64,000 nucleotides of DNA from an uncultured Gemmatimonadaceae bacterium (GCA_963740355.1 CAVUDW010000003.1:896001-960000); one strand, 5' to 3'. Positions 1-64,000 are shown, numbered from the stretch's first letter. A program made the numbers and translations. Notes: a model not told the origin generated them from the letters alone.

Positions 1-216
1 CTGGTACTTATCGAGATCGGCCTGGCGTGACTCGTACTCGGTCAATTCCTGCTCGACCTCATCCTTTGCCTTGCCATACCGCTTCTGGATCGCACCGATG
101 AGCTGGTCACGCTTGCCCGCGATGACATCCATGTCGTCGTCGGTCAGCTTGCCCCACTGCTCGCGCAGCTTGCCCTTGGCGTCCTTCCAATTCCCTTCGA
201 TGGTATCCCAGTTCAA
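1..216 (-). CDS. csbD: CsbD family general stress protein (3' end runs off the window)
   Basis: Not in the ORF track. Manual translation from TTG at 216: MNWDTIEGNWKDAKGKLREQWGKLTDDDMDVIAGKRDQLIGAIQKRYG, a classic CsbD/YjbJ signature. AGGAG RBS upstream. Confidence 0.93.
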   Translation of the reverse strand, partial: MNWDTIEGNWKDAKGKLREQWGKLTDDDMDVIAGKRDQLIGAIQKRYGKAKDEVEQELTEYESRQADLDKYQ

Positions 217-243
217 GGAGACTCCTTGCAAGGGGTAAAAATC

Positions 244-343
244 AAAAAAGCGCGACAGAGCACCCCAGCACGGGGACTCGATCACGCCTTCGACTGACTG
301 GGCCTCAGCCCGATCCGTCAAGGATCCCTGAACGATCTCAGGG
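244..343 (-). ncRNA. Putative attenuator RNA element, copy A (csbD leader)
   Basis: Minus strand: hairpin CCCTGA/TCAGGG, then CCTTGACG-[GATCGGGC TGAG GCCCAGTC]-AGTCGAAGGCGTGA...TCGCGC-TTTTTT. Ends about 27 nt before the csbD start. Confidence 0.7.
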
Positions 344-368
344 TATGTCGTGCAACAGCTTCTATACG

Positions 369-384
369 TGCAAGATGCGTGCTC
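369..384 (-). promoter_or_regulatory. sigma54-like -24/-12 motif (AG in place of GG at -24)
   Basis: GAGCAC-GCATC-TTGCA versus consensus TGGCAC-N5-TTGCW, located just upstream of RNA copy A. Confidence 0.4.
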
Positions 385-420
385 GCGCCTCGCGTAGGAG
401 TCGCGCGCAAAGAACCGAAC

Positions 421-1140
421 TCAGTTGTATTGCAACAGCAACTCCAGACGCTGACGCAGCTCCGCCAGTTGCTTCGACTTGAAGGCGTGCTTCGTCTCCT
501 CGAGCACCTCGACCGTGTGCTGAATCGCGGCAGTCAGCTGCGAACCACGCGGGCAGTTCATGATCTGGCAGGCGTGCGCATCCACTGGTGTACCAGCCAG
601 CGCACGTCCCAACTGCTCGAGATCAGTAAGCGATCCCATCACATTGCGGAGCGCGAGCGACAGGAAGGTGTCAGCACTTGGTGCACCGGGGCCACGCTGT
701 GTGGCAAGCTGGTCGTACCGCTGCCGCATGTCGTTCAGCCGCAACTCCGCATCCTGCATCGAACGGAACGACCGGAAGCGCGTGACGGCTGCGTTGACAC
801 GCTCCGCCAGCTCGGAGTACTGCACCGGCTTGGTCAGGTACGCCGCCACCGGCAGCTCGATGCTCGCCACCGCCGACCGAACACTGGGGAAACCGGTGAG
901 GATGATTACCGGCAAGCCGCCACGCACCTGGGCCACCCGTCGCACCAGCGCGAGGTCGCTGTTTCCCGGCATCTCGAGATCGGTGATCAACAGGTCGAAC
1001 TGTTCATCCACGATCAACTCGAGTGCGCGAGAACCGTCGAGCGCCGTCTCGCACTCGTACCCATCGCGACGCAACAGGTCAGCGGTGGATTCGAGGAACG
1101 TCGGCTCGTCATCGGCAATCAGGATCCGGCCCCGCGTCAT
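421..1140 (-). CDS. Response regulator (REC domain plus non-canonical helical C-terminal domain)
   Basis: ILIADDE...DLLITDLEMPG...ILTG...YLTKP receiver motifs; 4-bp overlap with the upstream kinase. Confidence 0.92.
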   Translation of the reverse strand: MTRGRILIADDEPTFLESTADLLRRDGYECETALDGSRALELIVDEQFDLLITDLEMPGNSDLALVRRVAQVRGGLPVIILTGFPSVRSAVASIELPVAAYLTKPVQYSELAERVNAAVTRFRSFRSMQDAELRLNDMRQRYDQLATQRGPGAPSADTFLSLALRNVMGSLTDLEQLGRALAGTPVDAHACQIMNCPRGSQLTAAIQHTVEVLEETKHAFKSKQLAELRQRLELLLQYN

Positions 1141-3713
1141 GCTGTCACTCCAGGAACTGATGTCTCTGCAAGGGGAATCCTTGCGATGAACTCCGCGCCA
1201 CCACCGGCGGCATCGGCCACGTTAATGCTTCCACCGGCTGCATCAAGTGCGCGGCGGACCAGCGACAGCCCCAATCCCATGCCGCCGGTCGAGAGTTGCG
1301 ACGGCTTGGTGGAGACGAATGGGTCGAAAATTTCCTCGCGCAACTCACTTGGCACGCCCGGACCCATGTCGCTCACGCGAAGCACGAAGTCGGGACCGTC
1401 GATCCAGCCCTGCACCGACACCGTCGACCCGCGCGGCGACGCCTCGATGGCGTTCTGCACCAGGTTGTACACACATTGCCGAAGAATCGTGTTCGGCAGG
1501 CGCACGACCGCAGCGATGCCACCCATCTCCACCTCAATGCTAACACCGGTGTTGCGATTCACCTGCTCCAGGAAGGCAACCGCATCGCCCACCACCGTCT
1601 GCACCGGCGCGTTGGAGCTCGACTCGGTCTCCGGACGGTAGGTCTCATACAGCTGGCGCGTGACCTGGCTGATCCGCTCCACCTCACGCTCGATCGCTCC
1701 CACATACTTCACGTGCGGGTGGGTCGCCGGAATCGCATCCTTGATCAACAGGAATGCGCTCTGGATGCCGGCCAGCGGATTGTTGATTTCGTGTGCGATC
1801 CGCGCGGCCAACCGCCCCATGGTGCTCATGGTCTCCGCTTGCCGGAGGGATTCCTCGGCGTGGCGACGATCGGTCACGTCAGCGAACATGCCAAGCAGGC
1901 GCATCGGCGTGCCCTCCGGCGAATAGAGCACCACCCGTCCGCGATCGAGGAAATCGTGCCATCGGCCCGCTGCGCTTTTCACGCGGTACTGCGCGTCGAA
2001 GGCATCCACGCGTCCAGCCAGATGATCCGCGATGCGTGCCTCGACCCCCGGTCGATCCTGCGGATGAATCAGTGCCAGCCAGTCGGACATCCGCCGCAAG
2101 GCGGCACCACTGCCATACCCCAATCGCACCCAGAGCTGCGGTGATCGCGTCACGACACCACTCAACAGGTCCCACTCCCACAATCCGTCCGTCGTCGACT
2201 GCAGCGCGCGATCGAGTGCCGCGCGCTCCTCGCGACGTGCCGTTTCCGACACTGATTGCGCCAGCCGCAGTGCGATCGCCAGCAGCACCGACACCGCGAT
2301 CCCAAGCAGGAGCACGAAATCACTCAAGCTGGAGGGCGTCACGGCTGCGGTGCGCGCCGACGGCCACACGCCGAGTTCCCATTCCGGCCCGCCGCGGATG
2401 ACCGCCTCGCGCACCAGGTGATGCAGACCACCGGCTGCTGCTGCCGGCGCCGACGCGCGAAACCACGCGCCCTGCTTTCCGATCGCCATCTCGAAGCCGA
2501 GCACTGTGTCGGCCAGCACGGTGCCGAGCAGCGTCCTCGAATCGACGAGGGCCACGAATATAGCGCTGCAGTCGGTGGCAACGCATCGCGGAATCACCAT
2601 CAGCGCACGGGAAGGATCACCGTGCAATGGGATGAATCGTGCCTTGCCCGTGATGTCCGCCCGAATCTGCGGCGCGAGCGGTCGGACAGTGACGTCGATC
2701 GTGTCGAGCATTCCTCCGCGCGCGCCGTTGTTGGCCGCCAACCGCTGGCCTTCACGATCCGTCCACACCATCGCCTCGAGCCCGCCGATGTCATCCACGA
2801 TCTGCGCCGACACAGCGCTCCATCGCGCGTCGGGCGCCTGGCTGTAGCGCGCCTGTCGTTGCAGGCTACGCTGCGCGACCATCAGCTGGCGGATCACCGC
2901 CGAGCGTGTGGCTCGTGCGGCGACTCGCGTCTGCTGGCTGAGGAGTCGGTCCTCGCTCAGCAAAAGGGCGCGCCAAAGCAGGAGGACTGTGACGAGTGAC
3001 CCCGCCCCAACCGAGAGTGGAAGCCATGCAGGCGGCGGCGAGAAGCCCGCTTCCTTGGTCCAGACGAGCGCATTGAAATGTGTCGCGAAGACGATCGCGC
3101 AGACCGTCGACTGCAGCGACGACCCAAGCAACGGCCCGTACTCCAAGCCATCCAGGAAACCCATCAGCTGACCGACGATCACTGTCGTGGCGAGGAGCAT
3201 GACGATCCCCCCAGAGGCCGACAGAATGATCGACGACCAGAGTCCCCGGCGACGCGACACGATCGCGAGCAGACCAACACCCCCAAGGGTCACGAAGACC
3301 GCGCTCGATAACGCTACCTGCCCAGGCATTTCGCCGTGCCAGTTCGCGTGCGCGGGCGACGGAATCTGCGCCAGGGCCGTCCACAACCAGTCGATCCCCT
3401 GCGCGTGCTGGAGGGCAATCGTCCCCAGCACGATCGCGATCACTCCGCAGACCTGTGCGATCCGCTGCCGCGAAGGGAACGGTGACGCATACAGGCCGGC
3501 TCCAACGAACAGCAGCCCGAGTGCCGGCATCACGCGCAACGGCGGGAAGGCGTCGAAGGGCTGCATCAACCACGCGACGTCCAGCACCCAGCCAAGCAGC
3601 GCCACGGCGGCCGTCGCGATCAGTAGCAACGCCACCGACCGCGACGCACTCGCCGTCACGAAGGCTCGCATCACTACGAGCACCTTCGGACGATACGAGG
3701 TGGCGCGTGCCAC
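1137..3713 (-). CDS. Membrane-bound PAS-domain sensor histidine kinase
   Basis: Multiple N-terminal TM helices; PAS/PAC (GLWEWD...IHPQDR); H-box AHEINNPL; N-box NLVQNAIEA; G boxes DMGPG and GMGLGL. Confidence 0.93.
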   Translation of the reverse strand: MARATSYRPKVLVVMRAFVTASASRSVALLLIATAAVALLGWVLDVAWLMQPFDAFPPLRVMPALGLLFVGAGLYASPFPSRQRIAQVCGVIAIVLGTIALQHAQGIDWLWTALAQIPSPAHANWHGEMPGQVALSSAVFVTLGGVGLLAIVSRRRGLWSSIILSASGGIVMLLATTVIVGQLMGFLDGLEYGPLLGSSLQSTVCAIVFATHFNALVWTKEAGFSPPPAWLPLSVGAGSLVTVLLLWRALLLSEDRLLSQQTRVAARATRSAVIRQLMVAQRSLQRQARYSQAPDARWSAVSAQIVDDIGGLEAMVWTDREGQRLAANNGARGGMLDTIDVTVRPLAPQIRADITGKARFIPLHGDPSRALMVIPRCVATDCSAIFVALVDSRTLLGTVLADTVLGFEMAIGKQGAWFRASAPAAAAGGLHHLVREAVIRGGPEWELGVWPSARTAAVTPSSLSDFVLLLGIAVSVLLAIALRLAQSVSETARREERAALDRALQSTTDGLWEWDLLSGVVTRSPQLWVRLGYGSGAALRRMSDWLALIHPQDRPGVEARIADHLAGRVDAFDAQYRVKSAAGRWHDFLDRGRVVLYSPEGTPMRLLGMFADVTDRRHAEESLRQAETMSTMGRLAARIAHEINNPLAGIQSAFLLIKDAIPATHPHVKYVGAIEREVERISQVTRQLYETYRPETESSSNAPVQTVVGDAVAFLEQVNRNTGVSIEVEMGGIAAVVRLPNTILRQCVYNLVQNAIEASPRGSTVSVQGWIDGPDFVLRVSDMGPGVPSELREEIFDPFVSTKPSQLSTGGMGLGLSLVRRALDAAGGSINVADAAGGGAEFIARIPLAETSVPGVTA

Positions 3714-3787
3714 GATCTCCCGGACGGTTGGACGGTTCAGCGATGCTCCCGGTATCTACGACAAGGACAGCGCGCGGGCCCTGCGGG

Positions 3788-4282
3788 CTACGCCACTGCA
3801 TCAGACCACTCGGCAAGAGGAGCGGACGACACTGCGCCGAACTGCAATGCCCGTGACCCGATCCGCGCCAGCGACTCCTCCAGCACATGCACCGATCGCT
3901 CGACATGTGCCTGACGTGCGAAGCGGAGCGCAAAGCTGCACGATCCCATCAGGAACACCTGCGCCTGCTGCAGCACGCGGATGATCTCCTGATCACGCGC
4001 CACCGACGCGGCACGGTCGCGCAAGGCCGTCAGGGACCGGAACAGCGTGCGAGTGAGATCGCCATCGGTCCGATCACGCCGAACGAGCACGTCACCAAGA
4101 ATACCATCCAGGTGCGCCAGATGTTCGGCGATTGCGGCCTCGAACCCAGCCACGATCTCAGCGCGCTGCTTGGACACCAGCAAACTCCGGAACACCGGCA
4201 GCGTCACGAACAGCGAAATGCTGCCATCATGCAGCTCCGCGAGCTCCTCGGCGAACTGCCCATTTACTGTTGCATCAGCCAT
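3788..4282 (-). CDS. Divergent DUF892/YciF-like ferritin-fold protein
   Basis: Aligns by eye with the YciF at 7138 (LAELH/LKDLY, EHLAHLDGILG/QHVARLDEIFG, RDQEII/RDAGII, LEESL/LEQTL). GGAG RBS. Confidence 0.65.
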   Translation of the reverse strand: MADATVNGQFAEELAELHDGSISLFVTLPVFRSLLVSKQRAEIVAGFEAAIAEHLAHLDGILGDVLVRRDRTDGDLTRTLFRSLTALRDRAASVARDQEIIRVLQQAQVFLMGSCSFALRFARQAHVERSVHVLEESLARIGSRALQFGAVSSAPLAEWSDAVA

Positions 4283-4327
4283 GGCTGCTCCACGTCGGCC
4301 CAGGCACGCAGAACGCCCTTGGCCGTG

Positions 4328-4408
4328 AAAATGAAAAGCGCGCGCGACTCCATTGCGATGGAATCGCCCGCGCCTTCAACTGACGAGCCCAAGTCTCGTC
4401 CGCCAAGT
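4328..4408 (-). ncRNA. Putative attenuator RNA element, copy B (leader of the DUF892-like/kinase/regulator genes)
   Basis: ACTTGGCG-[GACGAG ACTTGGG CTCGTC]-AGTTGAAGGCGCG...CGCGC-TTTTCATTTT; ends about 45 nt before the 4282 start. Confidence 0.65.
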
Positions 4409-4536
4409 GTACCCGCTCAGAATTCTTCCGGCAGGTCAGAAAACAAGTAATAGGGCGCGATTCCGCGGCGCAAGCAGCCAAGTCCTTCCGGACTCGCCTC
4501 TCGCGCCCTGCGCAACAATCCCGGCGAAATATCAGG

Positions 4537-4656
4537 TCACCGCGTCACCGGCGTCGCCGTCCGCGACTCGGCATCGCGACCGCGGTTCGAGCATGCGTAT
4601 GCCAGCATCGCGACCAGGACCAGGCCAGCCGCAGGGAGCATCATGCGTGTCTTCAT
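4537..4656 (-). CDS. Small 39-aa lipoprotein (below the ORF-track cutoff)
   Basis: MKTRMMLPAAGLVLVAMLAYACSNRGRDAESRTATPVTR*: basic N-terminus, hydrophobic core, lipobox-like AYA|C. GGAGG RBS. Directly follows RNA copy C. Confidence 0.65.
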   Translation of the reverse strand: MKTRMMLPAAGLVLVAMLAYACSNRGRDAESRTATPVTR

Positions 4657-4683
4657 GGGAAATCAGCCTCCAGATTCGCGCAC

Positions 4684-4788
4684 AAAAAAGGCGACGACTG
4701 ACCTGACGGTCAGGAATCGCCTCCAACTCGCGGATCGCCTTCTCCGCGCGAAAAGGTCATGCCAACGCCCGCGTGCACCACGCAGACA
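4684..4788 (-). ncRNA. Putative attenuator RNA element, copy C (small lipoprotein leader)
   Basis: Hairpin TGTCTGCGTG/CACGCGGGCG, then CCTTTTCG-[CGCGGA GAAGGCGA TCCGCG]-AGTTGGAGGCGA...TCGCC-TTTTTT. Confidence 0.7.
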
Positions 4789-4799
4789 CATCAGGATTT

Positions 4800-4815
4800 T
4801 GCATCAACCATGCCA
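4800..4815 (-). promoter_or_regulatory. sigma54 -24/-12 promoter motif
   Basis: TGGCAT-GGTTG-ATGCA (GG-N10-GC), about 12 nt upstream of the first hairpin of RNA copy C. Confidence 0.6.
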
Positions 4816-4831
4816 ACGGTCACCACCTGTC

Positions 4832-4847
4832 CGGCGCGCTTCGTGCA
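4832..4847 (+). promoter_or_regulatory. sigma54-like -24/-12 motif, divergent partner
   Basis: CGGCGC-GCTTC-GTGCA (GG-N10-GC), about 90 nt upstream of the 4939 start. Confidence 0.4.
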
Positions 4848-4938
4848 CCGGCATCATACGTCGCGCGATGTGTCACGACGCGCGCATATCGTCGCAGTGT
4901 CGAAGTCAGCGCAGAAGAATCTTTCGAGTGAGGTAGAT

Positions 4939-5487
4939 ATGTCAGACAACAACGCCACCGCCGTTAACGCACAGCATGATCCGCAGGATGATGCACAGCT
5001 TCGCCTGCGCGAACTGATCAGCGGAATGCGAATCGCGATGGCAACCACCATTGCCGCCGACGGCGAGTTGCACAGCCGACCGATGTATGCGCAGGACGCC
5101 ACCGCCGATGGCGACCTCTGGTTCGCCACATCGCGCTCGTCCTCGATGGTGAAGGAGTTGCGCAACCGCTCGACGATCCATGTCACCTTTTCCGACACCG
5201 ACAAGCAGCGATACGTCGTGCTTCGCGGCGAGGGATTCGTCCGTCACGATGCAGCCAAGATCGAGGAGCTGTGGAATCCGGCCATGAAGGCGTGGTTCCC
5301 CGGCGGCCCATCGGACCCGGACCTCACCCTTGTGCGTGTCGAGGCGATGAGTGCCGAGTACTGGGATTCACCCAGCGCGCCGGTACGCTGGCTTCAGTTC
5401 GTGAAGGCCCTGGCGACCGGTAGCCGGCCACAAGGTGGCGGCCATGTCACGCTCGACACGATCGACTCTGGGCTCGCCGGCAAGTGA
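4939..5487 (+). CDS. General stress protein, pyridoxamine 5'-phosphate oxidase-like family
   Basis: GELHSRPM, DLWFAT, IEELWNPAMKAWFPGGPSDPDL, AEYWD motifs; GAGG RBS before ATG 4939. Confidence 0.9.
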   Translation: MSDNNATAVNAQHDPQDDAQLRLRELISGMRIAMATTIAADGELHSRPMYAQDATADGDLWFATSRSSSMVKELRNRSTIHVTFSDTDKQRYVVLRGEGFVRHDAAKIEELWNPAMKAWFPGGPSDPDLTLVRVEAMSAEYWDSPSAPVRWLQFVKALATGSRPQGGGHVTLDTIDSGLAGK

Positions 5488-5569
5488 TCGAGCATTCCGA
5501 CGTCCGCGTCGCAATCGAGCGCGCGGCCGCGCACCAATTCCAGCAAGGCACAACATCGTGAAAGCTCCA

Positions 5570-6769
5570 ATGAACCTGCATTCGGGAACGCCGTTCTGGC
5601 TGGTCAAGAATGGCGTGTGCCCAAGCCGCACCGCGCTCAACGCGTCCGAGACATGCGATGTGGCGATCATCGGTGCCGGTATCACCGGAGCGCTCCTCGC
5701 CGACTCGCTGACGCGGGCGGGCCTCGACGTCGTCGTGCTCGACCGACGTGAATCGGGGGGCGGCAGCACCAGTGCCAGCACCGCACTGCTGCAGTATGAA
5801 ATCGACATCGAGTTGCTGGCCCTCGGTGAGCACATCGGCAAGGATCAGGCATCGCGCGCCTATGTCGCGTCCGCCAAGGCGGTCGAGACCCTCGGCACGC
5901 TGGCCATCGAGCTTGGAGGATGTGACTTCCAGGCGCGATCGAGCCTCTACCTCGCCTCGACGCGAAAGGATGCCGACCGGCTGGAGCAGGAAGCGGTGGC
6001 CCGTGCCGCCATCGGAATTCCAGTGCAGTGGTGGTCGAAGAAGGAGGTGAAGTCGCGCTACGGTTTCGCATCCTTCGGAGCCATCCGCAGCGCACAGGCT
6101 GCCGAGATCGATGCCCTGCAAATGTGCCGGGCGCTGCTGGAGCGCGCCCAGGGACGCGGCGCGCGGTGGTACGAGCAAACCGGTGTGACGGCGTATGAGG
6201 AACGGGGTGCCGGTGTACGCCTGTTCACCGCCAACGGTGAAACGATCAACGCCAAGCTCATCGTCTGCGCCACTGGATACGATGTGCCAGCGTTCCTCAA
6301 GCAGGATCGCTGCACACTCCACAGCACCTACGCCCTGGCGACGCATCGCCTGCCGAGCTTCGGACCGTGGGACGATCGCTGTCTGGTGTGGGAGTCCGCG
6401 CGGCCTTACTGCTACCTCCGCACGACCAGTGACCGCCGCATCATCATCGGCGGCGAGGATGTGCCATTCCGCGACGCCGCATGGCGTGATCGCCTGCTAC
6501 CGGGCAAGACGCAGAAGCTGGAGCAACGGCTGCAGCGCCTGCTCCCCGACCTCGAGACCGAGACGGCATTCGAATGGGCAGGCACCTTTGCGGAGACGAA
6601 AGATGGCCTGCCGTACATCGGTCGCGATGAACGGTACCCCGGCGTGCTCTTCGCACTCGGCTACGGCGGCAATGGAATCACGTTCAGTGCGATCGCGGCC
6701 GACCTGCTCACCGCAGAATGTCGCGGTGAGACATCAGCAGACGCCGATCTCTACAGAATGACACGCTAG
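5570..6769 (+). CDS. FAD-dependent oxidoreductase (DAO/glycine oxidase family)
   Basis: DVAIIGAGITG, GGGSTSASTALLQYEID, WAGTFAETKDGLPYIG, GYGGNGITF. Confidence 0.92.
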   Translation: MNLHSGTPFWLVKNGVCPSRTALNASETCDVAIIGAGITGALLADSLTRAGLDVVVLDRRESGGGSTSASTALLQYEIDIELLALGEHIGKDQASRAYVASAKAVETLGTLAIELGGCDFQARSSLYLASTRKDADRLEQEAVARAAIGIPVQWWSKKEVKSRYGFASFGAIRSAQAAEIDALQMCRALLERAQGRGARWYEQTGVTAYEERGAGVRLFTANGETINAKLIVCATGYDVPAFLKQDRCTLHSTYALATHRLPSFGPWDDRCLVWESARPYCYLRTTSDRRIIIGGEDVPFRDAAWRDRLLPGKTQKLEQRLQRLLPDLETETAFEWAGTFAETKDGLPYIGRDERYPGVLFALGYGGNGITFSAIAADLLTAECRGETSADADLYRMTR

Positions 6770-6783
6770 ATCGCGCAAACGTC

Positions 6784-6799
6784 TGGCGCAGTATTTGCA
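6784..6799 (+). promoter_or_regulatory. sigma54 -24/-12 promoter motif
   Basis: TGGCGC-AGTAT-TTGCA, near consensus; upstream of the yciF leader. Confidence 0.7.
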
Positions 6800-6919
6800 C
6801 TCTCCTCGATACCAACAGTGACAGACACGACGCCGACCTGATATACCGCGCGTCGTTGAAACACGAGACCGAAGCAGGTCTCACCATTGACGACAGATCC
6901 GGTTCCGCCGCGTCTGTTT

Positions 6920-6995
6920 CCTTGTCGCTCGAGTCGAAGGCTCGAGAGATGAAGGCGCGAACGGTGCCCCGGTGCCGACTCGCGCCTTCTTGTTT
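6920..6995 (+). ncRNA. Putative attenuator RNA element, copy D (yciF leader)
   Basis: CCTTGTCG-[CTCGAGTC GAAG GCTCGAG]-AGATGAAGGCGCGA...TCGCGCCTTC-TTGTTT. Confidence 0.7.
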
Positions 6996-7137
6996 CCGGG
7001 CATCGAGCCCGGCAATTCGGACGCGGATGCACATGGTATCCCGTCCGTACACCACGCACCTCGTCGGTACCTCGGTACGCGACGCGATGCGCAGAGTCTG
7101 CGCCTGCGAAGGCGGCGCAGCATGGAGGATCGACACG

Positions 7138-7710
7138 ATGGCGCTCGCAACGATGCACGACCTGATGATTGCTGAATTGAAGGATCTCTACAGCGCCGAA
7201 ACGCAGTTGGTGAAGGCGCTGCCGAAGATGGCCAAGGGCGCCAACACGCCCAGCCTCCGCAAGGCCTTCGAGGATCATCTCGAGCAAACGCAGCAGCACG
7301 TGGCACGACTCGACGAAATCTTCGGCATTCTCGGCTCCAGCCCGCGTGGAACCAAGTGCAAGGGCATGGAGGGGTTGCTCGAGGAAGGCAGCGAGATGCT
7401 CGAGGAAGAGGGCGACGACACGGTGCGTGATGCCGGGATCATCGCAGCCGCACAACGCGTCGAGCACTACGAGATCGCGGCCTACGGGAGCACCCTCGCC
7501 TTCGCGACTCTGATGGGCCATTCCGAAATCGCCGAACTGCTCGAGCAGACGCTCGAGGAGGAGAAGGCGGCCGATGTACTCCTCAGCTCGATCGCCGAGG
7601 AGGAGGTGAACATCGCCGCACCTGGCATGGAGGCCGTCGATGATGACGCCGACGTTGACGAGTCTGACGTGAAGACGAAGGCTCGCGCGACGACGCGCAA
7701 GACGCGCTGA
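7138..7710 (+). CDS. yciF: Ferritin-like DUF892 (YciE/YciF) stress protein
   Basis: LKDLYSAETQLVKALPKMA, HLEQT, KCKGMEGL, AAAQRVEHYEIAAYG, LEEEK; GGAGG RBS. Confidence 0.93.
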   Translation: MALATMHDLMIAELKDLYSAETQLVKALPKMAKGANTPSLRKAFEDHLEQTQQHVARLDEIFGILGSSPRGTKCKGMEGLLEEGSEMLEEEGDDTVRDAGIIAAAQRVEHYEIAAYGSTLAFATLMGHSEIAELLEQTLEEEKAADVLLSSIAEEEVNIAAPGMEAVDDDADVDESDVKTKARATTRKTR

Positions 7711-7729
7711 TCACACTGCCCTCCAACCA

Positions 7730-7765
7730 CGCGTGGCGCCGGCTCAGATTGGCCGGCGCCACGCG
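7730..7765. terminator. 14-bp GC hairpin downstream of yciF
   Basis: CGCGTGGCGCCGGC-N8-GCCGGCGCCACGCG; no U tract. Confidence 0.5.
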
Positions 7766-8029
7766 ATGCGCCCGCGCGCCGTCGCGACACTCACATCGCA
7801 GCTGACAGGTTGCCGCTGACGTCGATTCCGCAATCGCTGAGGCGGAAACGCTACGTGGGGCAGTACCGGGTAATCCCGATGCTGCCCCACCATTGCGTGT
7901 CCGCGCAAGGATATATGAACATCAGCTTTCACGAGGAACTCGTTCGCTCCCCGGAGCGCGCCGGCGCTGCCACCTCGACATCACGTGCTACGACATTTCG
8001 TCAGGGCTCGGATTTCCGGACCCAAAACG

Positions 8030-8123
8030 AAAAAAGACATGAACCGTGGCCAGGAGCCGTGGTTCATGCCTTCGACTGACGAGGTCTGATCCTCGTCCGA
8101 CAAGGCGCCTCATACAGCGAGGC
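8030..8123 (-). ncRNA. Putative RNA element, copy E (no clear downstream CDS)
   Basis: Hairpin GCCTC/GAGGC, then CCTTGTCG-[GACGAGG ATCAGA CCTCGTC]-AGTCGAAGGCATGAACC...GGTTCATGTC-TTTTTT. Confidence 0.7.
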
Positions 8124-8193
8124 ACATGTCCGTGCGGGACTGCAACTTCAGGTGCTTGTCGTCGTCCCGCGCTCTCGGTGAACGCCTGACGAC

Positions 8194-9036
8194 CTACAAC
8201 CCCTTCGCAAACCCCTCACGAAAAGAAGCATAGCGGGGGGACCAGCCTGACGCCAGTAGAGCTCGGTTAGAAACCCGCTGGTTGTTCCGGCTTCGCTGCT
8301 GGTCATTGGCAAAAACCAGCTGGTCCGGATTCCCACCAGCGGATGCCACCAACCAGCGTGACACGTCCGCGGCGAGCGCAGGGGAACCATCACTCACATT
8401 CAGCACCCGTGGCACGCCATCGGCCTTCAGCATATGCAACAGCGATGCCACGATGTCGGCCTGATGGGCGAGGTTGGTCCAATACTGACCGCGCTCAGGG
8501 AGCGTGGCGGCATCGCGCATGCGCCCGCGAGGATCACGCCCAGGGCCATAGATCCCTGCCACGCGCAGCACGGTCACCCCGCTCTGCCCTGACGAGAGGA
8601 GGATGTCTTCCGCAGCGATCAATGCCGCGTTGCCGCTCCCCTCACCGAGGCGCGGGCTCTCCTCAGTCACCCACGCACCGTCGCGCCCGCCGTATACTCC
8701 CGTACTCGACGTATAGAGGAGCGACTGCGCGCCAGTCGCTCGCGCCAATGCCAGCGCTCCCATCGCGGCCGGCGGGTACACATCGTCGTATGCGTCCGCA
8801 CCGCGTGATGGCGCCACCGTGAGCACCACCGCGTCCAGCGTCGACGGCAGGCCATCGACCTGCCCCGCCGCGATATCCCCGCGCAACCAGGTCACACCGC
8901 CAGTGTCCGTCGTTACGCCACTGCGGCGCACGGCCCAGACGGCGTGGCCGACGTCACGCGCAGCCGTGGCGAAGGCACGGCCCACATAGCCGGCGCCAAG
9001 CACCGCGATTCGAAGTTGCTGCACAGGTTCAGTCAT
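8194..9036 (-). CDS. NAD-dependent epimerase/dehydratase (atypical SDR)
   Basis: IAVLGAGYVG, YTSSTGVYG, VLRVAGIYGPGR. Confidence 0.88.
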   Translation of the reverse strand: MTEPVQQLRIAVLGAGYVGRAFATAARDVGHAVWAVRRSGVTTDTGGVTWLRGDIAAGQVDGLPSTLDAVVLTVAPSRGADAYDDVYPPAAMGALALARATGAQSLLYTSSTGVYGGRDGAWVTEESPRLGEGSGNAALIAAEDILLSSGQSGVTVLRVAGIYGPGRDPRGRMRDAATLPERGQYWTNLAHQADIVASLLHMLKADGVPRVLNVSDGSPALAADVSRWLVASAGGNPDQLVFANDQQRSRNNQRVSNRALLASGWSPRYASFREGFAKGL

Positions 9037-9070
9037 GGCACAAGGATACGCCGATTTACCTTCCTCGTGC

Positions 9071-11008
9071 ATGCTCACCCAACCGCCCTCGGGCCACCAA
9101 CGTGATCACGGAACGCGAGACGCATCCACCGAGCGGGATGTTCCGCGAGCGCGTGCACTGGCATTGAAGTACGGCTGGAATGCGATGGCGTATCAGGTCG
9201 TGAACGACGGCATGCAACACTGGTTTGCAGCCGACGGCGACGCGGTCATCGGCTACGTGCGCACACACGGCGTCTGCCTCGTGGCCGGCGCACCGATCTG
9301 CGATGCTGAGCGCCTGGCCGATGTTCTGGATGAATGGGAGCGATTTCTTTCCAGCATCGGCTGCAAGGCCTGCTACTTCGGCGCGGCGGGCCGCGTCTTC
9401 GATGCCCTGCACGATCGCGAGGGTTACTCGACCGTCGTGCTTGGCGCGCAGCCGGTCTGGCACCCCGCACGGTGGCCGCAGATTCTCGAGCGCAGCGCGT
9501 CCCTGCGCGGCCAGACACACCGTGCGCGCAACAAGGGAGTGACGGTCAGCGAATGGACACCCGAGCGTGCCTCGGCCGACGACCGCCTGCGTCTCTGCCT
9601 CGACCAGTGGCTCAGATCCCGCGGACTGCCCACACTCCATTTCCTCGTCGAACCGCACACGCTGCACGATCTCACCGGGCGACGGATCTTCGTCGCCGAG
9701 CGTGGGCGCGACGTCGTTGGATTCATCAACGCGTCACCCGTGCCCGCACGGCGTGGCTGGCTCGTGGAACAGTTCGTCCGCAGTGCGCGTGCACCCAACG
9801 GCACCATCGAGGCGCTGCTGGACACCATGATGCGCGCGGTGGCGGCTGATGGCGCCGAGTATGTGACGATGGGGCTCGTGCCGCTCCGGGAAGGCGGTGC
9901 CACGCCAATCAATGTGAATCCCGCCTGGCTGGTCGCGGTGCTCAAGCTCGTTCGCGTCCATGGACGCCGCTTCTACAACTTCGGAGGCCTTGAACGATTC
10001 AAGACAAAATTCCAGCCGGATGCATGGGAACCGATCTACGCCATCAGCGCTGAACCGGCATTTTCGATCCGGACGCTGTACGCGATAGCCGCCGCGTTCA
10101 CCGTGCAATCGCCACTGCTCGCAGCGGGTGGTGGCCTCGTTCGCGCCGTCGCCGTCGAGCTCGACCGACTACAACGCTCTCTCGGTCTCAAGCGCCGCAG
10201 AGCCTGCAGCGACGCGCCCATCGCGGCGTGGTCGTGTCCGGCCGATCAGCAGTTCCGTCAGCAATGCATCGACATCCAGCTGCGTGGGGATGTGGTGGGT
10301 TGCGGCAGATTCCTTCCATCGACCGACGCGCACACCAAGGCTGGCGCTGCCGTCGAGTACTCGAAACGCCGCTTCATCCGTGAGCTCGTCGCCGACGAAG
10401 AGCGCCCCGGGCAACTGGTGCTGCTCGATCAGGTGCTTGAGCGCATCACCTTTGTCAGGCGCACCCGATGGAATCAGGTTCACGAGCCCGATGCCTTGTA
10501 CCAGCGTCACCTTGTGTGGCAGCGTGGGCGCCAGCACTTCCATCGCAGCAATGGCCACGCCGGGGTCGGGAGCGTGCCAGTAGTGCACCGACACCGACTG
10601 CACCTTGTTCTCGATTTCGACACCATCGAGGCCGGCGACGACTTCCGTCAGGCGCGGCATCCAAGCCGCCACTTCACGCGCGGCACGCTTGGCGAATGGC
10701 GAAGGCTCGGCGCCGTGGTTGCCGATGACGGCCAGCAGGGGAATGCCCTCGAGCCGCGGCGAGACATCGTGCACCGAGCGACCGGTGATCACCGCCACCG
10801 GCGCCGCGTGCGCAAGGCTCCGCAAGAGCTCTGCGGTTTCGACGCGCATCCGGGTCGCCGCCGGATCGGTTCCCATCGGCGCCAGGGTGCCGTCGAAATC
10901 GAACCCCAGCAATGCACCGCTGGCGCCGAGGGCGCGAAGTCGTTCGATGTTGCGAGCAGCGAGAATGTTTCGGCTTGGCACTCAGGAGTGATTGCAGGAT
11001 TGATCTGA
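9071..11008 (+). CDS. DUF2156 / phosphatidylglycerol lysyltransferase-like C-terminal domain protein; frame stays open antisense across otsB
   Basis: AGAPIC, APNGTIE, FYNFGGLERFKTKFQPDAWEPIY motifs. Recognisable similarity ends near 10170 but the first stop is at 11006-11008. Confidence 0.75.
   Translation: MLTQPPSGHQRDHGTRDASTERDVPRARALALKYGWNAMAYQVVNDGMQHWFAADGDAVIGYVRTHGVCLVAGAPICDAERLADVLDEWERFLSSIGCKACYFGAAGRVFDALHDREGYSTVVLGAQPVWHPARWPQILERSASLRGQTHRARNKGVTVSEWTPERASADDRLRLCLDQWLRSRGLPTLHFLVEPHTLHDLTGRRIFVAERGRDVVGFINASPVPARRGWLVEQFVRSARAPNGTIEALLDTMMRAVAADGAEYVTMGLVPLREGGATPINVNPAWLVAVLKLVRVHGRRFYNFGGLERFKTKFQPDAWEPIYAISAEPAFSIRTLYAIAAAFTVQSPLLAAGGGLVRAVAVELDRLQRSLGLKRRRACSDAPIAAWSCPADQQFRQQCIDIQLRGDVVGCGRFLPSTDAHTKAGAAVEYSKRRFIRELVADEERPGQLVLLDQVLERITFVRRTRWNQVHEPDALYQRHLVWQRGRQHFHRSNGHAGVGSVPVVHRHRLHLVLDFDTIEAGDDFRQARHPSRHFTRGTLGEWRRLGAVVADDGQQGNALEPRRDIVHRATGDHRHRRRVRKAPQELCGFDAHPGRRRIGSHRRQGAVEIEPQQCTAGAEGAKSFDVASSENVSAWHSGVIAGLI
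10169..10981 (-). CDS. otsB: Trehalose-6-phosphate phosphatase
   Basis: HAD motifs FDFDGTLAP, ITGRS, GNHGAE, IENK, DKGDAL, FVGDELTDEAAF; adjacent to otsA. Confidence 0.93.
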   Translation of the reverse strand: MPSRNILAARNIERLRALGASGALLGFDFDGTLAPMGTDPAATRMRVETAELLRSLAHAAPVAVITGRSVHDVSPRLEGIPLLAVIGNHGAEPSPFAKRAAREVAAWMPRLTEVVAGLDGVEIENKVQSVSVHYWHAPDPGVAIAAMEVLAPTLPHKVTLVQGIGLVNLIPSGAPDKGDALKHLIEQHQLPGALFVGDELTDEAAFRVLDGSASLGVRVGRWKESAATHHIPTQLDVDALLTELLIGRTRPRRDGRVAAGSAALETERAL

Positions 11009-11009
11009 C

Positions 11010-13298
11010 TCAGGCGCCAGTACTGACCGGCAGCGCAAGTCCGGAAAGATTCAGCGTTCGACGAGCGCGAACCCGCAACTGTGCAGCATCGAGCAACATG
11101 CGCCCCGCCCATCGGTACACGTTGTGCTCGGCCACCACCGCCCGCATCGCCCGCATGCGTTCCGCCTGCTCCGCCGGCGGCATCAGTGCAGCGCGTTCCA
11201 TCGCGCAGCTCGCCTCTTCTACATCGTACGGATTCACGATCAGGGCATCCGCCAACTCGTTCGCGGCGCCGGCAAACTTGCTCAGGACCAATACCCCGCG
11301 TTCGTCGTCACGGGCCGCCACGAATTCCTTTGCCACCAGGTTCATGCCATCGTGCAGGCTACTGACATAACACATATCGGCAGCACGGTAGAATCGGAAG
11401 ACGCGCTCCGGCTCGTGATGGGCTCGCAGGAAGACCACCGGCTTGTACGTCGCCGTCCCGAAGCGGGCATTGATTCGTTCCACGCTCGATTCCACCGCGA
11501 AGCGCAGCTGCTGGTACTGCGGAATCTCCGAACGGCTCGGCGCGGCCAACTGCGCGAACACGAATCGCCCCACCAGCGATGGGCGACGTTCCAGCAGGCG
11601 CTCCACCGCGTCGATCCGCTCCTCGATGCCCTTGGTGTAGTCGAGCCGATCGACACCGACCGCCAGTACGGTGTCCTCAGGCAGCCCAAGCTCCTCGAAC
11701 ACCAAACGGCGGCACTCGACCGCATCGGGAATCGATTCCGTCCAGCGCACCGGCCACTCCACGGAGATGGGATATGGGCGCACCAGTGTGCGAGCGCCCT
11801 GTCGAATGACGGCATTGTCGGCACGATCGATCCGCGCCTCGAGCGAGGTGTCGACCGTCTCGAGGAAATGGTTGCAGTGCGATTGGGTGTGAAAGCCCAC
11901 GATGCTCGACCCTAGCAGCCCGTCAACCAGCTCTTCCCGCCAGGGACAGATGCTGAATCGCTCCGCGTTGGGCCACGGGATGTGCCAGAAGGTGATGATC
12001 GTGGCGCGCGGCAGTCGCTCACGAATCATCCGTGGCGCGAGGGCGAAGTGATAGTCCTGCACCAGCACGATCGGATCGTCTTCGGTCGTCTCCTGAACGA
12101 CGGCATCCGCAAACCGTGAGTTGATGGTCTTGTAGTGCTCCCAGTCGCCGCTGCGGAAGATGGGACGCGCATACGTCTGGTGACAGACCGGCCAGAGCCC
12201 TTCGTTGGCGAAGCCGTAGTAGTAGCCCTGTTCTTCCTGCTCCGACATCCAGACGCGGCGCAGGCGGTACGACTCTTCACCAGGCGGCACCATCAAGCGC
12301 CCCTTCGCGTCCGCAGAGGCGCGGTCGGCCGATCCGCTGCCGTGCGCGATCCAGACACCCGAACAGGCACGCATCACCGGCTCCAGCGCGGTTACCAGAC
12401 CGGACGCGGGGTGCCGAACGACCACACCATCCGGTGTGCTGTCGTGAATGTAGGGTTCGCGATTGGCGACGATCACGAGGCTTTCCTCACGCACGTGCTC
12501 CTGCAACACCTTGCGCAACCGCGCCCGCGTCCAGCGACCGTCGCGGTCTTCCTCGACGGCGGCAGCGGCACGCCGCTGCGCCATCGCGCGGATATCGTCC
12601 AGCACCGGCGATTCACCGTCTCGCCACCACTGCCCCTCGCCCCGCAATGCACCCGTCAGGCGTCGCATCAGGCCGCCCCGAGTGAGGCGCGATGAGAGCA
12701 AGGTCAGGAGTGACGACGCGACCGCCAGCATGCCAAAGACCAGCATCGCCCAGCGCTGTACCAGCGTCTCGCGCGCCAGCGCCGGCTCCAGCGTCTGCAA
12801 CAGGACCAGGCGCACCGGGAGCGTCAGGCCCGAGGCGAACGTCGTGATGCTCACGTGCGACGGTGCCGCCTCGGCCGCAGACTTCACGACACCGCTCAGC
12901 GTCCCGGTCTTCTCGCCGCGCCACTTCACCACCTGCACACGTGCGCGATCACACCACTCACCATCGACGGGAAAGGTCGGCGTGCGGGTGATGATCACGC
13001 CATCGGTTCGGCAGAGCGCCGCCGACATCACCTCATCGTTATGGACGATGTCACCGAGCAGCATCGTCAGCCGGCGCTCATCGCCAGCCGCGTAGGCGGA
13101 GAGCACACCTTGCCGCACACTACTCGCGGCCAGTACCGCACGAGAGTGCAGTTCAGATTCGAACCAGGCACGCGTGGTGCGTGTCGTGACCACGCCCACC
13201 GCAACGACCACCAACGCGATCGCCGCCAGCAACGGCAACAACAGTCGCAATGACTCGCGAAATGGGCCGTGCGTCGTTCGTCGATCAGGAACTGGCAT
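11010..13298 (-). CDS. otsA: Trehalose-6-phosphate synthase (GT20) with N-terminal two-TM extension
   Basis: IVANREPY, ASGLVTAL, YYYGFANEGLWP, QDYHF, FWHIPWP, GVDRLDYTKGI, DGMNLVAKEF; about 260-aa N-terminal extension. Confidence 0.93.
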   Translation of the reverse strand: MPVPDRRTTHGPFRESLRLLLPLLAAIALVVVAVGVVTTRTTRAWFESELHSRAVLAASSVRQGVLSAYAAGDERRLTMLLGDIVHNDEVMSAALCRTDGVIITRTPTFPVDGEWCDRARVQVVKWRGEKTGTLSGVVKSAAEAAPSHVSITTFASGLTLPVRLVLLQTLEPALARETLVQRWAMLVFGMLAVASSLLTLLSSRLTRGGLMRRLTGALRGEGQWWRDGESPVLDDIRAMAQRRAAAAVEEDRDGRWTRARLRKVLQEHVREESLVIVANREPYIHDSTPDGVVVRHPASGLVTALEPVMRACSGVWIAHGSGSADRASADAKGRLMVPPGEESYRLRRVWMSEQEEQGYYYGFANEGLWPVCHQTYARPIFRSGDWEHYKTINSRFADAVVQETTEDDPIVLVQDYHFALAPRMIRERLPRATIITFWHIPWPNAERFSICPWREELVDGLLGSSIVGFHTQSHCNHFLETVDTSLEARIDRADNAVIRQGARTLVRPYPISVEWPVRWTESIPDAVECRRLVFEELGLPEDTVLAVGVDRLDYTKGIEERIDAVERLLERRPSLVGRFVFAQLAAPSRSEIPQYQQLRFAVESSVERINARFGTATYKPVVFLRAHHEPERVFRFYRAADMCYVSSLHDGMNLVAKEFVAARDDERGVLVLSKFAGAANELADALIVNPYDVEEASCAMERAALMPPAEQAERMRAMRAVVAEHNVYRWAGRMLLDAAQLRVRARRTLNLSGLALPVSTGA

Positions 13299-13416
13299 TC
13301 GGGCTTCTCCGGTACGAGCGAAGTGCTGCTGCGTCTCGCGGCTCGGCGTCGTGACATGTCAGGTCGACAGGAACATGACCTCGCAACACGTGGCGCAGCT
13401 CGTCGTTGAGCACGCA

Positions 13417-13432
13417 AGCAACCCCAACGCCA
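13417..13432 (-). promoter_or_regulatory. sigma54 -24/-12 promoter motif upstream of otsA
   Basis: TGGCGT-TGGGG-TTGCT (GG-N10-GC), about 120 nt upstream of otsA. Confidence 0.55.
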
Positions 13433-13580
13433 TCCCTCATGGGTCCGTACGGACCCTGCCATCATGGCCGCTGATCAGCCGATCAGTCAGGCAACATCTC
13501 ACGCCGCTGATGTGTTAGCATCCGGGCAGCGATTCACGGCCCGACATCACTCTTTCAGGCGCGACATCAGAGCACTCGAC

Positions 13581-14528
13581 ATGGAACTTCTCGGCATTCA
13601 TCACCTCACCGCGGTGTCGTCGCAGATCCGCGAGAATCACCTGTTCTACACCAGGACACTTGGCATGCGCCTTGTGAAACGCTCGGTGAACCAGGATGAT
13701 GTGAGCGCCTACCACTTGTTCTATGCCGATGCCAAGGGCTCACCCGGCAGCGACATCACCTTCTTCGACTGGAGTGTGCCGCGGGAGCGGCGCGGTACTC
13801 GTTCCATCACACGCACTGCCCTCCGCGTCGCCGGTGCCAGCACGCTCGAGTGGTGGTCGACGTATTTCGCCGAACAGGGTGTGAAAGCGGCCCCGATCGT
13901 GGAACGCGACGGTCGCCTGCTGCTCGATTTCGAGGATCCTGAAGGCCAGCGATTGACCTTGATCGACGATGGTGGCGTCGGTCCGGCATTCCCGTGGGAC
14001 CGAAGCACAGTGCCCGCTGCACAGCAGGTGCGAGGCCTTGGGCCCATCACCATCAGCGTCCCAGTACTCGGCCCCACCGATGCGCTCTTGCAGCGCGCGT
14101 TGCTGATGCGCCAGGTGCGCGAATACCCGCACCCTGACAACGAACGCCACACCGTGCATGTGTACGCCATGGGCGACGGCGGTCCATCGGCCGAACTGCA
14201 CGTCGCGGTGCAACCCGACATCGCCCCCGCTGCACCAGGTGCCGGCGGCGTGCATCACGTCGCCTTCCGCATCGCCGATGACAGCTACGAATCCTGGTCC
14301 GAGCGGCTCAACACGATCGGCATCCCGAACAGTGGCCAGGTTGATCGCTACTGGTTCAAGTCGCTCTACCTGCGCGAACCCAACGGCGTGCTCTTCGAGC
14401 TCGCCACCGACGGCCCCGGCTTCGGCGTCGACGAAGACGAGGCCACACTCGGCGAAAAAGTCGTCCTCGCCCCCTTCCTCGAACCACGCCGCGCCTCGAT
14501 CCTCGCCAACCTCAAACCCATCGACTGA
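13581..14528 (+). CDS. Ring-cleaving dioxygenase, VOC/glyoxalase superfamily (MhqO-like)
   Basis: GIHHLTAV, LVKRSVNQDD..YHLFY, GGVHHVAFR, DRYWFKSLYLREPNGVLFELATDGPGF. Confidence 0.92.
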   Translation: MELLGIHHLTAVSSQIRENHLFYTRTLGMRLVKRSVNQDDVSAYHLFYADAKGSPGSDITFFDWSVPRERRGTRSITRTALRVAGASTLEWWSTYFAEQGVKAAPIVERDGRLLLDFEDPEGQRLTLIDDGGVGPAFPWDRSTVPAAQQVRGLGPITISVPVLGPTDALLQRALLMRQVREYPHPDNERHTVHVYAMGDGGPSAELHVAVQPDIAPAAPGAGGVHHVAFRIADDSYESWSERLNTIGIPNSGQVDRYWFKSLYLREPNGVLFELATDGPGFGVDEDEATLGEKVVLAPFLEPRRASILANLKPID

Positions 14529-14706
14529 AATCCGGTGACAGTGCACTCATTCCCTGAAATCCGGTGACAGTGCACTGATTCCGCGATTCCCGGGCTATCT
14601 CCGGTGACAGTGCACTGTTTGCTGGGAGCCGGAAATCCGGTGACAGTGCACTGATTGGAAATCCGGTGACAGTGCACGGATTGCAGGAATCCGATGACAC
14701 TGCACT
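14527..14706 (+). repeat. Array of six ~20-bp direct repeats GAAATCCGGTGACAGTGCACT (family A)
   Basis: Copies at about 14527, 14556, 14597, 14632, 14658 and 14687 (last one degenerate); irregular 5-20 nt spacers. Confidence 0.9.
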
Positions 14707-14743
14707 GATCGGTCGCCTCGATCCCCTTCTCGTCAGTGCGCCG

Positions 14744-15670
14744 CTACCGCGACGTTGCACTCACATCCGCACTCGACTGCCACGCACTCCACCACAGGTC
14801 GCGCAGCATCGTGGCGCCGGCCGCCAGTCGTGCCACTGCGAACTCCTTGTTCGCCGGCGTACTGTTCGACGCATCGAATGGGGCGGCCTTGTCGAGCTGG
14901 TACATGCGTTCGACCTGCGCGTGCGTCTGCAGGAAGTATTCGACGATCGCCGGTCGCAATGACGAGAAGAACTGCGGCTCCGCCGTGATGCGCACTGAGA
15001 TGTCGGAGAGCTTCACGTTCGCCTGGACGAAAGCCGACTCGAAGCGTCCATGAAAGCGATTGTCGCTCGCATAGCCATTCGGATTGGCGCCCGCCCAGCC
15101 GTTGAAGTGAATCGAGGTATGCGCCGGATTCGAACCGTCGGCGACGTAGTGTCCGAGGATCCCGGCGTCATTGATGATGCGCGACTCGATCCAGCCACGG
15201 ACCTGCGCATTCGGCGCCGCACGCCATTGGCGGAAATCGATGCGCAGCCGCTGCGTCAGCTCGAGGATGCGAAACGGCAAGGCACCTGCGCTTGACGGAT
15301 CGACGTTGTGTGCGCGGAGTGTATCGGCGAACGCAAAACGATCCCTCGCCGCCATGGCGCCCGCTCGGCTCGTGACCGGGATGCGCTCATAGTTGAGATA
15401 GTGGTCAGGCGCCGTCGCACCGTCGAGCGCACTGTCGAGCGCACGCTCGGCGCCCGTACGCCAGCGATCAGGCTCGGGATTGAGATACGCGAGCTGCGGT
15501 GCCGCATCGCGAAAAAACTGCGGCATCTCGAGCGGGAGGGCGGCGGCGGCAGCCTGTGCGGTGAGGCGATGCCCTGCCTCTCCCCACATGCGTCCATCAT
15601 GCCGAAAATACGAGCCGCTCGCAGCGATCGCGATCACGGCCACCAGGGAAGTCTGTCGATCGAAGTTCAT
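14744..15670 (-). CDS. S1/P1 nuclease family protein (secreted)
   Basis: Signal-like N-terminus; WGEAGH, PDRWR, GHYVAD..PAH and HGRFE zinc-ligand motifs. Confidence 0.8.
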   Translation of the reverse strand: MNFDRQTSLVAVIAIAASGSYFRHDGRMWGEAGHRLTAQAAAAALPLEMPQFFRDAAPQLAYLNPEPDRWRTGAERALDSALDGATAPDHYLNYERIPVTSRAGAMAARDRFAFADTLRAHNVDPSSAGALPFRILELTQRLRIDFRQWRAAPNAQVRGWIESRIINDAGILGHYVADGSNPAHTSIHFNGWAGANPNGYASDNRFHGRFESAFVQANVKLSDISVRITAEPQFFSSLRPAIVEYFLQTHAQVERMYQLDKAAPFDASNSTPANKEFAVARLAAGATMLRDLWWSAWQSSADVSATSR

Positions 15671-15802
15671 GATCCGGCGAATCGCAGGTCGCGTCGTGCG
15701 CGGTATCTGCAGAAATTGGTAGCATTGGGATATATCTGTCGAGGCCCACTACCCCGAATGCTACGGATCAATACCGCCGAGCGCGTCCGTAGAAATTCGT
15801 AA

Positions 15803-17902
15803 TCAGTTCGCCCACCCCAGCGAGATCCGTAACTGCCGCGGCTCGACCGGGTGGAAATGCACATCACCAGCGCCACTGCCGGGCTCGCCTTGCAGCCGCG
15901 ACTGGTAGAAGTACTGGATATCCGACGCCCGCGAGTTGAGCACGTTGAGCAGCGTGGCCTGCAGGCGAATCCCTCGAGTCAGCCGCAGGCCGGCATCCGC
16001 ATTCAGCAGCGTGGTGGCCGCCGCACGCGCTGAGTTGTCCTCGATCAATGAGTAAGCGCCGAAGTGCCGCAGGCGCAGGGCGCCAAAGAATCCGCCGCGT
16101 GGCGGGCTCCATGTCACCCCGCCTGCAATGACACTCTCCAGCGCACCGGGAATCCGCGATTCGGCAGTGGGCACACCCGCCAGACGTGCCTTGGCGACCG
16201 ACACATCAGCGTCGATCGAGAGTGACGAGGTGGGACGGTAGAAGTTCGCGAGCGTGACGCCCGTTCGCCGACTCTCGTTGGTTGGCTCGGTTGCCCCTGC
16301 GTCACCCACAAAGAGCAATTCGCTGTCGAGCGTCAGAGTCCATGCTGAGAACGTGCTTCGCAATCCAGTCACCGGCGCCACACGCAGCCCGATTTCGGCA
16401 CCACGCGATCGCACCAGCGGATCAACCCGCGACGCCGCATCGCCCGACGCCGGATCGACCGTGATCGTGGTCCCGCGCGCATCGTTGCTGTGGAAGCCGA
16501 ATCCTCCGCTCAGATAGAACTCGGCACTCGTGCTGGGAGTGAAGATGAACGATGCTTTCGGGCTCACGATCGCTGCCGTCCTCCGACCTGCGTTCACAGC
16601 GCGATCACCATCGACGTCAAACAGGTAGCCATCCGCACGCGCCCCGAGCACACTCCGAAACCACGGCTGCCACTTCGACGCGCTCTCGATGAACAGGCCC
16701 GTGCCGATTTCCCGGACATCGTCCACCCGCACCGTCGCAAAACGCGCCTGCCGCTCCGTCCGATGCAGGCCCACGTCCACGAAATCCGCGCGTGTCTGCA
16801 CTCCCGCCTTTACCAGGTGCGACACGCCGCGAACCACGAACTCCTGCAGGTGTGTCGCCGAGCCGCCTAACACCGTGCGACGGTCCACCTGCTCGAACTG
16901 ATCGCCGCGCTGCGGATCGTCGAGGAAATAGGTGAAGTTGGAGAAGAGATCGAGCGTCGATCGGATGCCGAACGCCTGATACTCCTGCACCGAACGGCTT
17001 CCCACACGCCGGTAGGTCGCGGAGAGGCTGTACCGCTCCGTGTTACCGCCAAGGGTGCTGTCCACCTGTCCGAGACGGCTGATCGCACCATCACTGACAG
17101 CGCGCAACGGAATCTGGTCGCTCGAGTTCCATCGATTGTTGTAGCCAAGTGCGAGGATCGAGAGTTGCGATGCGCCCCGATCCACCGTGTATCGCGCCAT
17201 GCCGCTGAACTTCCGGAGCGCTTCTGGGCGAAGCCACGGGCCGTCGTACGCTTTCGCTTCGCCACCGAACAGCAGGTCGCCAGTGCCAACTTTGGTGGAG
17301 GCACCGAGCACCGCTCGACCGAGGCCATTCGCACCGAATTCGGTGGACGCAATCGGCTGGTCGAACCGTTTCGCAAGAAAGAACTCCGCGCCGCCAGCGC
17401 TGCCGAAGTCGCCCAGTTCGGCGTGCGACACGCCCAGCTTGTAGTCGAGCGCGCGCACGAACTCCGGAATGAGGAAATTCAGGTCGGTGTAGCCCTGGCC
17501 ATGCGCGTGTGTGGGCTGGTTGACCGGCATGCCGTCAACCTTGGTCTGGAAGTCCGTGCCGTGATCGAGGTTGAAACCGCGCACGAAATACTGGTTCGCC
17601 TTGCCTTCACCGGAATGCTGCGTGACGATCACGCCCGGCACCGTCTCCAGCAGCTCACCTTCGCGGGAGAGGGGTCGCGCCTTCAGCTCGATCGAACCGA
17701 CATGTCCTTCGGAGGCGCTGCGAGCCGTGCCGATCAGGTTCGCGATCCGGCCGGAGACGCGCACCGTGTCGAGCCGCGAGCCCCCGCTGTCGGGTTGCGT
17801 GCGCCGGGCTGGCGTCTGCGCCAGCAGGAACGGTGGGAGCAACGCCAGTGCCGCAAGCGCGGAGAGCGCTGGGAATCGGGCGGAATGGAGAGCGTTCGAC
17901 AT
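15803..17902 (-). CDS. TonB-dependent receptor
   Basis: Signal peptide; plug motif LLETVPG..QHSGEGKANQYFVRGFNLDHGTDF; beta-barrel C-terminus NVLNS...HPVEPR. Confidence 0.92.
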   Translation of the reverse strand: MSNALHSARFPALSALAALALLPPFLLAQTPARRTQPDSGGSRLDTVRVSGRIANLIGTARSASEGHVGSIELKARPLSREGELLETVPGVIVTQHSGEGKANQYFVRGFNLDHGTDFQTKVDGMPVNQPTHAHGQGYTDLNFLIPEFVRALDYKLGVSHAELGDFGSAGGAEFFLAKRFDQPIASTEFGANGLGRAVLGASTKVGTGDLLFGGEAKAYDGPWLRPEALRKFSGMARYTVDRGASQLSILALGYNNRWNSSDQIPLRAVSDGAISRLGQVDSTLGGNTERYSLSATYRRVGSRSVQEYQAFGIRSTLDLFSNFTYFLDDPQRGDQFEQVDRRTVLGGSATHLQEFVVRGVSHLVKAGVQTRADFVDVGLHRTERQARFATVRVDDVREIGTGLFIESASKWQPWFRSVLGARADGYLFDVDGDRAVNAGRRTAAIVSPKASFIFTPSTSAEFYLSGGFGFHSNDARGTTITVDPASGDAASRVDPLVRSRGAEIGLRVAPVTGLRSTFSAWTLTLDSELLFVGDAGATEPTNESRRTGVTLANFYRPTSSLSIDADVSVAKARLAGVPTAESRIPGALESVIAGGVTWSPPRGGFFGALRLRHFGAYSLIEDNSARAAATTLLNADAGLRLTRGIRLQATLLNVLNSRASDIQYFYQSRLQGEPGSGAGDVHFHPVEPRQLRISLGWAN

Positions 17903-18062
17903 GCAACGGCACCGGCGCAGGGAGGCAGTAGCGGACCGCCAGCTACGCTCGTGGGGTGCCAAATGGATTGATAACCGCGACTTTTCACCGGCAGGCGGAA
18001 CGGTTTCCGGCCTATCTGGCTAACTGTCCCGCCACGCCCCGATTTCCTCCCTGCGCCGCGCC

Positions 18063-20342
18063 ATGCTCGTCGTCCGCACGAATTCCGTATCTCAACTCCG
18101 AATCCGCCTCCGTCGTTTCGTCGGGTTTGCCAGCGCGATGTGTCTCGGGCTCGCGGGCCGTGCAGCGATGGCCGACGCGCAGCAGCCACCGCGGGACCTG
18201 AGTCCGCACAGCGACGCGATCCTGGTGTCAGACGTCGCGTCGGTGCAGCCTGGTGCGAAGGTCAGCATCGCGGTGCGATTGACGCTCGATCCAGGGTGGC
18301 ATACCTACTGGATCAACCCGGGCGACGCCGGCCTGCCGTTGAAGGTGAAGTGGACGCTACCCGCCGGCGTCACCGCGGGGCCACTCGAGTTTCCGACGCC
18401 GCGTCTGACGCCACAGGCGCCGCTGATGAGTTACGGCTACGAAAATGAAGTGTTCGTGCTCACCGAGTTGCAGGTGCCTGCATCTGCGGCCATCGGCAGC
18501 ACGCTGACGATCAGCGGCAAGGGCGACTGGCTTGCCTGCGCCGATATCTGCCTTCCGGCCACGGGCACCTTCACGCTCGACGTTCCGATCGCAGCGGCCG
18601 CTGGACCTGCGACCAAGTGGACCGACGCGATCGCCACCACGCGCCGTTCCATTCCTGCCGTTGCCAGCAACTGGCAGGCAAAGAGCTGGACGACACCGAC
18701 CGGCTACGTCCTTGCCGTCATCGGCAACGCGGACCTGCCGTCAATCGTCGAGCCCTACTTCTTCGTCGACTCAGCCAACGTCATCGAGCACGCCAACGCA
18801 CAAACCTTTGCGCGTGCCGGCGATACGCTCGTCTTCGGCCTCCCGCGTGGCGCGCAGTCGGTTGGCTCGGCAGCGTGGCTACGCGGCATCGTGACGGGTG
18901 ATGTGCAGGCGAGGACAACACGTGGTTGGGTGATTTCGGCACCGGTAAGCACTGACGTACCGAAGGCGTTGCGCACACGTGCCATGGCGCTTCTGGCCGA
19001 TACATCCGCGCGACAGGTTGGCGGCGTCACGAGTTCGCCTGCCATCACGGACGCATCAGCGATTCCCGACCCCAGCGCCGACATGACCTTCGTCGCCGCC
19101 ATCGCGTTCGCGTTCATCGGTGGCTTGCTGCTCAACCTCATGCCCTGCGTCTTCCCTGTCTTGTCGGTGAAGGTGCTGGCGTTGCTCGAACATGGAGGAA
19201 CCCGCGACGCCGCCCGCGGCCGCAAGCATGGTCTTGCGTTCGGCGCTGGTGTGCTGCTCTCGTTCTGGCTGCTCGCCGGTCTGCTGATGGCATTGCGCGC
19301 CGGCGGCGAAAGTCTCGGCTGGGGGTTTCAGTTGCAGTCACCACCGGTTGTGGCCACCCTCGCTCTCCTGATGTTCGCCCTTGGCCTGAATCTCAGCGGC
19401 GTGTTCGAGATTGGACTCACGCTGACACGACTGGGCGGTGCCGGCGCCGGTGGTGGCTATAGCGACTCGCTGCTGACCGGTGTGCTCGCTGTGCTCGTGG
19501 CCGCCCCCTGCACCGCGCCGTTCATGGGCGCAGCCCTCGGCTTTGCACTGGTGCAGCCTGCCGTGGTCGGCCTCCTGGTCTTCACGGCGCTCGGACTCGG
19601 CCTCGCCCTGCCATTCGTCGTGCTCGCGTCAATGCCGCAGCTGCTGCGCTTTCTCCCACGCCCCGGCCCGTGGCTCGAGACGCTGAAACAGTTCTTCGCC
19701 TTCCCGCTATACGCGACGGTCGTCTGGTTGCTCTGGGTCTTTGGGCAGCAGACCGGTATTGATGCGCTCGCGATCGTCCTGCTGGCGATGATACTGCTGG
19801 CGCTCGGCGCCTGGCTCTGGGGTCGCGGTGTGCGATCGGATCGGCGCGGCACACGCGTCGTCGCAGCGGCTGTGATGCTCGGCGCTGTTGCGATCAGCAT
19901 CGTCAGCAGCAGTCGGGCAGAAGCAGTGAGCAGTGACGCATCCACACGGACGATTGCGGCTGGCGTTGGCGGATGGGAACCCTATTCGCCACAGCGTGTC
20001 AGCGAACTTCGCGCGGAAGGGCGACCGATCTTCGTTGATTTCACAGCGGCGTGGTGTCTCTCGTGCCAGGTGAATGAACGCGTCGCGCTCCGCACCGACG
20101 CCGTCGGCGATGCGTTCACCCGCGCCAACGTGGCACTGCTGCGCGCCGACTGGACCTCGCGCGATTCCGTGATCACCAACGTACTGGCCAGCTTCGGCCG
20201 CAGTGGCGTCCCGCTCTATGTGCTCTATCCCGCTGGCACAGGCGGAAAGGCGACGATCCTGCCCGCCGTGCTGACACCGGGCATGGTCGTGGACGCCGTG
20301 CGAAAGGCGGCGCCCACGACCGTCGTTTCAGGCGTCCGCTGA
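18063..20342 (+). CDS. dsbD: Thiol:disulfide interchange protein, DsbD family
   Basis: GWHTYWINPGDAG, C-x3-C, LLNLMPCVFPVL, APCTAPFMG, DFTAAWCLSCQVNE. Confidence 0.92.
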   Translation: MLVVRTNSVSQLRIRLRRFVGFASAMCLGLAGRAAMADAQQPPRDLSPHSDAILVSDVASVQPGAKVSIAVRLTLDPGWHTYWINPGDAGLPLKVKWTLPAGVTAGPLEFPTPRLTPQAPLMSYGYENEVFVLTELQVPASAAIGSTLTISGKGDWLACADICLPATGTFTLDVPIAAAAGPATKWTDAIATTRRSIPAVASNWQAKSWTTPTGYVLAVIGNADLPSIVEPYFFVDSANVIEHANAQTFARAGDTLVFGLPRGAQSVGSAAWLRGIVTGDVQARTTRGWVISAPVSTDVPKALRTRAMALLADTSARQVGGVTSSPAITDASAIPDPSADMTFVAAIAFAFIGGLLLNLMPCVFPVLSVKVLALLEHGGTRDAARGRKHGLAFGAGVLLSFWLLAGLLMALRAGGESLGWGFQLQSPPVVATLALLMFALGLNLSGVFEIGLTLTRLGGAGAGGGYSDSLLTGVLAVLVAAPCTAPFMGAALGFALVQPAVVGLLVFTALGLGLALPFVVLASMPQLLRFLPRPGPWLETLKQFFAFPLYATVVWLLWVFGQQTGIDALAIVLLAMILLALGAWLWGRGVRSDRRGTRVVAAAVMLGAVAISIVSSSRAEAVSSDASTRTIAAGVGGWEPYSPQRVSELRAEGRPIFVDFTAAWCLSCQVNERVALRTDAVGDAFTRANVALLRADWTSRDSVITNVLASFGRSGVPLYVLYPAGTGGKATILPAVLTPGMVVDAVRKAAPTTVVSGVR

Positions 20343-20843
20343 GGGGCCGTAGGAACCAGGCAACTTGATCTCCAACAGGCGCAGGTACACGCCCAACTGC
20401 GCGCGATGATGCACGAGATGGTTGATCGCCATCTTGCGAAGCAGGACACGTCGCAAGCCGGAGAGCGCCACCTGGCCACCCATCGTCATCTGCCAGGTGG
20501 CATTGAGCTTGTCCCAGTCGAGCGTGTCGAGTGCGGCGTGCAGCTTGGCGCACTCACCGTCGAACAGCGCGAGCACTGCGTCGGTGTCTACCAGTCGCTG
20601 CGGCACCCACGCGGCCCGGTCGAACTCGAGCGAATCGACACTGATGATTACGGTGCCCAGCGCCGGGAGTCCCGCGATGTGCGACGTCAACGTGCCTAGT
20701 GTCATCGACTTCGGATGCGGCGCCCAGTCGAACTGGTCGCCGGGCGCCAGCGAGAGGAGCGCGCGAGTAATCGCCAGTTCGTCCGCCAGCTCCGGAAACA
20801 GCAACGCGACGGGACTTTCGCTGGCGACGGCATCAACGGACAT
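20328..20843 (-). CDS. DinB family protein
   Basis: WAPHPKSMTLG..HIA, NHLVHHRAQLGVYLRLL..PGSYGPSAD; AGGAG RBS. The long upstream part of the track ORF is spurious. Confidence 0.88.
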   Translation of the reverse strand: MSVDAVASESPVALLFPELADELAITRALLSLAPGDQFDWAPHPKSMTLGTLTSHIAGLPALGTVIISVDSLEFDRAAWVPQRLVDTDAVLALFDGECAKLHAALDTLDWDKLNATWQMTMGGQVALSGLRRVLLRKMAINHLVHHRAQLGVYLRLLEIKLPGSYGPSADA

Positions 20844-20938
20844 CAGCATCTCCTGATTGCAGCGCGGGGTGGGGTGGTCTGTGATGCGGCAAACGTGGCC
20901 GCTGATCATCGCCCCCGCAAGCACGGCGCGCCGTTGTA

Positions 20939-21727
20939 TCAGCGATGTGTCCAGACGTGCAGCGTGGAGTTGTGCAGGTCGTCCACCGTGATCGTCTGTC
21001 CGGGCGGTTCTGCCTTCACCGCGAAGGTGTTGCTGATGAAGACCGTGCCCGGTCGCATCTCGCGCTGGACCTTCTCCCAGAGCGCCGCCATCGGCACCGG
21101 TGAGAGGTAGGCGAACACCACGTCGTACGACGCGAGGTCGCAGTTCCAGAGACTGCCGAAGTGCGCGTGACAATTCCGATGTCCCCCGAGCGTCACCCGC
21201 ACCCAGCTCACCAGCCACGGGAAGGGCGCGGACTCGATGCCGTGGTATTGCCCCTCGGGCCGCGCGGCCGCGAGGTCGAGCAGCACGCCGCCCACGCCGG
21301 ACCCGACGTCCATGAACGTGAACTGCCCAGTCGGAAGGAGCGGTACCAGCGCCGCGCGGACTCTTCGGCTCGACAGGTAGAGCGGGACCTGCGTTCGGAA
21401 GGTTGACCAGTAGACCGCCACCAACAACAGGAAGAGGCCAAACCAGACCCATGAGGGGAGCTGGGCCGACGCCGCGAAGACCACTGCGGGCGTGAAAAGC
21501 AGCTGCATGACCTGCCACCACGACTCGAGGCCGGCCAATCGGCTCAGGCCGGCGGCGAACAGCCCGGTCACGAGGGCGGCCACCATCGGCTTGAGCACGA
21601 GGCCGCTCGGTGCCAGCACGTAGGCCGTGCCCACAGCGAGTGCCGCTCCGGCCGTCTGCAGGACGAGCGCGATGGCTATCGGGGGCCACCGGCGTTGGCG
21701 AGCGGGAGCGAGCAGGGGGTCTGGCAT
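20939..21727 (-). CDS. Class I SAM-dependent methyltransferase with N-terminal TM segments
   Basis: QVPLYLS, FMDVGSGVGG, YDVVFAYLSP, EMRPG..FISNTF. Confidence 0.85.
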   Translation of the reverse strand: MPDPLLAPARQRRWPPIAIALVLQTAGAALAVGTAYVLAPSGLVLKPMVAALVTGLFAAGLSRLAGLESWWQVMQLLFTPAVVFAASAQLPSWVWFGLFLLLVAVYWSTFRTQVPLYLSSRRVRAALVPLLPTGQFTFMDVGSGVGGVLLDLAAARPEGQYHGIESAPFPWLVSWVRVTLGGHRNCHAHFGSLWNCDLASYDVVFAYLSPVPMAALWEKVQREMRPGTVFISNTFAVKAEPPGQTITVDDLHNSTLHVWTHR

Positions 21728-21890
21728 GGGGCAAATCAGACCTGCTCAGCCTCGAACCGCCAGCGCCGACACTTCTGCAGGTTCCGCGGACGCTTTTGCT
21801 CCCGTCCCCTATCGATCGCCTGCAACGTGGGCCCGCCCCGCCGCGTAGGAGCTGAATCGTCGATGCACGCTCCCCTCGTGTCCCAGTCCT

Positions 21891-24392
21891 GTGTCGCTGT
21901 TTCGCACCTGCCTGACCCTCGCCGCCTTCGCGCTGCCTGTGGCCGCGCGCGCCTCCGACCCGCGCGACGCCGTCAGCACCGCGCAAGCCGTGCGTATCGA
22001 ACGTGCTCCCGTGCTCGACGGTCGTGATGACGAGCCGGTCTGGCAGACCGCGCCACTGATCGAGGGATTCCGGCAGTTCGCGCCGGCGGAGGACGCACCA
22101 ACCGCGTTCAGGACGACGACACGTGTGGTCTACGACGAAAAGAACATCTACGTCTTCGTCCGGGCCTACGATCCCCATCCCGACTCGATCGTGAGCCTGT
22201 TGTCACGACGCGATGTGCGAACGAATTCCGACCAGATCAAGATCCTCTTCGACAGCTATCACGATCGCCGCACCGGCATCGAGCTGATGATCAATCCGGC
22301 CGGCGTGCAGCGCGACGCGATGATCCACTCGGACGTCGTCGAGGACATGTCGTGGGATGGTATCTGGGCCGTCGAGACGCGCATCGATTCGCTCGGCTGG
22401 ACGGCGGAGTTCCGCGTGCCATTCAGCCAGCTGCGCTTCAACAAGGCGGACGAGCACACCTTCGGGTTCGGCGTCTGGCGCGACATCGCGCGACGGAGTC
22501 AGCGTGACTCGTGGCCCGTGTATCGCGGTTCGCGGCCAACGCTGGTTTCGCAACTCGGTTCCTTGTCAGGGTTCCGGGGGATCGGCGGTGGCGCCCGCAT
22601 GGAGCTGCTGCCGTACACCGTTACCAAGAACGTCACGCGACAGACGGCCAGCGGATGGAATCATCCACAACAGATCACGGCCGGCGCGGACCTGAAAGTC
22701 GGACTGGGGTCCGCCCTCACGGTGAGTGCGACCGTGAATCCCGATTTCGGCCAGGTCGAGGCGGATCCGGCGCTGCTCAACCTCAGTGCGTTTGAAGTCC
22801 GCTTCGAGGAACGTCGTCCCTTCTTCCTCGAGGGCAACAATCTCTTTCGCTGCAGCGGGCCCTGCGAAGGGCTGTTCTACACGCGCCGGATTGGGCGCAG
22901 CCCTCAGTTGCGGAGTTCGGCCGCTGATCCGGCATTCACCACCATCCTCGGGGCGGCCAAGGTCACCGGCCGGATCGGGCGCGGTGTCTCACTCGGCATC
23001 TCCGAGGCACTCACCCGCCGCGAGGTCGGCGTGAGTGGCAACACCATCGAGCCGCAGACGAACTACCTCGTGGTGCGGCTGGTGAAGGAGATGCGCGAGG
23101 GGCGATCGCAGTTCGGCATCATGCTCACTGACATGCGCCGCAACCTCGACTCCGTCACCACGCCGCTGCTCCGCCGCGATGCGTCGGTGTTCCTCGCGCA
23201 GGGGTTCCATCGTTTCAATCGCGATCGATACGAGATCTCCGGCTACACCGGTCGCATCGGCGTCAACGGCAGCGCGCAGGCGATCGCGCTCACACAGCGC
23301 AGCAGCGTGCATCTCTGGCAACGCCCGGGCGGCGAACGCACCTACGACTCGACGCGCACCTCCATGGATGGCGGGGTCGTCGCATTCGGCATGCAGAAGA
23401 TGGCCGGTCGCGTGCGCTGGTCGAGCAACTGGCGCTACGCCGGCACCGGCATGGAAGCGAACGACCTCGGATTCGTGATCTCGATCAACGACATGAGCAT
23501 CCGGAACCAGGTGTCGCTGCAGTCGCTGCGTCCGTCGCGCTACTACCGCCGCTTCTTCGGCTATGTCTCCGACGAGACGCACTGGACCACCGGCGGCACC
23601 CAGAACGGTGCCAGCGCCACGCTCCATGCCAGCGGCGAGCTGCGCAACTTCTGGAGCACGGCGCTCACGCTGACCACGTATGACCTGGGTGGTGCGCGGT
23701 GCATCGCCTGCGCTCGCGGCGGCCCCGCGCTCCGGCAGTCAGCCGAGCGTCTGGCCTCGATCTACCTCGGCGGCGATGCCCGCAAGATCATCGTTCCCAA
23801 CATCACGCTGAGCGGCGGCAAGGGCGACGCTGGCAACTCGAGTAGTCGTGCTATTTCGATCGGCAGCGACCTGCGACTCGCCAGTCGCTACTCGATGTCG
23901 ATCGCGACTTCCTTCGAGGATCGCACCGACGACCAGCAGTGGATCGGCAACTACGGCGCGTTCCGCAGCGACACGACGCACTACACCTTCGCGCGCCTCA
24001 ACCAGAGCACGATCGCCGTGACGGCCCGCGCCAACTGGACGGCCACGCCCCATCTCTCGCTGCAGCTGTACGCGCAGCCGTTCGTGACCAGCGGCGACTT
24101 CGCGAACTGGCGCCAGCTGACGGCACCGTCGGCGAAGGAGTACGGCGCGCGGTATTCGGCCTACGGCGACGGCACGAACCCCACCGGCTTCAACTTCCGC
24201 CAGTTCAACTCGAACGCCGTCCTGCGCTGGGAATACCGCCCCGGCAGCACGCTCTTCTTCGTCTGGCAGCAGGGTCGCTCGAGCAACGACACCAACGGTG
24301 AGTTTCGCGTTGCGCGCGACTACCGCGATCTCTTCCGCGCCCATCCCGACAACACGCTGCTGATCAAGGCATCCTACTGGTTCAACCTCTAA
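21891..24392 (+). CDS. CBM9-like/DUF5916 outer-membrane protein
   Basis: Signal peptide; APVLDG, WTAEFRVPFSQLRF, TVNPDFGQVEAD, EERRPFFLEG, FYTRRIG; C-terminal YWFNL. Confidence 0.85.
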   Translation: MSLFRTCLTLAAFALPVAARASDPRDAVSTAQAVRIERAPVLDGRDDEPVWQTAPLIEGFRQFAPAEDAPTAFRTTTRVVYDEKNIYVFVRAYDPHPDSIVSLLSRRDVRTNSDQIKILFDSYHDRRTGIELMINPAGVQRDAMIHSDVVEDMSWDGIWAVETRIDSLGWTAEFRVPFSQLRFNKADEHTFGFGVWRDIARRSQRDSWPVYRGSRPTLVSQLGSLSGFRGIGGGARMELLPYTVTKNVTRQTASGWNHPQQITAGADLKVGLGSALTVSATVNPDFGQVEADPALLNLSAFEVRFEERRPFFLEGNNLFRCSGPCEGLFYTRRIGRSPQLRSSAADPAFTTILGAAKVTGRIGRGVSLGISEALTRREVGVSGNTIEPQTNYLVVRLVKEMREGRSQFGIMLTDMRRNLDSVTTPLLRRDASVFLAQGFHRFNRDRYEISGYTGRIGVNGSAQAIALTQRSSVHLWQRPGGERTYDSTRTSMDGGVVAFGMQKMAGRVRWSSNWRYAGTGMEANDLGFVISINDMSIRNQVSLQSLRPSRYYRRFFGYVSDETHWTTGGTQNGASATLHASGELRNFWSTALTLTTYDLGGARCIACARGGPALRQSAERLASIYLGGDARKIIVPNITLSGGKGDAGNSSSRAISIGSDLRLASRYSMSIATSFEDRTDDQQWIGNYGAFRSDTTHYTFARLNQSTIAVTARANWTATPHLSLQLYAQPFVTSGDFANWRQLTAPSAKEYGARYSAYGDGTNPTGFNFRQFNSNAVLRWEYRPGSTLFFVWQQGRSSNDTNGEFRVARDYRDLFRAHPDNTLLIKASYWFNL

Positions 24393-24393
24393 G

Positions 24394-24440
24394 CACAGCG
24401 AAACGCAGAGCCGCAGGGACACCTCTGCGATTCGCTGTTC
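24394..24440. repeat. Short degenerate family-B inverted repeat between convergent genes
   Basis: ACAGCGAAACGCAGAGCCGCAG...CTCTGCGATTCGCTGT. Confidence 0.4.
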
Positions 24441-24452
24441 GCGATGCTGGAC

Positions 24453-25538
<1,086 letters not shown>

Positions 25539-25680
25539 GGTCGGTTCGGATGAGGGCGGAGTCCGGTCGCGGTCAGGCCTTTCGGGTCGCGCACCGGTAT
25601 CGCTGTCCCCAAGCTGCCCTCCCCCTCGACCTCCCGCCATCGACGGTGGTTGACCTGACGACCCTCCCTGGCTATCTATC

Positions 25681-25698
25681 TATCCGGATAACCGGATA
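25681..25698. promoter_or_regulatory. Palindromic operator, probable SahR-type autoregulatory site
   Basis: TATCCGG-ATAA-CCGGATA abutting the ATG at 25698; TTGACC -35-like hexamer at 25650. Confidence 0.65.
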
Positions 25699-26633
25699 TG
25701 ACTGCACCAAAGCTCTCCATTCACGGTCGACTGACCGAGCTCGCCGACGCCACGCGCTGTCGGCTGCTGCTGGCATTGGAGGCCCACGAGTTGACGGTGG
25801 GCGAGCTCTGCACCGCCCTCGCGCTGCCACAAAGCACCGTCAGCCGGCACCTGCGTATCCTGTCGGACGAAGCCTGGGTTGAGTCGCGCGCTGAAGGGTC
25901 GACGCGGTGGTATCGCATGGCGCCGTCGCTCGATCACGAGGCGCGAGCACTCTGGTCGCTGGTGCGCGAACCGGTGCAGACCACGCTCGCCGCGCAGCAG
26001 GACCTGGCGCGCGTCGAATCGGTGCTCACCGCCCGGCGCTCTCGCAGCGAGGCCTTCATCACCTCGGCCGCCGCTGAATGGGACGCACGTGTCGCCAGCA
26101 TGTTTGGGGCACGCGCCGACCTCGGCGCCGCGCTTGCGCTGCTCGATCCGACGGTGGTCGCCGGTGATCTCGGCTGTGGCACGGGCTCGCTGTCACTCTC
26201 GTTGTCGCGACACGTCGCGCACGTCCATGCCATCGACGGCTCACCCGCGATGCTCGACGCGGCGCGTCAGCGGTTGCAGGGACAGGACAACGTCAGCATC
26301 TCGGAAGGTTCGCTGGAAGCGCTACCACTCGACGATGCCTCACTCGATGTCGCGGTCCTGATGTTGGTGCTGCACCACGTGGCGGAACCGTCACGAGTGC
26401 TGAAGGAAGCGCGGCGCGTGCTGCGTGCTGGTGGTCGATTGTTGATCGCGGACATGTGTGCCCATGAGCGCGAGGAGTATCGCGCGCAGATGGGGCATGT
26501 CTGGCTGGGCTTCGATGAACGCTCGCTTCGCGGGTGGCTGTCGAAGGCGGGGTTCCACACGATGCGCTACGTCGCGCTGCCGGTTGATCCGGCCGCCGTC
26601 GGTCCAGCGCTCTTCACGCTTGTTGCGTCCTGA
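25698..26633 (+). CDS. sahR: ArsR-family regulator fused to a SAM-binding methyltransferase domain (SahR/SamR type)
   Basis: ArsR HTH ([18 protein letters not shown]), [15 protein letters not shown]; directly upstream of ahcY. Confidence 0.85.
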
Positions 26634-26655
26634 TTCCACTCTGAGGATTTCCACG

Positions 26656-28140
<1,485 letters not shown>

Positions 28141-28160
28141 CCGTCGCTGTTCATCTGACC

Positions 28161-28200
28161 ACATCGGGCCGGGCTCTCACACGAGAGTCCGGCCCGATGT
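28161..28200 (+). terminator. Long hairpin after ahcY
   Basis: ACATCGGGCCGGGCTCTC-ACAC-GAGAGTCCGGCCCGATGT. Confidence 0.6.
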
Positions 28201-28308
28201 GCAATAGTCCGCGCCAATTCCAATCGCCGCGACGTGGCAGCAACGCATGGCTGTCCTCACGCCGACGCTCGCGGCGACGCTACGCTTACGCCTGTCTGTC
28301 CACACTTC

Positions 28309-28488
28309 CTCACGCGGAGCCGCGGGGGACGCGGAGCCGCGGGGAACAGCACCGGACGCCAGAGGCGGCGGAGGGGTCGACGCCGGGTGAAAAGCAAAAA
28401 CTCTTTTGGTGTGCGCTAGACCGCGCTCTACACACCCCCAAAAAGCAGTTCTCCGCGTTCCTCCGCGGCTCACCGCGCTCTCCGCGAG
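28309..28488. repeat. Family-B inverted repeat pair (ACGCGGAGCCGCGG units)
   Basis: Left arm CTCACGCGGAGCCGCGGGGGACGCGGAGCCGCGGGGAACAGC; right arm GCAGTTCTCCGCGTTCCTCCGCGGCTCACCGCGCTCTCCGCGAG. Confidence 0.7.
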
Positions 28489-28496
28489 GCGCGCGC

Positions 28497-28597
28497 AGCG
28501 CGCCTTCGGTGTTTAGTCCGCATGACACCGACGCCGGAGCAGCGCGCCTTCGGCGATTAGTCTGCATGACACCGACGCCAGAGCAGCCGCCGTCGGT
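28497..28597 (+). repeat. 44-bp tandem repeat, about 2.3 copies
   Basis: AGCGCGCCTTCGG..TTAGTCYGCATGACACCGACGCCRGAGC at 28497 and 28541; partial copy at 28585. Confidence 0.8.
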
Positions 28598-28619
28598 TTT
28601 TCCTCCGAATGAACCGAGA

Positions 28620-29967
28620 CTATCGCTTCGCCGGGGCCGAAGGCGTCGCAGCAACAGCGGCCGGTGCAGCCGCAGCTGCTGCGCGGGCCTGGCGCTTCAG
28701 GATCACGTGACTCAGCAGGCCGTTGGTTGGCGTCCATGTCGGCGCGACCCAGCCGTTCTGTTCGATCGGCGACTTGCCGCCGGAGGCTGGACGCAACGCG
28801 CCTTCGAATTCCGCATACCGCGAACCCGGATTCCAGAGCGCCCAGCTCTTCAGCCCTGCATCGTAGGTCGCCTGGATCTGCTGGCGCACTTCGCGCGAGC
28901 CGTATGACAGGCCGCGAATGCTCATCGCCTCGAGCCACGGACGAACTTCAGCGACCGGCTTCTTCGTCGAGTCAGCCGTGAACTTCGTGCGCAGCACCGC
29001 ATCGGTCAGCGCGACACGAATCAGGTTGTACGGCACCAGACCCGGCTTCGCAAAGCCATAGTGGCCAGCCGAGTAATGCGAAGGATAGACCATCGGCAGG
29101 ATGGCGTCGGCCGTGGTGATCACCGTCTCCCAGTGCTGGCCGATCTGGACGTCGCCTTCGTCATGCGTCACCAGGCCGAACACATCGGCCGTGATCGGCA
29201 CACCGTACGACGCCAGCTGCGCCTTCGAGTACGTCAGGAACTCGCCGATGTTGTCGCCGCGCGTCTTGCCGTTCGCACCGGGGTAGCGTCATCGTCGCGC
29301 GCATCGCGTCGGTCACGTCCGGGAAGCGCACGTAGTCCCACTGCACCTCCGAGAAGCCCTTGTCGAGCGCTTCCTTGGCGATCGCGATGTTGTAGTCCCA
29401 GACGCGATGGTCGTACGGATTCACCCATGCGCCGCCCTTCTTGTCGCGCCACAGACCACCGTTCACGTGGCGGATCGCCATGTCCGGCTTCTTCTCGGCC
29501 AGCATCCGGTCCTTGAACACCACGATGCGCGCCACGCTGTAGATGCCGTGTGCGTTCAGCGTATCGATCAGCGTCTTCAGCCACTTCGTCGCCGGACGCT
29601 GGTCGGCGCCGATCTCCTTCGCCATCGCGATCGCGGTCGAGTCGTACGACAGGAAGGTGTCGGATTCCTTCACGTCGATGATGAACGCATTGATCTCGGT
29701 CGCGTCGGCCACGCGGATCAACTCCGCCATGCGCGAATGCGAACCGGAGGCCCAGGCATTCACGTACAGGGCACGCATCGAGTCGGGTCGCGCCACCCGC
29801 TTCACGACCGCCGCCACAGGCTTGGCGCTGTCGGTGCTGGCAGTGCCCGGCGTGGCGCCGGCAGCTGGCTTGCCGTCGTCCTTGCCGCAGGCGGAGAGCA
29901 GCAACGCCGAAGCGCAGAGCGCGCGCAGCAACGGGATTCGGCTCGGGATGGACTTGGCTCGCAACAC
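28620..29967 (-). pseudogene. Putative glycoside hydrolase (DUF4015) lipoprotein split by a +1 frameshift near 29287
   Basis: 5' part: LSAC lipobox, INAFIIDVKE, ARIVVFKD, GFSEVQWDYVRFP. 3' part: ITADVFG, IGQHWE, PMVYPSHY, RPWLEA, WALWNP. Removing one base from ATG ACG C TAC CCC GGT joins the two frames. Confidence 0.85.
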
Positions 29968-30136
29968 GGATGGCTCCTGCAGGACGATGGCGTCCGGGCG
30001 ACCACGATGCGCCCGGTAACTGGTTGAGACGCGCAAGATAGCTGATCTTCTGCCCGCACTGTCTGGACGGCCCCGCCGTGCGGCGTGCACATTGACGAAG
30101 CTGTCACTCAGTCACCGAACGCTTCCGGAGCCGCAC

Positions 30137-31384
30137 ATGTCGTCAGTGACCACCCGCGCGCTGGCCATCGCGCTGCTTGCCGCCACCCCGCTGCTGGCCC
30201 AGGCGCCGCCGAAAACAACGCAGGTGATCCGGACCAGCCGCATCCTCGATGGCACCGGTCGAACGCTGACCAACATGGACATCGTCGTGGTCAACGGCAG
30301 CATCTCCGCCATCCGTCCGGCCAGCGGGCCACTGCCACCCAACGGCGTCGACCTCCGCCAGCGCACCGTCCTCCCTGGCCTGATCGACACGCACGTGCAC
30401 ATGGGCTGGTATGTGAACGACGAGAATCGGTTGCACACCGACAGCGACGGCGACACGCAGGGCGAACAGGCGTTGCACCAGGCGGGCAATGCCTGGGCGA
30501 CGCTGCGGGCCGGCTTCACCACCGTGCAGAGCATCGGCGAAGCGGATAACGATGTGCTTCGCAACGCGATCGCCTTGGGGCTGATCCCGGGTCCGCGGCT
30601 GCTCACATCACTCGGGTCGCTCAACGAACGCACCGGTGGCGGCAGCCCCGATTCTCTCCGCGCTGCCGTCCGTCGCTTCAAGGCAGCCGGCGCCGATGTG
30701 ATCAAGATCTTTGCCTCGAAGTCCATCCGCGATGGCGGCGAGGCGACGATGACTGACGAACAGCTGACCGCCGCCTGCGGCGAATCCACAACGCTTGGTC
30801 TTCGCTCTGTCGTGCACGCGCATTCCGCTGAAGCCGTGCAGCGCGCCGCACGCAACGGCTGCACCCAGGTCGAGCATGGTGTGTTCGCCGACGATGCCAC
30901 ACGGACACTGATGGTCAAGAACGGCACGTTCTTCGATCCACAGTGCGGGCTGGTCTTCCACAACTATCTCGACAACAAGGTGCGCTTCGAGGGCATCGGC
31001 AACTACAACGCGGTCGGCTTCGCGTCGATGGAGAAGGCGCTGCCGCTGGCCGAAGCCGGCATTGGGGCCGCCAGCCGTACCGCCGGGCTGAAACTCGTGT
31101 TCGGCACCGACGCGGTGGCCGGTGCGCATGGTCGCAATGCCGAGGAACTCGTATGTCGAGTGCGCCGCGGTGGGCAGCCCGCGATGGACGCGATCGTATC
31201 GGCGACGTCGCGCGCGGCCGAATCGCTTCGACTCGAGAAGCAGATCGGTCGCATCGCCGTGGGCTTCAACGCGGACATCATCGCCACTGATGGCAACCCG
31301 CTCACTGAAATCGAGGCCACGCAGCGCGTCGTCTTCGTGATGCGGAACGGCACGATTTACCGCAACGACGCCGCACCGCGCTGA
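30137..31384 (+). CDS. Secreted amidohydrolase family protein
   Basis: PGLIDTHVH, DVIKIF, VHAH, EHG, FGTDA, ADIIA. Confidence 0.9.
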   Translation: MSSVTTRALAIALLAATPLLAQAPPKTTQVIRTSRILDGTGRTLTNMDIVVVNGSISAIRPASGPLPPNGVDLRQRTVLPGLIDTHVHMGWYVNDENRLHTDSDGDTQGEQALHQAGNAWATLRAGFTTVQSIGEADNDVLRNAIALGLIPGPRLLTSLGSLNERTGGGSPDSLRAAVRRFKAAGADVIKIFASKSIRDGGEATMTDEQLTAACGESTTLGLRSVVHAHSAEAVQRAARNGCTQVEHGVFADDATRTLMVKNGTFFDPQCGLVFHNYLDNKVRFEGIGNYNAVGFASMEKALPLAEAGIGAASRTAGLKLVFGTDAVAGAHGRNAEELVCRVRRGGQPAMDAIVSATSRAAESLRLEKQIGRIAVGFNADIIATDGNPLTEIEATQRVVFVMRNGTIYRNDAAPR

Positions 31385-31398
31385 CTGAACGCCGGACG

Positions 31399-31442
31399 AA
31401 CGAACGCGGCCGCCGAGATACTCTCGGCGGCCGCGTTCGTTT
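31399..31442. terminator. Bidirectional terminator hairpin between convergent genes
   Basis: AACGAACGCGGCCGCCGAGA-TAC-TCTCGGCGGCCGCGTTCGTT. Confidence 0.75.
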
Positions 31443-31462
31443 ACCAGCACTGATATTTCACA

Positions 31463-31633
31463 TCACGGCGAATCTTTCTGCCGGGTCTTGGCGACACCGC
31501 TGAGGATGCCAATGCCGAGCATGATCACACAGGCGATGATGATGTAGAGCGATGGCACACCAGCCACCGAGAGGCCCCATGCCACGCCGCCGATCACCAG
31601 CGCGAAGCCAAAGAGATATATCCCGAACGACAT
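31463..31633 (-). CDS. Small 56-aa two-TM membrane protein (below the ORF-track cutoff)
   Basis: MSFGIYLFGFALVIGGVAWGLSVAGVPSLYIIIACVIMLGIGILSGVAKTRQKDSP*; stops just before the terminator; GC-rich third codon positions. Confidence 0.75.
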   Translation of the reverse strand: MSFGIYLFGFALVIGGVAWGLSVAGVPSLYIIIACVIMLGIGILSGVAKTRQKDSP

Positions 31634-31748
31634 TGTGAGTATTCCGAGTCAGGGGGGAGCGGTACGACACGCCGGTAAGGAGGTGCGTCAAGGCGCCAGC
31701 GATCGTGCACGTGGCGTCAGCTCGTGCACGCCACTCCAGCCTCGAACC

Positions 31749-31764
31749 TGCAAGGTACGTGCGC
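31749..31764 (-). promoter_or_regulatory. sigma54-like motif (CG in place of GG at -24)
   Basis: GCGCAC-GTACC-TTGCA, about 115 nt upstream of the small membrane protein. Confidence 0.35.
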
Positions 31765-31852
31765 GCCGCTTGTGCAGATGCGACTCCCGTATCACAATGC
31801 CCAGTGACGCGGACTCATCCGATCCGCAGGTCGTCACTTCCGGGAGGCGCTC

Positions 31853-34800
31853 GTGTCGCTCCGCTCCATCGCTCTTGCCACTCTGGCGCTCTCCACTGCG
31901 CTTGGCGCGCAACAACCAGCCACTGCACGCGGCGGTCGTCCGGCCGAGCGGCCACTGCCGCTCGACGCGGCACGCAGCTTCACGCTCGACACGCGTGAAG
32001 GCACCTGGTTGTCGCTCGATCTCAGCCCAGATGGATCGACGCTCGTCTTCGACATGCTCGGTGATCTCTACTCGCTGCCAATTGCCGGCGGCGAGGCGAC
32101 ACGATTGACGAGCGGCCTCGCCTACGATGCGCAACCTCGCTTCAGCCCTGACGGCAAGAAGCTGGTGTTCATCTCCGATCGCGATGGCGCCGACAATGTG
32201 CACGTGATGGACATGGCCACGAAGGTCGTCACTGCGATCACGAAGGGACGTGCCTCGGTGTATCAGTCGCCGGACTGGTCGCCCGATGGCCAGTACATCG
32301 TCGCCAGCAAGGGTGGGTTCCGCGGCGGATTGCCGAAGTTGTGGATGTATCATGCCGATGGCGGCAGTGGCGTGGCGCTTTATGCCGATCCCGCCAACGC
32401 AGCCCCCGGCACCGCAGTCCAACAGGCCGGTGCCGCTTTCAGTGCTGATGGCAAGACCATCTGGTACACACAGCGTGCTGGCGCGTGGCACTACAACGCA
32501 CAGTTCCCGCAGTACCAGATCTGGATCTACAACCGCGACACCGGCGAGCGCGAAGCACAATCCTCGCGCTACGGTTCTGCCGTGCGCCCGACGCTCAGCC
32601 CTGACGGCAAGTGGCTGGTGTACGGTTCGCGATACGAAGACAAGACCGGCCTTCGCATCCGCGAACTTGCCACCGGGAATGAACGCTGGCTCGCGTATCC
32701 GACGCAGCGCGACGAGATGGAATCGCGTGCGCCGATGGATGCATTGCCCGGCATGACCTTCACACCCGATTCGAAGGAATTGATCGCCAGCTATGCGAAC
32801 AAGATCTGGCGTGTCGCCGTCGATGGCAGTGGCCAGACGGAGATCCCGTTCCACGTCGCCACGACCGTCGAAGCCGGCCCGGAGCTCGCCTTCCGCTATC
32901 CGATCTCCGATAGCGCACAGTTCACGGTGCGACAGATTCGCGATGCGGTGCCCTCACCGGATGGCAAGCAGCTCGCCTTCATTTCGCTCGATCGCTTGTA
33001 TGTGATGGATTGGCCGACCGGTACGCCGCGTCGCGTGTCAACGCTGAATGCGATCGAAGCCGAACCAGCCTGGTCTCCCGACGGCCGTTCACTGGCGTGG
33101 GTCACCTGGACCGACAACGGCGGGCGCCTCTACAAGTCCTCGATCGCCGCTGGACGTGCCACTGCCACGGTCGCCCTCAGCCGCGGCGCTGGCATGCTGC
33201 GCCAGCCGGCGTGGTCGCCGAATGGTGCGCGCATTGTGCTGGCGAAGACCGCGTGGCAGGGCCGTCGCGATCAGACCGGCGTCACGTCACCGACAGAACT
33301 CGTCTGGTACCCATCGACGCCTGCCGGTACCGACGGCAGCGATGCCACCGTCATCGCTCGGGCGGCCGGACGCACCAAGCCGCACTTCTCGCGCGACACC
33401 ACGCGCATCTACTTGTCGTCGACGCAGAATGGCCTCGTGTCGATTCGCTGGGATGGGTCCGATGAGCAGCGACACCTGCGTGTCACTGGACCAGCCGCGC
33501 CGCAGGGTGGCGACGATCATGACCTGTCCGAGCTGGAGGCGCCGCGCCTCTCCGAGGAGCCCGGTTCACCTGGCCCACCGGCGGCATTGACGTTGATGTC
33601 ACCACGCGGCGATGTCGCGCTGGCGCAGATCAACCAGGACTTCTATACCGTCGTCGTGCCTCCGCGCGGCGTCACGGCGGCAGTCAGCGTCGCTGATGTG
33701 AATACGGCCATCGTCCCGATCAAGAAGCTGACGGACATCGGTGGTCAATTCCCGACCTGGTCGGCCGATGGGCGCAAGATTCACTGGTCGATCGGCAATG
33801 CCCACGTCGTCTACGATCTCGACTCGGCGATGGCGCGTGAAGGCGTCGCGGCACGGCCCGATTCCACGATCCCCGATTCACTGCGACCGAAGCGGTATGC
33901 CCCCTTCGAGCGTCGCATCCTACTGCAGGCGAATCGGGATATCCCGCGTGGAACTGTCGTGCTGCGGAATGCACGCATCGTGACCATGAAGGGCGACGAA
34001 ATCATCCCTAGCGGCGACATCGTCGTGCGCGACAATCGTATCGCAGCCGTCGGCGCGGCCGGCACTGTGGCGATTCCTGCGGGTGCCACATCGCTCGACA
34101 TGGCCGGCAAGACGATCATGCCGGGCTTCGTCGACACACATGCCCACCTGCGCGCCGAACGTGGGACGATTCACGAGTCGCAGCCCTGGGCGTACCTGGC
34201 CAACCTCGCCTACGGTGTCACCACGACGCGTGATCCACAGACCGCCACGACCGACGTCCTCACCTACCAGGACCAAGTCGAAGCAGGACAGATCATCGGT
34301 CCGCGCATCTATTCCACCGGCCCGGGCATTTTCGACCAGGACCAGATCCGCGACCAGGAGCATGCGCGCAACATGCTCAAGCGCTACAGCCTCTACTACG
34401 ACACCAAGACGATCAAGATGTACGTCGCAGGTGTGCGACAGACGCGCCAGTGGATCATCAAGGCGGCGCGCGAGCAGCAGCTGATGCCGACCACCGAAGG
34501 GTCGCTCGATGTTCGCCTGAACCTGACGGAAACGCTCGACGGCTATCCAGGCCTCGAGCACTCGATGGGCATCACGCCGCTGGGCAAGGACGTGACGGAC
34601 TTCATGGCGTGGTCGAACCGCACCTACACACCGACGTTGTTGGTGAACTATGGTGGGCCATGGGGTGAGAATTGGTTCTACACCAAGGAAAATCCCTACG
34701 CCGACAAGAAGCTGCAGCAGTTCACGGCGTACGAGGAACTGGCGCAGAAGACCCGTCGTCGCATGGCCACCTTGCCGGGTGGCAGCACCGCTGGCGGCTG

Positions 34801-35236
34801 GTTCCGGGATGAGGAATACGTCTTCCCGCAGCTGGCAACCGATGCCACGAAGATCCTGCACAGCGGTGGCCGACTCGGCATCGGTAGCCATGGCCAGCTG
34901 CAGGGCCTTGGGTATCACTGGGAGATGTGGGCGATGTCCACCGGCGGCATGACCAAGCACGAACTGCTGAAGATCGCCACCATCATGGGTGCACAGGCGA
35001 TTGGCTTGCAGGGCGACGTCGGCTCACTCGAAGTCGGCAAGCTCGCCGACCTGTTGGTGCTCGATCGCGATCCGCTGGCCGACCTGCGCAACACCAACTC
35101 CATCCAGTACGTGATGAAGAATGGCCGCCTGTATGACGGCAACACGCTCGCCGAGGTCTATCCGACCAAGCGGAGCGGGCCGGATGTGCCGAACCGCGCG
35201 GCGGCGCCGGTGACGAAGGCGGGCACGCGGCAGTAG
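31853..35236 (+). CDS. Amidohydrolase with N-terminal PD40/TolB-like beta-propeller
   Basis: Repeated P.[FW]SPDG motifs; PGFVDTHAH, YGVTTTRDP, GSHGQLQG, GSLEVGKLADL. Confidence 0.9.
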   Translation: MSLRSIALATLALSTALGAQQPATARGGRPAERPLPLDAARSFTLDTREGTWLSLDLSPDGSTLVFDMLGDLYSLPIAGGEATRLTSGLAYDAQPRFSPDGKKLVFISDRDGADNVHVMDMATKVVTAITKGRASVYQSPDWSPDGQYIVASKGGFRGGLPKLWMYHADGGSGVALYADPANAAPGTAVQQAGAAFSADGKTIWYTQRAGAWHYNAQFPQYQIWIYNRDTGEREAQSSRYGSAVRPTLSPDGKWLVYGSRYEDKTGLRIRELATGNERWLAYPTQRDEMESRAPMDALPGMTFTPDSKELIASYANKIWRVAVDGSGQTEIPFHVATTVEAGPELAFRYPISDSAQFTVRQIRDAVPSPDGKQLAFISLDRLYVMDWPTGTPRRVSTLNAIEAEPAWSPDGRSLAWVTWTDNGGRLYKSSIAAGRATATVALSRGAGMLRQPAWSPNGARIVLAKTAWQGRRDQTGVTSPTELVWYPSTPAGTDGSDATVIARAAGRTKPHFSRDTTRIYLSSTQNGLVSIRWDGSDEQRHLRVTGPAAPQGGDDHDLSELEAPRLSEEPGSPGPPAALTLMSPRGDVALAQINQDFYTVVVPPRGVTAAVSVADVNTAIVPIKKLTDIGGQFPTWSADGRKIHWSIGNAHVVYDLDSAMAREGVAARPDSTIPDSLRPKRYAPFERRILLQANRDIPRGTVVLRNARIVTMKGDEIIPSGDIVVRDNRIAAVGAAGTVAIPAGATSLDMAGKTIMPGFVDTHAHLRAERGTIHESQPWAYLANLAYGVTTTRDPQTATTDVLTYQDQVEAGQIIGPRIYSTGPGIFDQDQIRDQEHARNMLKRYSLYYDTKTIKMYVAGVRQTRQWIIKAAREQQLMPTTEGSLDVRLNLTETLDGYPGLEHSMGITPLGKDVTDFMAWSNRTYTPTLLVNYGGPWGENWFYTKENPYADKKLQQFTAYEELAQKTRRRMATLPGGSTAGGWFRDEEYVFPQLATDATKILHSGGRLGIGSHGQLQGLGYHWEMWAMSTGGMTKHELLKIATIMGAQAIGLQGDVGSLEVGKLADLLVLDRDPLADLRNTNSIQYVMKNGRLYDGNTLAEVYPTKRSGPDVPNRAAAPVTKAGTRQ

Positions 35237-35282
35237 TGGTGCGAGTGTAGCAGCTGGCCGAACAACTGATGGCGCAGCATTT

Positions 35283-35320
35283 CGGGGAGTGGCGATGCGA
35301 TCGTGCGTCGTCACTCCCCG
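35283..35320 (+). terminator. Hairpin downstream of the amidohydrolase
   Basis: CGGGGAGTGGCGATGCG-ATCG-TGCGTCGTCACTCCCCG. Confidence 0.5.
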
Positions 35321-35427
35321 CTTCCGTTCCGGTTGATCGGGTAAGGCCGTCTTCCTGCAGCGCCGTTCAGGGTGTAAATCGCGATACAGGCCAGGTCGTC
35401 ACGTTCCGCCACCGCGAGTTCACGCCC

Positions 35428-36057
35428 ATGGAAGACTCCACCCCCAGGAACGACCGTCGCGCGTTCCTCAAGATTGCTGGCGTCCTTGCCGCCGGTACCG
35501 CGGCCGGCTGCCAGTTTGAGACGCATGTACCCGAGACGCCGGGACTTACCGGCGCTGAACGTGCGATCGGCTTCGATCGCATCCTGCTCGACGCGGTGGC
35601 AGAAGTGGTGCTGCCGTCGGAACTTGGTGCCAAGGGACGCGATGTGGCGACGGGGCAATTCGTGGCCTGGGTGGACGGCTATGACCCGGTAGCCGAGGAG
35701 ATGCACGGCTACGGGTACGCTGACATTCGCTATCTCCCGCCGGATCCCGCGCCGTCGTGGCGCGCGCAGCTGACCGCACTCGACCTGTTGGCGCGCAAGT
35801 CACGGCAGCAGCCGTTCGCCCGATTGTCGCCCGCGGCGCGAAAGGAGCTCCTCGATATCGCGCTCAAGGGACACGGTGGTGAGCGTCTGCCGTCGCCCCT
35901 CGAGGCCAGCCATATCGCCATCGCGCTGCTCGCGCACTGGGCCGCGAGCCCTGATGCCTGGGATCTCGCGCTCGGCGCGAAGGTCATGCCCAACACCTGC
36001 CGAGTCCTTGGCGACGCCAACGCAAAGCCGCTGCCGATCATGGGGCTGCGCGCATGA
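35428..36057 (+). CDS. Tat-exported small subunit, gluconate 2-dehydrogenase subunit 3-like
   Basis: DRRAFLK twin-arginine motif; LDAVAEVVLP; FARLSPAARKELL; 4-bp overlap with the GMC gene. Confidence 0.75.
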   Translation: MEDSTPRNDRRAFLKIAGVLAAGTAAGCQFETHVPETPGLTGAERAIGFDRILLDAVAEVVLPSELGAKGRDVATGQFVAWVDGYDPVAEEMHGYGYADIRYLPPDPAPSWRAQLTALDLLARKSRQQPFARLSPAARKELLDIALKGHGGERLPSPLEASHIAIALLAHWAASPDAWDLALGAKVMPNTCRVLGDANAKPLPIMGLRA

Positions 36058-37649
36058 AGACCATCGACACCGACATCCTGATCGTTGGCAGTGGCATCAC
36101 GGCAGCATTGATGGCGGCCAGGCTGGCCGAGACGACGTCGCGAAAAGTTACGGTCGTCGAGGCAGGCAAGCCTACCACGCCGTTCAAGGATCGCACCAAG
36201 GCGCGCGCACGGTACCTGTCGTACGGTGAAAGTCCGTGGAAGCAGGATCATCTGGATGACCAGAACGCGTACGGGACCACATGGGGTTTTTCACCGAGCA
36301 TGAACGTCGGCGGGCTGGCGATGCACTGGGGCGGCGTGTCGCCCCGCTACTCGCCGGAAGACTTCAACACCAAGTCGATGTATGGTGTTGGCACCGACTG
36401 GCCATTCTCGTACGACGAGCTCGATCCGTTCTATCAGGAAGCGGAAGAACGGATGGGTGTATCAGGCGAACAAGGCCCCGTCGCGCTCGATCCACGCGGT
36501 AAGCCGTATCCACTGCCACCGTTACCGGTCAACTACAACTTGAAGCAGCTGCAGGAGTGGGCGAGCAAGTCGGACATCGCCACCTGGAGCACCCCGTCGG
36601 CCAAGCTCTCGCAAGCGCGGGACGGTCGTTCGCAGTGCCAGCGCTGTGACACCTGTTATCCCGTCTGCCCCAGTGGCGCGAAGTATTCGCCGGATTTCAC
36701 GTGGGATGCACTCGTTGCCGCGAACAAGATCACGTTGATCCCGCAGACGCTGGTGCGTCGGTTGGTCGCCGATCCGAAGACCGGCACGATCCTTCGCGCG
36801 ACTGGCAATCGCACCGATGGAACCGGCGAAGAAGTCACGATCACGGCCAAGACTTTCGTGCTTGCCGCCGGCTTCACCTGGTCACCGCACCTGTTGCTCC
36901 TATCGCGAGACTCGGCGCACCCCGATGGCCTCGCGAATCGCAGTGGCCTGGTCGGCAAGTACCTCGCCGGCCACCGCAACGTCAATGCGTACCTGAAGTT
37001 GCCGATGGAGCTGTTCCCCGGCATCAACGCGCAGCATTCCCTGGTGTCGAAGCAGTTCATGCGCGTGCCGAAATCCGGGCGCTACCTGCGACATGACCTG
37101 CGCATCTGGGAATCGGATGTCGGTCGTGATCCCCGCCTGCGCGACGACAAGGGCGCACCGCTCTATGGCGACGCGATGTTGTCCGATTGGCGCGCACGGG
37201 CCAAGGGCGCGACAGCGCGAGTGCGCGGGTACTACGACGTGCTCCCCGATCGAGAGAGCAAGATCACACTCGATCCCTCCAGGACCAATCGGTTCGGCGA
37301 CCCGATGCCGTCACTCTCGTTCCGCGATTCGCCGGAGAGTGCGGCACTCAAGCCATGGCAGGAGGAGCAGCTGGTCGCACTCTTCCGCCGGATGGCGAAA
37401 GCCGGTGGTGGCGAGATGTTGAAGTTGGAGAACAGCGCCAACGATCTCGGACAGGAACATCCCGCCGGCGGCTGCCGCATGGGCAACGATCCGATGTCGA
37501 GTGTGGTCGACAAGTTCGGGCGTGCGCACGACCACGACAACCTCTGGGTCGCGGGCGCACCGGCGCAAGTCAGTGCCGGCTGCTGCAACGGGACGCTGAC
37601 ATTCGTGGCCGTCGGCCTTCACACCGCCGCAGCGATCGCAAAGGCCTGA
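36054..37649 (+). CDS. GMC family oxidoreductase (flavoprotein with Fe-S cysteine motif)
   Basis: ILIVGSG, VGGLAMHWGG, DWPFSYDEL, CQRCDTCYPVCP, HPAGGCRMG. Confidence 0.92.
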   Translation: MKTIDTDILIVGSGITAALMAARLAETTSRKVTVVEAGKPTTPFKDRTKARARYLSYGESPWKQDHLDDQNAYGTTWGFSPSMNVGGLAMHWGGVSPRYSPEDFNTKSMYGVGTDWPFSYDELDPFYQEAEERMGVSGEQGPVALDPRGKPYPLPPLPVNYNLKQLQEWASKSDIATWSTPSAKLSQARDGRSQCQRCDTCYPVCPSGAKYSPDFTWDALVAANKITLIPQTLVRRLVADPKTGTILRATGNRTDGTGEEVTITAKTFVLAAGFTWSPHLLLLSRDSAHPDGLANRSGLVGKYLAGHRNVNAYLKLPMELFPGINAQHSLVSKQFMRVPKSGRYLRHDLRIWESDVGRDPRLRDDKGAPLYGDAMLSDWRARAKGATARVRGYYDVLPDRESKITLDPSRTNRFGDPMPSLSFRDSPESAALKPWQEEQLVALFRRMAKAGGGEMLKLENSANDLGQEHPAGGCRMGNDPMSSVVDKFGRAHDHDNLWVAGAPAQVSAGCCNGTLTFVAVGLHTAAAIAKA

Positions 37650-37728
37650 CGACCAGCGCACACCCACGCCGCAGCTCGCAGCAGGCAGGGAACTGCCTGT
37701 GAGCGACCTGCGGCAGCGGCGTGCGGTG

Positions 37729-38751
37729 TCAGGCGTCCTGCAGCAGCGCGGCAGCCACACCCGCCAGCGCCGCATCCATCTCGTCCATCGTCGAACCATC
37801 GCGGAAGGCGTGATCCCACGCGCGCAATCCGTCCCGATCATCGGTTGGCCGGAACTTGCGCCCAATGGTCCGCATCCCTTCCGTGATGGCGTACGCCGTC
37901 AGCTTGCGACGCGCCACACTGTCGGCCCATTCGACGAACGTCGCAATGAACGTGAAGTGCTGCAGCCAGTACTGCCACGGCGACACCTCCGTGTGCAAGC
38001 CAAGCAGCGCGGCCCACGGCGCGGGATCGCACCGGTAGCGGGTGGTGCCATCATCCACCGAGAGCACGATCTCCGCCTCCGCCATGCGATCGAGAGCGCG
38101 GCGAATGGCGGACGGTGTGTAGCCCGTCGCCTGCGAAATCTCCGTCACGGTCGACCACGCACTGCCACGCGCCAGCAGGAATGCCAGTGCATCAGCCCGC
38201 GCACCGACACCAAAGGCCATCCGGAATCGCAGCACGAGCAAGGCGGCGCGCGCAACGGGCAGTCGCGTGACACTCGAATCGCGAGACACACCTTCGCCGC
38301 TCGCGACAACACTGTCGTCGTCCGTCGCGGCCACCCGCGCCGACGATACGCCTCCCTTGATCACCGGCGACCAGCGAAAATCCTTCCCGCGCTCGTGTGC
38401 GGTCACGGCCACCGCTCGCAGCTGCTCCTGGACCTCATCCGAATACGACTTCGCGATGTTCCGTGTGCGCTGCACACTCAACAAGTCGGACCAGCTGGCC
38501 ACCCAATCGTGCACGATCGGCCGCAGCGCAGGCTCGCAAGGGATCAGCCAGAGCGACATGAGCAGCAGCGCCTCCGGATCGACGATCGACTGGGACGACT
38601 CCTCAGCAGCCGTACTGGCGCCAAGGATCTCCCATTGGGCCTGCGCTGACTCGAGCGCCGCGCTGGTGAGCATCGCGGCGGTGGTCGCCACGCCCCGTTG
38701 CGCATCGAGGTAGGCAGCGGATCGGTCGAGGGCGGGCGTGTCGGCGTCCAT
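37729..38751 (-). CDS. Hypothetical protein with internal winged-helix HTH
   Basis: DPEALLLMSL...LSVQR; LRFRMAFGVGARADAL...TVTEISQATGYTPSAIRRALDRM. Confidence 0.7.
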   Translation of the reverse strand: MDADTPALDRSAAYLDAQRGVATTAAMLTSAALESAQAQWEILGASTAAEESSQSIVDPEALLLMSLWLIPCEPALRPIVHDWVASWSDLLSVQRTRNIAKSYSDEVQEQLRAVAVTAHERGKDFRWSPVIKGGVSSARVAATDDDSVVASGEGVSRDSSVTRLPVARAALLVLRFRMAFGVGARADALAFLLARGSAWSTVTEISQATGYTPSAIRRALDRMAEAEIVLSVDDGTTRYRCDPAPWAALLGLHTEVSPWQYWLQHFTFIATFVEWADSVARRKLTAYAITEGMRTIGRKFRPTDDRDGLRAWDHAFRDGSTMDEMDAALAGVAAALLQDA

Positions 38752-38928
38752 GGTCCGGGGGCGTTCGCAGTGGGAATCCATCTGTTTGCAACCTTATATA
38801 GCAACCGACCGGCCGTGAAAGCAATGAATCGTCGCGATTAAAGCATCTTTGGTGTAGAGCTTGCCCGTCGCGATTGGTCGGCGCGATACGTTTGCCAGTC
38901 GTCACCCCAGTCCCCTTTCGGAACACCG

Positions 38929-39918
38929 ATGATTCGTTCGTCTGCCCTGGTCGCCGGCATCGCCGCCCTCGTCGTCGCCACGTCAACGGCGCCCCAGCTC
39001 GAGGCACAAGCGCCGCGCGCCCGCGAAGGATTTGTCACCACCGCCGACTCGACGCGCCTCTTCTACCGTGTGATCGGATCGGCGAAGGACACGATCATTG
39101 CGATCCATGGCGGACCCGGCGTCGACCTCGAGAGCATCTACGGCGACTTCCTCCCGCTGGCGCGAAAGCACACCGTCATCTTCTACGATCAGCGGGGTGC
39201 CGGCCGATCGACGCTCCCGCGCGACAGCGTCACGCTGAATGCGACACAGCAGGTGAACGACCTCGATGCCGTGCGACGGCACTTTCGACTCGCACACGTC
39301 ACCCTGGTCGCGCACTCATACGGGCCATTGCTGGCCGCTACATACGCCATCGCACATCCGGATGTCGTGAGTCGGATGGTGTTCTTCGGCCCCGTGCCGC
39401 CGCGTCGCGGTGACTTCTGGCAGCGCTTCGGTCGCAGCATGCAGACCAAGCTCGACTCGACGCAACGTCGCGCACTCGCCGACGCGAACCGTCGCTTGGC
39501 CGACACCAGCGCCAGCGACGCCGCCGTACGCCAGGCCTGCACCGACTACTGGGGCATCGCCATGCGGCCGCGCCTCGCCGAACCGGATCACACCCCGTCG
39601 CTGATTCACGCCGATCTCTGCGCATCAGATGTGCGAGGCATCCGGTACGGCCTCACGAAGACCAATGGCGCCGTCATGGGATCGTACGGGTCATGGGACC
39701 TGCGTACTGCGTTGGCGGGTGTCCCAGCACCAACGCTGGTCGTGCACGGCGAAGACGAAATGATCCCGATGGACCTGGTCGAGGAGTGGACCACTGCACT
39801 CCCCCACGCCACGCTGATGCGGGTGTCGCGCGCCGCGCACTTCACCTACGCCGAACGACCAGAACTCGTCTGGCCGGCGGTCGAGAAATTTCTGGCAACG
39901 CCGGTCGCGAAGCACTGA
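38929..39918 (+). CDS. Alpha/beta hydrolase (proline iminopeptidase-like), secreted
   Basis: IHGGPG, YDQRGAGRS, AHSYG nucleophile motif, HGEDE, AAHF. Confidence 0.9.
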   Translation: MIRSSALVAGIAALVVATSTAPQLEAQAPRAREGFVTTADSTRLFYRVIGSAKDTIIAIHGGPGVDLESIYGDFLPLARKHTVIFYDQRGAGRSTLPRDSVTLNATQQVNDLDAVRRHFRLAHVTLVAHSYGPLLAATYAIAHPDVVSRMVFFGPVPPRRGDFWQRFGRSMQTKLDSTQRRALADANRRLADTSASDAAVRQACTDYWGIAMRPRLAEPDHTPSLIHADLCASDVRGIRYGLTKTNGAVMGSYGSWDLRTALAGVPAPTLVVHGEDEMIPMDLVEEWTTALPHATLMRVSRAAHFTYAERPELVWPAVEKFLATPVAKH

Positions 39919-39945
39919 GGTCGACCGGCGTCGTCGTGCACTCGC

Positions 39946-41253
39946 TTACGGCTTTTTCTTGATCGCCATCAGCAACGACTTCGGCAGCCGCGCCGAGACG
40001 CCGACCTGCGTGCCGACCAGATCAGGCACGTCATAGATCACACCGAAACCCATCACCAGCGCGGCCTCGTTCGACGTCAGCTTGTATTCCGACTCCAGCC
40101 AGCGGGCCAGGTCGGACGTCGCGCTTCGCAACGCCTGATCCACCGAGCCGCCCACACCGATGCTCATGATGTGATCGGCGGTTTCGGCACGCGGAATGTT
40201 CGCGAACTTCCAGCGCGCGACATCGACGCTGAAGGTCACGTCCATGCTCGTTTCCATTGCGTCGCCAGTGAGTTCACCGTCGCCCTGCGCCGCATGTCCG
40301 TCGCCGAGGTAGAGGTAAGCGCCGAGCGTGGTGACGGGGAGATAGAGCGTCGTGCCTTCGCGGAGTTGCGAGTACTCCATGTTGCCACCGAAGGCACCCG
40401 ACTCACGCGACGTCGGCGCCACGCCATCTCCGGGGGCGACCGCGATCACACCAAGGAATGGCCGCAACGGGATCGTGAGACCCGCCAGTGCGGGCGACGG
40501 CTTCTGCAGCCGGGCCACACCAGCCACCGTATCGAGCACCCACTTGTTGTCCGTGTCCACTGACTTGCGCTCGGCTGCGTACGATGGCTCGATCGCGCCA
40601 TCGACGATCTGCGTTCCGCTGAACGCCCAGCCGCGATTCAATCGCACGCGATGCAGCTTCACGATCAGCAGATCGCCCGGCACTGCCCCTTCCACATAGA
40701 ACGGCCCGGTAAGCGGATTGCCGCCGCGCGAGACATGATTGGCGCGGTCCTCCAGTGCACCACGCGCATTGCCGCCGGCGTCGATGGTCGTGGTGCGCAC
40801 CGTGTCGCCAGGGTAAAGCCGAAGCGCCGGTGCGATGTCGGCGCGGAACTCCCGCTGGTACGACGTCGGCGCGAAGGCGAACGACCGCACCGTTGCCGGA
40901 GGCTGGAATCGCTTCGCTGACCACCGGCTCGAGTCGGGATCGATGCCCAGCCATCCGCCGAGTGAGTCGCCCTTGATGGTTGCACGCCAGCGGAAATCGC
41001 CGACGCGAAAGGTCAGCCGTTGCCCGCTGAGCGTGGCAGCGAAGTTCTGGCCATAGACGTTGCCCCGAAGCGAGTCACCGTCCGCCTTCAGCGTCACGCG
41101 CTGCGGCTGCTGATCGCCCTCCATGACGAAGGTCCAGTCTCCCGCCGCGCGTGCCACCGGCGAGCCCTGCGCACGAAGCGCCAGGGGCATGGCGGGCAGC
41201 AGCAGGGCAATAGCGAGCAGGCGGCAGGCGGTGCTGTGCTTGGGCAGGGTCAT
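39946..41253 (-). CDS. Acetamidase/formamidase family protein with N-terminal extension
   Basis: NPLTGPFYVEGAVPGD, FGGNME, GDGHAAQGDGE; signal peptide. Confidence 0.9.
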   Translation of the reverse strand: MTLPKHSTACRLLAIALLLPAMPLALRAQGSPVARAAGDWTFVMEGDQQPQRVTLKADGDSLRGNVYGQNFAATLSGQRLTFRVGDFRWRATIKGDSLGGWLGIDPDSSRWSAKRFQPPATVRSFAFAPTSYQREFRADIAPALRLYPGDTVRTTTIDAGGNARGALEDRANHVSRGGNPLTGPFYVEGAVPGDLLIVKLHRVRLNRGWAFSGTQIVDGAIEPSYAAERKSVDTDNKWVLDTVAGVARLQKPSPALAGLTIPLRPFLGVIAVAPGDGVAPTSRESGAFGGNMEYSQLREGTTLYLPVTTLGAYLYLGDGHAAQGDGELTGDAMETSMDVTFSVDVARWKFANIPRAETADHIMSIGVGGSVDQALRSATSDLARWLESEYKLTSNEAALVMGFGVIYDVPDLVGTQVGVSARLPKSLLMAIKKKP

Positions 41254-41374
41254 GACGTCGGGACGGGTTGAAATGGGGCGGCGACGGACAACATGCTTCG
41301 GAAGGCAGTTCGTCGCGATGCGGCGGTCTGGATGCGCTGCCGCTGCCGATGTACCAGCGCCATCTTGGGCTCCT

Positions 41375-43561
41375 ATGCAGACGACCGTATTGCGCTCGCT
41401 CCTGACCACCCTCCTCGTCGCCTCGCCGCTCCTGGCACAGCCCACGGCCGTCCCTGAGCCGTCGGCCGAGACGAGGCGCCATGTGACGGCACGCCGGGCG
41501 ATCGGCAAGATCACGATCGATGGTCGGCTGGACGAAGCCGACTGGGCCCGGGCGCCGATCGGAACGGACTTCGTGCAGACGAAGCCGAACTACATCCCGA
41601 GCACCAAGTATCCGACCGAATTTCGCGTCCTCTTCGACGACGAGTACCTCTACATCGGTGGCTTCAATCGAGACAGCGCCGGCCTGTCCCAGATGCGGCT
41701 CCCGGATCTGCGCCGCGATTTCGAGCCACCGGAGTCCGATGATTTCGCCATCACCCTCGGTCCCCTTGGCGATCATCGCACGGCCTATCAGTTCCACGTC
41801 ACGCCACTCGGCTCGCAAGGCGAAGTGCAGGCCTTCGACGGTGGCGACGCGTACAACTTCAACTGGGATGCCGTCTGGCGCACGCGCACCACACGCGCCG
41901 ATTCCGGCTGGGTGGCCGAGGTGGCGATTCCGTGGCGTTCACTGCGATACGCGCGCGGGTTGACGACGTGGGACCTGAACGTGATTCGCAGTACCAGACG
42001 CGCCGGTCAGTTCAGCGCCTGGATGCCCTACCCTCGTCAATTTTCGTCGTGGCGTCTGACGTACGCCGGCGCGCTCGACTCGATCCAGCCGCCGACACCG
42101 CGCACCAACATTCGCATCCGTCCCTACGCGCTTGGCTCGGCCCAGAAGGATCGCACGCCGGGTGCCAACAACGCGACGACCGGCGACATCGGCGGTGAGA
42201 TCATCTGGGCGCCGTCGGCCAACACGTTGCTCGAAGCCACCGTGAACACCGACTTCGCACAGGCGGATGTCGATCGACAGGTCGTGAACCTGACGCGCTT
42301 CAGCGTGTTCTTCCCGGAGCGTCGCCAGTTCTTCCTCGAGAACGCCGACCTGCTCACCGCGGGTGGGTTGGGCGCAACGTCACGCTACATCGTGCAGCCG
42401 TTCTTCACGCGACGCATTGGCTTGGGCGACGATGGCACGTTGTTGCCGATCGACGGTGGCGCACGTTTCGCGTACCGCACGGGCCGCACGACGGCGGGTG
42501 TGCTGGCGATGCGGCAGCGCGGTGTGGGTTCCGCCGAGGATGCGACGTTCGCCGTGGCACGCGGCAGCCAGTTCTTCGGCAAGGCGACGCGTGTTGGCGC
42601 AACTGTGGCCATTCGCGATGCCGCGTCATCGTCAGGCGACAATGTCGTCACGGCAGTCGACGCGTTGGCACGACTGGGTGAGCTTGTGCAGTTCACCGGC
42701 ACCGTATCGACGTCGACGCGTGACAACCGCACCGATCTCGCGAGCACCTGGCAGTTCACGCGCACCACGCAGCGCAGCGCGACCGGATTGATCGGCGCGT
42801 GGGTCACCGAGCGATACGACCCGCTCACCGGATTCGTGTCGCGCCCGAACGTGATCCTCACCAATCCCAGCTACAACTACACTTTCCAGCCCAAGTGGCT
42901 GCCAGCGTCGATGATCTGGCTCAAGCCAGGGATCGCGACCTACCTGTACCACTCGCCCGAGAACTACGCGCTGCAGGAGGGATTGACGCAGGTGCGTGGC
43001 GAGGTGCTCTATCGCAATGGTGCCACGCTGGTGCCATTCGTCGAGTCGAACCTGCAACGACCTTCGACGACCGTCGATCTGTTGCCCGGTGTCCAGATCG
43101 CCCCCGGTTCGCACGACTACATGCGCTACGGTCTCGAAGGCAAAAGCGACCAGAGTGCGAAAGTCTCGACGACGGCGAACCTGTCGACCGGCACCTTCTT
43201 CGACGGCCGTCTCGATCGCGCCGCAGTGGGGCTGCGGTATGCGCCATCGCCGTATGTGGCGATGCGTGCCGACTACGAGGTGAACCGGCTGCGCAGCATT
43301 GGTACGCGTGACAGCAACTTCGTCACGCATCTGGTGGCGCCGGAACTGCGGGTGTTCCTCAATCCGCGGGTGCAGTGGAGCGCGTTCTACCAGTACAACA
43401 CGATTCAGCAGCGTGGGGCGCTGAATGCCCGGTTCAGCTGGGAGTTTGCGCCGTTGTCGTTTTTGTATGTGGTGTACAATGACCGGCAGGCGATCCTCGA
43501 TGGGACGTCGCCGTCGGCGAGGTCGGTGATTGTGAAGTTGAGTTGGTTGCGGCAGATCTAG
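41375..43561 (+). CDS. CBM9-like/DUF5916 outer-membrane protein (second paralog)
   Basis: ITIDGRLDEADW, WVAEVAIPWRSLRY, TVNTDFAQADVD, FPERRQFFLEN, FFTRRIG. Confidence 0.85.
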   Translation: MQTTVLRSLLTTLLVASPLLAQPTAVPEPSAETRRHVTARRAIGKITIDGRLDEADWARAPIGTDFVQTKPNYIPSTKYPTEFRVLFDDEYLYIGGFNRDSAGLSQMRLPDLRRDFEPPESDDFAITLGPLGDHRTAYQFHVTPLGSQGEVQAFDGGDAYNFNWDAVWRTRTTRADSGWVAEVAIPWRSLRYARGLTTWDLNVIRSTRRAGQFSAWMPYPRQFSSWRLTYAGALDSIQPPTPRTNIRIRPYALGSAQKDRTPGANNATTGDIGGEIIWAPSANTLLEATVNTDFAQADVDRQVVNLTRFSVFFPERRQFFLENADLLTAGGLGATSRYIVQPFFTRRIGLGDDGTLLPIDGGARFAYRTGRTTAGVLAMRQRGVGSAEDATFAVARGSQFFGKATRVGATVAIRDAASSSGDNVVTAVDALARLGELVQFTGTVSTSTRDNRTDLASTWQFTRTTQRSATGLIGAWVTERYDPLTGFVSRPNVILTNPSYNYTFQPKWLPASMIWLKPGIATYLYHSPENYALQEGLTQVRGEVLYRNGATLVPFVESNLQRPSTTVDLLPGVQIAPGSHDYMRYGLEGKSDQSAKVSTTANLSTGTFFDGRLDRAAVGLRYAPSPYVAMRADYEVNRLRSIGTRDSNFVTHLVAPELRVFLNPRVQWSAFYQYNTIQQRGALNARFSWEFAPLSFLYVVYNDRQAILDGTSPSARSVIVKLSWLRQI

Positions 43562-43648
43562 GTTCAACGGGCGCCCCGCACACGATCGACGGCGATCCAC
43601 TCGACGTCCGCCGCTGGCTTCGTCACAGGTGGGCGTTAGTGTGGGAAG

Positions 43649-46600
43649 ATGGACAGCTCTCCCAACGACCGGCGTGCGCTAGTTCGACATGCGGTTCTGC
43701 GCTTTGCGCGCGGCGCCTGTGCGAGCGCGGCAATTGCCGCTTGCAGCGCATCGGCCGCGGCGCCACATGTCGGCGTGCAATCACCCGCCATGCAGGCGAT
43801 TGCCGAGGCATGGCGGGGCTACCCTGCACTTTCGTTACAATCCGCGCCCGCGTGTAGTGCAGCGACGACAGCGATTCCACAGGTCTCGTGCGGCACTCGA
43901 CCGCCGATTGACGGGCCCAAACTCGCCGCGCTGACGGCGCTCGCCGGTACCACCGCCACCGCCGGCTCGGCCCAGACCACGGGTGTTCGCTCGACACGGG
44001 ACATGCATCAGCTGGCACTGATCGACCTCGGGATCACTCCAGAGGACCGAGCGTCGATGGATCGCGCGGTCAATGCACTAGATGAAGCTGCCGCGCGAAC
44101 CGATGCCTCCGGCGACGTGTTGATCGATCACGCGGCCGCCCATCTCCAGCGGTACGCGACAGCACACGCCATCGCCGACGTGTTGACGGCACTCGAGTCG
44201 TCCCGGAAGTCCGTTGGATTGCTACCGGACCGTTGGCAGGCGTGCTGGAATCACGCGCTCGCCATGACATGGGCCGGCATGCAGCTCTCGAGCGCGCGCG
44301 AGTGGAAGCGATGCGGCACACTCGCGGGACTACGGCCGGAAGTAGTCCGGATCGCGACGACTGCGAATCCAGCGCCAGCGACCACCCCAGAAGCGACGCG
44401 TGATTACACGTGGACCGAGGCACTGCCTCAATGGGCGCGGGCCGCAGTGGCTCTCGACAGTGGACCAGTCGATACAGTCCGGTTGCGCCGGCAGCAACTC
44501 ACCTTGGACTCGCTGACTGTCCAGATCGAGCGAGTGGGCTCGGACTTCAGCGTGGCAGCAGTGACGCAGGATATTCAGCGTGCCACGAGCCGCCGCGATA
44601 CGGCGCGCGCTCGACAGATCGCACGGGCAGTTCTGCACTACGTCCGTTCCCGATCTGCCACTGGCGTCCAGAATCCGATCGCCGCACTGGCTTGGCTCGA
44701 TTCCGCCGCACGAATCGTCGGACCGAATAGCGCCCTGCGTCCGTGGATTGAGCTGGAGCGCGGCAATCGCATGCTGGTGACGGGTCCGACTCGTCAAGCG
44801 CTGGCGACATTCCAACGCCTCGCTGCGGTCAAAGGGCGCCGATCTGAACTCTTTTACCTGCGGGCGCGCTACGGTGCGGCGCTGTCGCTCGGCTCACTGG
44901 GTCAGACGGCCGAGGCGGTGCAGTCGCTCGCGCGGATCGAGGCTGGTTGTCAACACGAGGGCTACGCGCAGTGTGCGCTCGGTGCCAGCGCCATGGCGGC
45001 GCAGTATTCGACGCTGCTCGGCGATATCGACGAGACAGAACGCATCGCGGTGCGCACCCTCGCGCACCTGACCAATGCGCCACGAAATCAATCTCACTGG
45101 AGCTCCGCATTTTTGCTTCGCAAGGTCGCAGAGCTTCGTCGCCTTCCATTGGCGGCGGAAGGCCTCGATGCCGAGGCGATCGAGATTTCCGATAGCCTGC
45201 ATCGACCGGATCTCGCGAACCAGCTGGCGTTCGAGCGGGCGCGAAGTGCGATCGAACGCGACGATCCGCGCCGCTCAGCACGGCTCGTCACCGAACTCCG
45301 GACTCGATGGTATCCGCGACAAAGCGCAGAAGATCAGGCGTGGGCCTTGGTCGACCTGATGCATCTGGAGGGCGATGCCCTTCGAACCAGCAATCCGGCA
45401 GCGAGTATCCGTATCCTCAACTCTGCCCTTGGGCTCGCGTCGCACGACGAGAACGAGACACGCAGCACGCCGATCCGCTTCGCTCGCGCGAGGTCGCGAC
45501 TGGCGGGCGGTGATACCGCCGCGGCCCTGGCAGAACTGGATCAGATCGTTCGGCGCATCCGCTTGCGCGGCGGGCCGCGGCTGACGGTCTTTGAATCGGC
45601 GCGGCTGACACGAGTGTTGGAGGGCGTCGCGAACGCCAGCGCACGCGTGCTGCGAGCGCGTGGTGATGCGCTGGGGGCGCTTCATGCGCTGAGCGGACGC
45701 CCGTTCCTCGACGGCACTGCGTCGGCGTGCTGCGGCGCGCAGCAGGGTGCTCCACTTGCCGTCCGTATCCTCGGCGACTCGGCGTGGATCTGGACTCGCC
45801 GTGATGACAAGTGGCGGCTCGACGTGCGATACCTGCCAGGTCATGTGCTGAACGGCGCTGCGTCGCTGGACGATCAGAGTCTGGCGCAGCTACGCCAGAC
45901 TCTGATCGCGCCACTGGTCGCGGGTGGGAATGTGGCCGCGTTGTGCATCGACGCGCGCGGCACGGCGGCGGAGATCCCGTGGGCTGCGCTGCGGGATGCG
46001 AGGACCCGGCGGTACCTGGTTGAGGATATCGAGCTGCACTTGCTCGACGATGTGTCGGCAGGCTGTCCGGTGGCAGCGCCGGTCGCGCAATTCGCGAACG
46101 TGGTGTTGGTCGATGCCGCGCGACTCACGGGAGCGCACGCGCTTCCTGCTGCGAAGCGTGAAATCGCGGAGCTCGGTCGTCTGTGGGCGGGAGCGGCTCG
46201 CGTGGTTGATGCGACACGCGGAAGTGCGGTCACGCTGCGCGCCATGTCACGCGCTGGGCTGGTTCACTTCGCAGGCCACGCGGTGCTCGATCGCGGCCGC
46301 TCGGACTACTCGTATCTGGCGTTGCCTACCGCGTCCGACTCAATGATTCGTGGCGACGCCATCGCGCGCAGCCGGTTCCAGTCGGCTCCGGTGGTGGTGT
46401 TGGGTGCCTGTGAGACCAGCCGGCGTGAGAGCGGCGCGCTGGACGGCTTCAACTCAGTGGCTGGCGCGTTCCTCGATGCGGGCGCGCGGGCCGTGATCGG
46501 TGCGGCATGGCCGGTGGATGATGCCCCGACGGCGCAGTTGATGTTGGCGTTGCATCAGGCGCTGCGGCGGAAATTGCCTCCCGCTGCCGCGCTGCGGCTG

Positions 46601-46699
46601 GCGCAGTTGATGGCGATTCAGTCGTCCGATCCAACGCTTAATTCACCCAGGGTGTGGGCGGCATTCTCGGTCATGGGGAGTGGAGGGCGAGGGCGATGA
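43649..46699 (+). CDS. CHAT domain (caspase-like) protein with TPR-like helical region
   Basis: IPWAAL, VHFAGHA, VVLGACET, AFLDAGARAVIGAAWPVDD, ALRLAQL, WAAF. Confidence 0.85.
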   Translation: MDSSPNDRRALVRHAVLRFARGACASAAIAACSASAAAPHVGVQSPAMQAIAEAWRGYPALSLQSAPACSAATTAIPQVSCGTRPPIDGPKLAALTALAGTTATAGSAQTTGVRSTRDMHQLALIDLGITPEDRASMDRAVNALDEAAARTDASGDVLIDHAAAHLQRYATAHAIADVLTALESSRKSVGLLPDRWQACWNHALAMTWAGMQLSSAREWKRCGTLAGLRPEVVRIATTANPAPATTPEATRDYTWTEALPQWARAAVALDSGPVDTVRLRRQQLTLDSLTVQIERVGSDFSVAAVTQDIQRATSRRDTARARQIARAVLHYVRSRSATGVQNPIAALAWLDSAARIVGPNSALRPWIELERGNRMLVTGPTRQALATFQRLAAVKGRRSELFYLRARYGAALSLGSLGQTAEAVQSLARIEAGCQHEGYAQCALGASAMAAQYSTLLGDIDETERIAVRTLAHLTNAPRNQSHWSSAFLLRKVAELRRLPLAAEGLDAEAIEISDSLHRPDLANQLAFERARSAIERDDPRRSARLVTELRTRWYPRQSAEDQAWALVDLMHLEGDALRTSNPAASIRILNSALGLASHDENETRSTPIRFARARSRLAGGDTAAALAELDQIVRRIRLRGGPRLTVFESARLTRVLEGVANASARVLRARGDALGALHALSGRPFLDGTASACCGAQQGAPLAVRILGDSAWIWTRRDDKWRLDVRYLPGHVLNGAASLDDQSLAQLRQTLIAPLVAGGNVAALCIDARGTAAEIPWAALRDARTRRYLVEDIELHLLDDVSAGCPVAAPVAQFANVVLVDAARLTGAHALPAAKREIAELGRLWAGAARVVDATRGSAVTLRAMSRAGLVHFAGHAVLDRGRSDYSYLALPTASDSMIRGDAIARSRFQSAPVVVLGACETSRRESGALDGFNSVAGAFLDAGARAVIGAAWPVDDAPTAQLMLALHQALRRKLPPAAALRLAQLMAIQSSDPTLNSPRVWAAFSVMGSGGRGR

Positions 46700-46851
46700 C
46701 GATTGGGCGCTGCGGCATCAAGTGAGATCCCCCATCATTTGATTGAGTAGCGCATCCGACTTCGCAACATTCGTCTCGCTGCAGATGCGAAGCGTATTCA
46801 CGTGCAGAAATAAGCAAGCCATGTTGCGGCGATTCGCCAGTCGCGGGCTGG

Positions 46852-47508
46852 TCAGAGGCTGGGGGTTCGTGTCGTTGGTATGGCGCCAGATGATTTTGCG
46901 CCTCGCCGTTTGACGAAGACGACGAGCAGGCCAATCGCACAACAGACGAGCGACAGCCCCTCGGGCTCCGGCACCACGTCCTGCACCACCACCCAGTCGA
47001 AGTCGTAGCGCGCCGTGCTGTAGTTCCACGGACCGATCGGAAGATCGTAATGATTGGTCGCGCGAGCCGTGCCACTGCCAGCGATGCGGAATTCGAAGAA
47101 CTCAGTTGGCCGCCTGATGTCACTCCACCGGAGAATGCCGGTCATCGTGATGGGGACCGGCCCCCACGTCGTCGTCCACGAGCGACCGGCGCAGGCGTCG
47201 GCACTGCAATCCGCAACGGCGGACGTGGCAGGTCCGAAAAAACTGAATTGTGCGCGATACGCGGTGAATCCGCGGAACGCAAACGGTAGATTTTCTGGTG
47301 TCGCGGAGAAATCAAACGTACAGCTCCCCGTGCAGTTGCCCGGGCCGACGCGCGAATTGCCTAGGTCGGTAGTGCCGACATCGCCGAGCCCCCAACTCAC
47401 CTGTCCGTTCTCGGCAACCAGACTCTCGAAGAATCCAGCCTGCGCAGGAATGTCGGCGCCGCCAAGGGACAGCGCGAGGAGAAGGTTCGCGAAGATGTTC
47501 AGGTCCAT
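46852..47508 (-). CDS. Secreted PEP-CTERM sorting-signal protein
   Basis: N-terminal signal ending AQA; C-terminal VPEPEGLSLVCCAIGLLVVFVKRR. Confidence 0.7.
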   Translation of the reverse strand: MDLNIFANLLLALSLGGADIPAQAGFFESLVAENGQVSWGLGDVGTTDLGNSRVGPGNCTGSCTFDFSATPENLPFAFRGFTAYRAQFSFFGPATSAVADCSADACAGRSWTTTWGPVPITMTGILRWSDIRRPTEFFEFRIAGSGTARATNHYDLPIGPWNYSTARYDFDWVVVQDVVPEPEGLSLVCCAIGLLVVFVKRRGAKSSGAIPTTRTPSL

Positions 47509-47843
47509 GTCGTCGACCGATGAGAGAATCTGCTGTGGAGCGACGCGATGCTACACGGACCTTACACGACGGTGCGCCGTTGCGAAGTCGGGAAAGCGAC
47601 TACGTACAATGCGCATCATTGATGGAACGGGGCGAGGTGCGCTTGGCGCGAGCAGCTTCAGCCATGGGATGTCATGGTCACCGTATGGCGGCCTACATCA
47701 TCTCGTCGTATCGAAGTCGGCATCCTGCAGTTGAGGCGCGTGAGTGACGGCACTTCGCGCCCGCTGTTCGCGGGGACCTATACGCACGGATCGTTGGATG
47801 GCCTCGTCAGCCAGAGTGTCGCTACCACGTTCGGCCGGAAATG

Positions 47844-47874
47844 AAAAACGCCACCCCGGTATGCAGGGCGGCGT
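47844..47874 (-). terminator. Intrinsic terminator after tRNA-Gly
   Basis: ACGCCGCCC...GGGTGGCGT-TTTT on the minus strand. Confidence 0.6.
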
Positions 47875-47905
47875 AGATCTGATGCGATCGCATTTCATTC
47901 GAACA

Positions 47906-47978
47906 AGCGGGAGACGGGACTCGAACCCGCGACCTTCAGCTTGGGAAGCTGACACTCTACCAACTGAGTTACTCCCGC
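47906..47978 (-). tRNA. tRNA-Gly (CCC)
   Basis: GCGGGAG acceptor stem, TCAGC-TTCCCAA-GCTGA anticodon arm, GTTCGAGTC T-loop. Confidence 0.95.
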
Positions 47979-48077
47979 AGAACCACATCACCACCACGAA
48001 CCCGTACACTCGACTGCAATCCTACCGCGCACCCTGCCGCCTCGCAACCAAGCGGACGACAGCCTCCGCACTGCAAT

Positions 48078-48590
48078 CTAGCGTCGGCGGCTGCCCTGCA
48101 CACGTACCGCCGCCGTCCCGCCATACCCCGTAAGCCCTCGTTCCCGCACCAGAGCCACGACTGGGGTCCGATTCAGTGCCGACGCCACGCGATCGAATGT
48201 CTCGAGCGTCGGATTCGCCCCGCTCCGCTCCAACTTCGCCACGGATTTCGGCGACATCCCCAGCCGCTGAGCCAGATCGGCCTGCGTCAGCCCCTCCTCG
48301 GTCCGGGCTCGGCGAAGCATGATGCGCAACGCGGTCGCCGTCGGAATCACTGGGACCCGAATCGCGCGAGACCCGCGCGGCGCTCGCCTGGCCGGGCCAG
48401 GCTCCATTACCACTCCCCCGGCATCAAGCGTCGCCTCGAGCCAACCAGCCAGCGCTTCGGTCGCCATGGGCAGGAGCCGCTCGATACTCTCGACCTGCGT
48501 CACGCATCCCGGCGCGTCCGGGAACGTCACCACGAATGCACCATCGTCTGGTGTCACGATTGCGGGATAGAACACCGGAGGGCCCTCCAT
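48078..48590 (-). CDS. hicB: HicB antitoxin fused to an XRE HTH
   Basis: YPAIV...FVVTFPDAPGCVTQ...EALAGWL; ARTEEGLTQADLAQRLG..VAKLERS.ANPTL. Confidence 0.9.
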   Translation of the reverse strand: MEGPPVFYPAIVTPDDGAFVVTFPDAPGCVTQVESIERLLPMATEALAGWLEATLDAGGVVMEPGPARRAPRGSRAIRVPVIPTATALRIMLRRARTEEGLTQADLAQRLGMSPKSVAKLERSGANPTLETFDRVASALNRTPVVALVRERGLTGYGGTAAVRVQGSRRR

Positions 48591-48591
48591 C

Positions 48592-48777
48592 TCAGAATCG
48601 AATGCCGGACTGTCGTTCGATCGATTTCAGCGTTCCCTTGCGCAGATCCTTGACCGGATGCGGCACGGTCACGGTTCCAGGTTTTGTCGCATGCTGAAAA
48701 TGGTGGTGCGATCCTTTGACGCGAACCTCGCGCCAACCGTCAGCGCGAAGCGCATTGATCACGTCGCGCGAGTGCAT
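48592..48777 (-). CDS. hicA: HicA mRNA interferase toxin
   Basis: LRADGW..VRVKGSHHHFQH..KPGTVTVPHP.KDL.KGTLKSI. Confidence 0.92.
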   Translation of the reverse strand: MHSRDVINALRADGWREVRVKGSHHHFQHATKPGTVTVPHPVKDLRKGTLKSIERQSGIRF

Positions 48778-48923
48778 GATACAACACTTTCTTGCACGTG
48801 ACATCGGGCAATGTCGCGCGCAAGCGCCATCATGCGCGACGTAGCAAAACCACGCACACACAAACGACAAACGCCCCGGCATGGCCGAGGCGCGCTTGTC
48901 ATTCCGTCATCCAACACGTCCAG

Positions 48924-48995
48924 AGCCACAGAAGGGGATTGAACCCTTGACCGCTCGATTACGAATCGAGTGCTCTACCACTGAGCTACTGTGGC
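48924..48995 (-). tRNA. tRNA-Thr (CGT)
   Basis: CTCGA-TTCGTAA-TCGAG anticodon arm; full cloverleaf. Confidence 0.95.
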
Positions 48996-49026
48996 AGGTC
49001 CCTCATAAAGACCGAGGAAACCACAA

Positions 49027-49108
49027 TGCCCTGACGCGGACTCGAACCGCGACGCCTTGCGGCACCACCCCCTCAAGATGGCGTGTCTACCAATTTCACC
49101 ACCAGGGC
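49027..49108 (-). tRNA. tRNA-Leu (GAG)
   Basis: CCATC-TTGAGGG-GGTGG; long variable arm GCCGCAAGGC. Confidence 0.95.
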
Positions 49109-49157
49109 GTCCCAACCCACGAATCCCTTTCCTGCGACGTATCTCCCAAACTTCCAA

Positions 49158-49231
49158 CGGGGCCGACGGGGCTCGAACCCGCGACCTCCGCAGTGACAGT
49201 GCGGCACTCTAACCGACTGAGCTACGGCCCC
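49158..49231 (-). tRNA. tRNA-Asp (GTC)
   Basis: CCGCA-CTGTCAC-TGCGG. Confidence 0.95.
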
Positions 49232-49329
49232 AATTGTTGTCCTCCACCCGCACCTGCTCCTGCACCACCCAGGACAGCGGACTTTTAATCCGACAGTCGC
49301 CATCCCGCCCCACACCTTCACCCGCAACG

Positions 49330-49401
49330 TAGCGCGTACGGGAATCGAACCCGTCTCTGGACCTTGAAAGGGTCCCGTCCTAACCGATAGACGAACGCGC
49401 C
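49330..49401 (-). tRNA. tRNA-Glu (TTC)
   Basis: GGACC-CTTTCAA-GGTCC. Confidence 0.95.
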
Positions 49402-49478
49402 TCAGGCCAGAATCCCTACTCCACCGGCCACACTCCCAACACCCACACCGCCTCTCCCGCCGCGGCTACTCCACTCCA

Positions 49479-49551
49479 TAGCGCTAACGGGATTCGAACC
49501 CGTGTTCCAGCCTTGAGAGGGCCGTGTCCTAGTCCCCTAGACGATAGCGCC
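49479..49551 (-). tRNA. tRNA-Glu (CTC)
   Basis: CGGCC-CTCTCAA-GGCTG. Confidence 0.95.
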
Positions 49552-49597
49552 GTCGTCGAACAGTTGTCCTACTCCAGCACCACCACTGCACTTCTCA

Positions 49598-49670
49598 CAG
49601 GCCCGGCAGGAATCGAACCTGCAACCCCCGGTTTTGGAGACCGGTGCTCTACCAATTGAGCTACGGACCT
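49598..49670 (-). tRNA. tRNA-Trp (CCA)
   Basis: CCGGT-CTCCAAA-ACCGG. Confidence 0.95.
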
Positions 49671-49734
49671 ACACCGTGATTCCCGCTTCGTCCTCGCAGT
49701 GTCGACCCCAAAACCTCCGAGGCCCACACCGCAG

Positions 49735-49809
49735 GGTGCCTGACGGGGATTGAACCCGCAACCCCCGGAACCACAATCCGGTGCTCTAACCAATTGAGCT
49801 ACAGGCACC
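49735..49809 (-). tRNA. tRNA-His (GTG)
   Basis: CCGGA-TTGTGGT-TCCGG; encoded G-1 opposite C73. Confidence 0.95.
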
Positions 49810-49947
49810 ATGCCACCCTGCATACGGCAGACACCCAAAATAGACCAACCGGACCGCAGCTTCAAGGGCTTTTCAAAAACGAACACGACAGCGAACCCGG
49901 TCAGGGAGCGATTGTCAGGCTGATCGCCCAACAATCACTCCTGAATT

Positions 49948-50514
49948 TCAATCCTTGGCTCTCTCGAGATAATCACCGGTTCGCGGATCCACGCGCACCC
50001 GCTCGCCGACGCTCAAGTACTCGGGCACGTTCACCGTCACACCATTATCCAGCTTCGCCGGCTTCTGGCTCGCCGACTTCGTCGCCGTCTTCATCACCGG
50101 CGCCGTATCGACGATCTCGAACACCATCGAATTCGGCAGCTCGATGCCGATCGGCTTTCCGTTGTAATACTCCGCCATGATCTTCATGCCAGGCTGCATC
50201 CACTGCGCATTGTCGCCCAGCATCTCCTCATCCATCTCGAGCTGGTCGTAGTCGCTGGACTTCATGAAGTAGTACGTGCCAGTCGACTCATACAGGAACT
50301 CGAGATCGTGCGTCTCCATCATCGCCTTCTCGATGGCATCCGCCGCACGGAAACGATGCTCGAAGTTCGAACCGGTGCGAAGGTTCTTCATCTTCGTCTG
50401 CACCATCGCGCGCAGGTTGCCAGGCGTGTGATGACGGAACTCGATCACGCGGCAGGGGTCGCCCTCCATCACGATCACCATCCCGCGACGAAGCTGCGTA
50501 GCCGGAACTGCCAT
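49948..50514 (-). CDS. efp: Translation elongation factor P
   Basis: LRRGMVI, HHTPGNLRAMV, KNLRTG, KPAKLDNG..VNVP, VRVDPRTGDYLERA. Confidence 0.95.
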   Translation of the reverse strand: MAVPATQLRRGMVIVMEGDPCRVIEFRHHTPGNLRAMVQTKMKNLRTGSNFEHRFRAADAIEKAMMETHDLEFLYESTGTYYFMKSSDYDQLEMDEEMLGDNAQWMQPGMKIMAEYYNGKPIGIELPNSMVFEIVDTAPVMKTATKSASQKPAKLDNGVTVNVPEYLSVGERVRVDPRTGDYLERAKD

Positions 50515-50651
50515 ATCAGTACATCCTCAACTCTGGGGGTCTGTGTATTGAACAGCCTAGAAATATAGCCAGCCCAGCCCGCCGCCACGAGCCCCAACGG
50601 GCGCCGCGGGGCCCAATGAGCCGCTGAGACGGGGGACCCTGGGCCGCGCAG

Positions 50652-50820
50652 TCCGGTGACAGCGTAATCCGGTCCCTGATCCCGCAACGGCTTTCACTGT
50701 CACCGGATTACGCCCGCGCTCCCGTCACCGCCGCCCCGGGGATTGTGTGCACTGTCACCGGATTACGGGAATGTGTGCACTGTCACCGGATTACGGGAAT
50801 GAGTGCACTGTCACCGGATT
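50652..50820 (-). repeat. Second family-A repeat cluster (AATCCGGTGACAGTGCAC on the minus strand)
   Basis: Three copies at a 28-bp period (50747, 50775, 50803), a partial copy at 50695 and an inverted partial copy at 50652. Confidence 0.9.
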
Positions 50821-50826
50821 GCCGGG

Positions 50827-51669
50827 TCACACGGCCGGCGGCGACGCCCGCACCTTGTCCAACACCCCACGGATGGTCGGCCAGACATTCCGGGCCGCCT
50901 TGGCCGCCCCCTCCTTCGTCGGGTGGATGCCGTCCGTCTGGTTCAGCGGCGCCACCCCCGCCACCCCATCCAGCAGGAAGGGCGTCAGGGTCACCCCGGT
51001 CGCCTTCGCGACGGACGGATACAGCGCGTGGAAGCCGCCGGCATACTCGCCGCCCATGTTCGGCGGGGCCTCCATCTGGACCAGTACCACCTGCGCCCGG
51101 GGCAAGCGAGCCTGCACCTTCTTCACGATCGCGGTGAGGTTCTCGGTCAGGTCCTTCACCGAGATCCCGCGCAACCCGTCGTTCGCCCCGGTCTCGATGA
51201 TCACGACATCCGCCGTGTCCTTCAGCAGCCAATCGGTCCGCCGCAGCGCTCCCGCCGACGTCTCACCGCTGAGCCCGGCATTCTGGATCCGGATCTTGTA
51301 ACCCACGGAATCAGCGATCCGCGCGATCTGGCCCGGCCAGGCTTCGATCGGGTCCGGCAACCCAAGCCCGGCAGTCAGGCTGGTCCCGATGAACAACACC
51401 CGGACCGGCGCCGCAATCGACTTCGGCCCGGGATCGACCGAACTTCCAGCTGCCAACGGCGTTGCACTATCAGTAGTACTGCTAGCAGCAGCCCCGCTAC
51501 CAGTACCGGCTACCGTTGAATCAGTCCCGGCGGCTCCCCCCCGATTGGCAGATTGTGCCGAACCGCCGCCGCCGCAACCATGCAGCACCCCGATCGTGCC
51601 CAGCACGGCGCACCACTGCGTCGCGCGCCGGATCCCGCTGTGCTTCCCACTTCCCTGCTGCTTCCGCAT
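50827..51669 (-). CDS. tesA: Arylesterase / SGNH hydrolase lipoprotein (TesA-like)
   Basis: FIGTSLTAG, NAGLSGETSAGAL, ETGANDGLRG, PPNMG, NQTDGIHP; LHGC lipobox. Confidence 0.88.
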   Translation of the reverse strand: MRKQQGSGKHSGIRRATQWCAVLGTIGVLHGCGGGGSAQSANRGGAAGTDSTVAGTGSGAAASSTTDSATPLAAGSSVDPGPKSIAAPVRVLFIGTSLTAGLGLPDPIEAWPGQIARIADSVGYKIRIQNAGLSGETSAGALRRTDWLLKDTADVVIIETGANDGLRGISVKDLTENLTAIVKKVQARLPRAQVVLVQMEAPPNMGGEYAGGFHALYPSVAKATGVTLTPFLLDGVAGVAPLNQTDGIHPTKEGAAKAARNVWPTIRGVLDKVRASPPAV

Positions 51670-51709
51670 GTCTGACACCGGTTTGTCGTCACCCAGCCGC
51701 GCGACCCCA

Positions 51710-52423
51710 ATGCTTTCGGTCCGCAATCTGACGAAAGAATATCGCAGCGGTGGCGGCGCGTTGGCGGTCCTGCGCAATGTCTCGTTCGACGTCGCAGCCG
51801 GCGAGACCCTCGCGATCGTCGGCCCCTCAGGCAGCGGCAAGACCACGCTCCTCGGCCTGCTCGCCGGGCTCGATACCCCGACCACCGGCTCCGTGCTCCT
51901 TGCGGGCACCGACCTCGCGCAGCTCGATGAGGATGCACGCGCCCGCCTGCGCGGTGATCGCGTCGGCTTCGTCTTCCAGAGTTTCCAGCTCGTCCCCACG
52001 CTCACCGCGCTCGAAAATGTCCAGGTGCCACTCGAGCTGCGCGGCATCCGCGACAGCGACGCGCGCGCCAAGGACCTGCTCGAGCGCGTCGGACTCGGGA
52101 ACCGCACGCATCACTTTCCGACACAGCTCTCCGGCGGTGAACAGCAGCGTGTCGCCATCGCGCGCGCCTTCGTCAATCGCCCGCGCGTGCTCTTCGCCGA
52201 TGAACCGACCGGCAACCTCGATGGCGCCACCGGGGCACGCATCGTCGAGCTGCTCGAACAGCTGAACCGCGAAGACGGCACCACCATCGTCCTCGTCACG
52301 CACGATCCGGTGCTCGCCAAGCGCCTCGGCCGCAGCATCCGACTCGCCGATGGTCTGATCATCGAGGACACCGGCGCATCCACCTCCGGCATCGCCCCCG
52401 CTGCAGCCGAGGCGGTCGCGTGA
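51710..52423 (+). CDS. ybbA: ABC transporter ATP-binding protein (YbbA-like)
   Basis: GPSGSGKT, LSGGEQQRVAIARA, ADEPTGNLD, VTHD; divergent from tesA as in the conserved tesA/ybbAP arrangement. Confidence 0.92.
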   Translation: MLSVRNLTKEYRSGGGALAVLRNVSFDVAAGETLAIVGPSGSGKTTLLGLLAGLDTPTTGSVLLAGTDLAQLDEDARARLRGDRVGFVFQSFQLVPTLTALENVQVPLELRGIRDSDARAKDLLERVGLGNRTHHFPTQLSGGEQQRVAIARAFVNRPRVLFADEPTGNLDGATGARIVELLEQLNREDGTTIVLVTHDPVLAKRLGRSIRLADGLIIEDTGASTSGIAPAAAEAVA

Positions 52424-54996
52424 GCGGTCCACACACCGGCGCCCGTTTTCCGTGGCGTCGATTGCCGTCACTGGCATGGAAGGAAAGCCGCACCGCCCGC
52501 AAACGACTGCTGCTCTACATGTCGTCGATTGCGCTCGGCGTGGCAGCACTGGTGGCCATCGATTCCTTCGCTGATAACCTGACCAAGTCGGTCCGCGAGC
52601 AGAGTCGCTCACTGCTGGGCGGAGACGCGTCACTCACCACGCGCACCGAGATGTCACCAGCCGCGGACTCGCTGGTCGACTCGCTGGGCCGCAGCGGGAT
52701 GACGATCGCGAAAATCGTCGAGTTTCCGTCGATGGCCGCGATCACTGCCAGCGGCAATACGCGCCTCGTGCAGGTGCGCGGGGTGTCGAACACCTACCCG
52801 CTGTACGGCGCAGTGATCACCGAGCCAGCCGCCTCATTCGCCAGAATTCGCACTGAACATGCGGTGATCGTCGATCCTGGCCTGCTGATCTCCCTCAATG
52901 CACGCGTCGGGGATTCACTCTCCCTCGGTTATGCGACCTTCGTGATCGCCGGCACGCTGCAGCAGGTGCCGGGAGACGCGGGCTTTGTGTCGGTGGTCGG
53001 CCCCCGCGTCTTCGTGTCGTCGCAATGGCTCGACGAAACGCGGCTACTCGCGTTCGGGTCGCGCGCATCATACGAGACGCTGCTCAAGATGCCGCCCAGC
53101 ATCACGGCCACCACCTGGGCCGCGAAAAGCAAGCCAACGCTGGAGAAGCTCAAGCTCCGTGTCCGCACCGCCGCGCAGTCGGAAGCCAACGTCACCGAGG
53201 CGATCGACACGCTGAGCAACTTCCTCGGTCTCGTCGGCCTGGTGGCTTTGCTGCTGGGTGGCATCGGCGTCGCGTCCGGCGTGAATGCCTTCATCCGACG
53301 GAAGCAGGAAACGATCGCCGTGTTGCGCTGCCTCGGCGCCACCAGTGGTCAGGTGCTGGTGATCTACGGCATCCAGACGGCGCTGATGGGCCTTGCCGGT
53401 GCATCGGCCGGCGCAGCACTCGGCGTCGGTATTCAACTCGCCTTGCCCGGCCTCGTGCGCGACATGTTGCCAGTGGATGTGTCGGTGTCACTCTCGCCGA
53501 TTGCGATTCTCTCCGGGCTCGCCGTCGGCGTCTGGGTCGCGCTGGCGTTTGCACTTCGGCCGTTGGTCGGTGTGCGCAACATCTCGCCGCTGCAGGTCTT
53601 GCGCACCGAGGTGGACGAGAGCCAGAAGGTGAAGTGGTACAAGGATTGGCGCGGCCTGCTGGTGACTGCCGGTATCGTCGCCAGCGTGATTGGCCTCGCC
53701 ATCCAGCGCGCCGGCGGCCTGCGTGAAGGACTTGCCATCAGCGGCGCCATTTCACTGGTGCTGCTGCTGTTGCTGGGGAGCGCGTCGCTGCTGATGTGGG
53801 TGGCCCGCAAGCTGTTGCGCGCCGGTTGGCCCTATGTGATGCGGCAGGGCGTGGCAAACCTCTATCGTCCGTCGAACCAGACGCGTTCAGTCGTGCTGTC
53901 GCTGGGCTTCGGCGCCTTCCTCGTCAGCACGCTCTACCTGCTGCAGACGACCCTGCTCACGCGCTTCAACGTCGATGCGCAGGCCAGTGGCGGCAACGTG
54001 TTGTTCTACGATGTGCAGGATGACCAGGGCCCGTGGATGGACACGGTCATCAAGCAGTCCGGCCACAAGCTGATTCAGCGCGTCCCGATCGTGACGATGC
54101 GGCTGGCCGAAGTGAAGGGGGTGCCGGTGAAAGTCGCACAGGCGGCCGCAGAGAAGCTGAAGAAGGCGCCGTGGCCCTACTCACGCGAGTATCGCAGCAC
54201 CTATCGTGACACGCTGGTGAAGAGCGAGGAGCTGACGTCGGGGAAGTGGTTCGACAAGGCCCCTGCCGCGCCTGCCGGAATGAGTCGCGTCAGCATCGAC
54301 GAAAGCATCGCCGACGACCTGCTGATCAAGGTCGGCGACGAACTGACCTGGAATGTGCAGGGTGCGATGGTGAAGACCATCGTCTCCAGCACACGCAAGG
54401 TGAACTTCGCCCGCTTCGAGCCGAACTTCTTCGTCGTCTTCGAATCGAGCGCGATCAAGGATGCGCCCAAGCAATTCGCCGTGATCGCGAATGTCACGGG
54501 GGACAGCGCGGTGGCCGCGTTGCAGCGCGATGTGGTAAAGAAATACCCGAACGTCAGCTCACTCGACATCTCGCTGATCACGCGCACGATCACGAACATC
54601 CTCGACAAGGTCAGCACCGCCATCCGATTCATGGCCGTCTTCGCGCTGATCATGGGCGTGCCGGTGCTGATCAGCGCCGTCGCCGCGACCCGTCGCGAGC
54701 GGCTGCGTGAAGGGGTGCTGCTGAAGGTGCTCGGCGCGACGCGCTCCCAGATCGGCCGCATCATGGTCAGCGAGTACGCGGTCCTGGGAATGCTGGGCGC
54801 GCTGGCCGGCATGTTGCTCGGCATCGGCGGCGCGTGGGGCCTGGCGAAGTTCAGCTTCAAGGTCCCGTTCGTGATGGCATGGACGCCCGCGCTTGCGATC
54901 GCGGGGCTGCTCCTGTTCATCACGATTCTCGTCGGTGTGCTGACGGGTCGCGAAGTCTTCCGCGAAACACCGATGGCAGCCCTGCGCGACAGCTAA
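52420..54996 (+). CDS. ybbP: ABC transporter permease, FtsX/MacB type (YbbP-like)
   Basis: LLGGDA, YPLYG, IAVLRCLGA, LLKVLGATR; two FtsX-like halves. Confidence 0.9.
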   Translation: MSGPHTGARFPWRRLPSLAWKESRTARKRLLLYMSSIALGVAALVAIDSFADNLTKSVREQSRSLLGGDASLTTRTEMSPAADSLVDSLGRSGMTIAKIVEFPSMAAITASGNTRLVQVRGVSNTYPLYGAVITEPAASFARIRTEHAVIVDPGLLISLNARVGDSLSLGYATFVIAGTLQQVPGDAGFVSVVGPRVFVSSQWLDETRLLAFGSRASYETLLKMPPSITATTWAAKSKPTLEKLKLRVRTAAQSEANVTEAIDTLSNFLGLVGLVALLLGGIGVASGVNAFIRRKQETIAVLRCLGATSGQVLVIYGIQTALMGLAGASAGAALGVGIQLALPGLVRDMLPVDVSVSLSPIAILSGLAVGVWVALAFALRPLVGVRNISPLQVLRTEVDESQKVKWYKDWRGLLVTAGIVASVIGLAIQRAGGLREGLAISGAISLVLLLLLGSASLLMWVARKLLRAGWPYVMRQGVANLYRPSNQTRSVVLSLGFGAFLVSTLYLLQTTLLTRFNVDAQASGGNVLFYDVQDDQGPWMDTVIKQSGHKLIQRVPIVTMRLAEVKGVPVKVAQAAAEKLKKAPWPYSREYRSTYRDTLVKSEELTSGKWFDKAPAAPAGMSRVSIDESIADDLLIKVGDELTWNVQGAMVKTIVSSTRKVNFARFEPNFFVVFESSAIKDAPKQFAVIANVTGDSAVAALQRDVVKKYPNVSSLDISLITRTITNILDKVSTAIRFMAVFALIMGVPVLISAVAATRRERLREGVLLKVLGATRSQIGRIMVSEYAVLGMLGALAGMLLGIGGAWGLAKFSFKVPFVMAWTPALAIAGLLLFITILVGVLTGREVFRETPMAALRDS

Positions 54997-55026
54997 CGAC
55001 GCGCAGGGCTCGACCATCGACAGCGG

Positions 55027-56361
55027 TCAGGGCACAACCAGCCTGACAGTCGTCGTCTGGCCCGAGACGATCGTGGCGCGCGTCTCGACGAGCGTGCCAC
55101 CGAACGGAATCGCCAGGACGCGCACTTCGCCAAGCGGAACGTTCGTGAATCGTGCGGTGCCGGTGCTGTCAGTGTTCTTGTTGCCGAGCAGGGTGTTGAA
55201 GTTGAGGCCAGGCGCTTGCACGACCACACCGATGTTCGGCGCCACTGCCCCGCCCTGTGTGCCCCGCGTCACGATCGCCTGCAGCGTGCCGAGCGCCGCG
55301 CGCTTTGCCTTCAGCGCGTCGGGGATGTTCGCACGGTGCACGGTCATCACGCTGTAGATCGAGAGCGCAGTGGCCACACTCGGCGCCGCGTTCTTCGGTT
55401 CCAGGATCAGGTCGACGCGCGAGTAGTTCTCGACCGCGCCGATCGCATCGGTCGATGCCTGGAATGCCCGCAGCACAGGGATGATGCTGTCAGTGCCGAC
55501 GTCTGCGTCACGCAGCAGGTTGCCCTTGTCGTCGAACACATTGCCGAACGCATACGCAATGCCGGACAGGCTGTCGATGATGTACGGCTGGTAGTAGTAG
55601 CCACGCGGCGGCTTGCGCAGCCCACTGAAGTCGACACGAATGGCGGGCTTGCCGTTCTTCAGCGCATCCCAGAAACCAAGCGTGCCGCTGCCGCCGGCAG
55701 TGAATGCGGTCTGCCGCGCCGGACTGAGGAAGTCCCCAAAGGTGCCACGCAGCGTGTCAGGCGGGATGGCGTCATCGTCGCGCGTCGGTGTGCCCTTCTG
55801 ATCGCGGAACTTCACGAACAGCGGTCGCGCCGTCGAGTCGGTGAAGCCGGTGCGCGTGGAGTCGGACTGGATCGTGAGCACCAGCCACGACGAACGCTGC
55901 TGCGCCGAATCGGTCGCGCTGAGGGTGACGCGGAACCGCAGCTTCTGTCCGAAGAAACCACCGCGCCAGAAGTCGCGCACGCCCGCGGTCCGGTTCGTAT
56001 CCACCGGCGAGGTGAGCCCACCATTCGCGTCCAGCAACGAATCGGTGCGCACCACCCACTGCAGGTGTGAGACCGGCGTGGCCGATGAATCGAGGCCGTT
56101 GACGATGTAGAACTGATAGCGTGCCTTGCCGTCCAATTGCTTCAGCAGCGCCACTTCGCCGACGATCGAATCGACGACGGCAGCATTGTTGACGGTCCGG
56201 CCGAAGGCCTTGGCGACCATCGTTGGCGTGCGGACGGACGACACGGCGGTGAAGCTCGCGTCATAGCCACCACCACCCTGCGGGGTGACGGCGTCGTCGC
56301 TGCTGCAGGCGGCCAAAACGGCGGCACCAGTGAGCGCGGCAAACAGGAGTCGCATGTTCAC
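55027..56361 (-). CDS. Hypothetical lipoprotein
   Basis: LAAC lipobox; C-terminal Ig/carboxypeptidase-regulatory-like segment (TDSTGTARFTNVPLG); 4-bp overlap with the upstream gene. Confidence 0.8.
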   Translation of the reverse strand: MNMRLLFAALTGAAVLAACSSDDAVTPQGGGGYDASFTAVSSVRTPTMVAKAFGRTVNNAAVVDSIVGEVALLKQLDGKARYQFYIVNGLDSSATPVSHLQWVVRTDSLLDANGGLTSPVDTNRTAGVRDFWRGGFFGQKLRFRVTLSATDSAQQRSSWLVLTIQSDSTRTGFTDSTARPLFVKFRDQKGTPTRDDDAIPPDTLRGTFGDFLSPARQTAFTAGGSGTLGFWDALKNGKPAIRVDFSGLRKPPRGYYYQPYIIDSLSGIAYAFGNVFDDKGNLLRDADVGTDSIIPVLRAFQASTDAIGAVENYSRVDLILEPKNAAPSVATALSIYSVMTVHRANIPDALKAKRAALGTLQAIVTRGTQGGAVAPNIGVVVQAPGLNFNTLLGNKNTDSTGTARFTNVPLGEVRVLAIPFGGTLVETRATIVSGQTTTVRLVVP

Positions 56362-57143
56362 TTCTTCCCTCCGCTCGTCTTCTTCACGCCAAGCCGGTAG
56401 GTGAGGCTGATGATGACTCGCGCGCCACCAAAGCTTTTCTTCGCCGGCGGCGGTGCGGTGAACGGTGTGGTGAAGACAGGATCCTGGAGTGCCGGATCAC
56501 TGGGCCGCAGCTTTTCGCGATCGAAGTTCATGAATTGCGCGAAGCCGAGACTGGCACCGATGCCGAACCGCGGCGTGATGTCTGCTTCACCGACGAACGA
56601 CGCGCCGAAGGTCGGGGCGATGAATGTGCCCGCGTCGGCGCCGGCGGCCGGTGACGGAAACATCGCGTACACGCCAGCATTGGCTCCGAAGCCGGCGCGG
56701 AACTTCTCGGCTTCGTCCAACGGGAACAGCACATCGGCGGTGGCACGCGTCGCCAGCATCAGGGCATGACCATCGACCGACAGATACTGGATCGAGTCAC
56801 CGACCGTCCGCTTCTCGTATGGGAAGTAGTTGCCGTCGATCGTGGTCCGGCCGAGGTCGATCGATGCACCGAGGAACAACCACTCGGGCGAGACCTGGCG
56901 CCGGAAGCCTGTCGAACCCACGAACATCTTCGCCTTGGTGGCGTTATCGGCGCTGAGGGTGATGAGACCACCGCCCTTGAGGATTTCGGTGCGCCGCTTG
57001 GGCGCCTTCACCGAGGAACGCGTACCGGTCGGCACTGGATCGGGCCGACGAACCTGCGCGATCAGGGAGAGTGGCAGCGCGCCGAGGAGCAGGGCCGTAC
57101 TGGCGCTCCGGCGCAGCCAACCACTCCGATTCGAAGAATGCAT
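56358..57143 (-). CDS. Hypothetical outer-membrane beta-barrel-like protein
   Basis: Signal peptide; alternating beta-strand pattern ending RVIISLTYRL. Confidence 0.65.
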   Translation of the reverse strand: MHSSNRSGWLRRSASTALLLGALPLSLIAQVRRPDPVPTGTRSSVKAPKRRTEILKGGGLITLSADNATKAKMFVGSTGFRRQVSPEWLFLGASIDLGRTTIDGNYFPYEKRTVGDSIQYLSVDGHALMLATRATADVLFPLDEAEKFRAGFGANAGVYAMFPSPAAGADAGTFIAPTFGASFVGEADITPRFGIGASLGFAQFMNFDREKLRPSDPALQDPVFTTPFTAPPPAKKSFGGARVIISLTYRLGVKKTSGGKK

Positions 57144-57283
57144 GAAGAGATGTTGAGTCAAAGACAGCGGCGTCACCTGCTCAGCGCCGCGTCTGCGGGC
57201 CTCTGATGTGGACGATAGAGGATAATCGCCGTCACCAGAGGCGCGGCCCGAGGGGCACCAATTCGGGCCCTCACATCGCGCCA

Positions 57284-57308
57284 CCTGCACCGCTGCGAGC
57301 GGTGCAGG
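57284..57308 (-). terminator. Hairpin after tex
   Basis: CCTGCACCGC-TGCGA-GCGGTGCAGG. Confidence 0.5.
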
Positions 57309-57326
57309 CACCCTCCCCGATGCGCA

Positions 57327-59585
57327 CTACTTGAAGCGGATGCCGTTCGGCGCGATGTAGCCTTTGACGGGCTGGACAGGAGCCTTGGCCGCTGGCGGCG
57401 GCGTTTGCGGTCGCGGTCCGCGCGCTTTTGGTGCTGCCGATGCGGCGGGACGTTCACCGGTCTTCATGGTGAGCGCGATGCGATTGCGCTGCAGGTCCAC
57501 CGCCTGCACGGTCACCATCACCTTCTGCCCGACCTGCACCACGTCGTTGGGATCCTTCACAAACTTGTCCGACAGCTGGCTCACATGCACCAGTCCATCC
57601 TGGTGCACGCCGATGTCGACAAAGGCACCAAATGCAACGATATTCGTCACGACCCCTTCCAGCACCATGCCGGCGCTGAGGTGCTTGGGCTCCGTCACAT
57701 CATCCCGGAAGGCGGGCGGCACGAAGCTCTCACGTGGGTCGCGGCCCGGCTTCCGCAATTCGGTCACGATGTCGTGCAGCGTCGGCAGGCCGACATCGGC
57801 CGAGACGTACGGTGTGAGGTCGAGCTGCGACAAGACGGCTTCGTTCCCCACCAGCTCCTGCAGCGACACGCCGACATCCTTCGCCATTCGCGCCACCAGC
57901 GTGTACCGCTCAGGGTGCACCGCGCTGGCGTCGAGGGGATGTGTGCCTCCACGCACGCGAAGGAAACCGCCGGCCTGTTCGAAGGCCTTGGCGCCGAGGC
58001 GCGGGACGTCCTGCAGTTCCTTGCGAGCCGTGAAGCCACCCTTCGCGTCGCGCGTGGCCACGATCGACTGCGCCAGCGCTGGGCCGACACCGGAGACGTA
58101 GGCCAGCAACTGCGCCGAGGCGGTGTTCACTTCCACGCCGACGCGGTTCACGCAGCTCTCGACGATGTCGTCGAGGCGCTGACGGAGCTTCGGCTGGTTG
58201 ACGTCATGCTGGTACTGCCCCACACCGATCGACTTCGGATCGATCTTCACCAACTCGGCCAGCGGGTCCTGCAAGCGGCGCGCGATCGACACCGCGCCGC
58301 GAATCGAGACATCGAGATCGGGGAACTCCTCACGCGCCACGTCGCTGGCCGAATAGACCGACGCGCCGGCCTCACTCACGACCACCACCGTGGGCGCGGG
58401 GGGCTCGAGTTCGCGCAACGTGGCGCGCACCAGTGTCTCCGTCTCACGCGACGCGGTGCCGTTGCCAATCGCAATCAGCTCCGGCTTGAAACGCGCCACG
58501 ACCGCGCGGATGGTGGCCGCGAACCGGTCCTCCTGGTGCAGGTAGAGCGTGTCGGTGTGCTGCAGCGCGCCGGTCTTGCTGACGAACGCGATCTTGACGC
58601 CAGTGCGGAAGCCTGGGTCGAGCCCGAGCACACTCTTCTCACCAGCAGGCGCCGACAGCAGCAACTGCTCGAGGTTCCGGCCGAAGATGATGATCGCTTC
58701 CTCGTCGGCGCGCGTCTTCAGCTCGAGACGCAGCTCGACTTCGATGCTCGGTGCCAGCAGGCGGTTGTATGCATCATCCGCCACCAGCCCAAGCAGCGTG
58801 GCCGCCTTCCGATTGCCGATCACGTCGCGCTGCAGCCGCGGCGCGATGTCGACGAGTGGTGCTTCGACGCTCCAGACCAGCTCACCCTCGGTCTCGCCGC
58901 GACGGATAGCGAGCACGCGATGTGACGGGATGGTGCCAAGTGACTCGCGGAAATCGAAGTAGTCTGAAAACTTCGAGTGTTCCTCGGTGCGGCCATACGA
59001 GCGCGCGCTCTTCACCGCTCCCTTGGTGCGCGTGACGTCACGGATCCACCCGCGGACGCCGGCATCTTCCGCCACCTGCTCGGCGAGAATGTCGCGTGCC
59101 CCCTGCAGCGCCGCGTCGACGTCGGCGACTTCCTTCTCGACGTCGACGAATGCCAGGGCGGCCTCGCGTGCCGTGGTGTCGTCGAGCGTTCCCGCCCACA
59201 ACTGTTCGGCCAGCGGCCCGAGGCCACGTTCGCGTGCGATGATCGCTCGCGTGCGGCGCTTCGGCTTGTACGGCAGGTAGAGGTCTTCCAGCGCCTGCTT
59301 GGTGGTGGCACCGAGGATCGAGGCCTTCAGCTTGTCGTCCAGCTTGCCCTGCTCATCGATGCTCTTGAGGACGGCAGCACGGCGTTCCTCGAGCTCGCCG
59401 AGGTACTGCGCCCGATCACGCACGTCACGCAACTGAACCTCGTCCAGCCCACCAGTCACTTCCTTGCGATAGCGGGCAATGAACGGCAGCGTGTTCCCCT
59501 CGCCGAACAGTTCGAGGGTGCGCTCGACCGATGCCACCGGGAGCGCGAGTTCACGTGCAACAGTCAGTACGAGGGACGAAGCCAT
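57327..59585 (-). CDS. tex: Tex family RNA-binding transcriptional accessory protein
   Basis: PFIARYRKEVTG, LEDLYLPYKPKRRTRA, GLDPGFRTGVK, KIDPKSIGVGQYQHDV; C-terminal S1 domain. Confidence 0.97.
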   Translation of the reverse strand: MASSLVLTVARELALPVASVERTLELFGEGNTLPFIARYRKEVTGGLDEVQLRDVRDRAQYLGELEERRAAVLKSIDEQGKLDDKLKASILGATTKQALEDLYLPYKPKRRTRAIIARERGLGPLAEQLWAGTLDDTTAREAALAFVDVEKEVADVDAALQGARDILAEQVAEDAGVRGWIRDVTRTKGAVKSARSYGRTEEHSKFSDYFDFRESLGTIPSHRVLAIRRGETEGELVWSVEAPLVDIAPRLQRDVIGNRKAATLLGLVADDAYNRLLAPSIEVELRLELKTRADEEAIIIFGRNLEQLLLSAPAGEKSVLGLDPGFRTGVKIAFVSKTGALQHTDTLYLHQEDRFAATIRAVVARFKPELIAIGNGTASRETETLVRATLRELEPPAPTVVVVSEAGASVYSASDVAREEFPDLDVSIRGAVSIARRLQDPLAELVKIDPKSIGVGQYQHDVNQPKLRQRLDDIVESCVNRVGVEVNTASAQLLAYVSGVGPALAQSIVATRDAKGGFTARKELQDVPRLGAKAFEQAGGFLRVRGGTHPLDASAVHPERYTLVARMAKDVGVSLQELVGNEAVLSQLDLTPYVSADVGLPTLHDIVTELRKPGRDPRESFVPPAFRDDVTEPKHLSAGMVLEGVVTNIVAFGAFVDIGVHQDGLVHVSQLSDKFVKDPNDVVQVGQKVMVTVQAVDLQRNRIALTMKTGERPAASAAPKARGPRPQTPPPAAKAPVQPVKGYIAPNGIRFK

Positions 59586-59731
59586 CAGTCAGCAGCTCGG
59601 GAGTCGGGGCAAATGCAGAGTCGGCAAACTGGTGCCACTCCCCCTCTCCAGCAACGCCTTGACACGCGAGCTCGGAATCGTTTGCAGCCCGAGCTGTTCG
59701 CTTCGCGCGCACCTTCGCTTAACGCGCATGG

Positions 59732-60121
59732 GAGCGGGAGACCACGGAGCTCACGGAGTAGCGCCATTCGCGAGCTTTCGCTTTCCGCCACCTCACTTAA
59801 CCGCAATGTGAGCGGGAGGCCACGGAGCTCACGGAGTAGCGCCATACTCGGAGGGTCGCGTTGCGCAACGGAAGAGACGGAAGGGAACTGCAGTTACCTC
59901 CATGTCACCATCGGCGCGCGAAACACGGTTGGCTGCCTGCCGAGCTACTCCGTGAGCTCTGTGGCCTCCCCCCCATTGCTGTTAAAGGAGGGGGCGCAAA
60001 ATGAAGGCTCGCCGATGGAGCTACTCCGTGAGCTCCGTGGCCTCCCCCCCATTGCTGTTCTCAAAGGCTGCGAAGAGCGGAAGCTGGCCGATGGAGCTAC
60101 TCCGTGAGCTCCGTGGCCTCC
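59732..60121. repeat. Family-B cluster: two forward and three reverse copies of GGAGRCCACGGAGCTCACGGAGTAGC
   Basis: Forward at about 59732 and 59810; reverse at about 59942, 60015 and 60091; degenerate copy near 59866. Confidence 0.9.
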
Positions 60122-60169
60122 GCTCCATTTGCAGTTTACGATCGCACGAACGGCACCAGCGCCAACGGG

Positions 60170-61765
60170 CTAGTGCATGTCTGCCGGCGACATGGCCGTG
60201 CGATTGCGACCAGTGTGCCAGAGCAGGAGCAGCGGCAGGCCAAGCACCATCACGCTGGCGCTGATGAGGTAGATCTTGGAGAAGGAGATCACACTCGCCT
60301 GCGCCAGCACTTGCCGCTCCAGCACGCGGTAGGCCTGGGCCGCAGCGGTCGTCGCGTCGGAACCGCGCGATACGAAGGCACGCGACAGCAGCGCGATCCG
60401 CGAGACGACTTCTGGATCACCCGTGTTCATGTGCGTGATCAGGCTCGTGCGCGCGCTCGACGTGAACCGCGACAAGAGTGTGGCCATGATCGCAATACCG
60501 AGCGATCCCCCGAGCTGGCGCGTGAGGTTGAAGAGCGCCGTGCCCTGCGGCACACTCGCCGGCGAGAGCTCGGCCATGCTGGCATTGGTCAGGGGCACGA
60601 AGATCAGGCCCATGCCGACACCGCGCAGCATCAGCGGCCAGAACACGTCGTCCGCGCCCGCATCCAGCGAGAGACGCGACAGCCACCACATGCACAGCCC
60701 GAACATCGCCACGCCGGCCACGATGGTATACCGCGCGTCGAGCTTGTTCGCGTTGCGCCCGATGATCGCCATCGTGAACGCGCTCGCGATCGCACCGGGG
60801 AAGATCACCTTGCCCGTCTGCCAGGCCGTGAAGCCATGCAGCTGCTGCAGGAAGACCGGCAGGACGAAGATCGAGCCGTACATCGCGAGGCCCAATGCGG
60901 CCGCGAAAATCACGCCGACCGACAACTGTCGGCTCTTCAACACCCGCAGGTTGACGATCGGCTGCTCGAAGGTCAGCTCGCGCCAGATGAACCCGATCAT
61001 CGACAATGCACTGACCACGGCCAGCGTCGTCACCAGCCCGCTCTCGAACCAGTCGTTGCGTTCTCCCCGTTCGAGCATGAACTGCAGCGTCCCGATGCTC
61101 GTCGCCAGCAACACGATCCCGAGGATGTCGATCTTGGTGGCGCGCACCGCGTTCTTCGAGTCGCGCACGTAGTTCCACACCATCAGCGCGGCCATCAGGC
61201 CAAGCGGCACGTTGATGTAGAAGATCCACGGCCAGTCGTAATTGTCGACGATGTAGCCGCCGAGTGTCGGGCCAAGGGTGGGCCCCACCATCACGCCCAT
61301 GCCGAAGATCGCCTGCCCCTTGCCGACTTCCTTCGGCGGGAAGGCCTCGAACAGCGTCGCCTGCGCGGTACTCAGCAGCGCGCCGCCACCCAGCCCCTGA
61401 ATCACGCGCCAGAACACGAGGGACCAGAGACCAGTGGCCGCGCCGCAGAAGAAACTCGCGGCCACGAACAGCAGGATGCTCCCCGTCAGGTAGCGACGGC
61501 GGCCGAACCAGTTCGAGAGCCAGCTCGACATCGGGATCACGATCACGTTCGCGATGATGTAGCCCGTGCTCACCCACGCGATCTCGTCCAGCGTCGCGCC
61601 AAGGTTGCCCATCATGTGCGGCACGGCGACGTTCACGATCGACGTGTCCACCAGCTCGAGGACCGCCGCCAGCGTCACCGCGGCGGCAATCCAGTATCGA
61701 TTTGCGTACGGATCCTCGACGGTCGCGCCAGCGGCGGCCGTGCGGGGCATTACTGCGGTTGCCAT
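60170..61765 (-). CDS. emrB: DHA2 family MFS efflux permease (EmrB/QacA)
   Basis: DTSIVNVA, FGRRR, GPTLGG, WPWIFYINVP, RQLGGSLG. Confidence 0.93.
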   Translation of the reverse strand: MATAVMPRTAAAGATVEDPYANRYWIAAAVTLAAVLELVDTSIVNVAVPHMMGNLGATLDEIAWVSTGYIIANVIVIPMSSWLSNWFGRRRYLTGSILLFVAASFFCGAATGLWSLVFWRVIQGLGGGALLSTAQATLFEAFPPKEVGKGQAIFGMGVMVGPTLGPTLGGYIVDNYDWPWIFYINVPLGLMAALMVWNYVRDSKNAVRATKIDILGIVLLATSIGTLQFMLERGERNDWFESGLVTTLAVVSALSMIGFIWRELTFEQPIVNLRVLKSRQLSVGVIFAAALGLAMYGSIFVLPVFLQQLHGFTAWQTGKVIFPGAIASAFTMAIIGRNANKLDARYTIVAGVAMFGLCMWWLSRLSLDAGADDVFWPLMLRGVGMGLIFVPLTNASMAELSPASVPQGTALFNLTRQLGGSLGIAIMATLLSRFTSSARTSLITHMNTGDPEVVSRIALLSRAFVSRGSDATTAAAQAYRVLERQVLAQASVISFSKIYLISASVMVLGLPLLLLWHTGRNRTAMSPADMH

Positions 61766-61815
61766 GCGGATTCAGCCTCTGTTCGGTGCAAGCCAGCGTA
61801 TCACTGCGACGTCTG

Positions 61816-62949
61816 CTACTTGGTGCTGACGTGTGCGACCACACTCAGGCCGATGCGCAACGGACGGGCGGCGTCGAGGCCCTTGGTGATGCGAATGCGC
61901 ACGGGAACGCGCTGCACGACCTTGGTGAAGTTGCCACTCGCGTTGTCGGGCGGCAGCAGCGTGAAGCGCGAACCGGTGGCCGCGCTGATGCTCTCCACCA
62001 CCCCTTCGATCTTGGCTCCGTCATAGGCGTCGACTTCGAGCTCCACCGGCTGACCCACGCGCAACTTCTCGAGCTGCGTTTCCTTGAAGTTGGCCGTGAT
62101 GAAAAGGCCGGTGTCGGACGCGATGTTCATCAGCGTCTGGCCCGGCTGCACCAGCTGGCCCACTTCCACCAGCTTCTTGCTGATCGTGCCGGCCGTCGGT
62201 GCCGTGATGCTCGTGAACGACAGCTGCAACGCGGCGTTGTCGCGCGCTGCGGCCGCGGCGCCAAGCCGTGCCTCAGCGAGACGAACACCGGCCTGCATGC
62301 CGGCGACGTTGGCGCCAGCTGCAGATTCCTGGCGCTGCACCGCAACCAGCTGTGCACGTGTCGCCGCCACCTGCGCCTTCGCGCCATCCAGCTGCTGCTG
62401 GCTGACGATGTTCTTCGCGGCGAGATCGGTGTAGCGTGCAAGGTCGGCCTCAGCCTTCACCAGTTGTGCACGGGCCGCATCGATGTTGGCGGCCTGCACG
62501 GCAGTCTGCGCCGACGCGGTGGCAACCATCGCCTGCGCCTGCCCCTGCCCCGTGCCACGACCGCCCGATGCGGCGCGAGCGGCAGCGAGATCCGCCTCGG
62601 CCTGTGCCAGGCGCACCTTGTACTCGCGATCATCGATCGTGACCAACTGCGCATTGAGCGCAATCCGATCGTTCTCACTCACCTTCACCGCCGTCACGAA
62701 CCCGCCGACCTTCGCCAGCACCGGCAGCACGTGGCCATCGATGAGGGCGTTGTCGGTGCTTTCGTGTGCGGCGGAGTATGTGAGCGTCTTGAAGGTCCAG
62801 AAGCCGCCGGCGATCACCAGCGCGCCAAGCACGAATGGCAATGGACTGCGCTTGGCCGGCTTGACAGCCGTGAATGGTGCTGCGGGTGCGGCCATCGGGG
62901 TCTCCTTCACTTCGCTGGGGGCTGTTTCGGGACGCGCTTGGGTAGTCAT
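61816..62949 (-). CDS. emrA: HlyD family membrane fusion protein (EmrA)
   Basis: STDNA, ANFKETQL, ATGSRFTLLPPDNASGNFTKVVQRVPV. Confidence 0.93.
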   Translation of the reverse strand: MTTQARPETAPSEVKETPMAAPAAPFTAVKPAKRSPLPFVLGALVIAGGFWTFKTLTYSAAHESTDNALIDGHVLPVLAKVGGFVTAVKVSENDRIALNAQLVTIDDREYKVRLAQAEADLAAARAASGGRGTGQGQAQAMVATASAQTAVQAANIDAARAQLVKAEADLARYTDLAAKNIVSQQQLDGAKAQVAATRAQLVAVQRQESAAGANVAGMQAGVRLAEARLGAAAAARDNAALQLSFTSITAPTAGTISKKLVEVGQLVQPGQTLMNIASDTGLFITANFKETQLEKLRVGQPVELEVDAYDGAKIEGVVESISAATGSRFTLLPPDNASGNFTKVVQRVPVRIRITKGLDAARPLRIGLSVVAHVSTK

Positions 62950-62965
62950 GACGAAATCCTTCCGC

Positions 62966-64000
62966 TCAGCGGAGCGACGAGATGGCGCCCTGCGAGCGGG
63001 CGATCGATATCCGGGCCAACTGGCGGTTTGCCAGGGCATCAACCAGTTGTGTCCGCGCGCCACTGAGGGCGAGCAGCGCAGACGTCACATCGAGATTGCC
63101 GGCCACGCCGGCGGTGAAACGATCGCGCGACTGCGCGACTTCCTGCTCGGCCAGCTTGAGGCGCTCCTGCGCTGCGGCCACCGCCTCGCGAGTCGACGCA
63201 GCATCCAGCAGCGCGCTTCGCACATCCACACTCACCTGAGCCATCAAGTCGTTGCGCCGCGCCTCGAGTTCCTGCTCGACATAGGTCTGCTCATTCTGCT
63301 TGGCCTGGCGCCGCCATCCTTCGAACACCGGCACCTGCACTCGAAGTGCCCACGTGTAGGTGTTGAGCATGCGACTCAGATCCTTTCCGATGAAGCCATT
63401 GTCCGCCACCGCTGCCACCGTTGGCAGTCGCTCGGCACGGATCGCGCTCTGGGCAAGGTGGGCCGACTCGAGCTGCGAGTTGATCACCACGATCTCCGGA
63501 CGGAGGCGTGCAGCCGTCGCAAGGGCGTCCGTCTCGGCGGGCACTTCGAGGTCGCCGCTGTCCAGCGCGTCGGTCAGCTGCAGCGGCTGATCGAGCGGGA
63601 TGTTGATCGCGCGACGCAGGTCGAGTCGCGCCTTGTCGCGCTCGACGCGCGCACCGATCAGCTGCGAGCGGATCGACACCAACTGCGACTCGGCACGCGT
63701 CACATCGAGCGCAACGCCGGTGCCGGCGCGCAATGTCTCGCGGGCAATCCGCAGCAGGTCCGCGGCGAGCGTCGAATCAGCTGAACGCGCCTCGAAGACA
63801 GCCTCCGCACGCAAGACGCGAACGTACGCAATGGCAGCCTGTGTGGCCGCCGCCGCGCCGACCTGCTGCGTCTCGGTGCGGCTCGACACGCCCTGTTTCC
63901 GCGCCAGGCGCAATCGCGCGATGGCAGCCGGATCGTAGATGCTCTGCTGCACCCGCGCGCGGAAATCCGTGGTCGGCACCGGTCCGAGCACTTCACCGCG
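62966..64000 (-). CDS. TolC family outer-membrane efflux protein (5' end outside the window)
   Basis: OEP-like repeats (AYVRVLRA, DVTRAE, RPEI, VPVFEG); upstream of emrAB. Confidence 0.88.
   Translation of the reverse strand, partial: RGEVLGPVPTTDFRARVQQSIYDPAAIARLRLARKQGVSSRTETQQVGAAAATQAAIAYVRVLRAEAVFEARSADSTLAADLLRIARETLRAGTGVALDVTRAESQLVSIRSQLIGARVERDKARLDLRRAINIPLDQPLQLTDALDSGDLEVPAETDALATAARLRPEIVVINSQLESAHLAQSAIRAERLPTVAAVADNGFIGKDLSRMLNTYTWALRVQVPVFEGWRRQAKQNEQTYVEQELEARRNDLMAQVSVDVRSALLDAASTREAVAAAQERLKLAEQEVAQSRDRFTAGVAGNLDVTSALLALSGARTQLVDALANRQLARISIARSQGAISSLR

Follow-up and report, generated by a model that had tools for sequence, protein, structure and literature searches.

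Why would one cluster of genes in a bacterial chromosome carry the same small hairpin in five of its intergenic regions, each time joined to what looks like a transcription terminator? The cluster lies in a 64,000-nt stretch of DNA (GCA_963740355.1 CAVUDW010000003.1:896001-960000, hereafter the window; positions are counted from its first nucleotide) from an uncultured Gemmatimonadaceae bacterium. Gemmatimonadota are common in soils and, to our knowledge, almost nothing is known about how they regulate their genes. An earlier note on this DNA described five elements (A to E) as a shared RNA that gates a stress regulon. The computational checks proposed there all turned out in support of the note. 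We find that the element is a previously undescribed hairpin-plus-terminator RNA that precedes stress-protection genes, and its sequence suggests that it attenuates transcription in cis, from the 5' leaders of a stress-protection regulon. With more than 150 copies, covariation and an expression platform, the motif is a computationally well-supported RNA family, and it defines a Gemmatimonadota stress regulon by sequence.

Copies of the motif in the window, the genome and related genomes

All five elements lie at the positions and on the strands reported earlier (Table 1). The pattern CCTTNNCG-N12-30-AGNNGRAGGC has four matches in the 64-kb window, compared to 0.03 expected from 100 dinucleotide shuffles of the same sequence (sd 0.22, largest 2). 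Copy B starts ACTT and hence is found by the CTT form of the pattern. We trained a covariance model (R1) on the genome's own seven copies, two of which lie outside the five of the window. These seven score 43.6–49.3 bits, and the next best match in the genome scores 20.4 bits.

A covariance model built from the seven copies added more than 150 others, from the genomes of relatives and from metagenome contigs. They stem from two families, and the nearest named records are titled Gemmatimonadaceae or Gemmatimonadales. Scanning public genomes with the pattern gave at least 121 stretches. Among the 80 loci listed, six score above 33 bits with R1, and each of the six is from a record titled Gemmatimonadaceae or Gemmatimonadales; at 27 bits or less, the remaining 74 resemble chance or coding matches. 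Three further matches were set aside as chance: two without a terminator (G148, L190:2222-2264; G160, L192:2276-2316) and one in the genome itself, within ORF-like sequence (C3:1691420).

The earlier note could not match the motif's loop to riboswitches or to protein-bound attenuators such as BglG-RAT, ANTAR and PyrR. In Rfam 15, the motif has no counterpart. At gathering thresholds, Rfam 15 identifies only eight tRNAs in the whole window. For region 1–9000 at E ≤ 5 there is one chance match (17.2 bits, against a gathering score of 38), and leader A alone scores 10–14 bits at best, against gathering scores of 35–500. Among the open-access papers searched for Gemmatimon*, we found none on a leader RNA element of this kind; the accessible part of PMC12448109, which mentions gemmatimon, has c-di-NMP receptor proteins as its subject.

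Table 1. Positions of the features discussed, in window coordinates
Feature	Position	Strand	Basis
csbD, after copy A	1..216 (runs off window)	-	Pfam CsbD, E = 6.9e-21
Copy A terminator, stem from G36-AAGG of motif, U tract 237-249	237..291	-	folds
Copy A P1 hairpin motif	284..325 (core 286-323)	-	R1, 48.0 bits; pattern match
Copy A P0, CCCUGA-loop-UCAGGG	326..343	-	sequence and fold; directly 5' of motif
Copy A -24/-12-like promoter element AGCACGCATCTTGC (putative)	370..383	-	inferred from sequence; 44 nt upstream of motif
Response regulator, REC plus uncharacterised C-terminal domain (residues ~116-239)	421..1140	-	Pfam: REC only
Sensor histidine kinase (PAS_3, HisKA, HATPase_c; long N-terminal membrane region)	1137..3713	-	Pfam; same operon as regulator
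164-aa protein, first gene after copy B	3788..4282	-	orthologues follow motif in relatives
Copy B terminator over GAAGGCG, with U tract	4327..4377	-	folds
Copy B P1 hairpin motif	4370..4410 (core 4372-4408)	-	R1, 43.6 bits
Copy B P0 hairpin	4411..4438	-	fold
39-aa lipoprotein-like ORF after copy C	4540..4656	-	predicted ORF
Copy C terminator over GGAGGCG, with U tract	4684..4724	-	folds
Copy C P1 hairpin motif	4717..4758 (core 4719-4756)	-	R1, 46.2 bits
Copy C upstream hairpin (P0)	4767..4787	-	fold; 8 nt from motif
Copy D P0 hairpin	6892..6917	+	fold
Copy D P1 hairpin motif	6918..6958 (core 6920-6956)	+	R1, 47.6 bits
Copy D terminator over GAAGGCG, with U-rich tract	6951..6995	+	folds
DUF892 (YciF-like) gene after copy D	7138..7710	+	Pfam DUF892, E = 1.1e-57
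Conserved structured region (candidate non-coding RNA) after copy E	7740..8027	-	14-sequence alignment
Copy E terminator over GAAGGCA, with U tract	8028..8073	-	folds
Copy E P1 hairpin motif	8066..8107 (core 8068-8105)	-	R1, 47.2 bits
Copy E P0, GCCUC-loop-GAGGC	8107..8123	-	fold

A conserved, irregular hairpin

The motif, P1, is a hairpin of 39–44 nt with the form cCUUGnCG-[variable stem-loop]-AGnnGAAGGCG. Its base is the helix CCUU:AAGG. Above this come a bulged G36, the pairs G7-C/U35, n8-n34 and C9-G33, a G10·A32 mismatch and then the variable stem-loop. The KDCG/AGWYG internal loop drawn in the earlier note is therefore mostly paired, with n8-n34 covarying, and what remains of it are the mismatch and the bulge. 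About 17 positions are invariant or nearly so, and G7, C9, G10, A32, G33 and G36 remain fixed in both families as stem sequences change. In the alignment, P1 loops (∼4 to 9 nt) have no conserved positions, and P0 loops vary too.

Every copy forms the inner stem, and its paired positions covary, as had been claimed from the five elements. Among 92 distinct relatives, 95.0% of cells are paired, compared to 83.1 ± 0.6 in shuffles, and 9 of the 13 pairs show changes on both sides; in slid registers, used as a control, pairing is at most 51.9%. An independent set of 53 distinct metagenome copies gave much the same picture, with 92.9% paired and both sides changing in 10/13 pairs. G-U pairs are common: in the set of relatives, pair 8-34 reads GU (38), UA (23), AU (7) or CG (6). 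Given that the stem varies while pairing is kept, that G-U pairs are common and that the length ranges from 39 to 44 nt, these data argue for an RNA element rather than a DNA site.

We considered whether P1 might contain a kink-turn, which has a three-nucleotide bulge directly before tandem sheared G·A/A·G pairs. P1 has the single G10·A32 mismatch, and its sole bulge, the single base G36, lies three pairs from it. In 24/53 metagenome copies, pair 11-37 is non-standard, and some of these, read as single sequences, form a second, tandem G·A pair. A leader peptide was also rejected: GAAGG resembles a ribosome-binding site, but by eye no conserved start codon follows it.

A variable hairpin, P0, usually lies 5' of P1. 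One caveat here is that a control segment also yielded such a hairpin in 76/112 cases, as GC-rich genomes fold easily.

Overlap of the hairpin with an intrinsic terminator

The earlier note held that RAGG is common to the base of the hairpin and the base of a terminator, and this claim stands. A U tract follows the motif on the same strand in 110/112 unique leaders, at a distance of 25–52 nt (median 31 nt), and the predicted terminators have stems of 8–14 bp that abut the U tract. In the minimum-energy fold, G39 is paired into the terminator in all 92 leaders evaluated. The two nucleotides that precede the U tract read CC in 79/110 leaders and GC in 20/110, and as such can pair with G39-G40. 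One segment, G36-A37-A38-G39-G40, thus has two mutually exclusive partners, CCUU and the CCUUU of the terminator 3' arm, which is the layout of an attenuator.

The terminator is the favored fold. Forcing CCUU:RAGG costs 5.9 kcal/mol on average (range 1.9–10.5; 92 leaders), and hence closed P1 needs help. The terminator state leaves CCUU unpaired, yet its sequence is conserved. However, closing P1 removes just five terminator pairs, and the remaining hairpin is still 1–2 nt from the U tract, making the size of any read-through effect uncertain.

Downstream genes and a structured RNA

Genes that follow motif copies encode CsbD, DUF892/YciF, Ku, ATP-dependent DNA ligase, DUF1328, DUF4397 lipoproteins, a sigma-70-family factor and a kinase/regulator operon. 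This set is of the stress type wherever downstream frames were read, in the genome itself and in relatives. In the window, csbD and yciF follow copies A and D, as described earlier. The supposed DUF892-like gene after copy B, by contrast, encodes a 164-aa product that matches no Pfam or NCBIfam family. Where copy C precedes a 39-aa ORF, relatives have DUF4397 lipoproteins of 255–282 aa.

The earlier note named genes after four copies and none after copy E. Copy E does lack a protein gene behind it, but the spacer is not empty. RNAalifold predicts 50 pairs in the conserved region found there, 21 of them with changes on both sides, and the region contains no credible ORF and has no Rfam match. 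We rejected an antisense ORF opposite this region, since variation within the conserved blocks falls in hairpin loops and their stems covary.

The start codon of genes behind csbD-type copies lies ∼20–30 nt after the U tract. This leaves no room for a separate promoter, and it follows that these genes are read through the terminator. Copies A and E lie after co-directional genes (the regulator gene and a gene at 8194–9078, respectively), whereas copy C, sited between divergent genes, has no co-directional gene upstream.

Putative promoters upstream of the leaders

Sigma-54 promoters are defined by a –24 GG and a –12 GC at fixed spacing (TGGCAC-N5-TTGC). A –24/–12-like element, [TAG]GC[AG][CT]-N5-[TCG]TGC, is present in 48/92 leaders (alignment A3), at a median of 46 nt upstream, compared to 2.1 in shuffles and 17 on the opposite strand; rpoN is present in the genome. 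The commonest form, AGCAC, is without the first G, and TTGC may instead be a –35 box. Other leaders show, by eye, TTGCG-N17-TAnnnT-like promoters. These observations suggest that a single common element sits behind promoters of different types.

A response regulator that co-occurs with the motif

The cluster encodes a response regulator of the REC family (239 aa), together with a sensor kinase. Its C-terminal domain matches nothing in Pfam, NCBIfam or the PDB; neither phmmer nor a 12-row profile found a PDB sequence at better than E = 0.17. Nor does it detectably resemble ANTAR: the hhalign alignment to the ANTAR regulator of this genome covers residues 2–145 and stops before the ANTAR domain. 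AF2 predicts a helical domain, preceded by a long helix, and the sequence contains an invariant C-x4-C-P and a basic TKxxFKSKxLxxLR segment. With 33 close homologues the pLDDT of the domain is 40–60, and with 60 diverse rows it is 91; both fold searches were filled by receiver-domain matches (residues 1–133). We collected 527 representatives of the domain at E ≤ 0.001. Of 24 that were scanned, 21 carry REC, two carry PAS domains and one carries MEDS, and judged by these architectures the domain behaves as a modular output domain. The automatic source names of relatives read 'DNA-binding response OmpR family regulator'.

Motif and regulator co-occur almost one-to-one. Among 61 relatives searched both ways, the motif is present in 21 and the C-terminal domain in 19; the two genus-mates without the domain are those with just one or two weak motif matches. 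In a family sample of 151 genomes, nine have both, and a tenth (G113) has a divergent motif copy beside its 47%-identical regulator. An order sample of the same size includes 16 genomes with both, two with the regulator only, two with the motif only and 131 with neither. In genus g63, the same 7/12 genomes carry motif and regulator. The two are also adjacent, with a motif copy at 21/26 regulator loci of other genomes and, in metagenomes, a same-strand copy at 48/69 eligible regulator loci (median 119 nt downstream).

Three genomes have the motif, with leader and terminator intact, and no detectable C-terminal domain. G005 is 100% complete and has its copy upstream of Ku; G015 is 86% complete; and G274, in 3 contigs and 97% complete, has its copy upstream of the gene for a 72-aa membrane protein. 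These genomes argue against the regulator being obligatory. Moreover, the co-occurrence may reflect one cassette gained or lost as a unit, the regulator operon itself being a regulon member, and the C-terminal domain could equally bind DNA or another protein.

A candidate mechanism

Computation establishes the RNA structure and its conservation, the G-AAGG segment common to hairpin and terminator, which genes lie downstream, and that regulator and motif are inherited together and lie next to each other. From these we infer that termination is regulated, that the bound state is ON and that the regulator binds the RNA. Our preferred reading, which we hold tentatively and regard as well short of assured, is that the element is a protein-dependent antiterminator whose RNA is bound by the cluster's response regulator. 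Once transcription has left the promoter, P0 would fold, and P1 would then form on its CCUU:AAGG base. By default, the downstream arm ...CGCCUUUU would take G36-A37-A38-G39-G40 from CCUU, producing the intrinsic terminator (OFF). A trans-acting protein could clamp closed P1, such that the terminator would be deprived of its lowest five pairs, those adjoining the U tract, and transcription would read through (ON). The likeliest clamp would be the phosphorylated regulator, with the kinase as its partner. Given that the regulator/kinase operon is behind leader copy B, this arrangement would give positive autoregulation. If true, Ku/ligase DNA repair, CsbD, ferritin-like YciF and a structured RNA would all be under one control element.

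Such an arrangement recalls ANTAR systems (EutV, AmiR, NasR/NasT). In both, a two-component regulator acts, or here is proposed to act, by preventing termination through a leader RNA that, in its 3' hairpin, shares sequence with the terminator; two hairpins in a row precede the terminator; and the regulator's own operon is among the controlled units. The regulators are also built alike, from REC, a long helix and a small helical output domain, and our model aligns to EutV (6wsh_A) over residues 1–149. However, ANTAR targets are two hairpins whose hexanucleotide loops have a conserved A at position 1 and G at position 4. The present RNA has no such paired hexaloops, its conserved bases being in the P1 stem, and the cluster's regulator has no ANTAR domain (PF03861) in Pfam. 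The genome's single ANTAR gene is on another contig. It is conceivable, then, though we would put this a shade more cautiously than the mechanism itself, that the C-terminal domain represents a second class of antiterminator output domain that binds RNA, unrelated to ANTAR. Its target in two Gemmatimonadales families would be the CCUUG.CG/AG..GAAGG hairpin, and by terminator read-through it would turn on a regulon of the desiccation/stationary-phase type (CsbD, YciF, Ku, ligase, structured RNA). We know of no established RNA-binding output domain in two-component signalling other than ANTAR. If the regulator is the binder, two-component signalling would gain a new one, and a domain family of hundreds would gain a function.

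P1 also resembles the RAT targets of BglG, SacY and LicT, where protein binding to the hairpin favors read-through. RAT, too, consists of one irregular hairpin whose mismatches and bulges hold conserved bases and whose 3' end overlaps the terminator 5' arm by a few nucleotides. Here, in contrast, the regulon has no sugar or PTS genes, and sequence and phylum differ. The RNA-binding domain CAT_RBD (PF03123) has no match in this genome (94.5% complete); a control search was positive in 4/14 reference genomes.

Alternatives to the regulator as binder

The helper that closes P1 need not be a protein. P1, perhaps stacked on P0, could be the aptamer of a riboswitch, its irregular helix binding a stress metabolite, a second messenger or an ion. 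The ligand would close CCUU:AAGG and block completion of the terminator, and the kinase/regulator operon would merely be one controlled operon. We consider this unlikely but worth serious attention. The layout is the classic one, in which the 3' strand of a P1-type closing helix is also the 5' base of the terminator, and as in riboswitches of that type there are many copies per genome before functionally related genes and occasional tandems (e.g. L186:8747 and L186:8889). The ∼17 near-invariant positions and the three genomes with intact copies but no regulator domain fit as well. Against this, the conserved part is a near-regular helix with one mismatch and a single-base bulge, with no multi-helix junction, pseudoknot or large internal loop, and it matches no known aptamer class. 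Helices of this kind are a more usual feature of sites recognized by proteins than of ligand pockets. The three-way pairing constraint already accounts for a large part of the sequence conservation (CCUU, AAGG, CGCCUU), nothing in the gene set points to a metabolite, and the near one-to-one link with one regulator family would need a second explanation. Were the RNA to bind a small molecule, it would be a new riboswitch class for a stress signal.

Alternatively, the attenuator could depend on a protein encoded elsewhere, either a general or a lineage-specific RNA-binding protein, with the two-component system acting at promoters or on another target. The irregular helix suits a protein, the C-terminal domain has no known nucleic-acid-binding signature, and G005, G015 and G274 retain the motif although they lack the regulator. 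We nevertheless think this improbable. No candidate was found, the genome having no CAT_RBD protein and only the one ANTAR protein on another contig, and because the leaders' promoters differ in type, a promoter-acting regulator would have no shared site to bind, short of the leader DNA itself.

It is similarly doubtful that there is no signal-dependent switch at all. A constitutive leader might hold read-through at a fixed low level, stabilize the 5' end or insulate operons, with cassette duplication accounting for conservation. The terminator is favored by ∼6 kcal/mol, GC-rich genomes fold easily (as the P0 control showed), and copies A and E could terminate the co-directional genes that they follow. 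However, a plain hairpin has no need of invariant G7, C9, G10, A32, G33 and G36, nor of a CCUU conserved in the state that leaves it unpaired, and copy C has no co-directional gene upstream to terminate.

A further possibility, which we regard as rather remote, is that the ∼100-nt terminated transcripts (P0-P1-terminator) are themselves the product, acting as multi-copy small RNAs in trans or as protein sponges, in the manner of Qrr or Rsm RNAs, some of them made from sigma-54-like promoters. The multiple copies, the single-stranded, conserved CCUU of the terminated form, the fixed distance of the –24/–12-like element in 48/92 leaders and the lack of a protein gene behind copy E are all consistent with this. 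Yet csbD-type genes start so close to the U tract that they are read through the terminator, and in the leaders examined a gene or structured RNA lies downstream on the motif's strand. Finally, the inverted repeat CCTTG../..GAAGG could be an operator downstream of the promoter for a dimeric transcription factor, perhaps the regulator, which could bind DNA and whose relatives are automatically named as OmpR family, but this is very improbable, as the half-site spacing varies with motif length, covariation and G-U pairs in the intervening stem are meaningless in duplex DNA, and a same-strand terminator follows nearly every element.

One described RNA bears comparison by virtue of its downstream gene. 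The YjbJ motif, as described in the accessible part of its report (PMC11109978), is a two-hairpin leader with a terminator upstream of a CsbD-family gene, and is a weak riboswitch candidate restricted to Streptococcus (40 representatives). Compared by description only, the present motif differs in being found in another phylum and before a wider set of genes. The authors of that report suggest that a protein factor may be the ligand of the YjbJ motif (PMC11109978).

A conserved hairpin in the leaders

All five elements of the earlier note read exactly as described, in position and strand. The pattern CCTTNNCG-N12-30-AGNNGRAGGC matched four times in the 64-kb window, compared to 0.03 matches expected (100 dinucleotide shuffles), and two further copies lie elsewhere in the same genome (5.45 Mb, 5 contigs, 65% G+C). 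A covariance model, R1, trained on the seven copies of this genome, scored them at 43.6–49.3 bits and the rest of the genome at ≤20.4 bits. By chance, a loose pattern scan also surfaced a different 40-nt sequence, CTTTCCGCCACCTCACTTAACCGCA...GAGCGGGAGGC, with at least four occurrences in the genome.

Coordinates of leader copies and other features (window numbering unless a contig or locus is named)
Feature	Position	Strand	Remark
Copy A core	286-323	-	precedes csbD
–24/–12-like element, copy A	370-383	-
Response regulator	421-1140	-	REC plus 124-residue C-terminal part
Its C-terminal domain	421-795	-
Copy B core	4372-4408	-	starts ACTT; matched by the CTT form of the pattern
ORF after copy C	4540-4656	-	39 residues; signal peptide and lipobox-like Cys
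Copy C core	4719-4756	-
Genes between copies C and D	4939-6769	+	pyridoxamine-5'-phosphate-oxidase-like protein (Pyrid_ox_like) and FAD-dependent oxidoreductase; neither with its own leader copy
Copy D core	6920-6956	+	precedes DUF892 (YciF-like) gene
RNA 3' of copy E	7740-8027	-	candidate non-coding RNA
Copy E core	8068-8105	-
tRNA genes	47906-49808	-	eight, clustered within 1.9 kb
Different 40-nt sequence	59781-59820	+
Same, three copies	G000:C3:1680674-1680947		window's genome
Extra motif copy	contig C2		precedes 162-aa lipoprotein-like gene
Extra motif copy	contig C3, ~320 kb away		precedes ATP-dependent DNA ligase
Tandem leaders	L186:8747-8930	+
Tandem leaders	L056:2111-2281	-

Written 5' to 3' along the transcript, the consensus reads cCUUGnCG-[6–7 bp stem, 4–9 nt loop]-AGnnGAAGGCGy. 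The base of this hairpin (P1) consists of C3-G40, C4-G39, U5-A38 and U6-A37. G36 is bulged, G7-C/U35, n8-n34 and C9-G33 pair above it, and a G10.A32 mismatch precedes the variable stem. Hence the 'KDCG / AGWYG internal loop' proposed earlier turns out to be mostly helix, with the mismatch and the bulged G36 remaining.

Covariation of the inner stem, also claimed earlier, was borne out. Among 92 distinct copies, in an alignment fitted to the R1 structure and so biased toward it, 95.0% of cells were paired, compared to 83.1 ± 0.6% in shuffles and ≤51.9% in slid registers; 9 of 13 pairs changed on both sides, with 142 double-change cells versus 44 ± 5 in shuffles. Pair 8-34, for example, was GU in 38 copies, UA in 23, AU in 7, CG in 6, GC in 2 and unpaired in 15. 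An independent metagenome set of 53 distinct copies, fitted with the same bias, gave 92.9% paired cells and double changes at 10/13 pairs. Pair 11-37 was unpaired in 24 of these 53, and single sequences, as read, suggest a second, tandem G.A pair in some of them. Aligned with MAFFT, the seven seed copies (91.2% paired, double changes at 6/13 pairs) agree with the fitted sets. We consider it very likely that a conserved, structured leader RNA overlapping a terminator exists.

Competing folds and putative promoters

For the flanks, we used 112 unique leaders, namely all but the last row of alignment A3 (which covers the genus and one genome of family f2) and, from alignment A6, rows 1–30, after dropping two rows without a terminator, incomplete flanks and duplicates. 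Counts of downstream ORFs, U tracts, hairpins, forced folds, promoter elements and metagenome adjacency rest on simple scripted criteria. A variable hairpin, P0 (≥5 bp, ending ≤6 nt from the motif), was found in 104/112 leaders, compared to 76/112 for a control stretch lying another 70 nt upstream, and its mean energy (–12.2 kcal/mol) was below that of the control (–9.0) and of shuffles (–7.7 ± 0.2). P0 is thus a genuine feature, though a weaker one. A U tract follows the motif by 25–52 nt (median 31) in 110/112 leaders, preceded by CC in 79 and GC in 20. In some genomes, two complete leaders, each with hairpin and terminator, stand in tandem ahead of one gene such as that for DUF1328.

Minimum-energy folds of whole leaders contain P0, upper P1 and the terminator, with CCUU left single-stranded. 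The terminator stem starts at G36, A37-A38-G39-G40 pair with ..CCUUU, and G39 was paired into the terminator in 92/92 leaders evaluated. Forcing CCUU:RAGG cost on average 5.9 kcal/mol (median 5.8, range 1.9–10.5; 92 leaders); the terminator then lost five pairs, and the remaining hairpin lay 1–2 nt from the U tract. Because the folds share G36–G40 and the forced P1 base costs energy, the earlier proposal that two structures compete for RAGGC, common to both bases, holds. The modeled default state is the terminator. During transcription, closed P1 would form first, the 3' arm of the terminator would then have to displace the P1 base, and any factor clamping closed P1 should promote read-through. 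The three-way constraint on 5' CCUU, AAGG and 3' CCUU explains why the bases of the P1 base are invariant rather than covarying.

Promoters were called by pattern alone. The element [TAG]GC[AG][CT]-N5-[TCG]TGC was present in 48/92 A3 leaders (shuffles, 2.1; opposite strand, 17), its median position being 46 nt 5' of the motif; in relatives, many csbD-, yciF- and E-type leaders have it with much the same spacing. Its forms, AGCACG-N4-TTGC or TGGCGC-N5-TTGC at a fixed ~46 nt from the motif, resemble a sigma-54 –24/–12 promoter; the commonest, AGCAC, lacks the first G. The genome carries rpoN, and the cluster encodes no AAA+ activator. By eye, TTGCG-N17-TAnnnT-like putative sigma-70 promoters stand before leaders of types B, F and G and before most of the copies outside the genus. 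What all members share is the transcribed hairpin alone.

Genes and RNA downstream

Downstream genes were read from ORFs and then checked against Pfam. Directly behind the motif stand genes for CsbD, DUF892/YciF, DUF4397 lipoproteins, the 162-aa lipoprotein-like protein, Ku, ATP-dependent DNA ligase, DUF1328, a sigma-70-family factor and further response regulators, as well as a 164–170-aa protein followed by the kinase and regulator, or, in genus g54, the kinase itself. From general knowledge of their families, we take these to be a stationary-phase or desiccation-type protection set. The earlier assignments of CsbD and YciF/DUF892 stood; the 'DUF892-like' gene before the kinase and regulator matched no Pfam or NCBIfam family. 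The lipoprotein gene behind copy C looks truncated in this genome, since relatives carry DUF4397 lipoproteins of 255–282 aa in place of its 39 residues.

No credible ORF lies behind copy E or its orthologues. A conserved RNA of ~250 nt follows instead, with five predicted hairpins (among them GCGC-N4-GCGC, a covarying second and a long GGGGCAGC...GCUGCCCC), and across 11 sequences both partners vary in 21 of the 50 predicted pairs. Orthologues occur at L051, L052, L041, L047, L027, L036, L045, L044, L025 and L053, and an Rfam search returned no match. We propose it as a candidate new non-coding RNA under leader control.

Distribution and a candidate partner

Covariance searches of related genomes, suggested earlier, were run with R1 (E ≤ 0.001 to 0.01) on four phylogenetically non-independent samples. 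Copies were found in 21/61 relatives (19/19 genus-mates, 0/17 in the family's other genera, f2 1/12, f3 0/12), 12/151 genomes of the family (several copies in g54, six each in two genomes), 18/151 of the order (f1 8/62, f2 9/61, f3 0/27) and 15/151 of the phylum (the window's genome and 14 others, from f1 or f2; ten other families 0/48). Among the matches listed from a public-genome pattern scan, six high-scoring loci are titled Gemmatimonadaceae or Gemmatimonadales bacterium. A relative of the regulator carries a name that places it in Gemmatimonadota. Many other matches, in unrelated genomes (L067–L131, Planctomycetes-type and Streptomyces records), share an identical 40-nt length and score only 20–27 bits with the structure model, and we rejected them as probable conserved coding segments.

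The distribution of the regulator mirrors that of the motif, making it a candidate partner. Among the 61 relatives, its C-terminal domain occurs in 19: 17/19 genus-mates, the window's genome and the f2 genome with the motif. G005 and G015, the two genus-mates in which it is missing, have only 1–2 weak motif matches. The family sample held both in 9 genomes, the regulator only in G113, the motif only in G005, G148 and G160, and neither in 138; the order sample held both in 16, the regulator only in G240 (35% identity) and G278, the motif only in G148 and G274, and neither in 131. A sensitive scan of G113 (regulator 47% identical) found a divergent copy 130 nt behind the gene, flanked by P0 and a terminator and with pair 7-35 flipped, raising the family count to 10; the matches in G148 and G160 lack a terminator and look like chance. 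In genus g63, the same 7/12 genomes carry both. A copy accompanies 21/26 regulator loci from other genomes and, on the same strand, 48 of 69 metagenome loci with ≥450 nt of downstream sequence (median 119 nt behind the gene).

For the C-terminal domain, neither Pfam nor NCBIfam gave a family, and PDB sequences gave no match. Its own family comprises at least 527 representatives at E ≤ 0.001 (including P0121–P0270), with (near-)invariant C-x4-C-P and T-K-x2-F-K-S-x2-L-x2-L-R. Since the 24 distant members scanned carry REC (21), PAS (2) or MEDS (1), it behaves as a modular output domain. In a confident AF2 model (60 rows, pLDDT 91), a helix of 40 residues leads into a unit of four helices; fold searches were dominated by the receiver domain.

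We tentatively favor an attenuator opened by this regulator, at somewhat less than an even chance. However, G005 (100% complete), G015 (86%) and G274 (97%, 3 contigs) retain intact leaders with terminators but lack the C-terminal domain even by profile search, which matched receiver parts alone; because motif and regulator sit in one cassette, being gained and lost together is no proof that they make contact; and the domain could instead bind DNA or protein. A small-ligand riboswitch is rather unlikely. In its proposed mode of action the motif resembles ANTAR and RAT antitermination as well as a P1-overlap riboswitch, yet it is a member of none: the Rfam check gave no family match, ANTAR's paired hexaloops and a partner with an ANTAR domain are lacking, the genome has no CAT_RBD protein, and kink-turn geometry is absent. 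The Streptococcus YjbJ motif (PMC11109978), a leader before a CsbD-family gene, comes from a different phylum. The open-access literature searched yielded no other published leader before a CsbD-family gene and no leader or attenuator RNA described in Gemmatimonadota. Binding by another protein and a constitutive element without a switch are each improbable, and trans-acting small RNAs slightly more so. A DNA operator is very improbable.
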